Positions 1 to 64,000 of a stretch of DNA of 64,000 nucleotides are shown in pieces. The stretch spans positions 556,696 through 620,695 of the forward strand of contig MEMB01000002.1 of NCBI GenBank assembly GCA_001768735.1, given 5' to 3'. Numbering within the stretch: position 1 is the stretch's first letter; every line of letters starts with the position of its first letter. Position numbers and translations under genes: made by a program. The DNA is from Alphaproteobacteria bacterium GWF2_58_20. GTDB lineage: Bacteria > Pseudomonadota > Alphaproteobacteria > UBA1247. The notes under the pieces are model-generated. The model was given only the letters and a program-made list of their open reading frames with translations. It was not told the origin of the DNA and did no database searches.

Positions 1-142
1 TGGCGGGTTTACCTACCGGGCAAAGGAAGACGATTTTCTCATCACCCGCGCAAGCAACGTCAATGAAGCAAAGCAGGCATTTGGGCCTGACGCCGTCATC
101 CTTCCCGGCGACATCATCGAAGTCCAGGAACGTTTCTTCTGA
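1..142 (+). CDS. Polysaccharide export protein, C-terminal fragment (Wza/GumB-like SLBB domain); 5' end lies outside the window
   Basis: In-frame ORF runs from the window edge and ends '...AFGPDAVILPGDIIEVQERFF*' with TGA near position 140-142. The 'PGDII.V' motif is typical of the soluble-ligand-binding beta-grasp C-terminus of Wza-like exporters. It lies directly upstream of a BY-kinase gene. Confidence 0.4.
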   Translation, partial: GGFTYRAKEDDFLITRASNVNEAKQAFGPDAVILPGDIIEVQERFF

Positions 143-165
143 TTTCAAACCATCCGCAGGATCCC

Positions 166-2403
166 ATGAATACAATACAAGACGCAGCTTCTTCGAAAAG
201 CCAGGTTCATGTTACAGATCTCCCTCATCCCCCACATGAGCCGGAAAAGGATGACATCCGCAAAATTCTTGGCACCATCTGGCGGCGACGGGGCCTGATC
301 TCCTCCATTACGGTTCTCCTCACATTCCTGACATACGGGCTCACCTCCCAACTGACACCGCTTTACCGTGCCGAAAGCCAGATGCTTATTGAAGCTGGCA
401 AGGTCAATGTCCTTGACGTTGAAACCATTATTTCCGGTGGACGCACAGATTCCGAAGCTATCCGCAGCGAAGTGGAAGTCCTGCGTTCCCGCCGGGTTGC
501 AGAAAAGGTCATCGACAAGCTTGGCCTCATGTCCGATTCCGAATTCAACAAAGCCCTTTCCCCCAAAAAGGGAATCATGTCCAGATTTTCCCTGTTTTCA
601 TGGCTGAAAAGCCCGCCTTCTGAAGTCAGTGAAGATATCCTTGCCGAACAGCAGCGCACCCAGGTGGTGGACACTTTCCTGAACCATCTTTCCGTTGATC
701 CCATCCGCAACGCCCGCGTTGTGCGCATCGCTTTTGTTTCCAAGTCTTCAGATACGGCCAGCAAAGCTGCCAATGGCGTTGCCGACGCCTACCTTGAACG
801 CCAGCTTGAAGCCCGTTTTGAAACAACCCAGCGGGCAGCAGAATGGCTTAATGATCGCCTGGGCGATCTGAAAGTCCAGGTTGAAACTTCGGCGCGCGCA
901 GTAGAAGAATATCGCCAGCAACATGGAATTCTTGAAGGAACCGACGCCCCGCTCAACATCCAGGAAATGACCCAGATCAATTCCCAGCTCATTCTTTCCC
1001 GGGCAGAGCGTTCCAGCACCCAAGCCCGCCTAAACAAGATCAACGAACTGCTTGCCGCCGACAAACCCCTGGAAACGGCAAAAGAAGTTCAGGAATCCCG
1101 CATCATCCAGGACCTTCGGATCAAGGAAGGTGAGCTGCGCCGCAAGGTGGCCGAACTCTCCACCCGCTATGGTCCACGCCACCCCAGCATCCTCAACGTC
1201 AATGCCGAACTCTCTGATATTGAACGCAACATCAATGTAGAAGTTGGAAAGATTGTTGCAAACCTGAAGAATGAGCTTGAAATCGCAAAAACACGGGAAA
1301 CCTCCCTTGAATCCAGCCTCAAGGATGCGGAATCCAAAACCACCACCCAGAACCGTGCCCGTGTTGAACTTCGGGCCCTCCAGAGTGAAGCGGATGCCAA
1401 CCGCACTGTCTATGAGGCCTTTCTCAACCGTTTCAAGCAGGCCAGCTCACAGGAAGACCTTTCCCTGCAGGACGCGCAGATCATTTCCACAGCGCCACAT
1501 CCCCTGCACCCCTTTTTCCCCAACATGCCCGTTATCATGCTCCTGGCCATCATCCTGTCCTTCGGTCTTGGTGTTGCCCTTGCGCTGCTCCTGGAATATT
1601 TCGACCGCGGCTTCCGCAGCATGGAACAGGTGGAGCAGTTCACTGGACTTTCCGCTCTGGGGCTCATCCCCGAACTCATGAACCTTGGCAAAGATGAAAC
1701 GCCTCAGGATTACGTGGTGGGAAATCCAATTTCCGCTTATGGGGAAGCCATCCGCACTGTGCGGACCGCAGTTCTCCTGTCCAATCTCGACCATCCGGCA
1801 AAAATTGTCGCCATCACCTCGACAACCCCGCAGGAAGGCAAGACATCCTTTGCCTCCAGCTTGGCCTGCGTCACCGCCATGTCGGGAAGCCGGGCAATCC
1901 TGATTGACTGTGACATGCGGCGCCCTGCCGTCCACAAGTCCATGCACACGGAAAACAGGGATGGCCTTGTGGAACTCCTGCTTGGCGAAAAACAGTTCTC
2001 CGACATTATCCAAAAGGATGAAAAAAGCGGCCTGCATTTCATCACCGCAGGGAAAAGCGTTCCCAACCCGGCAGATCTCCTGGCTTCCCAGCACATGCGC
2101 AACCTTCTCAGGGCGTTGTCACAGCAATACGACCTTGTGGTGCTGGACTGCCCTCCCGTCCTTGCTGTGGCCGACCCTCGCGTCATCACCCTTTTTGCCG
2201 ACAAGACCATCTTCATCACCCGCTGGGCGGAAACAAACCGGGAAGTGGTTGCCATGGCCATCAGGCAGCTCAAGGACGCAGGCACAAACATTGCCGGCAT
2301 CGCCCTGAGCCGCGTCAACATGAAACGTCATTCCAGCTACCACTACAGCGATTCTGTCTATTACCATGGCAATTACAGGAAATATTACAGCTATGCGGAG
2401 TAA
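166..2403 (+). CDS. Polysaccharide biosynthesis tyrosine autokinase / chain-length determinant (Wzc/ExoP/GumC family)
   Basis: 745 aa. N-terminal Wzz-like region with a coiled-coil. A second transmembrane segment (VIMLLAIILSFGLGVALALLLEYF). C-terminal P-loop ATPase 'VAITSTTPQEGKTSFASS' (Walker A) and 'LVVLDCPPV' (Walker B-like). A Tyr-rich tail 'SSYHYSDSVYYHGNYRKYYSY' that is diagnostic of BY-kinases. Confidence 0.85.
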   Translation: MNTIQDAASSKSQVHVTDLPHPPHEPEKDDIRKILGTIWRRRGLISSITVLLTFLTYGLTSQLTPLYRAESQMLIEAGKVNVLDVETIISGGRTDSEAIRSEVEVLRSRRVAEKVIDKLGLMSDSEFNKALSPKKGIMSRFSLFSWLKSPPSEVSEDILAEQQRTQVVDTFLNHLSVDPIRNARVVRIAFVSKSSDTASKAANGVADAYLERQLEARFETTQRAAEWLNDRLGDLKVQVETSARAVEEYRQQHGILEGTDAPLNIQEMTQINSQLILSRAERSSTQARLNKINELLAADKPLETAKEVQESRIIQDLRIKEGELRRKVAELSTRYGPRHPSILNVNAELSDIERNINVEVGKIVANLKNELEIAKTRETSLESSLKDAESKTTTQNRARVELRALQSEADANRTVYEAFLNRFKQASSQEDLSLQDAQIISTAPHPLHPFFPNMPVIMLLAIILSFGLGVALALLLEYFDRGFRSMEQVEQFTGLSALGLIPELMNLGKDETPQDYVVGNPISAYGEAIRTVRTAVLLSNLDHPAKIVAITSTTPQEGKTSFASSLACVTAMSGSRAILIDCDMRRPAVHKSMHTENRDGLVELLLGEKQFSDIIQKDEKSGLHFITAGKSVPNPADLLASQHMRNLLRALSQQYDLVVLDCPPVLAVADPRVITLFADKTIFITRWAETNREVVAMAIRQLKDAGTNIAGIALSRVNMKRHSSYHYSDSVYYHGNYRKYYSYAE

Positions 2404-2407
2404 CCAG

Positions 2408-3019
2408 ATGCGGGGCAAAACACAAATTTCCCTGGCCTTGGTACTGGCATTTTCCTTGCTTCTGACAATCTTCACTGCCCTGCAGGCCACAAGTCACGGA
2501 CGCAATTCCAGCGACCTCTTGGAAACGAAGGCGCGCCAAGTGCTTACGCTGGCTGAAACATCCGGCTTCAAGACACCTGCAGGACAAAAACATCTCCAGA
2601 ACACGCACGCCCTTCTTGAAAAGGCCATAGCCTTGCGTCCCATTGCCCTGCAAACTTGGCTGCTTGACGCACGCACAGCCCTGATACTGGCAACGACAAC
2701 CCCTTCCCAACCCCATATAGCCAGACTTGAGAAAAGCCTTTCCATGGCCCACCTGTCCGGCCGGCACATCATTCTCCCGGCAGCCCGCCACCGCCTCATG
2801 ACAGCCTTGTGGGCACAGAAAAACTTTCCCAATCTTGCCCTGTCAAAATCCGGCATGCAGCAGGACATTGCCATGCTCGCACAACACTGGTTGCTGCGTG
2901 ATCTGGCCCGCACAGCGCTGAAAACCGGAACAACGGACATGATCCGGGCATCGCTTCCCAAAGAACCACAGCGCCAAAAAGCCTTTGATTACTATCTTAT
3001 TAAGGAAAGACAGTCATAA
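2408..3019 (+). CDS. Hypothetical membrane-anchored protein, possibly helical-repeat; start uncertain (ORF opens at 2366)
   Basis: ORF 2366..3019. N-terminal hydrophobic segment 'ISLALVLAFSLLLTIFTALQA' followed by a helical region. Sits immediately downstream of the BY-kinase. No recognisable catalytic motif. Confidence 0.35.
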   Translation: MRGKTQISLALVLAFSLLLTIFTALQATSHGRNSSDLLETKARQVLTLAETSGFKTPAGQKHLQNTHALLEKAIALRPIALQTWLLDARTALILATTTPSQPHIARLEKSLSMAHLSGRHIILPAARHRLMTALWAQKNFPNLALSKSGMQQDIAMLAQHWLLRDLARTALKTGTTDMIRASLPKEPQRQKAFDYYLIKERQS

Positions 3020-3091
3020 TATGACTTGGCAAACCCCTGTTTTTGGCGTAAACAAAAACTATTCTGTAGCCTAACCCCAAAGAGGAACAAC

Positions 3092-3799
3092 ATGCGCAAT
3101 CTTCGCTCCATCGCCGCCATCGCCCTTCTCGCCGGCATCGGCTTTTCCATTCCTGGCTCCGCCAGCGCCCAGGCACCGAATCCGACCCCCTTTCCCCTCA
3201 CAAATCAGGCTGCAGCGCTGCGGCTTGCCCTTCAAGCCCAACTTCCCGCTGGCGTCAGCATTGAAACCGCATCGCCGGAAATGCTTGCTTCCGCGCTCAT
3301 GGCCATCAGCGCATCCCCGGAAATGATCGCTTCCGTCATTACGACGCGTCCGGATGCCGTTTCTGCCATCGTCACCTCCGTGATGGATTCCCGTCCGGAT
3401 GCCATTGCGGTCATCGCACAGGTTGCCGCCGCTGCGCCCGCATCTGCCCCGCAAATCACTTCTGCCGCTGTTTCTGCATCTCCTGAGCAGGCCGGCGCCA
3501 TCGTAACCCAGGTTCTGGCAGCAACCCCTGTAGAAACACACGCAGGCATTGTTGAAACGGTTGCTACGGAAAACCCCGCTGTAGCGGAAGCCGTCAACAC
3601 GGCAGGCGAAACAGCTGCTGCCGAAGAGCCTGCCGCAAATGACGAACCTGCTGCGGAAGAAGAACCTGCCGCTGAAGAAGAACCTGCCGCTGAAGAAGAG
3701 CCTGCCGCTGAAGAAGAGCCTGCTGGCGACATTCCCGGTGAAAATACGGACACCGGCTCAGAAAGCCAGAACAACGTCTCGCCTTCCGTTCCGGAGTAA
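3092..3799 (+). CDS. Secreted acidic Ala/Glu/Pro-rich repeat protein, function unknown
   Basis: Shine-Dalgarno 'agaggaa' lies 5 nt upstream of the ATG at 3092. Signal peptide 'MRNLRSIAAIALLAGIGFSIPGSASAQA'. Degenerate ~12-aa repeats (SPEM[LI]AS..., RPDA[VI].AI) and a C-terminal (EEEPAA)x4 block. Confidence 0.6.
   Translation: MRNLRSIAAIALLAGIGFSIPGSASAQAPNPTPFPLTNQAAALRLALQAQLPAGVSIETASPEMLASALMAISASPEMIASVITTRPDAVSAIVTSVMDSRPDAIAVIAQVAAAAPASAPQITSAAVSASPEQAGAIVTQVLAATPVETHAGIVETVATENPAVAEAVNTAGETAAAEEPAANDEPAAEEEPAAEEEPAAEEEPAAEEEPAGDIPGENTDTGSESQNNVSPSVPE
3652..3726 (+). repeat. Tandem 18-bp coding repeat (gaagaagaacctgccgct x ~4) encoding (EEEPAA)n
   Basis: Near-identical 18-nt units visible in the sequence 3652-3726. 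The alternate-frame ORF 3639..3824 ('KKNLPLKK' repeats) is an artefact of this repeat. Confidence 0.8.
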
Positions 3800-3823
3800 T
3801 CTCTTTTCTCCAGACATAATATA

Positions 3824-3850
3824 AAACGGGGGGCGAAAGCCTCCCGTTTC
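3824..3850 (+). terminator. Rho-independent terminator after the acidic repeat protein gene
   Basis: Hairpin AAACGGGGGG-CGAAAG-CCTCCCGTTT followed by a TTTCAT T-tract. Confidence 0.6.
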
Positions 3851-3915
3851 ATGTAAAGCTCATCTCATTCTCCCGTCTTTGTCCCTGCCTTCGCCCACAA
3901 CATCACCTTGAGGAT

Positions 3916-4341
3916 TTGAACATGAACTGGATGGCTCTTTTTTTCCTGCTGGCTGGCATCATTTCCCTGAGCAGCGCAGCCTATCTTGCCCAACAGGTAT
4001 CAAATTTCCTTGCCAGCGCCCAAAAAGCACGCGGCATTGTTGTGCGCCAGGAAACTGGAAACACTTCAACATCCGATGACAAACAGGAACCCGACAAGAC
4101 GACGCTTTACGCCCCGGTTGTGCGTTTTTTAGATGAGGCTGGCACTTATCATGAATTCACATCACAAGTAGGCAGTAACCCACCCCGCTGGCCGAACGGA
4201 AGCGGAGTCGAAATTCTTTATGATCCGAAAAACCCGGAAACTGCCAGCATCAGCATGCCCCTTGTCCTTTGGACAAAGCCCCTCATCCTTGCGGCCATTG
4301 GCAGCATCATGCTTCTGGGGGCCATCCTGAACATCGCCTGA
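3916..4341 (+). CDS. DUF3592-like membrane protein
   Basis: N-terminal and C-terminal transmembrane helices flank a beta-rich segment ending 'GSGVEILYDPKNPETASI', the pattern of DUF3592. Confidence 0.5.
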   Translation: MNMNWMALFFLLAGIISLSSAAYLAQQVSNFLASAQKARGIVVRQETGNTSTSDDKQEPDKTTLYAPVVRFLDEAGTYHEFTSQVGSNPPRWPNGSGVEILYDPKNPETASISMPLVLWTKPLILAAIGSIMLLGAILNIA

Positions 4342-4352
4342 GGTCATTTCAA

Positions 4353-4937
4353 ATGAGAACCATCCACCTGGCTTCAACCAACAAGGGCAAATTGGCCTCC
4401 ATGCGCAAACACCTGGATGGTCTTGACATTGAGGTTGTTCCGGTTGATCTGCCCATTGTCGAACCTCAAGCTTCCAGCATTGAAGGGGTTGCCAAATCCA
4501 AGGCACATCAGGCATTCAACCTTTTGAAAAAACCTGTTGTCATTGAAGATAGCGGTTTTTTTATCAACGCCTTGGAAGGCTTTCCCGGCCCTTATGCCAA
4601 ATACATCAATGAAACCATAAAGGTTGAAGGCCTCATCAAGCTGATGGATGGGGAAGCGGATCGGCGCTGTAAATTCATTGGCGTTCTGGTTTATATCGAC
4701 GAAACAGGAAAAGAGCATGTCTTTAGCCATGAAGAACGGGGAAGCATGTCTTTGGCGGTTGATAATACGGAATGCGCACATTCCTGGTCACGGCTCTGGC
4801 ACATTTTCATTCCTGAAGGAAATGATGTAACCATCAACATCCTCAAAAACCGGAAAGACAGCGCTGCTTTTGACAAATTGCACAGCAATTCGGATTTCTG
4901 CAAGTTTGCAACCTTTATGAGGAATCCCTCTTCCTGA
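4353..4937 (+). CDS. Non-canonical purine NTP pyrophosphatase (RdgB/HAM1/ITPase family) with a divergent C-terminus
   Basis: 'MRTIHLASTNKGKLASMRKHL' carries the ITPase N-terminal motif. 'EDSGFFINALEGFPGPYAKYI' matches the EDSGL.V.AL.G.PG.YSAR motif. ATG at 4353. Confidence 0.65.
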   Translation: MRTIHLASTNKGKLASMRKHLDGLDIEVVPVDLPIVEPQASSIEGVAKSKAHQAFNLLKKPVVIEDSGFFINALEGFPGPYAKYINETIKVEGLIKLMDGEADRRCKFIGVLVYIDETGKEHVFSHEERGSMSLAVDNTECAHSWSRLWHIFIPEGNDVTINILKNRKDSAAFDKLHSNSDFCKFATFMRNPSS

Positions 4938-5111
4938 TAGGCCTTGCCTGATTTTCAGCCGGCTTTAGAGCCTTGAGCGTTCATCGAATACCCCTGTTGC
5001 CTTTTGATGGCCATCCGCCGCGCGTGCAAACCTTGGACGATGCCTGCATCGCCCCTGCGGGCAAGCGCCTTGCGGTCTGGCTCATCCCAAGATCAACAGG
5101 CATTGTTCAAT

Positions 5112-6044
5112 CTAAACGCTCAAGGCTCTAGCCCTGCGCGCTCCTGTTTTAGAAATCACTTCGGTCGCCGCCATAACGCCGACACAACCGCATTCCAAGG
5201 CCGCCTTTCCTTCCAGCATGCCCGCAAGAAAACCGGCGGCAAACATGTCGCCCGCCCCTGTGGTGTCACAAAGGTTCGCAACAGGAAGGGCAGGAACATC
5301 CTCACACTGTCCATCCATGCGGATGCGCGCCCCCCTGGCGCCCATGGTCATGGCCAGAATGGCGGGAACCTGTCCTTCAAACCCGCCCATGACGGCAAAC
5401 TCATCCTCATTGCCGAGCAGGATGTTCACCTGCGCGGGAACAAACCTTTTCAGAAAATCCAGGTGACGGGCCACACATCCTGCATCGGAAAGCGTGAGGG
5501 CAAGTTTTGCTCCGACATTCTTTGCAAACCCCGCAGCCTTTTCAAAAACCTCAATGCCTTTTGGAGAATCAAGCAGATAACTTTCCAGCAGGATAACCTT
5601 GGCATGGGCAAAATCCCGCAGGAGCAAATCTCGCGCAGAAAGCCTGCGGGCGGCGCCGAGAAGAGTTGTCATGGTGCGCTGGGCATCTGGCGTCACCACA
5701 ATGCAGGACGTTCCCGTTTTCGATGTCCTGAATGGCCTGACATGACCAAAAGCAACACCGGAGGCGGCAAGATCGCGCGCAAAACGACGCCCGCGGGGAT
5801 CATCCCCCACCTTGCCAACAAAAAGGCACTTGTGCCCCATGTGTCCAAGGCCCGCCATGGTATTGGCCACAGAACCGCCAGAATGTTCCCCATCCACCAC
5901 AAGATGCTTCAGGATACCGGAAATCCTCCGGGCATCCACCAGCATCATGCCCCCCTTTACAAGGGCGTGACGGGCAAGAAACCCATCATCCGCATGGGCA
6001 ATGACATCCACAATGGCATGGCCAATACCGACAACTTCCTTCAT
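5112..6044 (-). CDS. PfkB-family carbohydrate/nucleoside kinase (ribokinase/adenosine kinase-like)
   Basis: 310 aa. C-terminal 'DTTGAGDMFAAGFLAGML' is the PfkB signature 2 (DTxGAGD). N-terminal GG dipeptide region. Confidence 0.75.
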   Translation of the reverse strand: MKEVVGIGHAIVDVIAHADDGFLARHALVKGGMMLVDARRISGILKHLVVDGEHSGGSVANTMAGLGHMGHKCLFVGKVGDDPRGRRFARDLAASGVAFGHVRPFRTSKTGTSCIVVTPDAQRTMTTLLGAARRLSARDLLLRDFAHAKVILLESYLLDSPKGIEVFEKAAGFAKNVGAKLALTLSDAGCVARHLDFLKRFVPAQVNILLGNEDEFAVMGGFEGQVPAILAMTMGARGARIRMDGQCEDVPALPVANLCDTTGAGDMFAAGFLAGMLEGKAALECGCVGVMAATEVISKTGARRARALSV

Positions 6045-6427
6045 TTTGCCAAAATCTGCCGCATTTCCGCAAGGGCGGGATCAACCATACCACGTCCTTC
6101 CATCTCATCAACCAATGCCAGCATGCGGTTTTCCGGCTTCCTGTTTGGATTCTTGTGGTCAAGCAGGATAAACCAGATGTTGCGGGCATAAATGGTGAGG
6201 CCAAGCCCCTGCCCTGCGATAAACACCGGATCCCGCTTGTATATGGCATAAGATAGCAAAACCAACGCACCGCCAACGCTGAAGAACCAGAAAGCCACCG
6301 GAATGACGCTGCGCTTTTGCTTCTCGCTCTGGATGATCTGGATCACGAAGCGCATCATGAAGAGCGCCTGTCCGAAAAAGCCGATAGCCAGCCAGACATT
6401 ATCCACTGTCAGAAGTTTTTCAAGCAT
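6041..6427 (-). CDS. Lipid-A-disaccharide synthase N-terminal (LAB_N) domain membrane protein
   Basis: 128 aa, three transmembrane helices with 'GQALFMMRFVIQ' typical of LAB_N/PF07578. 4-nt overlap with the downstream kinase gene. Confidence 0.6.
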   Translation of the reverse strand: MLEKLLTVDNVWLAIGFFGQALFMMRFVIQIIQSEKQKRSVIPVAFWFFSVGGALVLLSYAIYKRDPVFIAGQGLGLTIYARNIWFILLDHKNPNRKPENRMLALVDEMEGRGMVDPALAEMRQILAK

Positions 6428-6430
6428 GGA

Positions 6431-7168
6431 TTATTCCTCAACCTTCACGGAAGGCAGGCGCATGCGGCGCTGCAGCCACATGACTCCCAGGATGTCGGCA
6501 ATACTGACCCACAGGCGGTTCCAGACGCCATATTTTGAGACGCCCGCCGTGCGGGGACGATGGTTGACATGGTGGCTGACAACCGTATAGCCCTCGCGCC
6601 GCATGAGCGCCGGCAAAAAGCGGTGGACATGGTCAAAAAACGGCAGACACAGGAACACGTCCTTCAGGAAAACCTTGCTGCCGCAGCCAGTATCCGGCGT
6701 TTTGTCCCGCAAGAGGCCCGCCCGCACGGCAAACGCCGTCCGCGAGGAAACCTTGCGGATGAAGGTATCCTGCCGCTTGTGCCGCCATCCGGCCACAAGT
6801 CCCAGATTTTCTTCCGGTTTGGCCTTGCGCAAAATGTCGATCATGGCCGGAAAATCGGCCGGGTCATTTTGCCCGTCACCATCCAGCATGCAGATGATGT
6901 CGCCATGCGCGTGAAGGACCCCCGTTCGTACAGCAGCGCTCTGGCCGCAGGCCTTTTCATGGCGGATAGCGCGCAGCATGGGATATTTCCCCCTGGCTTC
7001 CCGCAATTTTTCAGCGGTACCATCGGTACTGCCATCATTCACATACACCATTTCAAAGGCAAACTTGCCATCCAGCGCGGCATGGATCTCTGCAACCAGC
7101 GGCAGGATATTGTCTTCCTCGTTATGCACCGGCACAACAACCGAAACGTCAACCTTTTGCTCAACCAT
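6431..7168 (-). CDS. Family 2 glycosyltransferase (polyprenyl-phosphate sugar transferase, ArnC/DPM1-like)
   Basis: 'VVVPVHNEEDNILPLVAEI', DxD-like 'MLDGDGQND' and a GT2 fold pattern. 3 nt upstream of the LAB_N gene. Confidence 0.75.
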   Translation of the reverse strand: MVEQKVDVSVVVPVHNEEDNILPLVAEIHAALDGKFAFEMVYVNDGSTDGTAEKLREARGKYPMLRAIRHEKACGQSAAVRTGVLHAHGDIICMLDGDGQNDPADFPAMIDILRKAKPEENLGLVAGWRHKRQDTFIRKVSSRTAFAVRAGLLRDKTPDTGCGSKVFLKDVFLCLPFFDHVHRFLPALMRREGYTVVSHHVNHRPRTAGVSKYGVWNRLWVSIADILGVMWLQRRMRLPSVKVEE

Positions 7169-7243
7169 ATTCTATTCCCCTTGTTTGGCAAAAACGCGTC
7201 TTCATACACCGGAGGGCTTTCCATTTCAAAGGATTTCTCTAAA

Positions 7244-7732
7244 ATGGCAACCATGACCACATGGAAACACACATGGGATGCCATTGCCCGCAAAGGATTT
7301 GACAACCTCGCGCCCGAAGATGCGCCCGGTTGCCTGCTGGCTTGTGAAATCCTGCCAGCCTTTACCGCCGACATGATTCAAACGGCCCTGCGGAACTTCC
7401 AGCCTTCCGGTTTTCCACATGACGACCTGCTTGAACTCTCCATGCGCTTTCTGGAAGCCATGAAACCCCACCGCGCCGGACTTGCCGGCATCCGCGAAGT
7501 CCTGTTGACCGACCCCTCCCGCCTTGTTCCCCTGCTGCTCCCCTTTGCTGGGGAAATGGACAGGTTGGTGGAAACCGCCGGCCTGCGTACATCACCCCGC
7601 GCAGGAATTTTTCATTCCCTGAAGCTCATGGCAGCCCTGGCAAAATGTTTCCCTGTTTTCCTGGAGGATACTACCCCTGAGCTGAAGGCAACCCTGGCCT
7701 GCCTGGCCCAAAAACTCAGAGCGGCAGCCTGA
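7244..7732 (+). CDS. Hypothetical protein (helical)
   Basis: ATG at 7244 within the long ORF 6560..7732. The region upstream of 7244 is antisense to the GT2 gene. No recognisable motif. Confidence 0.35.
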   Translation: MATMTTWKHTWDAIARKGFDNLAPEDAPGCLLACEILPAFTADMIQTALRNFQPSGFPHDDLLELSMRFLEAMKPHRAGLAGIREVLLTDPSRLVPLLLPFAGEMDRLVETAGLRTSPRAGIFHSLKLMAALAKCFPVFLEDTTPELKATLACLAQKLRAAA

Positions 7733-9044
7733 GAAGAACCCTGAGCCCTCCACGGGGACTGTGAGTCAGGCTGATATCCCCGCCATGGCTGCGGGCAATG
7801 TCACGGGCAATGGTGAGGCCGAGGCCCACGCCTTCATCGCCCCGATCATTCTCGCCAAGCCGCCAGAACGGCTGGAATACCTTTTCCCTGGCATCTTCGC
7901 CAATGCCGGGACCATCATCATCCACAACAACAAAAGCCATGCCGCCGTCCCGGCGCACGGAAACCCATGCATGGGAGGCATATTTCCCCGTATTTGAAAG
8001 CAGGTTGCCAAGACACCGGCGAATTTTTCCGGAACGCAACGGCAGGGAAATTCCCTCCTCCGTCTCAAGTGCGATGTCCCCGCCGAGCCGTCGATGATCA
8101 GATACCACCTCTGAAACAAGAACCGAAAGATCCGTTATTTCAGATGCTTCATTTCCTTCACCACGCGCAAAGGACAGGTAGCCACCTATCATGTGTTCCA
8201 TTTCATCAATGTCTGAAGCTATGCCGGCCTTGGCCTTTTCATCCTCCAGCATGGCGAGTTCGAGCTTCATGCGGGTCAACGGCGTACGCAAATCATGCGA
8301 AACCCCGGCCAAAAGGGCGGTACGCTGCGCCATTTGCCGCCGGATGCGCTCCCGCATCACCAAAAAAGCGGCTGATGCCCGCCGCACCTCAAGCGCCCCT
8401 GCGGGTTTGAAACGTTTTGATTCACGGCCCTTGCCAAAATCCTCAGCCACTTCGGCAAGGCGGCGGATGGGACGGACCTGGTTTTTCATGAACACAATGG
8501 CAATGGCTGAAAACAGCACCGAGGAAAACATCATCCACCAGATGAAAATATATCCCGTTGAACTGAACAACCGTTTTTTGGGCACCAGAACCTTGAGAAC
8601 GCCGCCTTCAACCGCAACATCAACTTCAAAAACCTCATCCGGAATGTAAACGGAAACCCGGAAGGGTTTCTGAACCTTTTCCGCCATGGCCCATGAAAGC
8701 TTTTCCTCGACAATCGGAATGCCGATCTTTTCCTGACGAGCCTCAGACAGGCTCTCTCCTGCCCGAAAGCTGGCAATCAGGTCAAACGCCCGCGCGGCCT
8801 GGAGAAATCGTCTTTCAGGATAATCGCCGGGCTGGCTCGTTTCCACATCTGCAACCAGCGTGGAGACTTCCCCGGCCACTGCATAGGCAAGGCGGGACAC
8901 CATGACGTCCCAATGGCGCCCAAAAAAGATGTAAACCGAGATGACCTGTACGGCGACAACCGGCATGATCATGATGATCAGCGTGCGCCAAAGCAGGGTT
9001 TTTGGAAGGAATTTACGCACGAATCCCTTGATCATGCGGCCCAT
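7716..9044 (-). CDS. Two-component sensor histidine kinase (EnvZ-like: TM-HAMP-HisKA-HATPase)
   Basis: H-box 'GVSHDLRTPLTRMKL'. N-box 'LGNLLSNTGKYA'. G-boxes 'VVDDDGPGI' and 'GVGLGLTIAR'. Two transmembrane segments. Confidence 0.85.
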   Translation of the reverse strand: MGRMIKGFVRKFLPKTLLWRTLIIMIMPVVAVQVISVYIFFGRHWDVMVSRLAYAVAGEVSTLVADVETSQPGDYPERRFLQAARAFDLIASFRAGESLSEARQEKIGIPIVEEKLSWAMAEKVQKPFRVSVYIPDEVFEVDVAVEGGVLKVLVPKKRLFSSTGYIFIWWMMFSSVLFSAIAIVFMKNQVRPIRRLAEVAEDFGKGRESKRFKPAGALEVRRASAAFLVMRERIRRQMAQRTALLAGVSHDLRTPLTRMKLELAMLEDEKAKAGIASDIDEMEHMIGGYLSFARGEGNEASEITDLSVLVSEVVSDHRRLGGDIALETEEGISLPLRSGKIRRCLGNLLSNTGKYASHAWVSVRRDGGMAFVVVDDDGPGIGEDAREKVFQPFWRLGENDRGDEGVGLGLTIARDIARSHGGDISLTHSPRGGLRVLLRLPL

Positions 9045-9751
9045 AACACATAGCCCTCCCCACGTACGGTTTTAATATGAACAGGATTACGTGGATCATC
9101 CCCCAGCTTTTTGCGAAGACGCGCCACCAGAACATCAATGCTGCGAACATTCATGCCCCCCCCCAGAATGTCCACAAGACTGTCACGGGAAACCGGAGTA
9201 CCCGCCGCGCCAACAAGGGCCGAAAGCAAGGCAGATTCTGCCGCAGGAAGAACTTCCCGCTCCCCTTCCGGGCCCAGCAAAACGCCTTTTTGCGCATCAA
9301 ACCGAAAACCGCCAATCAAGGCGCCGGAAACGGTTTCCGCGCGCCGGGCCCGGCGCAGGATGGCCTCAATGCGCAAAAGAAGTTCGCGCGGTTCAAATGG
9401 CTTGCCCAGATAATCATCCGCCCCCGCTTCAAGACCGCTGATCCGGTCATCCGGCGCACCGCGGGCCGTCAGGAGCAAAATGGGGACATTGCTTTCATTG
9501 CGCAGGCTGCGGGTCAGGGAAAGGCCATCCTCGCCCGGCATCATGATATCCACAATCAGGGCATCAAACTGGAAATCCAGCATCCGGCGCCGCGCTTCCG
9601 CGGCATCGGCCGCCGAAGCCACCACATACCCGTTTTCCGCAAGATACCGGCACAAAAGCGCGCGCAAACGGTCATCGTCATCGACAACCATGATATGTGC
9701 GGGCGGGTTTTGAATCATGTCCTGCATGGCAACTCTTGATTTATCCATCAA
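9032..9751 (-). CDS. OmpR-family response regulator (REC + winged-helix DNA-binding domain)
   Basis: 'IMVVDDDDRLRALL', 'VDIMMPGEDGLSL' and a C-terminal 'IKTVRGEGYVL' wHTH. Overlaps the kinase gene start. The start codon is uncertain (9751, 9748 or 9727). Confidence 0.8.
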   Translation of the reverse strand: MMDKSRVAMQDMIQNPPAHIMVVDDDDRLRALLCRYLAENGYVVASAADAAEARRRMLDFQFDALIVDIMMPGEDGLSLTRSLRNESNVPILLLTARGAPDDRISGLEAGADDYLGKPFEPRELLLRIEAILRRARRAETVSGALIGGFRFDAQKGVLLGPEGEREVLPAAESALLSALVGAAGTPVSRDSLVDILGGGMNVRSIDVLVARLRKKLGDDPRNPVHIKTVRGEGYVLWAA

Positions 9752-9786
9752 ACAAGGCTACCACCTTGGAAACGGAGAAACAAGAC

Positions 9787-10134
9787 ATGCCCGCACGCAC
9801 TGAAAATCCTTTTGTTGAAGACCTTTCCAGAGCCGGGGTTGATATCCTCAAGGTTCTGCGCGCCCTCAAGGATTCCGCCATTCAGGTTCATGCCCACATG
9901 GCCCGGATGGCCATGGAGGAAATGGATCTTGTTACACGAGACGAATTCGAATCCACCCGCGACATGGCCCTTGAAGCCCTGCGTGAAAACGAAAAACTGG
10001 CCCGCCGCATAGCTGCCCTTGAGGCCCGCCTTGGCCTGACCGCCACCACAAAACCGGCCAAGTCTGCGCCACGCAAGCAAAAACCCAAAAGGGCTTCTTC
10101 CATCCGCCACAAATCCCGGAGCAAAAAGCCATGA
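9787..10134 (+). CDS. ubiK: UbiK/YqiC-family accessory factor (membrane-fusogenic coiled-coil protein)
   Basis: 'NPFVEDLSRAG...VTRDEFESTRDMALEALRENEKLARRIAALEARL' matches the YqiC/BMFP pattern. Confidence 0.55.
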   Translation: MPARTENPFVEDLSRAGVDILKVLRALKDSAIQVHAHMARMAMEEMDLVTRDEFESTRDMALEALRENEKLARRIAALEARLGLTATTKPAKSAPRKQKPKRASSIRHKSRSKKP

Positions 10135-10637
10135 GTTTGGCCACCTCCCTGCGCAGCATACGCCTTTCCGCAAGCCCGCTGGATGCTGTTGAACAAATGG
10201 CGGAATCCAATGCCTGGCCCTGTGAACGCAGGGAAAGCGATGAACTTTTCATCCGCCTTGCCGGGCGCTGGTGTGAATACCATGCCTATGTGACATGGCA
10301 GGAGGAATATGGCTCCATCCAGTTCAGCTGCCTGACCGATATTGAAATTTCCGCCCTTCGGCATCAGGAAGCCAATGACTCCCTCGCCTATATCAACGCG
10401 CGGCTCTGGCTGGGCCATTTTGAGGAAACCGGAGACGAAAACCTGTTGGCCTTCCGCCACACCATCCTCATGCGCAATTTCTCCACATCGGCCGTTGAAC
10501 AGCTTGAGGAAATCATCGAAATTGCCTTGGCGGAATGTGAGCGTTACTACCCCGCTTTCCAGCTTGTCATGCTGGGCCGAAAGGCTGTTCACGAAGCCGT
10601 GAATGCCGCCCTCATCGACCCCATCGGCGAAGCCTGA
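10131..10637 (+). CDS. YbjN-domain protein (putative sensory-transduction regulator)
   Basis: 168 aa. 4-nt overlap with ubiK. The 'SIQFSCLTDIEI... WLGHFEE' pattern is typical of YbjN/DUF2596 proteins. Confidence 0.45.
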   Translation: MSLATSLRSIRLSASPLDAVEQMAESNAWPCERRESDELFIRLAGRWCEYHAYVTWQEEYGSIQFSCLTDIEISALRHQEANDSLAYINARLWLGHFEETGDENLLAFRHTILMRNFSTSAVEQLEEIIEIALAECERYYPAFQLVMLGRKAVHEAVNAALIDPIGEA

Positions 10638-10663
10638 CCTTTTCTGCAAATCCGCACAAACAA

Positions 10664-10696
10664 AAACGCAGCCCTTTCGGAGCTGCGTTTTTTTGA
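10664..10696. terminator. Bidirectional rho-independent terminator between convergent genes
   Basis: AAACGCAGC-cctttcgga-GCTGCGTTT followed by TTTTTT on the plus strand. The minus-strand side is A/T-rich. Confidence 0.6.
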
Positions 10697-10714
10697 TGAT
10701 ATCCCTCGGAAAAC

Positions 10715-11089
10715 TCAATAGGGCATATAAAAAACATTTGCAGGGTGTGGTGGCCTTTTCTTCAGGTGTGAACGCACTTTTCCCTCTTCAAATGTCCCGC
10801 CTGTCATCAAAAAAATCTCCGGATCATTTACCAAATCCCGGGGATACTGGCCTTTTTTGTTCTGCACTTCTGTATCCGCCCCATACTGCAACAACAAGGC
10901 AACCAGTTCCTTTCTTTCGTAATAACAGGCCTCATGCAAAGCTGTGTTTCCATCAAGAAAGAGGCGCTCATCAAGGTTTACCTTCTCTTTTCTCAACAAC
11001 TTCTTCAAGCGCCACATCCCCTCCCAAACTTCGACCTCCGGGGTGCCACATGCCTGGCTTACAGTCATCCACAACATATTCGAGCTCAT
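10715..11089 (-). CDS. Ankyrin-repeat protein (small)
   Basis: 'DGNTALHEACYYERKELVALLLQYGADTEVQNKKGQYP' is a canonical ANK repeat. The ORF opens at 11128, but its first 13 codons overlap a terminator hairpin, so Met at 11089 is the likelier start. Confidence 0.6.
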   Translation of the reverse strand: MSSNMLWMTVSQACGTPEVEVWEGMWRLKKLLRKEKVNLDERLFLDGNTALHEACYYERKELVALLLQYGADTEVQNKKGQYPRDLVNDPEIFLMTGGTFEEGKVRSHLKKRPPHPANVFYMPY

Positions 11090-11112
11090 CTTTTTCTCCT
11101 TTTTTGCGCACA

Positions 11113-11142
11113 AAAAAAAACGCCCCACAACGGGGCGTTTTT
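11113..11142 (-). terminator. Rho-independent terminator downstream of the ankyrin gene 11288..11848
   Basis: AAAAACGCCCC-acaa-CGGGGCGTTTTT, a perfect ~11-bp stem with T-tracts on both strands. Confidence 0.65.
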
Positions 11143-11287
11143 AAAAAACAGAAGCACTGTCATCCGGAACGGGCCACATCAAGGACGGCCATTTCGCCAT
11201 CGTGTTTACTCCCTGTGGGTGACAATGCGCAGGCGGTATAAAACCGCCCGCGCCCTTTGTCAAGGATAACCCGTTAACATCACGCAA

Positions 11288-11848
11288 TCAGGGATTCATC
11301 TTGAGTTTGGCCTCAAGGAGCCGACGTGGACGTTTGAGGGCTGCCCCCGATATAGCATCCGCGAGTCTTGTAGAAAACTCGGCTTTGGCTTCAGGGGTAT
11401 TGCGCCTTGATAAGGCCTTGACGGCCGAAGATGCCCACGCCTTCCTCCTGTCATCTTCACCGGCTTCCCAGTCAAGATGTCCCTTGTGCAGGATTTTCAT
11501 GAGGTTCCGGCTTTTCAGGTAATCATGGGGATATTTTCCCTTGGCGTTGAGCAATCCGGGATTGGCGCCACGCGCAAGCAGCATTTCGATGGCGCCCCTG
11601 TTTTGCATCTCGCACGCAAGATGCAGGGGGGTATAACCTTCCTCATCAAACTGCGCATTGACATCGAAACCGCGATCCAGCAGCGCGTTCATGGTCACCA
11701 TGCCTTTTCCCGGCTCTGCCAGAAGGAGGGCGTGCATGAACTGCTCTTGCGCCACGACAAGTTTGGCCAGCTGCTTTTGCGCCTTTTCCAGCTGATGATT
11801 TTTGATGGATGAGAGAATATCAAACCTGTTCGGCAATGTCTCAGACAT
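11288..11848 (-). CDS. Ankyrin-repeat protein
   Basis: 'EGYTPLHLACEMQNRGAIEMLLARGANPGLLNAKGKYPHDYL' and a second degenerate repeat. Confidence 0.65.
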   Translation of the reverse strand: MSETLPNRFDILSSIKNHQLEKAQKQLAKLVVAQEQFMHALLLAEPGKGMVTMNALLDRGFDVNAQFDEEGYTPLHLACEMQNRGAIEMLLARGANPGLLNAKGKYPHDYLKSRNLMKILHKGHLDWEAGEDDRRKAWASSAVKALSRRNTPEAKAEFSTRLADAISGAALKRPRRLLEAKLKMNP

Positions 11849-11911
11849 GCTTTCCTCCGAAGAGATATGGGGTTGATCGGAAAGAAAGAATAATGACCTG
11901 CCCCATAAGTG

Positions 11912-12394
11912 TCAAGCTAAAGCTGCCACCATGAGCAGCCAAAACAAGGTGGCGGGAAAAACGCCCTTCCACATGAAAGCTGCCACTTGGTCCACCCTCA
12001 GGCGAACAAGCCTTTTCATCACCACATGGAGCACAAACAGCAATGCCGCCATCCCACCTGCCAGCCAAATGGAAGGGGAGATAAAATCTGGCGATTCCGG
12101 CAGAAAAAGCCACGCAGCGAGGGCAGCCATGGCGCCCCATGCAACACGCCCCACGACATCCACGGCAACAGGGCTCGGGGAACGCCCAGGAACCTCCGGT
12201 TCAGCCCCCCCGGAAAGAACCGTCTGGCAAGCAAGGAACGCAGCAAGGAAAGGTAGCCCCATAACCAGCCTCATCCACGGCGCCTGTCCGGAAACCAGAA
12301 AAGCCCCAAGACAACAACAGGCGAGAACCGGGCCCGTGGAAACCATGCGCCGGGCCCTTCGCATGAAAAGCATATGTTCAAGACATCCCGTCAT
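11912..12394 (-). CDS. Hypothetical polytopic membrane protein, co-transcribed with the NuoE-like gene
   Basis: 160 aa with 4-5 hydrophobic helices. Its start directly abuts the stop of the upstream NuoE-like gene (12394/12395). Confidence 0.45.
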   Translation of the reverse strand: MTGCLEHMLFMRRARRMVSTGPVLACCCLGAFLVSGQAPWMRLVMGLPFLAAFLACQTVLSGGAEPEVPGRSPSPVAVDVVGRVAWGAMAALAAWLFLPESPDFISPSIWLAGGMAALLFVLHVVMKRLVRLRVDQVAAFMWKGVFPATLFWLLMVAALA

Positions 12395-12910
12395 TCAGGC
12401 ATCCCCATCCTTCTGCAAATCTGCGAGCATATCGGATACCTGCTGCACCGAGACCGGCGCATGCAAATCCTCATCCACATCGACAACAGGCGCCCGGCTA
12501 CAGCCTCCAAGACAAAAAGCCCGTTTGAGGGTTACGGCCCCATCAGGCGTCGTTTGTCCCGGTTCAATCCCCAAGGCCTCGCAACAGGTTTGCATGATGG
12601 CATCCGCGCCACGCATGCGGCACGAACGTCCCATGCAGACCTGCACGACATGCTGTCCGGCAGGCTCCAGATTGAACCTGCCATAAAAACTGGCAATATC
12701 CCGCACATCGGAAGCTGACAAGGCCACAAGCCCTGCGACATGTTCAAGGACCTGGGGAGAAAGCCAGCCCTGATTGAGGGATTGCCCCATGGAAAGCAGT
12801 TCCACAACAGCTCCGCGGCGGCGCCCTTCCGGAAATCGCGCCACAATACTGGCAGCCTTGCGGGCATCCTCACCAGAAAACACAAAACCTTCCCCGCCGG
12901 ATTTCATCAT
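12395..12910 (-). CDS. NuoE-like thioredoxin-fold [2Fe-2S] protein (NADH dehydrogenase 24-kDa subunit family)
   Basis: 171 aa. 'VQVCMGRSCRMRGA...LKRAFCLGGCSRAPV' gives the C-x4-C ... C-x3-C ligand pattern of NuoE/HoxE. 4-nt overlap with the upstream gene. Confidence 0.7.
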   Translation of the reverse strand: MMKSGGEGFVFSGEDARKAASIVARFPEGRRRGAVVELLSMGQSLNQGWLSPQVLEHVAGLVALSASDVRDIASFYGRFNLEPAGQHVVQVCMGRSCRMRGADAIMQTCCEALGIEPGQTTPDGAVTLKRAFCLGGCSRAPVVDVDEDLHAPVSVQQVSDMLADLQKDGDA

Positions 12911-14397
12911 GGCTGGCTTCCTGAACCGCCAAGACCAAGGGAAGCCATGATGACACCAACATCATCCACCATGTGCCCTTCAACAAGCGCTGGCAATGCA
13001 GACAGGTGAAAGCCTGTGGGAATACGCAAGCGCAGAACCAGTCCGCTTCCTTCCCCGCCTCGGGAAAAGACATGTGCGCCCACTTCCCCTTGTGCCGATT
13101 CAACCGCTTCATAAACCTCCCCTTCCGGAAATTTTTCCGGAAGATCTTCAAGGCTCGCGGGTTCTTCCCCATCCATGCCGGAAAGACATGCCTGAACGAT
13201 TTTGAGTGATACGTCCAGCTCCGCAGCACGCACAAGATGGCGGGACTGACTGTCTCCGCTACGCCCGCACACAATTTCCATCGGAAGACCGGCATAATCC
13301 GCATCCTCCTGCCGCAGGTCATGCATGATGCCTGCTGCCCGCAAAACCGGGCCTGAACACCCCATTTCCATGGCCTCGTTTCCAGACAGGACACCAATTC
13401 CCGCCATGCGCAGGCGCAAAAAGGGGGAAACCTGCTCCAGTCTTTCCGGAATATCTGAAAAACGCTGGCAGAAATCCAGCAAGGCTTCCCGATCTTCATC
13501 AAGGAAAGCCGTGGAAACACCTCCGGCCACCACACCAGCCTGATGCCGCAGGAAAACAGGTAACAGTTTGTCACGCGCATTTCGCGCCAATTCTGCAGCC
13601 TTGGACTGTTCCAGAATCTCATTCATTTCCGCAATGGCCCGCAAATGGGCAAGAATGCGCGCCATTTCCGAAAGCATGACCCGGCGACGACAAACCGGGA
13701 CCGATAATTTCACGCATGCAAGGCTTTCAACGGCCCGTGCGCATGCAAGCCGTACAAAAAAACCGGATTGTCCGCCCCCCGCAGCATGGCCTATGGGCAT
13801 GACATCCTCAAGCGTACATTCCATGCGGGGCAGGCTTCCACCCGGATGCACCACAAGACGCCGCACCACTTCCCCTTCCAGATGTAACTGAAGGAGAACG
13901 GAAAAGCCCATACCCTTGTGCTTTGGCCCTATGACAAGCACATTTTCTCCCCGGTTTCCGGCAGGCCCCACCTCTATCCTGGAATGAAGGGCATTGCGAA
14001 GATCCGGGTGGCCAGAAAAGGGAATACCGAAGAAATCCCACGCCAGACGTTCGCTCCACAGGGCTCCCGGGACAACCCTTGAAGAACTGGGCAGGATATC
14101 TCCCGCATCCACCATAACCCGAATCCGGCAAAAATTTTTCTCATCATCTCCACGAAGCAGGTAGGAAAGGGAAAACCCGTCCACAGCCCCTTCCGTCTTC
14201 CGGGAATCCACAAAAATGCCGACAAACCTTGAAAAACCACATTCCGGATGCGCCTGAAGAAAGGAAAGGACCTTTGACAGGTTCGCCGGGCGGGCAAGAA
14301 CTTCAATTTCCCCCCGTGCATTGACATGGGCTTCCCGAATCAAGGGGCCAAGCCCGCCAGAAAGAATGCCACATGAGGATCCCTGATTTTTTTTCAT
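12907..14397 (-). CDS. NuoC-NuoD fusion-like protein (30-kDa + 49-kDa subunit family), divergent and shortened
   Basis: N-terminal half contains 'WDFFGIPFSGHPDLRNAL' (NuoC 'GHPxLRR' region). Middle contains 'GPKHKG...LHLEGEVVRR' (NuoD 'GPQHPA...LDGEVVER'). C-terminus 'RLRIPTGFHLSALPALVEGHMVDDVGVIMASLG' matches the NuoD C-terminus and has no DPCxxC NiFe motif. At 496 aa it is ~100 aa shorter than canonical NuoCD. Confidence 0.6.
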   Translation of the reverse strand: MKKNQGSSCGILSGGLGPLIREAHVNARGEIEVLARPANLSKVLSFLQAHPECGFSRFVGIFVDSRKTEGAVDGFSLSYLLRGDDEKNFCRIRVMVDAGDILPSSSRVVPGALWSERLAWDFFGIPFSGHPDLRNALHSRIEVGPAGNRGENVLVIGPKHKGMGFSVLLQLHLEGEVVRRLVVHPGGSLPRMECTLEDVMPIGHAAGGGQSGFFVRLACARAVESLACVKLSVPVCRRRVMLSEMARILAHLRAIAEMNEILEQSKAAELARNARDKLLPVFLRHQAGVVAGGVSTAFLDEDREALLDFCQRFSDIPERLEQVSPFLRLRMAGIGVLSGNEAMEMGCSGPVLRAAGIMHDLRQEDADYAGLPMEIVCGRSGDSQSRHLVRAAELDVSLKIVQACLSGMDGEEPASLEDLPEKFPEGEVYEAVESAQGEVGAHVFSRGGEGSGLVLRLRIPTGFHLSALPALVEGHMVDDVGVIMASLGLGGSGSQP

Positions 14398-14679
14398 TCG
14401 CCGGAAAGCGCTCCTCGCCGCCAGGCAAATGCCAGCAGGACAAAAATATCCACAACGAGCAGGAAAAAACAGACAAACCCATAACGTGCGCCTTCATGCA
14501 CGGCCACGCCTTGCAAAACAAGCAAGGGCAACAGGCCGGCAAAAGCAAAAAACAGAAGCGCCTGCGGATAAAAACGCACCTTAGGCAGGTTGTTGTCATT
14601 TTCCTTGCGCACAAAATTCTCCTTCCCCTGCAAAATACATGGGAATGGACAACAAAAAAAGCAAAAAGGAGAGGAAAAA

Positions 14680-14756
14680 TGGCGCGAGCGACGGGACTTG
14701 AACCCGCGACCTTCGGCGTGACAGGCCGACGCTCTAACCAACTGAGCTACGCCCGC
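14680..14756 (-). tRNA. tRNA-Asp (anticodon GUC)
   Basis: The reverse complement folds as a cloverleaf GCGGGCG-TA-GCTC...GAGC-G-TCGGC-CTGTCAC-GCCGA-AGGTC-GCGGG-TTCAAGT-CCCGT-CGCTCGC-G-CCA. The anticodon loop CU-GUC-AC gives Asp. Confidence 0.9.
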
Positions 14757-14840
14757 GCAGGAGGCACCTAAAAAATTCGGTGCCGAAGGTGGGTCTTCTC
14801 TAACCGCCTCTTGCATCCCTGTCAATACCCATTGTAAACT

Positions 14841-15608
14841 TTGGGCATGAAAAATCCAAAAAACATCCTCATCACGGGCGCATCTTCAGGCATTGGCAAG
14901 GCTCTGGCACTTGAATATGCAGCTCCGGGCATTTGCCTCATGCTCATTGCACGCAATGATGAGCGCCTCACCGATGTGGCTGACACCTGCCGAAACTGCG
15001 GTGCCATGGTGGAATGCGCAACCCTGGACGTGCAAGACAGCGATGCTATGGCTGCATGGATTGCATGTCAGGACGACCTTCACCCCATAGACCTTGCCAT
15101 TGCCAATGCCGGCATTTCCGCGGGCACCGCTGGTGGAGACGAGAGCGCCGAACAGGCCCGGCGGATATTTTCCGTCAATGTGGAGGGAACCCTCAACACC
15201 CTTCACCCCATCATCCCCTCCATGGCCGGACGAAGGCGCGGACAACTGGCCCTCATGGCCTCCATGGCGGCTTTTCGCGGCATGCCTGGCGCCCCGGCCT
15301 ATTCTGCCAGCAAGGGAGCGGTACGCCTTTATGGGGAAGCCCTGCGGGGAGAACTCGCACCTGAAGGGGTGGAAGTTTCCGTCATTTGTCCGGGGTTCGT
15401 AAAATCCCGCATCACCGATGCCAACAGATTTTTCATGCCGCTCCTGATGCCTGCAGAAAAGGCGGCAAAACGCATTCGTCGCGGCCTTGAGAAAAACCAG
15501 GCCAGAATAGCCTTTCCCAGACGCATGTATTTTTTCGCTTGGCTCATGGGAGCATTACCGCCGGCATGGACGGACCTGCTGATGGCGCGCCTACCGAAAA
15601 AAGCCTGA
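14841..15608 (+). CDS. SDR-family short-chain dehydrogenase/reductase
   Basis: 'ILITGASSGIGKAL' (TGxxxGxG). 'YSASKGAV' (YxxxK). 255 aa. Confidence 0.8.
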   Translation: MGMKNPKNILITGASSGIGKALALEYAAPGICLMLIARNDERLTDVADTCRNCGAMVECATLDVQDSDAMAAWIACQDDLHPIDLAIANAGISAGTAGGDESAEQARRIFSVNVEGTLNTLHPIIPSMAGRRRGQLALMASMAAFRGMPGAPAYSASKGAVRLYGEALRGELAPEGVEVSVICPGFVKSRITDANRFFMPLLMPAEKAAKRIRRGLEKNQARIAFPRRMYFFAWLMGALPPAWTDLLMARLPKKA

Positions 15609-15671
15609 AAAAGAAGGCTTTGTGATCAAGGCATCATGGCCCGCATGGCCGGAAAACCGGCAAAACCTGCG

Positions 15672-16340
15672 TCAGGGATGAATGGGAGAGGTGTATTTCC
15701 CAACGATCCGGTGACGATTGGGATCGTAGCTCCCCGTCCCCACCACCTCGCGCGTTTCGCGAAGAACGGAATCCATATAGCCACGCTGTGGAAACGGATC
15801 ATTTTCATGACCGCCACGACCGCGGGCATCCGCTTCGCAAACTAGCATGAAACGATTCCACCCGGCCTCCGAAGAAAGCGCATCAAAAGCTTGAAAAACC
15901 TTGACGAGTTTCGCTGGTTTTGCCTCATGTGCCACATGCGTGAACATATGCCACTCGGTCGCCTTCACGGCAAAATCGCGATAGGGTTCAGGAGCGTCCA
16001 GCCTTTTGCACATCCTCTCGACAAGGGGAATGCCGCGGCGATTATGGTCATGGTGTTTTGGCAAGATTTCCGGGGGCGTTTCCGCCTTGCCCACATCATG
16101 AACCAGAACAGCAAACCTGACCATCGGATCATCGGTTAGCTGGCAGGCGATTTTCAACGCCAGCAGGGTATGCGCTCCGGCATCCCCCTCGGGATGATGC
16201 TTCTCAGGCTGGGGAATGGCAAAAAGGGCGGAGACCTCTGGAAGAAAATCATTGAGGCTGCCATCATCCTGCATGGACTGCAGGGTTTCATGGGGCGCAG
16301 GTCCCCGGAGAATATTGATCAGGTCATCCCAAGTCATCAT
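15672..16340 (-). CDS. Standalone HD phosphohydrolase homologous to the C-terminal HD domain of the multifunctional CCA-adding enzyme
   Basis: 'LPEVSALFAIPQPEKHHPEGDAGAHTLLAL' aligns with E. coli Cca '[30 protein letters not shown]'. 'VLVHDVGK' aligns with 'TLCHDLGK'. 'SEADARGRGG' aligns with 'SEADVRGRTG'. Confidence 0.65.
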   Translation of the reverse strand: MMTWDDLINILRGPAPHETLQSMQDDGSLNDFLPEVSALFAIPQPEKHHPEGDAGAHTLLALKIACQLTDDPMVRFAVLVHDVGKAETPPEILPKHHDHNRRGIPLVERMCKRLDAPEPYRDFAVKATEWHMFTHVAHEAKPAKLVKVFQAFDALSSEAGWNRFMLVCEADARGRGGHENDPFPQRGYMDSVLRETREVVGTGSYDPNRHRIVGKYTSPIHP

Positions 16341-16377
16341 GCCAGGATTTTAGCATAAACGGCATAAAAAACAACCC

Positions 16378-17364
16378 TCACCGCCTGTTGACGCGCCGCC
16401 AGTTCCCGATATTGCGGTTATGTTCGGAAAGCGTGGATGCAAAGGCATGACCGCCCTTGCCATCCGCAACAAAATAAAGGTAGCTGTGTTTTTCGGGGTG
16501 AAGAACCGCTTCAAGCGCCGCCCGTCCGGGATTGCATATGGGCCCCGGAGGAAGCCCCTTGTTTTTATAGGTGTTGTACGGCGATTCTACTACCCAATCC
16601 TTGCGCAACAATGCACGACCAAGCTCCCGCCTGCCTTCCGTCAGCGCATAAATGACTGTTGGATCCGACTGCAGGGGCATTCCCCGCGCCAGGCGATTGT
16701 AAAAAACGCCAGCAATCCGCGCACGTTCTGCCGAAACCCCCGTTTCCTTCTCGACGATCGAAGCCAAAACAACCGCCTCCTCGGAACTATCCAATTTTAT
16801 ATCTGTATCCCGCGCTTGCCAAAGTTCATCCAGAAGCGTCACTTGCGCCGCAACCGCCCGTTCCAGAATTTCTCCCCGCGATTCTCCACGCAGGAAATCA
16901 TAGGTTTCCGGTAGAATGGCTCCTTCAGGCGGGATATTTTCCATCTCCCCCACAAGCTTTTCTTCCGAGGAAAGCAGGGCCACAATTTCCCGCACATCCA
17001 GCCCTTCGGCAAAAGTCATGCTGTGTTGCACGCCACGGCCAAGGGAGAGGATCTCCATGACCTGACGCCCGGAAACGCCTGCCGGAAAAACATACTCCCC
17101 AGCCTTGAGCCCTTGTGCCCGGCCAGAAATCCGAACGCCAAGAACGAAAGAGAATCGTTCTTCCAAAACCCCTTCCCCTTCAAGGATTTTGGCAATGCTG
17201 CCCAGCCCTGTCCCGCGCGGGACAACAAGAGTCTTTTCTACGGAAAGCGGGCCCGCAGAATCAAACCGGGCCAGGAGCATGTATCCACACGCGCCCAGCC
17301 CAATCATCGCAATCAGCATGCCCGCCAGAACAAGGCGGATCATGGTTTTCATGGTCATTTGCAT
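16378..17364 (-). CDS. mltG: Endolytic murein transglycosylase MltG (YceG family)
   Basis: N-terminal transmembrane segment. 'GVFYNRLARGMPLQSDPTVIY' and 'PYNTYKNKGLPPGPICNPG' motifs. Conserved position after fabF. Confidence 0.8.
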   Translation of the reverse strand: MQMTMKTMIRLVLAGMLIAMIGLGACGYMLLARFDSAGPLSVEKTLVVPRGTGLGSIAKILEGEGVLEERFSFVLGVRISGRAQGLKAGEYVFPAGVSGRQVMEILSLGRGVQHSMTFAEGLDVREIVALLSSEEKLVGEMENIPPEGAILPETYDFLRGESRGEILERAVAAQVTLLDELWQARDTDIKLDSSEEAVVLASIVEKETGVSAERARIAGVFYNRLARGMPLQSDPTVIYALTEGRRELGRALLRKDWVVESPYNTYKNKGLPPGPICNPGRAALEAVLHPEKHSYLYFVADGKGGHAFASTLSEHNRNIGNWRRVNRR

Positions 17365-18620
17365 TCCCGGAAGATGACCGAGGCATTGGTGCCGCCAAAG
17401 CCGAAGCTGTTGGACATCACCGCCCGCACCCGGCGCTGTTTCGGAGTCTTGGCCACAAGGTCAAGGTCCATGCAGGCTTCCGTGGGATTTTCAAGATTGA
17501 GGGTGGCCGGAACCGCCTGGTTCATGATGGACAGGACCGAATAAATGCCCTCCACCGCACCGGCTGCTCCCAGCAAATGGCCAATGCTCGACTTGGTCGA
17601 AGACATGGAGAGCTGGGTGGCTGCCGCGCCAAACAGGCGTTTCACAGCCATGCATTCAATATCATCTCCCAAGGGAGTGGATGTGCCGTGCGCATTGATG
17701 TAATCAATGTCTTCGGGATTCATCTGCGCCCGTTTCATGGCCATCTGCATGGCCCGGAATGCGCCATTACCATCTGCAGCAGGAGCTGTGATGTGGTTTG
17801 CATCGCCCGAAAGGCCATATCCCACAACTTCCGCAAGGATCTTCGCCCCACGGCGTTTGGCGTGTTCATATTCCTCAAGGACAAGAATGCCTGCGCCTTC
17901 TCCCATGACAAAGCCGTCACGGCCCGCATCAAAGGGGCGCGAGGCCTGTTTTGGATTGTCATTATAACCCGTGGAGAGGGCACGCGAAGCCGCAAAGCCG
18001 GCAACCCCCAAGGCACACAGGGCACATTCAGCACCGCCAGCCACCATGACATCCGCATCATCCATGGCAATGATCCGGGCCGCATCACCTATGGCGTGCG
18101 TTCCCGTGGCGCAAGCCGTCACAACCGAGTGATTCGGCCCCTTGAACCCATGCTTGATGGAAACCCAGCCGGACGCCAGGTTGATGAGACTTGACGGAAT
18201 GAAAAAGGGCGATACGCGACGCGGGCCCTTTTCCTTGAGGAGAATGGACGTTTCATAAATGCTGGGCAAACCACCAATGCCGGAACCGATGATGACACCC
18301 GTGCGCTCACGCGCTTCATCCGTATCAGGCAACCAGCCACTGTTGGCAACCGCTTCATTTGCTGCGGCTATGCCATAAGCGATGAAAGTGTCCATGCGCC
18401 GCTGTTCATTGGACGGGACATGTTCATCCGCTGTCCACTTGCCTTCCGAAAGCGGCCCGTACGGAACCTCGGCGGCAACGCGGCAGGCAATTTCCGATGC
18501 ATCAAACCGGGTGATTGCGCCAACGGCATTTTCTCCTGCCATCAGGCCTTCCCAGTTACGACCAACCCCAACCCCCAACGGGGAGACAACACCCATGCCG
18601 GTAACGACAACGCGACGCAT
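17355..18620 (-). CDS. fabF: 3-oxoacyl-ACP synthase II
   Basis: 421 aa. Active-site Cys region 'HSVVTACATGTHAIGDA'. 'NAHGTSTPLGD' and 'GHLLGAAGA' His motifs. Confidence 0.9.
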   Translation of the reverse strand: MRRVVVTGMGVVSPLGVGVGRNWEGLMAGENAVGAITRFDASEIACRVAAEVPYGPLSEGKWTADEHVPSNEQRRMDTFIAYGIAAANEAVANSGWLPDTDEARERTGVIIGSGIGGLPSIYETSILLKEKGPRRVSPFFIPSSLINLASGWVSIKHGFKGPNHSVVTACATGTHAIGDAARIIAMDDADVMVAGGAECALCALGVAGFAASRALSTGYNDNPKQASRPFDAGRDGFVMGEGAGILVLEEYEHAKRRGAKILAEVVGYGLSGDANHITAPAADGNGAFRAMQMAMKRAQMNPEDIDYINAHGTSTPLGDDIECMAVKRLFGAAATQLSMSSTKSSIGHLLGAAGAVEGIYSVLSIMNQAVPATLNLENPTEACMDLDLVAKTPKQRRVRAVMSNSFGFGGTNASVIFRECK

Positions 18621-18712
18621 GTTTCATGCTCCTTCAAATAAAATTTTGCGCCCGCCTCCCAGGCAGGGAGAATGTCCCTGAACCGGAAAGGGGCGCAAAA
18701 AAATGCACGACT

Positions 18713-18952
18713 TCAGGCAGCCTGATGTTCATTAATGAACTTGATGGCGTCCTTGACCGTGAGAATCTTCTCAGCGGCATCATCCGGGATTTCCACACCG
18801 AATTCTTCTTCGAGGGCCATGACCAGCTCGACCGTGTCGAGGCTGTCGGCGCCCAGGTCATCAATGAAGCTCGCTTCTTCTGTCACCTTGGTTTCATCAA
18901 CGCCGAGGTGCTCGACAACGATCTTCTTCACGCGATCAGTGATTTCGGTCAT
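18713..18952 (-). CDS. acpP: Acyl carrier protein
   Basis: 79 aa. '[21 protein letters not shown]' contains the phosphopantetheine-attachment Ser. Confidence 0.95.
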
Positions 18953-19091
18953 TTTGTCCTTCCAGTGTTAGACAATAAAAACAAATTAAAAGCCGTTTTC
19001 CCGGATGGGATCTGGCAAAGTGGCGGTTGGCATACCATATCCATCACCCTTCGTCTAGTCCCTTACCGGAACGCCTTGGAAAGGCTCGGCT

Positions 19092-19829
19092 TCAGATCAT
19101 GGCCATCCCGCCGTTGACGTGGATGGTCTGGCCTGTCACGTATCCAGCCTCTTCGCTCGCAAGGAACGAAATACAGGCGGCTACATCCCCGGCCGAGCCA
19201 AGACGGCCCATCGGGATTTTTACGACGAGCTTGCCTTTCTGCTCGTCGGAAAGTTTGTCGGTCATGGGCGTGGCAATAAACCCCGGCGCCACACAGTTGA
19301 CCGTAATGTTGCGCGAGGCAAGCTCGGCGGCAAGGCATTTGGACATGGCCACCAGGCCGCCCTTGGAAGCGGCATAGTTCGCCTGGCCGGCATTTCCGGT
19401 GGCACCCACAACCGAAGCCAGGCCGATGATGCGGCCATAGCGATTCTTCATCATGCCCCGCATCACGGCCCGCGACAGGCGGAAAGCCGCCGTCAGGTTC
19501 ACGTTCAGCACCAAGTCCCATTCCTCGTCCTTCATGCGCATGGCGAGGTTGTCCCGGGTAAGGCCGGCGTTGTTCACAAGAATGTCAATGCGGCCCATCT
19601 TTTCTTCCGCTTCCGCAGCAATGCGCTCAACTTCTGCTGCATCTCCCAGATTACCCGGAATGCAATGGACATTGCCCCCCAGCTCAGCCGCAAAAGCCTT
19701 CAAGCCTTCCTCGTTCATGTCGGTCAGAGCCAATGTCGCGCCCTGAGCCGCAAAAGCTTTGGCAATGGCGCGTCCAATGCCGCCAGCCGCACCGGTAATC
19801 AGGGCACATTTACCCGTCAAATCAAACAT
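19092..19829 (-). CDS. fabG: 3-oxoacyl-ACP reductase
   Basis: 'ALITGAAGGIGRAIA', 'NAGLTRD' and 'YAASKGG' motifs. Sits between acpP and fabD. Confidence 0.9.
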   Translation of the reverse strand: MFDLTGKCALITGAAGGIGRAIAKAFAAQGATLALTDMNEEGLKAFAAELGGNVHCIPGNLGDAAEVERIAAEAEEKMGRIDILVNNAGLTRDNLAMRMKDEEWDLVLNVNLTAAFRLSRAVMRGMMKNRYGRIIGLASVVGATGNAGQANYAASKGGLVAMSKCLAAELASRNITVNCVAPGFIATPMTDKLSDEQKGKLVVKIPMGRLGSAGDVAACISFLASEEAGYVTGQTIHVNGGMAMI

Positions 19830-20094
19830 GTTGTTTCCTCTTTTTTTGTTTACAGCAATCCAGATTCAACCGTTAAACCCGCCAATCCGCGGTTTCGGCA
19901 TGGGCAGAACACCTGTGTAACGAAACACGGGGCACGATTCCTTCACGCTGCAATCCTTCTCATGGTTGCAGACACAATGGGCGCAATAGCCGATCAGGAT
20001 AAGCATGGTTTCCTTCTCGCTGAGGGAAGAACTGATCTGGTCGGAAAGAATAAAAACCATTTTCCCCAATTTTGCGTTCCCTCGCATTTTTCCC

Positions 20095-21039
20095 TCACTG
20101 AAGTTCTTCAAGAATAGCGGCAATCCCGACCGGATCAGACCCCGAGACAACGGCCATTTCCTTGTCGCAGCGGCGCACGATGCCGGACAGGACATTGCCT
20201 GCCCCCACCTCGACCATCTGCGAAACGCCAGCCTCCTTCATGAAGGCAACGCTTTCGCGCCAGCGCACACGCCCCGTCACCTGCTGTACAAGCAGTTCAC
20301 AGATGGCTACCGGATCAGAAACCAAAGATGCCGTAACATTGGCAACAACAGGAACCGTCGGAACGAGAAGGCGGATTTCCGCCAGTGCTGCCCGCATTTC
20401 CTCGGCCGCAGGGGCCATGAGGGGAGAATGGAACGGTGCACTGACCGCCAGCAGGATAGCGCGCTTGATACCGCGCGCTCCAGCAAGGGCAATGGCGCGT
20501 TCAACGGCGGCCTTGTGACCGCTGATCACAATCTGTCCCGGCGCATTGTCATTTGCGGCCACGCAAACTTCACCCTGCGCAGCTTCCGCCGCAATCGCCT
20601 CGGCAACATCCATCTCTGCGCCGATCAGCGCCGCCATGCCGCCAACACCCACAGGAACCGCACGCTGCATGGCACGGCCACGCAGGCGCAACAGGCGGGC
20701 ACCATCGGCCAGCGACAGGCTTCCCGCAGCCACCAGCGCCGAATATTCTCCCAAGGAATGCCCGGCCACAAACGCGCATTTTTCCGGCAGGCGAAAACCG
20801 CCTTCCTGTTCAAGCACGCGCATGACCGCCATACTCATCGTCATGATGGCGGGCTGGGTATTTTCCGTCAGGCCAAGATCGTCTTCCGGGCCTTCAAAAA
20901 TGATTCGGGACAACTTTTCCGAAAGCGCGTCATCAACTTCCTCGAAAACGGCGCGCGCAGCTGGAAACGCATCGCAAAGCGCACGGCCCATGCCAATGGA
21001 CTGGCTCCCTTGCCCCGGAAATATGAATGCTCGGCTCAT
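20095..21039 (-). CDS. fabD: Malonyl-CoA:ACP transacylase
   Basis: 'FPGQGSQSIGMG' and the active site 'GHSLGEYSALVAAG'. Confidence 0.9.
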   Translation of the reverse strand: MSRAFIFPGQGSQSIGMGRALCDAFPAARAVFEEVDDALSEKLSRIIFEGPEDDLGLTENTQPAIMTMSMAVMRVLEQEGGFRLPEKCAFVAGHSLGEYSALVAAGSLSLADGARLLRLRGRAMQRAVPVGVGGMAALIGAEMDVAEAIAAEAAQGEVCVAANDNAPGQIVISGHKAAVERAIALAGARGIKRAILLAVSAPFHSPLMAPAAEEMRAALAEIRLLVPTVPVVANVTASLVSDPVAICELLVQQVTGRVRWRESVAFMKEAGVSQMVEVGAGNVLSGIVRRCDKEMAVVSGSDPVGIAAILEELQ

Positions 21040-21342
21040 GTTTTTTTCATCCAGATGTTGATGAAGCGCGGGGATTCATGCTCTCCTTCCGGATTTTTGT
21101 CAAGTTTACTTGTTTTTCAAATGCTTATATATAAAAACAACCCTTCAAAACCAACCAAACCACAAATTCAATCATCTTCCGGACTTCTTTTTTCTGCCCC
21201 CCTGTGGCCACGGACTGGAAAATGGGCTGATTGCCAGATGTTTTACCATACCACTCCTTATAAGTGAAAAACCCCCTTGCCCTTTCCGCCTTTGATGGTC
21301 TAGGTTGTGCGCCTTTTCAACCTTGCAGGGAAAGCAACGGGC

Positions 21343-21930
21343 ATGAACCTCCTTCTCGCCAGCCTTCTGGGCTATCTCCTTGGCAGCATCCCTTTCGGGC
21401 TCATCCTGACCCGGATGGCCGGCCATGGCGATATCCGCAGCATTGGCTCCGGCAACATCGGCGCAACCAATGTCCTGCGCACCGGAAAGAAAAGCCTGGC
21501 CCTGGCCACCTTATTCCTTGACGCGGGCAAGGGCGCCGCCGCCATTGGCCTGGCCCATCTCATCGGACAGCCCGAACTTGCCCCCATGGCTGGGGGATTC
21601 GCGCTTCTTGGGCACATTTTCCCGGTCTGGCTTGGCTTTTCCGGTGGCAAAGGCGTGGCAACAGCGCTTGGCACCATGCTGGCCATTGCCTGGCCTGCCG
21701 GCATGGCCTCCTGCCTGACCTGGCTCGCCATCGCCCTGACATTCCGTTACTCTTCCCTCTCGGCCATCGTGGCCATTGTCTTTGCTCCCACCTACCTGTT
21801 CATATGGGCCTCTCCTGCCATCGCAGCCGGGGCCATCCCGCTTGTCCTCATCATCCTGTGGAGGCACAAAACCAACATCGCCCGCCTCATCCGCCACGAA
21901 GAACCAAAGATTGGCCAGAAGAAATCATGA
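21343..21930 (+). CDS. plsY: Glycerol-3-phosphate acyltransferase PlsY
   Basis: 'LGYLLGSIPFGLIL...GSGNIGATNVLRTG'. Polytopic membrane protein. ATG at 21343 within ORF 21307..21930. Confidence 0.85.
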   Translation: MNLLLASLLGYLLGSIPFGLILTRMAGHGDIRSIGSGNIGATNVLRTGKKSLALATLFLDAGKGAAAIGLAHLIGQPELAPMAGGFALLGHIFPVWLGFSGGKGVATALGTMLAIAWPAGMASCLTWLAIALTFRYSSLSAIVAIVFAPTYLFIWASPAIAAGAIPLVLIILWRHKTNIARLIRHEEPKIGQKKS

Positions 21931-23048
21931 CCATGCCCTTGCCACGCGATGAAAAGGTTCAATGGATCCGGCTTTTCCGAACGGAAAATGTCGGTCCCGT
22001 TACCTTCGCATGGCTGATTTCCACCTACAAAACCGCCAGCGCCGCCATTGATGCCCTGCCCCAACTCAGCCGCCGGGGCGGACGTTCAAGGCCGTTGAAC
22101 GCTATCTCCAGAGCCGCTGCCGAGCGTGAACTGGAATGGGCAGAAAAACGCGGGATTCGCATCATTGCCTCCTGTGAACCGGATTATCCTGTCCTGCTTT
22201 CCCATATTTCCGATGCGCCCCCCCTTCTTGCCATCATGGGAAACCCGGGCCTTTTGGGACAGCCCTGCATTTCCATTGTCGGTTCCCGCAACGCATCCCT
22301 TGCCGGAAACCGCCTTGCACAGCAGTTTGCCCGTGAAATCGGAGCTGCCGGATGCACGGTTGTCTCCGGTCTCGCCCGCGGGATTGACACTGCAGCCCAC
22401 AAGGGGGCGCTGGCTTCTGGCACCGCCGCCGTCATGGCCGGAGGGATTGATGTTGTTTATCCTCCCGAAAACCGGCCCCTTTACGAAGAAATCCGGGAAC
22501 ATGGCGTTATCGTCTCGGAATGCGCCCCGGAAACCCAGCCCACCGCCCATCATTTTCCCCGTCGCAACCGGATTGTTTCCGGCCTGTCGCTGGGAACCCT
22601 TGTTGTGGAAGCCAGCGCCCGATCTGGCTCGCTCATCACGGCACGACTGGCAGCGGAACAGGGACGTGAGGTGTTTGCCATTCCAGGATCACCGCTGGAG
22701 CCGCGCAGCTTCGGTCCCAACCAGCTCATCCGCGATGGCGCCGCCATGGCCACCACATCCGCAGACATCCTGGATTTCATCCGCAACACCCATACCCGCC
22801 TGGGTGAACGGCAGGGAAACCTGTTTGATTCGCCCTCCAGCCCGCCTCCCGGCGATTCGGAAATGGATGCAACCCGAACACTTTTGCTTGAAAAGCTGGG
22901 CACCACCCCTGTATCCATTGACGAAACCATCCGGGAATGCGACGTCTCCTGCGCAACCCTGATGGCCCTGCTTGCCGAACTTGAAATCGCCGGCCGCATC
23001 GCGCGGCTGCCTGGAAACCGCATATGCCTCGTCCCGGAAGAACCATGA
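21927..23048 (+). CDS. dprA: DNA-processing protein DprA
   Basis: 'IVGSRNASLAGNRLAQQFAREIGAAGCTVVSGLARGIDTAAHKGAL' is the Rossmann-like DprA core. 4-nt overlap with the plsY stop and with the topA start. Confidence 0.8.
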   Translation: MTMPLPRDEKVQWIRLFRTENVGPVTFAWLISTYKTASAAIDALPQLSRRGGRSRPLNAISRAAAERELEWAEKRGIRIIASCEPDYPVLLSHISDAPPLLAIMGNPGLLGQPCISIVGSRNASLAGNRLAQQFAREIGAAGCTVVSGLARGIDTAAHKGALASGTAAVMAGGIDVVYPPENRPLYEEIREHGVIVSECAPETQPTAHHFPRRNRIVSGLSLGTLVVEASARSGSLITARLAAEQGREVFAIPGSPLEPRSFGPNQLIRDGAAMATTSADILDFIRNTHTRLGERQGNLFDSPSSPPPGDSEMDATRTLLLEKLGTTPVSIDETIRECDVSCATLMALLAELEIAGRIARLPGNRICLVPEEP

Positions 23049-25642
23049 ACAAAACATCCTCCCCCGTCAGCGCCGTCGTCGTCGAATCTCCGGCCAAGGC
23101 CAAGACCATCAACAAATATCTCGGCCCAGGCTATGAGGTCATCGCATCCATGGGGCATATCCGCGACCTGCTGCCCAAGGATGGGTCGGTGCGCCCGGAC
23201 GAAGGCTTTGCCATGACATGGGCCACTTCGGCCCGCGCCGAAAAGCCCCTTTCCGCCATTACCAAGGTTCTCAAAAAAGGCGGAAAACTCATTCTCGCAA
23301 CTGACCCTGACCGCGAGGGAGAAGCCATTTCCTGGCATATTCGCGATGTCCTGGCCGAACGTGGCCTCGTGGACCCCAAGGAAGCATCGCGCGTTACCTT
23401 CAATGAAATTACGGAAAAAGCCATCAAGGAAGCTTTTGCCAAACCGCGCGACCTCGACCACGCCCTGGTGGATGCCTATCTTGCCCGCCGGGCGCTTGAT
23501 TATCTCGTGGGGTTCAACCTGTCCCCCGTCCTCTGGCGCAAACTGCCTGGTTCAAAATCGGCGGGACGCGTCCAGTCGGTGGCCCTGCGCCTGATCTGCG
23601 AACGCGAAGGCGAGATTGAAACCTTCAAGACCCGTGAATACTGGACCATTGGCGGCAGCTTCACCACCCACAAGGGGGAGGCTTTCCAAGCCACACTCAC
23701 CCATCTGGATGCAAAAAAACTTGCCAAGTTTGACATCCCGGATGAAACCAGCGCCCACGCGATTACCAGCCGCCTGCTTCCCCTTTCATGGACCATTGCG
23801 GCCAGTGAGCGCAAACCCGCCCGCCGCAGCCCGAACCCGCCATTCATCACCTCCACCCTGCAACAGGAAGCCTCGCGCAAACTTGGATTTTCCGCCAGTC
23901 GCACCATGTCTGTTGCCCAGCGTCTTTATGAAGGTGTGGATATTGGCGGGGAACTCGTGGGCCTCATCACCTACATGCGTACGGATGGCACCCAGATCTC
24001 CAGCGATGCCGTAACAGCCACCCGCCATCTCATCGCTGACAGTTTTGGGGAGAACTATTGCCCCGCCAAGCCACGCTTCTTCAAATCCAAGGTCAAAAAT
24101 GCCCAGGAAGCCCATGAAGCCATCCGCCCAACGGATGTTTTCCGCAGGCCGGAAAGCATTGCCGCACATCTTGAACGCGACGAGCTGCGCCTTTATGAAC
24201 TCATCTGGAAGCGCATGGTGGCCTGCCAGATGGCAGATGCCATTCTGGAACAGGTCAGCGCCGACATTGACGCCGACAATGGCAGCGCCCGCTTCCATGC
24301 CACCGGCTCGACAGTGGATTTTGATGGTTTCCTGAAACTTTACGAGGAAGGCCGCGACGAAACCGGTGAAGATGAAAAATCCGCCAACCGCCTTCCCGCC
24401 CTTGTGGTAGGCGAGGAAGCCCGCCGGACGGCCATCATTCCGGACCAGCACTTCACGGAACCCCCGCCGCGCTATTCCGAAGCCAGCCTTGTGAAAAAGC
24501 TGGAAGAACTGGGAATCGGACGCCCTTCCACCTATGCCAGCATCATTGCCGTCCTTCAGGAACGCGAATATGTGCGACTGGAGAAAAAACGTTTCATTCC
24601 GGAAGACCGTGGCCGCATTGTCACCTCCTTCCTGGAAGCCTTCTTCTCCCGTTATGTGGAATACAACTTCACCGCCGACCTTGAGGAAGAGCTGGACCAT
24701 ATTGCCTCCGGCGACATGGTATGGCGCAAAACCCTTGAAACCTTCTGGAAATCCTTTTCATCCTCGGTTGGCGAAGCCCGGGAACTTCCATCCCAGGAAG
24801 TTCTTGCCCAGCTTGACCAAAAACTGGATGCCCATTATTTCCCGCATGTTGAAGGCGCACCTGATCCCCGCATCTGTCCGACCTGCGGCACAGGCAGGCT
24901 ATCCCTGCGCCTGAGTCGTTATGGCGCCTTCATCGGATGTTCCAATTATCCCGCCTGCCCCTACACCCGAAAAATCAGCGGAGATGGTGCGGGCCAGGAA
25001 GGCAGCGTACGTCCGGAAGCCAAACTCCTTGGCGAAGATCCAACCACGGGGAAAGCCGTAACCCTCCGTCACGGCCCCTATGGCGTCTATGTCCAGCTTG
25101 GGGAATCCGAAGCCAGGACCAAGGGGCGCAAGGCATCAACCGATGGGCCACGACGCACCTCCCTTCCAAAAGACATGAAGGAGGAAGATATCACGCTCCC
25201 CCTCGCCCTTTCCCTTCTGGCGCTCCCAAAAACCCTTGGACACCACCCGGAAACCGGCGAGGAAGTGGTTGTTGGCATTGGCCGTTACGGCCCCTTCATC
25301 CGTGTGGGGAAAACCTATCACAACATTCCGGCAGGCCATGACCTTCTTGGGCAAACGCTTGAAAGCGCCATTACCATCGCTTCAACCAGGGCCCAGAAAA
25401 AAACGGAGGGACGGGAAATCGGCCAGCATCCGGAAAGCGGCGCTCCGGTTTCCGTGCATGAAGGACGTTACGGTCCTTATGTCAAATGCGGGAAAATATC
25501 CGCTTCCCTGCCACGCGGCATGGATCCCGCCAACCTGACCATGGAAGAAGCCGTGACCCTTGTTGCCGCAAAAGCCGAAAAAGGGAGCAGCGGCAAAAAA
25601 CCCGCGCAGCGCAAAACAACCAGGACACAGAAGAAAAAATAA
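23045..25642 (+). CDS. topA: DNA topoisomerase I
   Basis: '[17 protein letters not shown]' Toprim N-terminus. Active-site Tyr region '[14 protein letters not shown]'. C-terminal Zn-ribbon/Toprim repeats. The start could instead be 23024. Confidence 0.9.
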
Positions 25643-25719
25643 AGGGATTGCATTGTAGGTTTCCATGTCTTTTCCAAAGGACATTTTCCTGCAGTACTCT
25701 CTCTGGAAGGATATTCCTC

Positions 25720-26895
25720 ATGCCCAGAAGCCATTACACCTTCACCAGCGAATCCGTTTCCGAAGGGCATCCCGACAAGCTGTGCGACCAGATTTCCGAT
25801 TCAATCCTTGATGCCTATCTCGCCGTGGATCCCTCTGCGCATGTCGCCTGTGAATGCCTGGCCACCACAAACCGTCTGGTGATTGCCGGAGAAGTGCGTT
25901 CCATCCTTCCCCTGTCCATGGACGCCCTTATTGATGTCGCCCGGACATCGGTGCGCGACATCGGCTATGAACAGGATGGATTCCACTGGGAACGGATGGA
26001 TGTGGACGTGCTTTTGCATGCCCAGAGCACAGACATTTCCATGGGCGTTGACGCCGATATTGGAAAAGATGAAGGCGCAGGCGACCAAGGCATCATGTTT
26101 GGATATGCTTGCCGGGAAACCGATGCCCTCATGCCTGCCCCCATCCATTTTGCCCACAACATTCTTCACCGACTGGCCCGTGAACGCAAATCCGGCGCCC
26201 TTCCCCAACTCCTCCCGGACGCAAAAAGCCAAGTCTCTCTTGTCTATGAAAACGGAAAACCTGTCCGCACCACCGCCATTGTCGTATCCACACAACACCA
26301 ATCGGGAATCTCCCCGGGGGAAATCCGCGAAATCATCCGTCCCCATGTCGTGGCCAGCCTGCCTGAGGGCTGGATATGCGATGATGCACATTTTTACGTC
26401 AACCCCACCGGCCGTTTTGTCATTGGTGGCCCTGATGGCGACACAGGTCTTACGGGACGCAAGATCATTGTCGATACCTATGGCGGGGCAGCCCCCCATG
26501 GCGGCGGCGCCTTCTCCGGCAAGGATCCCTCCAAGGTGGATCGTTCAGCCAGCTACATGGCCCGTTATCTTGCCAAGAACGTTGTCGCGGCCGACCTGGC
26601 CGACCGCTGCACCATCCAGATCGCCTATGCCATCGGGATTTCCACCCCGGTGGCTTTCTACATCAACCTGCATGACACCGGACGGGTAGATGAGGAGAAA
26701 CTTTCCTCAACGCTCCAGGACATGATGGACCTGAGCCCACGAGGCATCAGGGCGCATCTTGGCCTTGCCCGCCCCATTTACGCCCGCACGGCAGCTTACG
26801 GCCATTTTGGCCGCCCCCCTGACAAGGATGGCGGTTTTTCATGGGAAAAAACAGACCTGGCTGCCAGCCTGCGCAACGCATTTGGTGAAAAATGA
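25720..26895 (+). CDS. metK: S-adenosylmethionine synthetase
   Basis: '[20 protein letters not shown]', '[12 protein letters not shown]' and '[19 protein letters not shown]' motifs. ATG at 25720; the upstream part of ORF 25486 is non-coding. Confidence 0.95.
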
Positions 26896-27608
26896 CCCAA
26901 AACACAGAGAATCCCACTCCCCACCGACTCTATGGCCGCCGGATGGGCCGCCGCCTGCATGAAACACGCAGCCATGCCCTTGAAACCGGGCTTCCGGAAC
27001 TTGGCATCACCCTGCCTGAAAATGGCGGGGGAATTGATCCATTTTCCCTTTTCCACATGCAGGTTTCCGAGGTGTGGCTTGAAGTGGGGTTTGGCAATGG
27101 CGAACACCTCATCGAACAGCTCAAAGCCAACCCGAATGTGGGCATCATTGGCTGCGAACCCTTCATGAATGGCGTTTCGGCACTGCTCAACGATGTCCCC
27201 GCAGACATGCGTGGCCGCCTTGCCATTTACCCGGATGACGCAGCCGCCCTGCTTGACCGTCTGCCGGAAAACTGCATCTCAAGAACCTTTGTCCTTTTCC
27301 CGGATCCATGGCCCAAAAAACGCCACCGCAAGCGCCGCTTCATCCGCGAAGAAAATCTTGACCGTCTGGCCCGCACCATGAAAGATGACGCCGAATTGCG
27401 CATGGGCACCGATATCCGTGAGCTGGGTTTCTGGATGTTCATCCATACAGCCCGCCATGGCGCCTTCCATTTCCTGCAAAAAGGCCCGCATGAATGGCGA
27501 CGGAGAACCCCTGACTGGCCGGAAACCCGCTATGAACAGAAGGGGATTGCTGCCGGCCGCAGGCCTGTCTATCTGCGTTTTGCCCGAAACCTGCGACAAA
27601 GGCCTTGA
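26892..27608 (+). CDS. trmB: tRNA (guanine46-N7)-methyltransferase
   Basis: '[13 protein letters not shown]', '[12 protein letters not shown]' and '[17 protein letters not shown]' motifs. 4-nt overlap with metK. Confidence 0.85.
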
Positions 27609-27692
27609 CAAGTTCAGCAATCCAGCTATTTTACCCCCCAATTCAATCACCTTCCAGCGCTGCATGCGCGGATCAATGGAAAGAGCGAGATC

Positions 27693-27860
27693 ATGGCCAA
27701 AGCTGCAAACATTCTCATCAAGCTGGTGAGCACCGCCGGAACGGGATTCTACTATGTCACCACCAAGAATCCGCGCACCAAGACGGAAAAATTCAAGTTC
27801 AAGAAGTATGATCCCAAGGTCAGGAAGCACGTAGAATTCACTGAATCCAAGATCAAGTAA
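27693..27860 (+). CDS. rpmG: 50S ribosomal protein L33
   Basis: Hand translation gives [55 protein letters not shown], 55 aa. It is missing from the ORF track because it falls below the 60-aa cutoff. Confidence 0.9.
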
Positions 27861-27907
27861 GATCAGGATTGCCGGTCTGTCCTTTTGTGGCAGACATTGC
27901 ACCAGAC

Positions 27908-27942
27908 AAAAGGGCCATGGATTTCTCCATGGCCCTTTTCCT
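27908..27942 (+). terminator. Rho-independent terminator after rpmG
   Basis: Perfect 13-bp stem AAAGGGCCATGGA-tttc-TCCATGGCCCTTT followed by TCC. Confidence 0.7.
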
Positions 27943-28026
27943 TGCATCCCTGTATGCCGCTAACCCACGACAAGCATACAAACAATCACAAAACGCACGT
28001 CTGCGGCATCCTGTTTTAGATGGGTA

Positions 28027-28704
28027 TCAGCCGCGCGGCGCAATATTCCACAACACACACAAACACTGTTTCCTGCACCAAAAAGGCTGAGACTGGTCGG
28101 GCTGGAAATACCAGTTATCGAGCAGGTATAGGAGATAATCCTTTTCAGGAAACGATGGACGCGCCTTGGCCATGGAAAGGGGGGTATTGCCCTCAAGGTC
28201 CGGTTCAGATGCCCCCCTGCTCTGCTTGAGCAAAAGACCAGTCACCACACCAGAACTGCATTTGGCGGCCGCATAATGCAAAACCATTTTTCCCTGGGCG
28301 TTCTTTGCAAAAACATCCGCGTTTGCCAGCACCAGTTTATTAACAACCCGACCATGGCCGCCGTCGGCCGCCAGCATGATGGCGGTGTTGCCATCCTTAT
28401 CTTGAACATCAAGATGGCATCCCATTTCAACGAGCAGGCCCACAATCTTTTCATGCCCCCCCATGGCAGCCAGATGAACAGCTGTGCGGCCATCCCCGTC
28501 TTCAGCGTGAATATTGCCCCCCCGCTCGACAAAAGACATGAGCTGCGCATCATTTCCGGCAGCAGCGGCCGCCAGAAAATCCGGGGTAACATCAGCCACC
28601 GGCTGAGTCATTCCCGAAACCTTCCTGATAGCCTCCGCGCCAAGATTTTCGCTTTTTTTCTTGTTATGCATGGTTTCCCCCTGCACTTCAGCATTTGAAT
28701 TCAT
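28027..28704 (-). CDS. Ankyrin-repeat protein (about 5 repeats)
   Basis: 'DGRTAVHLAAMGGHEKIVGLLVEMGCHLDVQDKDGNTAIMLAADGGHGRVVNKLVLANADV...GKMVLHYAA...GNTPLSMA' shows tandem ANK repeats. Confidence 0.75.
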   Translation of the reverse strand: MNSNAEVQGETMHNKKKSENLGAEAIRKVSGMTQPVADVTPDFLAAAAAGNDAQLMSFVERGGNIHAEDGDGRTAVHLAAMGGHEKIVGLLVEMGCHLDVQDKDGNTAIMLAADGGHGRVVNKLVLANADVFAKNAQGKMVLHYAAAKCSSGVVTGLLLKQSRGASEPDLEGNTPLSMAKARPSFPEKDYLLYLLDNWYFQPDQSQPFWCRKQCLCVLWNIAPRG

Positions 28705-28811
28705 GGCCTGAAGGTGCGCTTTCCGGAGGCAAAAAACAATTCACAGAAATGCATGGCTGCCCTGCAAAAAACAGATGGCTTGCCGCAAAAACATGTTTTG
28801 GTGAAATATTT

Positions 28812-38228: not shown

Positions 38229-39488
38229 TCACCACGCCTCGTTGCGGTAACCGCCCCCGGTGGGCCCCTGGCCTGATTTCATGTATTCCTCAAGCCTTTC
38301 ACGCCGTGGAACCACCCGTGCCAGCCCGGCTTCCTCCGCCTTGCGGTAATAGCGCAAGGCTTCATCTCCATCAGCCAGGCCCATGGGGCGACCCATCCGT
38401 TGTGCCACCACAGGATCCTTCAGGTCGGCATAAGCCGCCATGGCTTCCGCATATCCGGCATCCGCTGCCTTCTGGAGGCTGTCCATGGCCTCAATGAGGT
38501 TTCCCTGCTGCAACCGCGCCATGCCGGACTCATAATCCCGCAGGACATGATCCGGGATTTCCGGGATGTTCAGCGGAGCCTCAACTTCAGGAATCACCAT
38601 GTCCTTTTGAGCTTCTTCAGGAAGAAAAACCCCGGAGGCTTCCTCTTTCACAGGTTCCTGCACCTTTTCTTCAGGCGCAGAAGAAGGTTTTGCTGTCATT
38701 TCAGCCGTTTTTTTCTCAACGGGCGGCTTGACAACAACAATGGGGGCATCTTTGGCCCCATGGGGAAGGGAAAGACCATTCGCTCCCCCCATTTTCTCCA
38801 TGAGGAGAGCCCCGCCAGCCGCAAGGGCAAACAGGGGAAGAAGAACCGCAAGCGACTGCCCTACAATCTTGCGCATCCTGTGCGGCGGCCTTGTGGACGC
38901 AATTTCCCGTGGCGGAATATCTTCCGCCATTTTGGCGTGATCTTCCCGCACGGTTGGCGCATCACCATGTCCGGTATATTCTTCCCGTAGGTGGAACAGG
39001 ATATCGTTATCTCCCTTCATGTCGTGGGTGACATATCCCCAAAAGGTCACAACAGGCTGTTCCCCCACAAGAAACACATTTTCCATGCGTTCCGGCACAA
39101 AAAGTGCCTGACGAAGCAACTGTCGCACGTCTTCCCCATCCTGATCCTCTTCTGCCGCCGGGGTGTTTGCCAGGTCCTTCAGCCCCACCAGCATCTCTTC
39201 CACACGGTCCGCAATATGCTTGCGCTGTTCCTGCGTGGCTTCCACCCATGATACAACAGCTCCCTCGCCCGCCGCATACCAATCCATGCTTCCCCCGTCA
39301 TCCGAGAGACGCGGAATGGCAAACAGGTGGGCATGCCCATCTCCCAGACGCTTGGAAATGGCCAAACGAAGTCGCTCTGCCGAGGCGTAAACCGGCTTTC
39401 CCATGACGCCCAGTGCATGATAGCTGCGCACGCTACGGGATTTGATAAGGATTTCCATGGATATTCCCCCTAAAAAGGCAAAAATCAA
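38229..39488 (-). CDS. Hypothetical membrane protein with Pro-rich linker and Sel1/TPR-like C-terminal repeats
   Basis: Central transmembrane segment 'LAVLLPLFALAAGGALLM'. 'PPVEKKTAEMTAKPSSAPEEKVQEPVKEE' linker. C-terminal 'LQKAADAGYAEAMAAYADL...YYRKAEEAGLARV' Sel1-like repeats. The start could be Met at 39458. Confidence 0.45.
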   Translation of the reverse strand: MIFAFLGGISMEILIKSRSVRSYHALGVMGKPVYASAERLRLAISKRLGDGHAHLFAIPRLSDDGGSMDWYAAGEGAVVSWVEATQEQRKHIADRVEEMLVGLKDLANTPAAEEDQDGEDVRQLLRQALFVPERMENVFLVGEQPVVTFWGYVTHDMKGDNDILFHLREEYTGHGDAPTVREDHAKMAEDIPPREIASTRPPHRMRKIVGQSLAVLLPLFALAAGGALLMEKMGGANGLSLPHGAKDAPIVVVKPPVEKKTAEMTAKPSSAPEEKVQEPVKEEASGVFLPEEAQKDMVIPEVEAPLNIPEIPDHVLRDYESGMARLQQGNLIEAMDSLQKAADAGYAEAMAAYADLKDPVVAQRMGRPMGLADGDEALRYYRKAEEAGLARVVPRRERLEEYMKSGQGPTGGGYRNEAW

Positions 39489-40372
39489 TGAGACATGATA
39501 ACGGGCAGGGACAAATGCCTGATGATATAGCGCGTTGCCCCACCAAAAAGAACCTGCCAGGTCCGGGAAGTGCTATAAGCCCCCATCACCACCAAGTCAC
39601 AGCCATTATCCTCGGCAAAAGCCATGATCGCCCGTCCGGCATTGCGCCAGCGGAACGCCACATGGCGCACATCCACATCAACCCCGTGGCGGACAAGGAA
39701 GTCTGAAATCCCCTGAACATCGGGAGGGGTTTCCATTTTGCGGGAAACAGTAAGCAAAGTCACCTTCTCTGCCTGCTCAAGAAACGGCATGGCATCCTTG
39801 ATGGCGCGGGCCGTTTCGCGGCAATCACGCCACGGCAGCAGGATATGTCGCCCCATATCGCCGCTACAGACATATCCTTCCGGCAGCACAAGAGTTGGGC
39901 AGGCCGAATCCACCGCCATGCAATCCGCCAAATGCCAGCGGAAATGATCCTCAAAGTAGGTCATGGGCGCAGAAGGTAAAATCAGGAGGTCGGAGGTATT
40001 GGCCCGCGCCTTGAGTGGAATAGAGTGTTCCTCATTGACGACACCCCACGACCAGGAAAGCCCTTTGCAACACGTATCAATGCCATGCGCAATCTCTCCC
40101 GCCATCTGATGGGCATTATTGATGGCCTCGGTCATGTAATGGACATACGCGCCTCGTCCGGCTGAAGCGGCCGGGATATGGGCAGGCCTGACATTGAACA
40201 CGATGTCCAGGTGTGCGGAAAACCTGTGGGCAAGCGCAATTCCGACCTCAAGCCGCGCTTTTGCGCTGGCCTCTGCCGTCAGGTGCATAAGAATGGTGCG
40301 GATGGCCAAAAACAATACTCCCCTTTCAGGTACAACCGGGTTATGATACCCCGGTTTCATGCCCCTTTTCAA
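39485..40372 (-). CDS. Tandem universal stress protein (UspA x2)
   Basis: 295 aa with two Usp domains. C-terminal 'DLVVMGAYSTSRTWQVLFGGATRYIIRHLSLPVIMSH' is the classic Usp ATP-binding end. Confidence 0.7.
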   Translation of the reverse strand: MKRGMKPGYHNPVVPERGVLFLAIRTILMHLTAEASAKARLEVGIALAHRFSAHLDIVFNVRPAHIPAASAGRGAYVHYMTEAINNAHQMAGEIAHGIDTCCKGLSWSWGVVNEEHSIPLKARANTSDLLILPSAPMTYFEDHFRWHLADCMAVDSACPTLVLPEGYVCSGDMGRHILLPWRDCRETARAIKDAMPFLEQAEKVTLLTVSRKMETPPDVQGISDFLVRHGVDVDVRHVAFRWRNAGRAIMAFAEDNGCDLVVMGAYSTSRTWQVLFGGATRYIIRHLSLPVIMSH

Positions 40373-40393
40373 TTCCCATTACCGAGGCCTGCC

Positions 40394-40852
40394 ATGAAAG
40401 TTTTTTTCATTACAATCCTTTTGGTTCTGCTTTCTGCCCGCAGCAAGCTCCGGGCAGCCGATCATGAAACCTTTGGACAGGCCATTTTCATGGCTGGCGA
40501 ACACAGCCTTTCTGTAGATCTGGCCACAACGCCCACACAGCAGGAACGCGGCCTCATGTTCAGGAACAGCCTGCCAGAAGGCAGCGGCATGCTTTTCCTC
40601 TTTTCTCCGCCCCGCAAGGTTGGCATGTGGATGAAAAACACCCTTATTCCGCTTGATATGGTGTTCATTGACACAAACAAAAGCATTGCAGCCATTGCTG
40701 AAAACACGATTCCAGAATCCCTGCGCATCATTTCCAGCAGGAAAGATTCGATGGCCGTGCTTGAACTGCCCGCAGGTGATGCCCGCCGTCTGGGACTTGT
40801 GACCGGCATGCCGGTTTCATGGATAATCCCCTTGCCTGAAAACAAAAACTGA
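40394..40852 (+). CDS. DUF192-domain protein (secreted)
   Basis: Signal peptide 'MKVFFITILLVLLSA'. 'ERGLMFRNSLPEGSGMLFLF...IPLDMVFID' is the DUF192 signature. Confidence 0.65.
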   Translation: MKVFFITILLVLLSARSKLRAADHETFGQAIFMAGEHSLSVDLATTPTQQERGLMFRNSLPEGSGMLFLFSPPRKVGMWMKNTLIPLDMVFIDTNKSIAAIAENTIPESLRIISSRKDSMAVLELPAGDARRLGLVTGMPVSWIIPLPENKN

Positions 40853-40870
40853 TGTATGCCCTTCCTTCGT

Positions 40871-40947
40871 CGGGGTGTAGCGCAGCCTGGTAGCGCGCGA
40901 GTTTTGGGTACTCGAGGCCCCCGGTTCGAGTCCGGGCACCCCGACCA
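40871..40947 (+). tRNA. tRNA-Pro (anticodon UGG)
   Basis: Cloverleaf CGGGGTG-TA-GCGC-AGCCTGGTA-GCGC-G-CGAGT-TTTGGGT-ACTCG-AGGCC-CCCGG-TTCGAGT-CCGGG-CACCCCG-A-CCA. Confidence 0.9.
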
Positions 40948-41014
40948 TTTTTATGCTGAAAAACGTTTTGCCACCTGTCAGGCCGGGCGCAAAAGAAGAA
41001 ACGGGACCAGCCTT

Positions 41015-41091
41015 GCGCACATAGCTCAGCTGGATAGAGCACAAGCCTTCTAAGCTTGGGGTCGCAGGTTCAAGTCCTGCTGTGCGCGCCA
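41015..41091 (+). tRNA. tRNA-Arg (anticodon UCU)
   Basis: Cloverleaf GCGCACA-TA-GCTC-AGCTGGATA-GAGC-A-CAAGC-CTTCTAA-GCTTG-GGGTC-GCAGG-TTCAAGT-CCTGC-TGTGCGC-G-CCA. Confidence 0.9.
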
Positions 41092-41679
41092 TTCCCGCCC
41101 AAGCTGTTCATGATGCCCTGCAAACCACTGCATGGCGATAACACTGCCTGCGCTGATGAAATCCCCCTTGGCAAACCGCTCCAGCGCCACGCTGACCGAC
41201 AGGACGGAAACCTTAATGTCTTCCTGCTCATGTGCCACACCGCAAATCTCTCCCACAGCGCTGGAATCCGCCTCCCCCACATAAACATGGACCAGCTCGG
41301 AAGATGTTCCCGGAGAAGGCATAAACGCCCCAATCCGCACAAGCCGGCGAAACGGGCATCCAATTTCCTCCTCTCCCTCACGCCGCGCCACGTCTTCCTG
41401 CGTTTCCTCAGGCGACATCATGCCGGCAACAAACCCCAGCACCCACGGATCACGTCCTGCAGCCAAGGCTCCAATGCGGAACTGCTCCGTCACCACGACA
41501 CAATTCCGCACCGGATCATAGGGGAGCACCACAACGGCAACACCGTTTTCCACCACCTCGCGCGGCACGTTGTGAAGCCAGTTTCCTGAAAATCCCTCAT
41601 AATCAAGGGAATAAAGATGTAACTTCAAGTAACCAGAATAACATTCTGTTTTTGAAAGAATTTTAAACTTCTTTTCCAT
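41050..41679 (-). CDS. NUDIX hydrolase (ADP-ribose pyrophosphatase-like)
   Basis: Nudix box 'GMMSPEETQEDVARREGEEEIG' (Gx5Ex7REuxEExGu). The last ~14 codons are antisense to tRNA-Arg, so the true stop is uncertain. Confidence 0.6.
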   Translation of the reverse strand: MEKKFKILSKTECYSGYLKLHLYSLDYEGFSGNWLHNVPREVVENGVAVVVLPYDPVRNCVVVTEQFRIGALAAGRDPWVLGFVAGMMSPEETQEDVARREGEEEIGCPFRRLVRIGAFMPSPGTSSELVHVYVGEADSSAVGEICGVAHEQEDIKVSVLSVSVALERFAKGDFISAGSVIAMQWFAGHHEQLGREWRAQQDLNLRPQA

Positions 41680-44233
41680 ATCTGTACACCTTCAGGAACT
41701 CAAGCCAGAGAACGGCAAAAACACCCCCCGCAAGCGCCAGGAACATATCCATTGGGTGGGGGGCTGAAAAATGGAAAAACACCCGCATGGACGGCACCAG
41801 AAGTGCCACTCCCAGGAAGACGGCAGCCCCTCCAACAACCCACCAGACGGCCGGATTTGGAACACGCAACATGTCCCACATGGTGCGTATTTTTGAACGA
41901 TTGCTGAGGATCAACAGAACATTCCCGATGATCAGCGCAGAGAAGGTCAGGGCACGCAAGGCCGGCGCATCATGTCCGGCGTTCAGGGCCACAAGGAAAA
42001 TCGCCACCAGCATGATTCCTAGGCTAACCCCTTGCAGGAGCCCGGGTGCCATGGCTTCCAACGTAAAGAGGCGCGCCTTGGGCGCACGCGGCTTGCGGTG
42101 CATGATCCCGGGCTCCTCTTGTTCAGCCTCGAAAATGATGGAACAGGCAGGATCAATGATCATTTCAAGGAACGCCACGTGGATGGGCAGCAGCAGAATC
42201 GGAAAATCCGCTGAAAACGTGGGCAGCATGGACAGGAAGATGATGGGGATGTGGATGGCGAACAGATAGTTCATCGCCTCGCGGATATTGTCGTAAATCC
42301 GCCTTCCAAGACGCACCGCCGCAACAATGGAGGAAAAAGCATCATCCAGAAGGACAATATCCGCCGCTTCACGCGCAACATCGGTGCCGCGCGCCCCCAT
42401 GGCAATGCCGATATGGGCCGACTTGAGGGCGGGCGCATCATTCACCCCGTCCCCCGTCATGGCCACCACCTGACCCTGCTTCTTGAGCGCTTCCACAATG
42501 CGGAGCTTTTGTTCCGGCACCACTCGGGCAAACACCGACACCTCCGAGATGCGGGCCGCCAGCGTTTCGTCATCCAGAGCGTCCAGCTCCGGGCCGGTCA
42601 GGATCACGCCCTTTTCAGGAAGCCCGATGACCTTTGCCACATGGCGGGCAGTTTCCGGATGGTCTCCCGTAATCATCACCACGGAAATCCCCGCATTCCG
42701 GCATTCCGCGATGGCTTCCGGAACCCCGTCCCTCACGGGATCCTCAAGCCCTACAAGCCCAAGGAACTGGAACAGCATGCCATGCTGTTCCTGCGGCAGT
42801 TCGCCCCCATTGCACAGCCCCCGCGCCACGCCCAGCACCCGAAGACCGGATTTGGCCATCTCCGCAACCACCTCCCCAATCGGCGCATATTCCTCCGCCG
42901 ACATGTGGCACAAGTCGGCAATGGCTTCCGGCGCACCCTTGGCCGCCACCGCATCACACGCATCTCCCTTGGCCCGCACCCAGACATGCGACATGGCCAG
43001 GAGCGATGACGTCAGGGGATACTCCCGCATCAGCTCCCAGTTGTCATGCCAGTGTTCGGTTTTGAGCAGGTAAGCCTTTCCAACCTCGCGCAACGCCTTT
43101 TCCATGGGATCGAATGGATCCTTGTTGCTGGCAAGGATTCCATATTCCAGCAGGGCATGGAAATCTTCCGGCAAATTCCCTGATGGCTCCTTGGGAATTT
43201 CAAAATTTCCACCATTTTTGGCCCATATTTTCCGTAACGTCATCTGGTTGCGGGTGAGCGTCCCCGTCTTGTCAACACAAAGAACGGTGGCAGCCCCCAG
43301 CATCTCCACTGCGGGCATGCGCCGCGTCAGGACCTTCACACGCGAAATGCGCCACGCACCAAGCGCCAAGAACACGGTCAAGACAACCGGAAATTCTTCG
43401 GGCACAACCGCCATGGCCATGGTCAGTCCGGCCAGCAGGCCATCCCGCCATGAAACCATGCCTCCCCCACGGGAAAAGGCATAAGCCACAACAACCACCC
43501 CGCAAAGCGACAGGCCAACAACCGCAAGAATGCGCACAAGACGACCCGTTTCCCGTTGCAGAAACGTTTCTTCCTGCGTCAGGGAGGCCAGCGCCTTGCC
43601 AATTTTTCCTATTTCCGTCCGGGCACCGGTGGCTACCACTTCGGCAACCCCCTGCCCCTTGGTGACCATGGTTCCGGAATAAACCATGGGCAGACCATCG
43701 CCGCCGGGCCGCGGCAAGGGATTGGGAATCAACTGTGTTTCATCCTTGCGGACAGGAACGGATTCCCCCGTCAGGAGGGATTCATCCACCGACATTCCAA
43801 TCGCCTGAATCAGGAAGGCATCCGCAGGAACACGGTCACCTTCGGCCAGAAGCATGATATCGCCCCGGACAACAGCCTTGCCGGCAATGCGCCTTTCCTG
43901 GCCATCCCGGATGACCAGTGCGCGCGGGCTCGAAAGATCCCGCAGGGCATCCAGCGCATGTTCCGTCCGGCGCTCCTGGACAATGGTGATCCCCATGATA
44001 AAAACCACAAAACTGAGCAGGATCAGGGCATCCTGAACATGTCCTGTCGCAAGGTAGATGCCGCCACATGCCATAAGCAGGAGAAACATGGGTTCGCGCA
44101 CAACTTCAAGCGCAATGGCAAAAACGCCGCTGCGCCTGGCCGAAGGCAGTTCATTCAGGCCTTCAGAAACCAGTCGTTGCTGCGCTTCATCCTCGGAAAG
44201 ACCGGAGATTTTCTTGACGTCAAGCATGTGCAC
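41663..44233 (-). CDS. Cation-transporting P-type ATPase (type II, Ca2+/Mg2+-ATPase-like)
   Basis: 856 aa. Phosphorylation motif 'CVDKTGTLTRNQMT'. Hinge 'MTGDGVNDAPALKSAHIGIAMG'. TGES-like 'LTGESVPV'. About 10 transmembrane helices. Confidence 0.85.
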   Translation of the reverse strand: MHMLDVKKISGLSEDEAQQRLVSEGLNELPSARRSGVFAIALEVVREPMFLLLMACGGIYLATGHVQDALILLSFVVFIMGITIVQERRTEHALDALRDLSSPRALVIRDGQERRIAGKAVVRGDIMLLAEGDRVPADAFLIQAIGMSVDESLLTGESVPVRKDETQLIPNPLPRPGGDGLPMVYSGTMVTKGQGVAEVVATGARTEIGKIGKALASLTQEETFLQRETGRLVRILAVVGLSLCGVVVVAYAFSRGGGMVSWRDGLLAGLTMAMAVVPEEFPVVLTVFLALGAWRISRVKVLTRRMPAVEMLGAATVLCVDKTGTLTRNQMTLRKIWAKNGGNFEIPKEPSGNLPEDFHALLEYGILASNKDPFDPMEKALREVGKAYLLKTEHWHDNWELMREYPLTSSLLAMSHVWVRAKGDACDAVAAKGAPEAIADLCHMSAEEYAPIGEVVAEMAKSGLRVLGVARGLCNGGELPQEQHGMLFQFLGLVGLEDPVRDGVPEAIAECRNAGISVVMITGDHPETARHVAKVIGLPEKGVILTGPELDALDDETLAARISEVSVFARVVPEQKLRIVEALKKQGQVVAMTGDGVNDAPALKSAHIGIAMGARGTDVAREAADIVLLDDAFSSIVAAVRLGRRIYDNIREAMNYLFAIHIPIIFLSMLPTFSADFPILLLPIHVAFLEMIIDPACSIIFEAEQEEPGIMHRKPRAPKARLFTLEAMAPGLLQGVSLGIMLVAIFLVALNAGHDAPALRALTFSALIIGNVLLILSNRSKIRTMWDMLRVPNPAVWWVVGGAAVFLGVALLVPSMRVFFHFSAPHPMDMFLALAGGVFAVLWLEFLKVYRYGKEV

Positions 44234-44309
44234 ATCATTCCTTCATCAAATATGGAGACACCGGGGGCTTGTCCCCCGGTGTCTCCATTCAAGGGCTTGG
44301 CCGCCCTTA

Positions 44310-46646
44310 TCAATCCTCGTAACGGGTGCAGCGGATATACACCCCCGCATTCTTGACAAGCCAGCTGAGCTCCCTTGCGCTGCCAGAGAGCCACGTCGAG
44401 ACGGAATAGGCTATATTGTAGCCAGTTTCCTCGCTTGACCAATACATGGCATTGTTATCGATCGTCCCATATTCAAAAGTCCCGCTGGAATCATTGGCGT
44501 CAATGGTTCGGGTGATCTTGTCGCGTGTTACAAGATGCTCCCACCCCAGCATCGTCCGAAGCTGCAGCTTGCCGGGCAGGAACCAGTCGGAGCGACCGTG
44601 CGCCACAAGGTCATGGCAGTATTTTGCTGCCTGGTATGGGGATCCGGCATCAGACAGGGCGGCAAGGATGGGGGTTGCAACTTCGCCATCTGTGCCGGCG
44701 GGAATGGAGGCCAACGTCCAGTTTTCCGTTCCATTGTTCCATGTTTTGCTGGTTTGCGTGCTGGCATCTGTCGTGAACAATTTCCTGCCATCGAAAACCC
44801 CAATAAAGAAACTTCCATCAAGGCATTTGGTTCCCGGCATGGGAATGCCTTCCTCACAGGTTGCCGGCTCAACATTGAGAGTAAAATTCAGCCTGGTTTT
44901 CTTGGGGAAGATCGCAGCATTGTCACTCACTTCCACATATGCCGAGACAGTTCCCGTCTGCTCAAAATTGTTTGGACTACCAAGAGATGGCGCCGGAGTC
45001 GACACCGTAAAGGAACCACTGATGTTGTTGTCTGCACTGCTCCAGGATGTCTGATCCAGGACGGGGAGAAAGCTGTATGCCGACGCACTTGCCACTGCCG
45101 TCAGGGCCTGAACAGGCTCCGATGCATCCGCAGCCTCGAAGTAAAATGTATAATCCTGACCCGTCTTGATGGTAGCAGAAACCGGATTCCCGCCTGAAGA
45201 AACGACCGGAGGTGGATTGAACGGAAACACCTGCACGTTGACGGGAAACGGATCACTATCCATAAAGCCGTCATTGGCCACAAAGGAAAGGATTGTTGAA
45301 CCGGTTTCCACATAATTCCCTACAGCAACTGTCACAAACACAAAGTGCGTTGCGCCCATGGATATTGCAAGCGGATGGTTGGCCACAACCATGACATTTG
45401 TCCAATTTACAGTGGAAATACCATCATCCGTAGAGAAGGATGGAACAACCGAGACCGTCTGGCCGGCATCCGGTTCATTGATCATGAAAATGATGTTCCT
45501 TGCTGTTCCGGATTCCACATCGACATCTGTCGGAGACATACTCCACGCCATGGGTACAGGCAGGTTGTTGACAAAGACATCAAACGTCTGGGAGACAGTT
45601 TGCCCCTTCCCGTCGGTGGCCGTAACCCGGATACTGCTGGTTCCGGCATCGCTGACGGCCGGCGTTCCAGAAAAGGCCGCGCCATCAAAGCCCATCCAGG
45701 CCGGCAGGGCGGAACCATCAGCAAGGCTGGCCGAAAGGACATAGCTTTCGGTATCGATAAATGCCCCGGCCGGAATGGCATAGCTGAGGGAGGTTCCAAC
45801 GGCAACGACAACATTTTCCAGCGCGTCCCCAACTTCTGGAGGAGGATTGTAATTGGAGAACGTCTGGAAACGCCATGTCCCGGCGTCGATTCCCGCAAAG
45901 GAATGGCCAGCGCCATCCATCAGGCTTCCCGATGGGACAATAACTTCATACTCCGTATTTTCCTCAAGCTCTCCCGTGTAATCCAGCACGACAACATCAT
46001 CCACGAAAAGCACAATCGATGGGTCAGTGACAGCGAGACTGTCAAAAACATCTCCTCCCAAAACCTTGCGGATGATGATATTCCCGGTTCCGGGCAAAAC
46101 CCTTTCACTCATTTCCAGGCGCAGTTCAGACACCACGGGCACACCGGTCGCCCCTGAAACAGGATCAAGGGAAACAAGGGTTGGCGCCGTGCTGTCCAAT
46201 GTGGAAAATGCCCATGTTGTGCTGCCAGAAAAGCCGGGATAGGGATATCCATCATCCGACTGTAGCGCGCCGGGCGGAATTTCCACGTAATAGGATTCTC
46301 CTTCATCCAGCGCCGAAAATGGCAGGATGGCTTCATCCCCGGAAATGATGACCGAAGATGCCAGCAGGATATCAGCTTCACTGCCATCGCTTGCATACCG
46401 CAGCCTGATGTTTCCCGTACCCGCCTTCATGTCTTTTGAAAACTTCATGACCAGCGCAGTGTGGGGAGAAACCCCGGATGCACCATTGACTGGCGACAGG
46501 GACAGGATGCGGATGTCCGCCGGATTTTCATCCATGCAGCCCGTGACGTTGTCGCAGACCGGAATGGGGCGGCGCACCATGGGGGCCGCCCGGGCAAGGG
46601 ACGGAAAAAGAACGACGAGAAGGATGAGCGAAAAACGACTTGTCAT
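44310..46646 (-). CDS. Large secreted surface protein: SbsA/cadherin-like Ig repeats + C-terminal DUF1566 (Lcl C-terminal) domain
   Basis: Signal peptide 'MTSRFSLILLVVLFPSLARA'. Repeated 'LxVTATDGKGQTVSQTFDVFV'-type Ig/putative-Ig repeats. C-terminal 'DWFLPGKLQLRTMLGWEHL...YWSSEETG...AGVYIRCTRYED' matches the DUF1566 pattern (LP..EL..L / YWSST / V.CVR). Confidence 0.6.
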   Translation of the reverse strand: MTSRFSLILLVVLFPSLARAAPMVRRPIPVCDNVTGCMDENPADIRILSLSPVNGASGVSPHTALVMKFSKDMKAGTGNIRLRYASDGSEADILLASSVIISGDEAILPFSALDEGESYYVEIPPGALQSDDGYPYPGFSGSTTWAFSTLDSTAPTLVSLDPVSGATGVPVVSELRLEMSERVLPGTGNIIIRKVLGGDVFDSLAVTDPSIVLFVDDVVVLDYTGELEENTEYEVIVPSGSLMDGAGHSFAGIDAGTWRFQTFSNYNPPPEVGDALENVVVAVGTSLSYAIPAGAFIDTESYVLSASLADGSALPAWMGFDGAAFSGTPAVSDAGTSSIRVTATDGKGQTVSQTFDVFVNNLPVPMAWSMSPTDVDVESGTARNIIFMINEPDAGQTVSVVPSFSTDDGISTVNWTNVMVVANHPLAISMGATHFVFVTVAVGNYVETGSTILSFVANDGFMDSDPFPVNVQVFPFNPPPVVSSGGNPVSATIKTGQDYTFYFEAADASEPVQALTAVASASAYSFLPVLDQTSWSSADNNISGSFTVSTPAPSLGSPNNFEQTGTVSAYVEVSDNAAIFPKKTRLNFTLNVEPATCEEGIPMPGTKCLDGSFFIGVFDGRKLFTTDASTQTSKTWNNGTENWTLASIPAGTDGEVATPILAALSDAGSPYQAAKYCHDLVAHGRSDWFLPGKLQLRTMLGWEHLVTRDKITRTIDANDSSGTFEYGTIDNNAMYWSSEETGYNIAYSVSTWLSGSARELSWLVKNAGVYIRCTRYED

Positions 46647-46669
46647 GAAAACATGTCCTGTAACAGGGA

Positions 46670-47227
46670 TCAGGGAAACACCGGATCGGTCATGAAAAGA
46701 TATTGGGAATTGTCCATGCAGCAGGGATCGTTGCGGTCAAACAGCGGATTCCATGCCGAACGGTCGGCCGGGTCGAAGCAGGTGCGCAGGCAGTGCTTGT
46801 TGCACCCTTCCGGGGCCTGCGTGTTTTTTGGGGTGCAGCCTGCCATTTCCGCATCGGCGCAACGCGCTTCCGCATCCAGCCCCAGCTTCTTGCGCATGGT
46901 GAGGCACAATCTTATGGATTTCTGGGAATCCGGAAGGGAGAGGACGGCATATCCCCGTCGCACTTCCCATGCTTCCCCGCTTTCATCCACAGGAACCTCA
47001 AGAAGATAGTTCTTTGAAAGGAGGTCCGTAAGCCCCGCAGGCACAACCCGCTCCTGGTTGGCATAAAGGGCGGCGGAGCTCACAATCTGGTCACCCGCAG
47101 CCAAAACGCGCATGGCCGAAGCTTCCTCTTGGTATTTGTTGTAGGCGCTGCCACCATAAAAGACGGCAATGACAGACACGGTGGCAACCAGCGCCACAGC
47201 GATGACCGTCAGGATCAGGTTGGCCAT
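46670..47227 (-). CDS. Hypothetical N-terminally membrane-anchored Cys-rich protein
   Basis: N-terminal helix 'MANLILTVIAVALVATVSVIAVFYGG'. C-terminal region has 9 Cys ('CADAEMAGCTPKNTQAPEGCNKHCLRTCFDPADRSAWNPLFDRNDPCC'). Confidence 0.45.
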   Translation of the reverse strand: MANLILTVIAVALVATVSVIAVFYGGSAYNKYQEEASAMRVLAAGDQIVSSAALYANQERVVPAGLTDLLSKNYLLEVPVDESGEAWEVRRGYAVLSLPDSQKSIRLCLTMRKKLGLDAEARCADAEMAGCTPKNTQAPEGCNKHCLRTCFDPADRSAWNPLFDRNDPCCMDNSQYLFMTDPVFP

Positions 47228-47422
47228 GGCCAGCTCCCCCTTCTGCTTGTCAAGAACCTTCCCTGCAACCTATAAAGCGACTTCCCTACCCCGTCAACTC
47301 ATCTTGCGGAGAAGGCTGCATGGCTTGTGCCAAGTGAAAAATATCCAGCAAGGTCTTCCTGCCATGCACAAACAACCAAGGGTTGACCTGCGCATCATCG
47401 CCACTTCCCCATTTTCGCCTTT

Positions 47423-48421
47423 TCAGGGCGATGGCGCCAGGAACAGCTTTCGTCCCCTGTCAAAATGTGCAACCAGCTGCTGGCTGGCGCGGTGGAGTTT
47501 TTCATCCTCCCGCAGAATGGCCGTTGCCTGGGTATCATCCCCAAACGTCATCATCATGACGGAGAGCTTCAACACCCGGCGCTTGAATTGCCACGCCCCA
47601 TACGAAGGACGAACTTGCGCAAAAACAGCCTCGGAAAAAGCAAGGCGCTGTTCTTCGTCCAGTGTCCTGACATGCGGCAGGACTTTTTCAATCAGGTCCG
47701 CCGCCTTTTCAAGCTCCGTTCCATGATTGTAAAGGGAAGCTTCCGCCTCGGCCATAACATTGCCGCCAAACATCCCCTGCGCCACGGAATTGTAACAAGA
47801 CACTGTCCGGATTTTGGCAACAATGCGCGCCACATCTGCATTTCCGGACACGAAGGCCCTGTCAACCGCCGCAAAAACGTCAGCCCGCAATTCAGAAGCC
47901 GCCCTGCGATAATCATCGCCCTGCCTTTCCGGATCCAGCACGACATCACGTTCCGTGCCATGTCCCAAGGTTTCATGGGCCAGGGAAAATGTATTCAATT
48001 CCAGCTCGGACACAGGAAACGGGGAAACAAGTTTTGCCCCCCAGGTTTTCAGGAACTGGTTGAACATGTCCCTTTCATCACCCCCCGGATGATTGGGAAG
48101 CACAATGCGAAACCAATCCTGGGAAGCATCAGGAATGCGGGCGCATTGCCCCAGCGTATGGCAGGTGGCCTGACGCTGGATATCAGGCGCAACAATTTCT
48201 GCACTTTCCGCATCCAGGCCAACGATTTCTTCCAGCTGTTTCCGGATATAATCTGTTGATTTCCCGGCCCTGAACCGGTCGAAAACAACAACAGGCCGCC
48301 CCAGCTTCCTGATTTTTCTTTGGTATTCATCAACAATCCGGGCATGATCTTCCGGCGATTCCGCAAGCGCGGAAGATGTCAGCATCCCCAGCAGAAGGGT
48401 GATGGCTGCGAGCTTCCTCAT
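47423..48421 (-). CDS. Hypothetical secreted protein with conserved 'HETLGH' and 'SELRAD' motifs
   Basis: Signal peptide 'MRKLAAITLLLGMLTSSALA'. Shares a ~90-aa block with the upstream gene ('FSLAHETLGHGTERD...YRRAASELRADVFAAV' versus 'SVLDHEAFGHALDPEK...QALSELRADISQVV'). 4-nt start/stop overlap with the upstream gene. Confidence 0.5.
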   Translation of the reverse strand: MRKLAAITLLLGMLTSSALAESPEDHARIVDEYQRKIRKLGRPVVVFDRFRAGKSTDYIRKQLEEIVGLDAESAEIVAPDIQRQATCHTLGQCARIPDASQDWFRIVLPNHPGGDERDMFNQFLKTWGAKLVSPFPVSELELNTFSLAHETLGHGTERDVVLDPERQGDDYRRAASELRADVFAAVDRAFVSGNADVARIVAKIRTVSCYNSVAQGMFGGNVMAEAEASLYNHGTELEKAADLIEKVLPHVRTLDEEQRLAFSEAVFAQVRPSYGAWQFKRRVLKLSVMMMTFGDDTQATAILREDEKLHRASQQLVAHFDRGRKLFLAPSP

Positions 48422-49731
48422 TTTGGCGCAGGCTCCGGAAACAGGTGCGGCTTGCGGATGAGTGTCCGTATCCTGTGGTCACTTCCCATTACGTAATGAT
48501 ATTGACGGGCCGCGTCAGCCACCCGCAGGAGTTTCATGGCCGGATTGCAGAGTTCAGGTGCATCACGCTCAAGCCTTCTGGTCTGCGGCCCCACCCGATG
48601 GCTGCCATCCTGATTCATGCCATCAAGGAACATGCGGGCAGCCGCATCCAGCACTTTCGCCCTTTGCAGAAACTGTCCGCGGGTAAAGCGTTCCTTTGCG
48701 GCTTCCTCATCCACCAGGGCATCCAGCGCATCATCATCCATGCGGAAAAAGGCGGCGGCGCGCGCGGGATCCTCCAGCCGCACCTCCAGCCGGTCGACCA
48801 CCGAATCCAGCGCGCCGCCGTTGTTGTAGATATTGTCCATGCGTACATAACCAGCCTTGCCATTCTGGATATGCCGCAGCGCCCGGTTGAGCGCTCCCAG
48901 CGAGCGCAAGCCCGCCCATGCCCGCGCCGCAATGGTGGAATGATGTTCCTTTACCAGCCGGACAACCTGCGAAATATCGGCCCGCAACTCTGACAGCGCC
49001 TGCGGCATGAGGTATCCGGACATCTTGGATTCATATATCTTCTCCGGATCAAGGGCGTGGCCAAACGCCTCATGATCAAGAACGGAATGCTCCATTCCTT
49101 CATCGGAAAGGGGCAAATCCGTTGCCACAACAAACCCTGGCAAATCCTGATTGCAAACGATCTGTACCGTTTCCTCGACAAAGGTCCCCGGAGGGAAAGG
49201 AACGGCAAAGAAAATCTTTTCCTCCTCCATACCAAACAAAAGTGATGACAGGGTAGGAATATCAAACGGAATGCAGCACGCCCCCTCGGTTTCCGGCACC
49301 TGTATTTTCAGCCTGGATGCCAAAATTTCCGCCATATCGTCCTTCGCAAGCGGGAAAAGGCCGCGCTCATCAAAAAAGCGCTTGAGGCGCGCCCGCAGCT
49401 TTTTCTCGTCTGGAAGGGTTTCCTCGCGGTCAATGACCAACACGTTATGTCCCTTGACGTTATGCAGGAGACGTCGATTAAAAGCCTCCACCACCTTTCC
49501 CTGCTGGGTTTTCGGGCGGAGGGGCGGCAGTTTCCTGGGAACGGAATCCCAGGTAAACCTGGCGGCTGTCATGAGACAGTGAAGGAAAACGCTTCCCACG
49601 GAAACTTTCAAGGCAAATACAAAAAGTTCCTGGAAACGATGCCACATTCCAACCTTGTCGGGAGGATTTCCGTCACCCGGTTTCCCCGTGCTTCCCTTGG
49701 CAAAAAACGCGCGCAGACGCTCAAGCACCAC
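48418..49731 (-). CDS. Hypothetical protein, paralogue of the downstream secreted protein ('HEAFGH...SELRAD')
   Basis: 437 aa with no clear signal peptide. Conserved block as described for 47423..48421. First gene of a four-gene minus-strand cluster. Confidence 0.5.
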   Translation of the reverse strand: MVLERLRAFFAKGSTGKPGDGNPPDKVGMWHRFQELFVFALKVSVGSVFLHCLMTAARFTWDSVPRKLPPLRPKTQQGKVVEAFNRRLLHNVKGHNVLVIDREETLPDEKKLRARLKRFFDERGLFPLAKDDMAEILASRLKIQVPETEGACCIPFDIPTLSSLLFGMEEEKIFFAVPFPPGTFVEETVQIVCNQDLPGFVVATDLPLSDEGMEHSVLDHEAFGHALDPEKIYESKMSGYLMPQALSELRADISQVVRLVKEHHSTIAARAWAGLRSLGALNRALRHIQNGKAGYVRMDNIYNNGGALDSVVDRLEVRLEDPARAAAFFRMDDDALDALVDEEAAKERFTRGQFLQRAKVLDAAARMFLDGMNQDGSHRVGPQTRRLERDAPELCNPAMKLLRVADAARQYHYVMGSDHRIRTLIRKPHLFPEPAPK

Positions 49732-49861
49732 ACAACCTCCATCCTTTTACAGATGCATGCAGCATAAAACCTCCCTTGAAATGCGCAAGCAAAAAAGGAA
49801 CAGCCCCCCATTTTCAGCTTTATCCACTTCACTTGATTGAAAATAAAGCATCTTTCCTTCC

Positions 49862-49876
49862 GTGATTGCAAATCAC
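49862..49876 (+). promoter_or_regulatory. Candidate CRP/FNR-family operator-like palindrome upstream of the PFOR gene
   Basis: GTGATTGCAAATCAC, an inverted repeat (TGAT-N5-ATCA) about 90 nt upstream of the por ATG. A second imperfect 'TTGATtgaaAATAA' lies about 25 nt further upstream. The spacing does not match canonical FNR (TTGAT-N4-ATCAA). Confidence 0.25.
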
Positions 49877-49964
49877 TGGAAAAGCCTTATGATGACCAAC
49901 GATGCCTGCCAAAAATCTGGCGGGCGCAAATTGTCAATATCCAAGGACAAGGCAGGACACGCAC

Positions 49965-52900
49965 ATGAGTGACACCAGCGGCATGATCACAGTTGACGGC
50001 AACGAAGCGGTTGCCTCTTCCGCCTACCGGATGAACGAGCTTTCCATCATCTATCCCATCACCCCCTCTTCCTCCATGGGCGAACACGCCGACGATTGGT
50101 CGTCCAAAGGTCGCAAAAACCTCTGGGGCGTGGTTCCCGGCGTTGTGGAAATGCAGTCTGAAGCTGGCGCAGCTGGTGCCGTACATGGCGCCCTGACCTC
50201 CGGGGCCATCACCACCACCTATACCGCATCACAGGGTCTCCTCCTGATGATTCCCAACATGTTCAAGATCGCGGGCGAACTCACCCCCTTAGTGATGCAT
50301 GTCTCGGCGCGGGCCATTGCCACGCATGCCCTGTCCATCTTCGGCGACCATTCCGATGTCATGTCCTGCAGACAGACCGGCTTTGCCATGCTCTGCTCCG
50401 GCTCCCCGCAGGAAGGCCATGACTTTGCCGCCATTGCGCAAGGTACCACCTTCAAGTCACGCATCCCGTTCATGCATTTCTTTGACGGTTTCCGCACCAG
50501 CCATGAAATCAACAAGATTGCGCCCCTGTCCGATGACCAGCTCCGCGCCATGATCGATGCGGAAGACATCAATGCCTTCCGCGCCCGCGCCCTGACACCG
50601 GAAGCGCCATCCATTCGTGGCACGGCGCAGAACCCCGACGTCTTTTTCCAGGCCCGAGAAGCCTGCAACAGCTTCTATGATGCCTGCCCCGGCATCCTCC
50701 AGCAGATGATGGACCGTTTTGCAACGCTCACGGGCCGCGCCTACCACTTGGTGGATTATGTGGGCCATCCGGAAGCTGAACGCGTCATGGTCATCATGGG
50801 ATCCGGCGCGGAAATCGCCCACGAGACGGTGGAATTCCTTGCGGCCAAGGGAGAAAAGGTGGGCGTGGCCAAAATCCGCCTCTACCGCCCCTTCCCGGCC
50901 GGGGAACTGCTGGCCGCCCTTCCGGCCTCCGCCAAGTCCATTGCCGTGATGGATCGCACGAAGGAACCGGGCGCCACTGGCGAACCCATGTATCTGGATG
51001 TCGTCTCCGCCTTTGCCGAACGCGGCGGAACCATGCCCACCATCATCGGCGGACGCTATGGTCTTTCCTCCAAGGAATTCACGCCCGCCATGGTCAAGGC
51101 CGTGTTTGATGAAATGGCCTCGGCAACCCCGAAGCGCCACTTCACCGTGGGCATCAACGATGACGTCACCCACCTGTCCCTTCCTGTGGATGCCAGCTTT
51201 GACATCGAACCGGACAATGTGGTGCGGGCCGTATTCTACGGCCTTGGCTCGGACGGTACCGTCGGCGCCAACAAAAACTCGATCAAGATCATTGCCGAAG
51301 AAGGCGATTCGTTTGGCCAGGCCTATTTTGTCTATGATTCCAAAAAATCGGGCGCCATCACCACCTCGCACCTGCGCTTCAGCACCCATCCCATCCGTTC
51401 AAGCTACCTCATCCACAGCGCGCAGTTCGTCGCCTGCCACCAGTTCCCCATGCTGGAACAGATCGATGTTCTGGGTATTGCGGCACCGGGTGCCACCTTC
51501 CTGCTCAATGCCCCCTTCCCCACAGAAGACGTCTGGGGACATCTCCCCCGCGAAGTGCAGGATGCCATCATTGCCAAGAAGCTCAAGGTTTACGTGATTG
51601 ATGCCACCAACGTGGCCCAGGCCAACGGCATGGGACGCCGCATCAACACCATCATGCAGACCTGTTTCTTTGCCCTGGCGGGCATCATGCCGCGCGATGT
51701 GGCCATTGAAAAGATCAAGAAATCCATTGAAAAAACCTATGGCCGCAAGTCTCATGAAATCGTGGAGAAAAATTTCAAGGCCGTGGATGACACCCTTATC
51801 CACCTGCATGAACTTTCCATCCCGCAGGAAGCCAGCTCCACCCATGGCCGCCGCAAGCCTGTGCCCGACACGGCACCGGAATTCATCCGCAAGGTTACCG
51901 GGGAAATCATTGCCGGACGCGGAGAAACCCTTCCGGTCAGCGCCTTCCCGGTGGATGGCACCTGGCCATCCGGCACCTCACGCTATGAAAAACGCAACCT
52001 TGCCCTTTCCATTCCCCTCTGGGATCCGGAACTCTGCATCCAGTGCGGCCGCTGCGCAATGGTGTGCCCGCACGGTTGCCTGCGCACCAAGGTGGCGGAT
52101 GCCGAAACCGTGGCCAAGGCCCCGGAAGGTTTCCGTTCAGCCGACTTCAAGGGCAAGGAATTTGGCGAAAACCAGAAGTTCATTGTCCAGATTTCCCCGG
52201 AAGATTGCACGGGATGCACCCTCTGCACCGATGCCTGCCCGGCCAAGGACAAGACAAATCCAAGCCGCAGGGCCATCAACATGGAAGAACAGCTTCCGGT
52301 GCTGGAACGCGAGAAGGCCAACTGGGCTTTCTTTGAATCCCTGCCATCCGTCCCGCGTGACAAGGTTGCGCTAACCCCCAACCGCATCATGCTGCTGGAA
52401 CCGCTGTTTGAATTCTCCGGTGCCTGCGCTGGCTGTGGTGAAACATCTTACATCAAGCTCATGACGCAGATGTTCGGTGATCGCGCCATGGTTGCCAATG
52501 CCACTGGTTGCTCCTCCATCTATGGTGGCAACCTGCCCACAACCCCCTATTGCATGAATGCGGAGGGGCATGGTCCCGCCTGGGCCAATTCCCTGTTTGA
52601 GGACAATGCCGAGTTCGGGCTTGGCATGCGTGCCGCCTGCGACAGCAACACCATGTTTGCGCAGGCACTTGTCCGCACCCTCTCCGAAAAGATCGGTTCC
52701 GATCTGGCGACGGCCCTTGTGGAAGCCGTCCAGCTTGATGAAGCCGGGATTGCGGCCCAACGGCAGCGAATCAAGACCCTCAAGGCGCGCCTGGCCGGAA
52801 TGGGTGACCTCCCCGAGGCCAAGACCCTTCTCTCCATTGCCGACAGCCTTGTGCGCAAGAGCGTATGGATTGTGGGAGGAGATGGCTGGGCCTATGACAT

Positions 52901-53531
52901 TGGCTACGGCGGCCTTGACCATGTCCTGAGCTCTGGCCGTGATGTCAACATCCTTGTGCTGGATACCGAAGTGTATTCCAACACCGGCGGCCAGCAATCC
53001 AAGGCAACCCCCATTGGCGCTTCGGCCAAGTTTGCCGTTGCCGGTCGGCAAGCCCCCAAAAAGGACCTGGGCATGGAAGCCATGTCCTATGGCAATGTTT
53101 ATGTGGCCCAGATCGCCATTGGCGCAAAAGGACCACAGACCATCAAGGCCTTCCAGGAAGCCGAATCCTTTCCCGGCCCATCGCTCATCATTGCCTACAG
53201 CCACTGCATCGCGCATGGATATGACCTTTCCAAAGGCCTTACCCAGCAGCAGTTGGCCGTAGATTCCGGCCACTGGCCCCTCTACCGCTATGATCCGCGA
53301 CGGTTTGAACAAGGCTTGCCTCCCCTCCAGCTGGATTCCAGCGAACCGAAGATTCCGCTGGTGGACTACATGCGCAACGAAACCCGCTTCCGCATGGTGG
53401 AAAACCAGAACCCGGAACACTTCAAGGTTCTGGTGGAATCCGCCGAAAAATTTGCACGGTTGCGTTACAGCCGTTACAAATTCCTGGCAGGCTTCACCGA
53501 TCCTGCTTCAACAAAAACAGAAAACACGTGA
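49965..53531 (+). CDS. nifJ: Pyruvate:ferredoxin (flavodoxin) oxidoreductase, single-polypeptide NifJ/PFOR type
   Basis: 1189 aa from ATG 49965. 'ITVDGNEAVASSAYRMNELSIIYPITPSS' N-terminus. Two ferredoxin-type 'CIQCGRCAMVCP' / 'CTGCTLCTDACP' clusters. TPP-binding 'GGDGWAYDIGYGGLDHV'. Confidence 0.9.
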   Translation: MSDTSGMITVDGNEAVASSAYRMNELSIIYPITPSSSMGEHADDWSSKGRKNLWGVVPGVVEMQSEAGAAGAVHGALTSGAITTTYTASQGLLLMIPNMFKIAGELTPLVMHVSARAIATHALSIFGDHSDVMSCRQTGFAMLCSGSPQEGHDFAAIAQGTTFKSRIPFMHFFDGFRTSHEINKIAPLSDDQLRAMIDAEDINAFRARALTPEAPSIRGTAQNPDVFFQAREACNSFYDACPGILQQMMDRFATLTGRAYHLVDYVGHPEAERVMVIMGSGAEIAHETVEFLAAKGEKVGVAKIRLYRPFPAGELLAALPASAKSIAVMDRTKEPGATGEPMYLDVVSAFAERGGTMPTIIGGRYGLSSKEFTPAMVKAVFDEMASATPKRHFTVGINDDVTHLSLPVDASFDIEPDNVVRAVFYGLGSDGTVGANKNSIKIIAEEGDSFGQAYFVYDSKKSGAITTSHLRFSTHPIRSSYLIHSAQFVACHQFPMLEQIDVLGIAAPGATFLLNAPFPTEDVWGHLPREVQDAIIAKKLKVYVIDATNVAQANGMGRRINTIMQTCFFALAGIMPRDVAIEKIKKSIEKTYGRKSHEIVEKNFKAVDDTLIHLHELSIPQEASSTHGRRKPVPDTAPEFIRKVTGEIIAGRGETLPVSAFPVDGTWPSGTSRYEKRNLALSIPLWDPELCIQCGRCAMVCPHGCLRTKVADAETVAKAPEGFRSADFKGKEFGENQKFIVQISPEDCTGCTLCTDACPAKDKTNPSRRAINMEEQLPVLEREKANWAFFESLPSVPRDKVALTPNRIMLLEPLFEFSGACAGCGETSYIKLMTQMFGDRAMVANATGCSSIYGGNLPTTPYCMNAEGHGPAWANSLFEDNAEFGLGMRAACDSNTMFAQALVRTLSEKIGSDLATALVEAVQLDEAGIAAQRQRIKTLKARLAGMGDLPEAKTLLSIADSLVRKSVWIVGGDGWAYDIGYGGLDHVLSSGRDVNILVLDTEVYSNTGGQQSKATPIGASAKFAVAGRQAPKKDLGMEAMSYGNVYVAQIAIGAKGPQTIKAFQEAESFPGPSLIIAYSHCIAHGYDLSKGLTQQQLAVDSGHWPLYRYDPRRFEQGLPPLQLDSSEPKIPLVDYMRNETRFRMVENQNPEHFKVLVESAEKFARLRYSRYKFLAGFTDPASTKTENT

Positions 53532-53542
53532 GGTTCGGGTCC

Positions 53543-54562
53543 ATGAAAACCAGTGTCACCTATCTTGGCCTTCCCCTTTCCTCTCCCCTGATTGCCGGAG
53601 CTTCTCCGCTGGGTCAGGAACTGGATACGCTCAAGCGCCTGGAAGATTCGGGAGCGGCCGCCGTTGTCCTCCCTTCCCTGTTTGAAGAAGAAATCAAGCA
53701 GCGGCAGAGGGAAACCATCACCTCGCTTGATGAGGCTCCGGCCTTCGAGGAATCCCAGAGCTTCTTCACCGAACCTCCCATGCTCAGCTATGGCCCGGAC
53801 GCCTACCTTGAACATGTCCGCAAGGTCAAGGAAGCCCTTGGCATCCCTGTCATCGCCTCGCTCAACGGTACATCCAACGACAGCTGGGTGAATTATGCCC
53901 GCCAGATTGAGGAAGCCGGGGCCGATGCCCTGGAACTCAACCTTAATATCTTTGCGGCAAATCCGCATGAAACCAGCACAAGCATTGAGCAGCGTCTCAT
54001 TTCCATCATACGTCACATCCGGTCTGGCTGCGGACTTCCGCTTGCCGTCAAGATTTCCCCGCAATTCACCGCCCTTGCCAACCTGGCTTCGCAGATGGAA
54101 GCCGTAGGCGCCCGTGGCCTTGTCATGTTCAACCGCTTTTTCCAGCCGGAAATCGATATTGAAAATCTTTCCATCCAACGCAAGCTGAAACTGTCCACCT
54201 CAGCCGAGCTTCCCCCGCGCCTGGCCTGGCTTTCTGTCATGTCCGGCACGGGAACCGGTCTTTCGCTTTCGGTTTCTGGCGGTGTGCATACGGGCGAGGA
54301 TGTCATCCGCAGCATCATGAGCGGCGCGGATACCGTGCAACTGGTGTCTGCCCTCATCAAGAAGGGGCCGGAATACATAGGCTTCCTCAAGGCTGGCTTG
54401 ACCCGCTGGATGGAAGAACATGAATATGCTTCCATTGATGCCATGCGCGGCAGCATGAACCTGGCACGTTGCCCGGATCCATCTGCCTATCTGCGTGTAA
54501 ATTACATGAACATGCTGCACAGCTGGAAATATGATCCATCTGCGCAGGACGCAGAAGCCTGA
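53543..54562 (+). CDS. Dihydroorotate-dehydrogenase-family FMN TIM-barrel protein (PyrD/PreA-like catalytic subunit without a ferredoxin domain)
   Basis: 'YLGLPLSSPLIAGASPLG', 'IPVIASLNGTS', 'ADALELNLNIF' and 'LSVSGGVHTGEDVIRSIMSGADTVQL' match DHOD class-1 family motifs. No C-terminal CxxCxxC. 11 nt after por. Confidence 0.6.
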   Translation: MKTSVTYLGLPLSSPLIAGASPLGQELDTLKRLEDSGAAAVVLPSLFEEEIKQRQRETITSLDEAPAFEESQSFFTEPPMLSYGPDAYLEHVRKVKEALGIPVIASLNGTSNDSWVNYARQIEEAGADALELNLNIFAANPHETSTSIEQRLISIIRHIRSGCGLPLAVKISPQFTALANLASQMEAVGARGLVMFNRFFQPEIDIENLSIQRKLKLSTSAELPPRLAWLSVMSGTGTGLSLSVSGGVHTGEDVIRSIMSGADTVQLVSALIKKGPEYIGFLKAGLTRWMEEHEYASIDAMRGSMNLARCPDPSAYLRVNYMNMLHSWKYDPSAQDAEA

Positions 54563-54584
54563 ACAACAATCCCAGGTAGCAGAC

Positions 54585-57500
54585 ATGATCGAACTCAATC
54601 TGGCCTTTGGCCTGCGTTTCAATGACCTTTATGAACGCGCAGGACTTGAGCTTCTTGATACAACTTTTCTTTCTGCCCTTCCCGCGCCGCTTGCCGAACG
54701 GCTGAAACAGGCGAGATCCGCACCAGAAACCCTGGCAGCGAAGGAAGAAAGCCAGCTCATCCTTGACCTTGCGGGCGAGATGGATGCCTTCATTGCCACG
54801 CTTTTCGGCATCACCGAAGACGTTCGGGAACTCCAGAAAGCCCACTCCGATCTTGCGCCCTTGTGGGAATGCCGCAAGCATTTCATCCTGCGCAGGGCCA
54901 CACGTGCCATCGAGCCCCATGATGCGGCCGAACTTGATGGGGGTGCCCTTCAGGAAAAACTGACTGAAGCTTTTGGGGAGGATTTTTCCGAGATCGCCTA
55001 TGCCCGTCATGTCATGGCCTGGCTGGAAAATGAAGCAGGTCATACCGATGAAATCGACCTTGCCATCCGCTATGCGGCATGGGCCATTTACACCCATGAA
55101 GGACACAAACTGCACAAGTATGGCGTCCTTTTCCAATACCAGAAGAAACTGGATTTTGCCGATCTGGTGGATTGCATTGAAACCCGCGAAAACGGCATTT
55201 CTGTCAAAAGAAGCCCGGAAAGCCAGAGAATTGAACGCAACGGCTTCGCGCTTCTGGACCACGGCTCCAGCCTCGCCAACGCCCTTGGCGAAACCAAATA
55301 CTGCTTGCTGTGCTGGCAGAATGGCCGGGATTCCTGTTCACATGGCTTCCCGGATCCCAAAACGGGCGCGCTCGCCCAAAACACTTTTGGCACCTTGCTT
55401 GAAGGATGCCCGCTGGGCCAGAAAATTTCAGAAATGAATGAAGCCAAATCCCGGGGCATGGCCATCGGCGCGCTTGGCATCATCTGCATTGACAACCCCA
55501 TGCCCACAGGCACGGGCCACCGCATCTGCAATGCCTGCATGAAGGCCTGCATTTTCCAGAAGGTGGAGCCGGTCAACATTCCCACCATTGAAACACGCAC
55601 ACTGAACGATGTCCTGTCCCTGCCATGGGGATTTGAAATCCATTCCCTGCTCACCCGATGGAACCCGCTCAACATCCGCAGGCCCCTTCCAAAACCGGAC
55701 AGCGGCTACAAGGTTCTTGTCGTTGGCCAAGGCCCGGCTGGTTATACCCTTGCCCACCACCTTCTCAATGAAGGCCATGCCGTAGCCGCTGTGGATGGCT
55801 TCAAGATTGAACCTCTGGATGCAGATGTGTGTGGCCGCAGGGAAGATGGCAGGCGCGTTCCCTTTTCGCCCATCGCCCATGTTGAAGACATTCGCGTTCC
55901 CATGGAAAACCGCATTCCAGAAGGGTTCGGCGGAGCATCCGAATATGGCATCACGGCCCGCTGGGACAAGAACAACCTCAAAATCACACGGCTCATTCTT
56001 GAACGCCGCAAGAATTTCGCCCTTTTCGGCGGCGTTTGCTTTGGCAGCACCCTGACCTTTGAGGATGCGCTGGACATGGGGTTTGACCACATTGCCCTGG
56101 CAACAGGCGCAGGGCGTCCCACCCTCCTGTCCATCAAGAACATCATGGCCCGCGGCGTCCGTCAGGCATCCGATTTCCTCATGAGCCTCCAGCTCTCCGG
56201 CGCAGCCTTGCCGGGCAGCTTGACCAACCTGGAAATCCGCATGCCCATTGCCGTCATTGGTGGCGGGCTTACAGCCATTGATTCCGCAACCGAATCCCTT
56301 GCCTATTACCCTTTGCAGGTGGAACGCTTCCTTTCGCGTTACGAAACCCTTGTCGCAAAAAATGGCAAGGAAGCCGTAGAAACTCCATGGAGCGCGGAAG
56401 AGCGGGAAACGGCAGAAGAATTCCTCACCCATGCCCGCGCCATCCGCATGGAAAAAGCCGCAGCAGACAAGGAAAACCGTTCGCCCCGCATCCTGGACCT
56501 GCTGGATTCGTGGGGCGGCTCAACCATTGTCTATCGCAAGGACATGCGCCAGGCACCAAGCTATACCCTGAACCATGCGGAAATTGAAAAGGCAATGGAA
56601 GAAGGCGTGCGATTCATGGATGAAGCAACTCCTGTCGCCATCAAGACCGACAGGCACGGCCATGCGGAAGCCCTTCAGGTGACAAGGGGGCCCTCGCGCA
56701 GCGCCCTGAGCATTCCGGCCAGAACGATACTGGTTGCGGCCGGCACCCGCCCCAACACCCTTCTGGCTGAAGAATCTTCGGGTATCCTCACCATGGATGG
56801 CCGGAATTTTGCCGCCATCAATGAAAATGGCGATCCCATCACTCCGGAACATGAATGCAAGGCTGGGGACGCTCCCGTTCTGGCAGCCAAAACAGCAGAT
56901 GGGCGTTTCATCTCCTTCCATGGCGATGCGCATCCAACCTTTGCAGGCAGCGTTTCCCGTGCCATGGCCAGCGCCAAGCGCGGCTATCCCGTCATCTCCC
57001 GTGTCCTTTCCAAAACGCCAGCCACCCCCAAAACGGCTTCCGAACTTTTTGGTAAACTGGATGCCGGTTTACGACCAACGGTTGCAAGCATCCGGAAACT
57101 GGGCCCGGACATGATGGAACTGGTCATCAAGGCTCCCATGGCAGCGGCCCATTTCCAGCCAGGACAGTTTTTCCGTCTGCAAAACCATGTCGTTCATGCC
57201 CAAACCATCCGGGACACCTTCATGACCATGGAAGGCTTGGCCATGGCAGGCGCATGGGTCGACAGGGAACAGGGACTTGTTTCCCTCCTTGTGCGCAAAC
57301 ATGGCGCCTCAAGCCATCTATGCGCCCTCCTCAAGGAAGGTGAACCTGTCGTACTCATGGGGCCTCTTGGCAAGCCTCTTGATATTCCAGAAAACACAAC
57401 GGCCTGTCTCATTAGCGAAGGGGCTTCCTGCGGATGCCTGTCCGGAATTGCGGAAACCATCCGGGAGAAGGGAGGCCGCGTCCTTTTCCTGGCCTCTGGC

Positions 57501-57986
57501 CTTGACACGCTGCCGGATTCCCTGAAAGACCACATCAAGAAATCGGCCAACACCTTCATCTCCGTTCCTGCCGGAAAGGACATGGTGTCGGCCCTTCTGG
57601 CCCATGCCGAAGGTAACGCCACGCCCGAGGGTATCCCGCTCAAGGATTGCGACCGGATTTTTGCCATGGGCTCCGCCCGCATGATGGCGGAAATTGCACA
57701 AGCCCGCAAAACGGTTCTGTCTGCCCATATCAAACCCGACCATATTGGGCTTGCCGCAATCAACGCCCCCATGCAGTGCATGATGAAGGAAATCTGCGCC
57801 CAGTGCCTGCAAACCGTCCACGACCCCAAAACCGGGGAAGAACACATTATCTACGCCTGCAAAAACCAGAACCAGGCCATGGATGAAATGGACTGGGGCG
57901 TCCTGCAGGATCGCCTTGGCCAAAACAGCCTTTCCGAAAAACTCACCGCGCAGTGGATTGACCTCTGCCTCAAGGACCTGACATGA
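54585..57986 (+). CDS. Multidomain flavoprotein: unknown helical N-domain + GltD/NfnB-like Fe-S/FAD/NAD(P)H module + PyrK/NfnA-like FAD/[2Fe-2S] module
   Basis: Cys clusters 'CLLCWQNGRDSC...GCPLG...ICNACMKAC' as in the GltD N-terminus. Dinucleotide fold 'KVLVVGQGPAGYTLAHHLLNEGHAVAAVD' and a second 'IAVIGGGLTAIDSA'. C-terminal 'FQPGQFFRL...LMGPLGKPL...CMMKEICAQC...C' matches the PyrK ferredoxin-reductase fold and its C-x4-C-x2-C-xn-C [2Fe-2S] site. Start chosen at 54585 (ORF opens at 54531). Confidence 0.6.
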   Translation: MIELNLAFGLRFNDLYERAGLELLDTTFLSALPAPLAERLKQARSAPETLAAKEESQLILDLAGEMDAFIATLFGITEDVRELQKAHSDLAPLWECRKHFILRRATRAIEPHDAAELDGGALQEKLTEAFGEDFSEIAYARHVMAWLENEAGHTDEIDLAIRYAAWAIYTHEGHKLHKYGVLFQYQKKLDFADLVDCIETRENGISVKRSPESQRIERNGFALLDHGSSLANALGETKYCLLCWQNGRDSCSHGFPDPKTGALAQNTFGTLLEGCPLGQKISEMNEAKSRGMAIGALGIICIDNPMPTGTGHRICNACMKACIFQKVEPVNIPTIETRTLNDVLSLPWGFEIHSLLTRWNPLNIRRPLPKPDSGYKVLVVGQGPAGYTLAHHLLNEGHAVAAVDGFKIEPLDADVCGRREDGRRVPFSPIAHVEDIRVPMENRIPEGFGGASEYGITARWDKNNLKITRLILERRKNFALFGGVCFGSTLTFEDALDMGFDHIALATGAGRPTLLSIKNIMARGVRQASDFLMSLQLSGAALPGSLTNLEIRMPIAVIGGGLTAIDSATESLAYYPLQVERFLSRYETLVAKNGKEAVETPWSAEERETAEEFLTHARAIRMEKAAADKENRSPRILDLLDSWGGSTIVYRKDMRQAPSYTLNHAEIEKAMEEGVRFMDEATPVAIKTDRHGHAEALQVTRGPSRSALSIPARTILVAAGTRPNTLLAEESSGILTMDGRNFAAINENGDPITPEHECKAGDAPVLAAKTADGRFISFHGDAHPTFAGSVSRAMASAKRGYPVISRVLSKTPATPKTASELFGKLDAGLRPTVASIRKLGPDMMELVIKAPMAAAHFQPGQFFRLQNHVVHAQTIRDTFMTMEGLAMAGAWVDREQGLVSLLVRKHGASSHLCALLKEGEPVVLMGPLGKPLDIPENTTACLISEGASCGCLSGIAETIREKGGRVLFLASGLDTLPDSLKDHIKKSANTFISVPAGKDMVSALLAHAEGNATPEGIPLKDCDRIFAMGSARMMAEIAQARKTVLSAHIKPDHIGLAAINAPMQCMMKEICAQCLQTVHDPKTGEEHIIYACKNQNQAMDEMDWGVLQDRLGQNSLSEKLTAQWIDLCLKDLT

Positions 57987-64000: not shown

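Follow-up and report, generated by a model that had tools for sequence, protein, structure and literature searches.

Two gene modules at an alphaproteobacterial locus: a previously unannotated, probably gluzincin-type protein family beside a pilin-like protein paired with a probable adhesin

The window analysed here is a 64-kb stretch of a contig from an uncultured bacterium, Alphaproteobacteria bacterium GWF2_58_20, for which a free-living, anaerobic life in an aquifer has been described. The listing of its open reading frames (ORFs) contains a cluster of four minus-strand genes, here called P1 to P4 (Table 1), which lie at the coordinates given to them in a first-pass annotation of the sequence, and the ATGA overlap reported there between P1 and P2 is likewise present. 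A gap of 23 bp separates P3 from P4. The longer spacer between P2 and P3 holds a weak promoter-like sequence (TTGACG-17 nt-TATAGG, read by eye) and a single weak terminator-like hairpin; a structured RNA in the spacer was ruled out by a fold z-score of -0.55. The first-pass annotation had also described the cluster in terms of neighbouring tRNA genes, but these are encoded on the opposite strand, a NUDIX gene and a P-type ATPase gene stand in between, and no connection with the cluster is evident. A tRNA-adjacent genomic island was ruled out as well, given that the dip in GC content is slight (0.52–0.57 versus 0.55–0.61), that the two intervening genes are ordinary and that the synteny of the cluster with a PFOR gene is kept in a relative. 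Scans of the four proteins with PADLOC and PHROG lend no support to a phage or defence-system origin.

Table 1. Positions of the P1–P4 genes, their motifs and neighbouring features in the 64-kb window
Feature	Position	Strand	Remarks
P1	48418..49731	-	437 aa; GTG start; GGAGG ribosome-binding site 7 nt upstream
P1 hydrophobic segment QELFVFALKVSVGSVFLHCLMTAAR, ~residues 34-58	49558..49632	-	Kyte-Doolittle 1.97; predicted membrane anchor
P1 motif 1, HEAFGH (H220, E221, G224, H225)	49057..49074	-	proposed two zinc-binding His and catalytic Glu
P1 motif 2, SELRAD (E248, R250, A251, D252)	48976..48993	-	proposed third zinc ligand, on the next helix
P2	47423..48421	-	332 aa; start overlaps P1 stop (ATGA)
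P2 motif 1, HETLGH (H149-H154)	47960..47977	-	
P2 motif 2, SELRAD (E177-D181)	47879..47896	-	
P2-P3 spacer	47228..47422	-	195 bp
Weak terminator-like hairpin in P2-P3 spacer	47364..47346	-	consensus match only
P3	46670..47227	-	185 aa
P3 N-terminal hydrophobic helix MANLILTVIAVALVA...	within 46670..47227	-	
P3 8-Cys C-terminal region	46906..46718	-	
P4	44310..46646	-	778 aa
P4 DUF1566/Lcl_C-like domain	44663..44322	-	sub-threshold Pfam match
tRNA-Pro and tRNA-Arg genes	40871-41091	+	3.2 kb from cluster

P1 and P2 had been taken for paralogues, and this is borne out by BLASTP (E = 2e-8, 24% identity over 243 aa) and by common HExxGH and SELRAD blocks that go far beyond chance; P2 scores 275 bits against the profile of the family. 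The family is very rare, with 44 clusters found in a profile search of 1.84 billion representative proteins, although the window genome alone carries at least six copies and tandem arrays of two to four diverged paralogues are found at three places (L002, L003/L004 and L010/L011). No family match was obtained for P1, P2 or P3 in scans of Pfam, NCBIfam, PADLOC and PHROG, in keeping with the initial impression that none of the three belongs to a recognised family, and a Pfam scan of 45 members of the P1/P2 family found no family for them either. Sequence searches of the PDB with two profiles of the family returned nothing meaningful, DPP III included. The alignment of the 45 sequences has a mean column identity of only 14%, but in it H220, E221, H225 and E248 (P1 numbering) are invariant, and A251 is kept in 43 of the 45, G224 and R250 in 42 each and D252 in 41; R276 is at least 90% conserved. 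An N-terminal motif and a Pro-rich C-terminal tail are conserved in the family too. The HExxGH...SELRAD block singled out at first reading makes up the family's conserved core, although the gap between its two parts is 21 residues rather than about 25, which places His-225 and Glu-248 23 residues apart.

The AlphaFold model of P1 (pLDDT 86.2, pTM 0.82) shows four short strands followed by a helix (residues 210-225) whose C-terminal end is formed by HEAFGH, and a further helix (241-263) that carries E248 and D252. The model has the thermolysin-like catalytic-domain fold of the gluzincins (clan MA, subclan E) together with their ligand layout, a His-Glu-His helix with a Glu ligand on the following helix and an Asp four residues on, and its structural neighbours are gluzincin zinc peptidases, with no match better than E = 0.4 in a Foldseek comparison with the PDB. 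Since a conserved motif is placed on this helix/helix arrangement and the structural neighbours are gluzincins, a catalytic metal site is the best reading of it, which supports the earlier proposal of HExxGH/SELRAD as a candidate metal or catalytic site. The gluzincins of clan MA(E) taken for comparison, M1 (LTA4H, APN, F3), M32 carboxypeptidase, M36, M13 (PepO, neprilysin), M48 (BepA) and M4 (thermolysin), all use HEXXH, whereas P1 and P2 have HEXXGH with one extra residue between the His residues. No sequence similarity to these families is detectable, and the C-terminal helical domain of P1 (residues ~265-415) finds no specific match among them. We read the P1/P2 family as one of gluzincin type that had not been annotated before.

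With regard to export, P1 does lack a signal peptide, as had been stated, but its hydrophobic segment, which falls inside a long helix of the model (26-62), had been missed, and the protein is probably membrane-anchored via this N-terminal helix. Many homologues have WW[KR][KR] and then a clear transmembrane (TM) helix in the same place. P2, expected to be secreted, has a predicted Sec-type signal peptide (residues 1-20, ...SSALA/ES). Roughly half of the family shows neither an obvious TM helix nor an obvious signal peptide, and an extracytoplasmic location therefore does not hold for all members.

P3 possesses an N-terminal hydrophobic helix, first read as a membrane anchor, and eight Cys residues, not nine. 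Its model, of moderate confidence (pLDDT 62.7, below 50 in the Cys-rich part), is that of a type IV pilin or pseudopilin of non-canonical kind and shows the lollipop fold of such proteins, in which an N-terminal helix of at least 50 residues is packed on a beta-sheet domain; CFA/III CofA, EpsG/PulG, PilA, TcpA and the minor pilin PilE were used for comparison. P3 differs from type IV pilins and pseudopilins in its unique, strongly conserved and poorly modelled 8-Cys C-terminal region, which ends in DPVFP. The prepilin signature is absent from P3 and from its homologues (no leader, no Gly(-1) and no Glu(+5) in 9/9), all nine of which begin M[AS]N[LM][IL][LV][TS]VIA with N3 invariant. P3 has no Pfam pilin match, and PDB sequence searches with P3 and P4 gave nothing meaningful. 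At one locus (L031) the P3 homologue is followed, after 37 bp, by a T2SSE (GspE/PilB-type) ATPase gene (5.8e-89), which is the sole trace of type IV filament machinery in the other P3 loci examined; within the 64-kb window there is neither an assembly ATPase gene nor a canonical prepilin gene.

P4 is laid out as a signal peptide, an RRPIPVC-x5-C motif, two Big_5 domains, He_PIG, further Ig-like repeats and a C-terminal DUF1566/Lcl_C-like domain. Its signal peptide and Ig-like repeats had been recognised correctly, and the Pfam matches to Big_5 (6e-26) and He_PIG (2e-13) are solid; the DUF1566 assignment, on the other hand, stays below the Pfam gathering score of Lcl_C (PF07603), with 19.1 bits for the whole protein and 22.7 for the C-terminus alone against 34.9. 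The P4 homologue at L006 passes that score with 36.0 bits. Legionella Lcl, the namesake of Lcl_C, is a surface-exposed adhesin dependent on type II secretion, and a role in carbohydrate recognition or trimerisation has been proposed for its DUF1566 domain. What P4 has in common with Lcl/DUF1566 proteins and Big_5/He_PIG adhesins is a signal peptide, Ig-like repeats in tandem and a DUF1566-like domain at the C-terminus; unlike Lcl, it has no collagen-like repeats. P4 is probably an adhesin.

The distribution of the four genes separates them into two groups. The P3-P4 pairing is kept at L001, L005, L006, L008, L013, L014, L025-L028 and L030, and at most other loci the P3 homologue is directly upstream of a gene for a giant signal-peptide protein; P3-class proteins are consistently coupled to very large repeat proteins and are in one case fused, the homologue bearing a ~740-aa extension. 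Proteins partnered with P3 homologues also keep the N-terminal RRxIxxC...C motif of P4, which in several that lack Lcl_C is the only common element. P1/P2-type genes, by comparison, are found beside a P3/P4 pair in just two places, the window and a close relative (L001), which share the five-gene synteny PFOR, P1, P2, P3, P4, and we therefore regard the cluster as two modules rather than as a proven four-gene system. At about a dozen further loci with P3, no P1/P2-family gene is present within up to 7-9 kb, where contigs reach, and the arrays L003/L004, L010/L011 and L012 stand without P3 or P4. Two unannotated genes upstream of P3 at L006 were considered as degenerate family members and rejected (no HMM hit, hhalign probability 0.7%). 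The single four-gene surface system of the first-pass annotation, which was to be given up should the genes not co-occur in other genomes, has largely lost its ground in this way. Its mechanistic form, in which P1 and P2 would mature, trim or release P3 and/or P4 as LapG does LapA or as adhesin pro-peptides are processed, could draw on the common strand and order of the genes, the shortness of both spacers, the synteny recurring in L001 and the prediction that all four products are extracytoplasmic; since the co-occurrence is confined to two closely related genomes, and the spacer between P2 and P3 holds both a weak terminator-like hairpin and a weak promoter-like site, we consider it improbable.

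The observed ORFs, paralogy, motif conservation, fold neighbours and gene-pair conservation lead us to favour, with somewhat better than even confidence, a cluster of two adjacent modules, with P1 and P2 as coupled zinc metallopeptidases and P3 and P4 as a conserved pair of a pilin-like protein and a probable adhesin. P1 and P2 would be translationally coupled through the ATGA overlap. In each, one zinc would be held by the His pair of HExxGH and the Glu of ELRAD (H220, H225 and E248 in P1; H149, H154 and E177 in P2), and for peptidase activity a water molecule would be activated by the motif Glu (E221 in P1, E150 in P2), while the Asp four residues past the ligand Glu (D252 in P1, D181 in P2) may orient a His ligand, as in the thermolysin-type ExxxD arrangement. 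As to topology, P1 would be tethered to the inner membrane by its N-terminal helix and P2 exported by its signal peptide, from which we infer a periplasmic site of action for both, with peptides or envelope proteins as substrates. In the other module, the 8-Cys region of P3 presumably forms disulfides, and P3 most likely interacts with P4 by anchoring or presenting it at the surface via machinery of the type IV filament or type II secretion-like kind whose genes lie elsewhere.

The closest parallel to the P1/P2 site is found in DPP III, peptidase family M49, whose published signature consists of HEXXGH and EEXR(K)AE(D) 22-55 aa downstream. HEXXGH has been described as a unique signature of DPP III, and in one paper DPP III structures used as fold-search queries retrieved other DPP IIIs only. 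The first-pass annotation had found that the motif was not that of a textbook HExxH zincin and had recognised no family; it missed that P1 and P2 carry the two-motif M49 signature, save the first Glu of its second motif, with the spacing of the Bacteroides enzyme. Both proteins have the M49 hexapeptide (HEAFGH and HETLGH), with a near-invariant Gly as the extra residue before the second His as in DPP III, and both have the 23-residue His-to-Glu spacing of B. thetaiotaomicron DPP III (ligands H448, H453 and E476); SELRAD keeps the ligand Glu, the Arg, the Ala and the Asp of the second motif. In comparison with the solved structures (B. thetaiotaomicron 5NA6, Corallococcus 5ZUM and human 3FVY), P1 and P2 are roughly half as long (330-440 aa versus 537-737 aa), and the model has one lobe rather than the two of M49, the four short strands of P1 leaving no room for the lower beta-barrel lobe. 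DPP III is cytosolic, while P1 and P2 have a TM anchor or a signal peptide and occur in a family with tandem paralogue arrays. A further reading, possible but less likely than not, is that the family is homologous to the catalytic lobe of DPP III, standing free of the other lobe and mostly exported. It would then be a second HEXXGH peptidase family and a compact form of M49 from before the second lobe was acquired.

That P1 and P2 are genuine, highly diverged and truncated M49 members, DPP III enzymes releasing N-terminal dipeptides, is a stronger claim to which we give little credence. Besides size, missing lobe, predicted location and the silence of the PDB searches on DPP III, conservation does not extend to the first Glu of EEXRAE, none of the 45 family members matches Pfam Peptidase_M49 (PF03571) even at E <= 10, and hhalign of the family with M49 profiles (of 2 and 9 sequences) aligned just 14-17 columns around the motif at 6.5-10% probability, these profiles being of the eukaryote-like, long-spacing type only, as the contig scan gave Planctomycetota eukaryote-like enzymes.

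Equally hard to credit is the idea that these proteins make up a diversifying set of effector- or toxin-like proteases directed against other cells, and not one of housekeeping envelope peptidases. The tandem arrays, the copy number in the window genome and the many members without Sec signals would suit it, as would the fusion of one member to an APH/kinase-like domain and the ankyrin-repeat protein adjoining the L003 array, and the conserved N-terminal motif and Pro-rich tail could be targeting signals; but no secretion-system or immunity-like small genes were seen beside the arrays, the PADLOC and PHROG scans gave no hits, the organism is described as free-living, and P1 and P2 themselves carry ordinary Sec-type export signals. 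Least probable of all is a convergent or relic metal site in some other hydrolase, an oxidase or a metal-binding structural or regulatory protein, for the catalytic Glu and the three ligand positions are kept in 45/45 sequences and the ExxxD arrangement is conserved too, which is what selection for zincin-type hydrolysis predicts.

Considering that the P1/P2 family escapes Pfam, NCBIfam and PDB sequence searches, every copy of it is now annotated as hypothetical. The sources are uncultured aquifer and metagenomic bacteria and the evidence is computational, so that the practical impact will be modest until activity is shown. For peptidase specialists, a compact family of 330-440 aa with a DPP III-like two-motif zinc site at the same spacing would be a new family to classify, and one that would merit its own MEROPS family if the reading as a catalytic-lobe homologue is true; its small size would also make it a tractable scaffold on which to study the working of the one-residue helix insertion and the origin of M49. 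In the P3-P4 pair we see signs of a class of pilin-like proteins not recognised before, which carry an 8-Cys tail and lack the prepilin signature; the pairing may represent a new way of displaying adhesins.

Four open reading frames are arranged head to tail along the minus strand (see the table), as the first-pass annotation had claimed apart from minor corrections: the genes of two paralogous HExxGH...SELRAD proteins (P1 and P2), of a pilin-like 8-Cys protein (P3) and of an Ig-repeat surface protein with a DUF1566-like C-terminus (P4). The order from the pyruvate:ferredoxin oxidoreductase (PFOR) gene through P1 to P4 is also present in a close relative (locus L001), the GC dip at the cluster is slight, and we see no link between the cluster and the tRNA genes. 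Identical proteins are recorded for a "Rhodospirillaceae bacterium" MAG under the locus tags DCW68_01745 to DCW68_01755. The name Alphaproteobacteria bacterium GWF2_58_20 is attached to a paralogue from that MAG as well, and this organism has been described as an aquifer bacterium with anaerobic traits. Among the neighbours, a mechanically listed NUDIX ORF (41050-41679, minus strand) overlaps with its 3' end the tRNA-Arg gene (41015-41091, plus strand) by ~40 bases. Further ORFs lie at 38229-39488 and, after PFOR, at 53528-57986, 57983-59923 and 60006-61097; a 344-aa DHO_dh-like protein and a 1151-aa Pyr_redox_2 protein are encoded downstream of PFOR, and the 646-aa, 363-aa and 419-aa ORFs of the same list match nothing in Pfam at E <= 1e-5.

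Features of the P1-P4 locus and its neighbours in the window
Feature	Position	Strand	Remarks
P1	49731..48418	-	437 aa; GTG start, GGAGG ribosome-binding site 7 nt upstream
P1 N-terminal motif region	49731..49650	-	shared family motif
P1 Pro-rich C-terminal tail	48456..48421	-	shared family tail
P2	48421..47423	-	332 aa; ATG overlaps P1 stop as ATGA
P3	47227..46670	-	185 aa; 195-bp spacer before P3
P4	46646..44310	-	778 aa; 23-bp spacer before P4
PFOR gene	49902-53531	opposite to cluster	upstream of P1
P-type cation ATPase gene	44233..41663	- (same as cluster)	downstream of P4
NUDIX gene		- (same as cluster)	downstream of cluster, with P-type ATPase gene
tRNA-Pro and tRNA-Arg genes	40871-41091	+	3.2 kb from cluster

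P1 and P2 are related to each other (BLASTP E = 2e-8, 24% identity over 243 residues) and belong to a very small family. Word-based searches of 5.8 billion proteins returned P1 and P2 themselves and one relative each, nothing more; searching all 1.84 billion cluster representatives with a HMMER profile gave 44 clusters at E <= 1e-3. Apart from the APH kinase-like part of one member, the 45 aligned sequences show no match to any Pfam family; NCBIfam, PADLOC and PHROG hold no match for P1 or P2 and a PDB sequence search found none for the family, bearing out the initial impression that the two proteins fit no recognised family. The mean column identity of the alignment is only 14%, and the shared block noticed at first proves to be the conserved core of the family (consensus R..LYHE.FGHGTE ... 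ELRADIAA): H220, E221, H225 and E248 (P1 numbering) are invariant, G224, R250, A251, D252 and R276 are conserved in at least 90% of the sequences, and Y302 is kept in 39 of the 45. In one 733-aa member (L012:10001-12202) a HELIGH...ELRAD domain is joined to an APH/choline-kinase-like phosphotransferase domain; its gene adjoins dnaN and ParDE toxin-antitoxin genes.

The first-pass annotation correctly remarked that this block is not the HExxH of a textbook zincin, but it missed that H-E-x-x-G-H is the published hallmark of peptidase family M49, that of dipeptidyl-peptidase III (DPP III). In the Bacteroides DPP III the zinc ligands are H448, H453 and E476; the Glu follows the second His at a distance of 23 residues in this enzyme, in P1 and in P2 alike. 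One paralogue in the genome of the window (L003:5958-7199) has the pentapeptide HELAH in place of HExxGH while keeping ELRAD, which parallels the HEXXGH/HEXXH alternation of M49, where HEXXH variants have been reported for the enzymes of Caldithrix and Corallococcus.

The AlphaFold2 model of P1, built from the 45-sequence alignment, is confident (pLDDT 86.2, pTM 0.82). A long N-terminal helix (residues 26-62) is followed by four short strands (96-99, 152-158, 171-177 and 200-202), a helix (210-225) with HEAFGH exactly at its end, a short helix, a further helix (241-263) bearing E248 and D252, and an all-helical C-terminal domain, an order of elements that we take to be that of the gluzincin catalytic domain, as in thermolysin-type enzymes. 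The fold-neighbour scores are modest: 6.9 for LTA4H, 6.3 each for tricorn factor F3, a cold-active aminopeptidase and an M32 carboxypeptidase, 6.2 for aminopeptidase N, 6.1 for M36, 5.8 for PepO, 5.5 for BepA, 5.3 for thermolysin and 4.8 for a second DPP III (5yfb_A). The assignment of P1 to a gluzincin-like fold is well supported; the geometry of its zinc site is a prediction.

We interpret P1 and P2 as acting in the manner of gluzincin zinc peptidases, with a metal site of the M49 type, and as forming a new family in the clan. A sister relationship of this family to the catalytic lobe of M49, as opposed to convergence, seems to us possible but rather doubtful. Outright membership of M49, to which motif and spacing might point, is not indicated on present evidence: no family member matches Pfam Peptidase_M49 even at E <= 10, and hhalign of the family against M49 profiles rebuilt from PDB-verified human and fungal sequences and, separately, from eight bacterial loci aligned only 14-17 columns round HExxGH at a probability of 6.5-10%; both profiles are confined to the long-spacing, eukaryote-like type, which limits the sensitivity of the comparison. 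DPP III is moreover about twice as long as P1 and P2, the P1 model has no room for its lower lobe, and the first Glu of the M49 EEXRAE motif is not conserved in the family.

P2 has a typical signal peptide (...SSALA/ES) and P1 a hydrophobic helix spanning residues ~34-58, and many homologues have an N-terminal [KR]L..FL...PVEV..GG.P, then WW[KR][KR] and a clear TM helix, an arrangement that places their catalytic domain, by prediction, on the extracytoplasmic side; roughly half of the family members have no export signal. A Pro-rich C-terminal tail, in which one Pro (P436 in P1) is invariant, is present in nearly all members; this tail and the N-terminal motif could be targeting or regulatory signals. 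Tandem arrays are typical, with two copies each in the window, L001 and L002 and four each in L003/L004 and L010/L011. Since L003/L004 is from the same genome as the window (MAG GCA_003485165.1), that genome has at least six copies. The L003 array (L003:4527-10857, the same as L004) encodes paralogues of 415, 413, 429 and 402 aa; a 109-aa ORF lies between copies, there may be a fragment after them at 9158-9619, and genes nearby encode an ankyrin-repeat protein as well as a DUF6782 protein that has a HEMTH motif. The paralogues of L010:6022-10281 (the same as L011; 381, 379, 373 and at least 285 aa) are without TM helices or signal peptides. This array comes after cysS and a SpoU methylase gene, in a metagenome that is also the source of several P3 homologues.

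P3 and P4 are a separate conserved pair. All nine P3 homologues in the protein collection share the start M[AS]N[LM][IL][LV][TS]VIA and, at the other end, a region with 8 Cys that is strongly conserved (...C..HC[LM]RTC...DPCC..N...DPVFP). P3 lacks the leader, Gly(-1) and Glu(+5) of type IV prepilins; GspK, PilX and similar minor pilins of the tip are likewise not known to have Glu(+5). A pilin-like role is supported by gene context. At L031:294-2564 the gene of a GspE/PilB-family ATPase (PF00437, 5.8e-89) comes 37 bp downstream of a P3 homologue (38% identity); no other locus ties P3-type proteins to the machinery of type IV filaments. At L025:7001-9781 an in-frame fusion joins a homologue to a further ~740 aa (927 aa in all), and the next gene (L025:9791-14554) encodes a giant protein like P4, with at least 1588 aa. 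The assembly Ga0154589 has at least three P3 copies (L025, L027 and L028).

At nearly every other P3 locus a very large signal-peptide protein is encoded next; lengths run from 408 aa or more, where contigs are truncated, up to 1813 aa for a stop-to-stop ORF. A two-Cys motif directly follows the signal peptide in P4 (46586..46530) and in most of these partners, as RRPIPVC-x5-C in the window, L001 and L006 and FRRRI..C in L005, L008, L013 and L025-L028, and is kept even where the remaining protein differs; it may be where P3 makes contact. P4 has two Big_5 domains, a He_PIG domain and a DUF1566-like C-terminus scoring below the Pfam threshold, and scans of the partners in L005, L006 and L008 confirmed domains of Ig type there too (He_PIG, Big_9, Cadherin_5). 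Lcl, the namesake of the Lcl_C/DUF1566 domain, is an adhesin of the cell surface that depends on type II secretion. Upstream of the pair in L006 are two paralogous unannotated genes (L006:5047-6997; 325 and 320 aa), whose products are not relatives of P1 and P2; their ends, ...PAPAPK and ...PTPAPK, resemble the ...PEPAPK of P1.

The first-pass annotation had suggested that the four genes look like one secreted or surface system, an interpretation that is not supported in this part, as P1/P2-type genes flank P3-P4 only in the window and in L001, whose P3 is 76% identical to that of the window; its observations stood with minor corrections and its interpretation was partly right. We found no P1/P2-family genes in twelve metagenomic P3 loci (up to 7 kb per side where the contig allowed) or in the P3 loci L005, L006, L008, L013 and L014, and no P3 at the family arrays L003/L004, L010/L011 and L012. 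The 195-bp spacer between P2 and P3 shows no notable RNA structure; the terminator-like hairpin and the promoter-like site that it contains are both weak. Adjacency in these two genomes would fit a functional link in which P1/P2 trim or release P4, for example, but comparative genomics does not require such a link and we hold it to be quite improbable. Most likely, P1 and P2 are a membrane-tethered and a soluble periplasmic zinc peptidase, predicted members of a new gluzincin family that is very rare and has a metal site of the DPP III type, adjoined by an independent pilin-like/adhesin pair. The interest of the locus is moderate and lies mainly in peptidase classification and in the study of type IV filament-associated adhesins.
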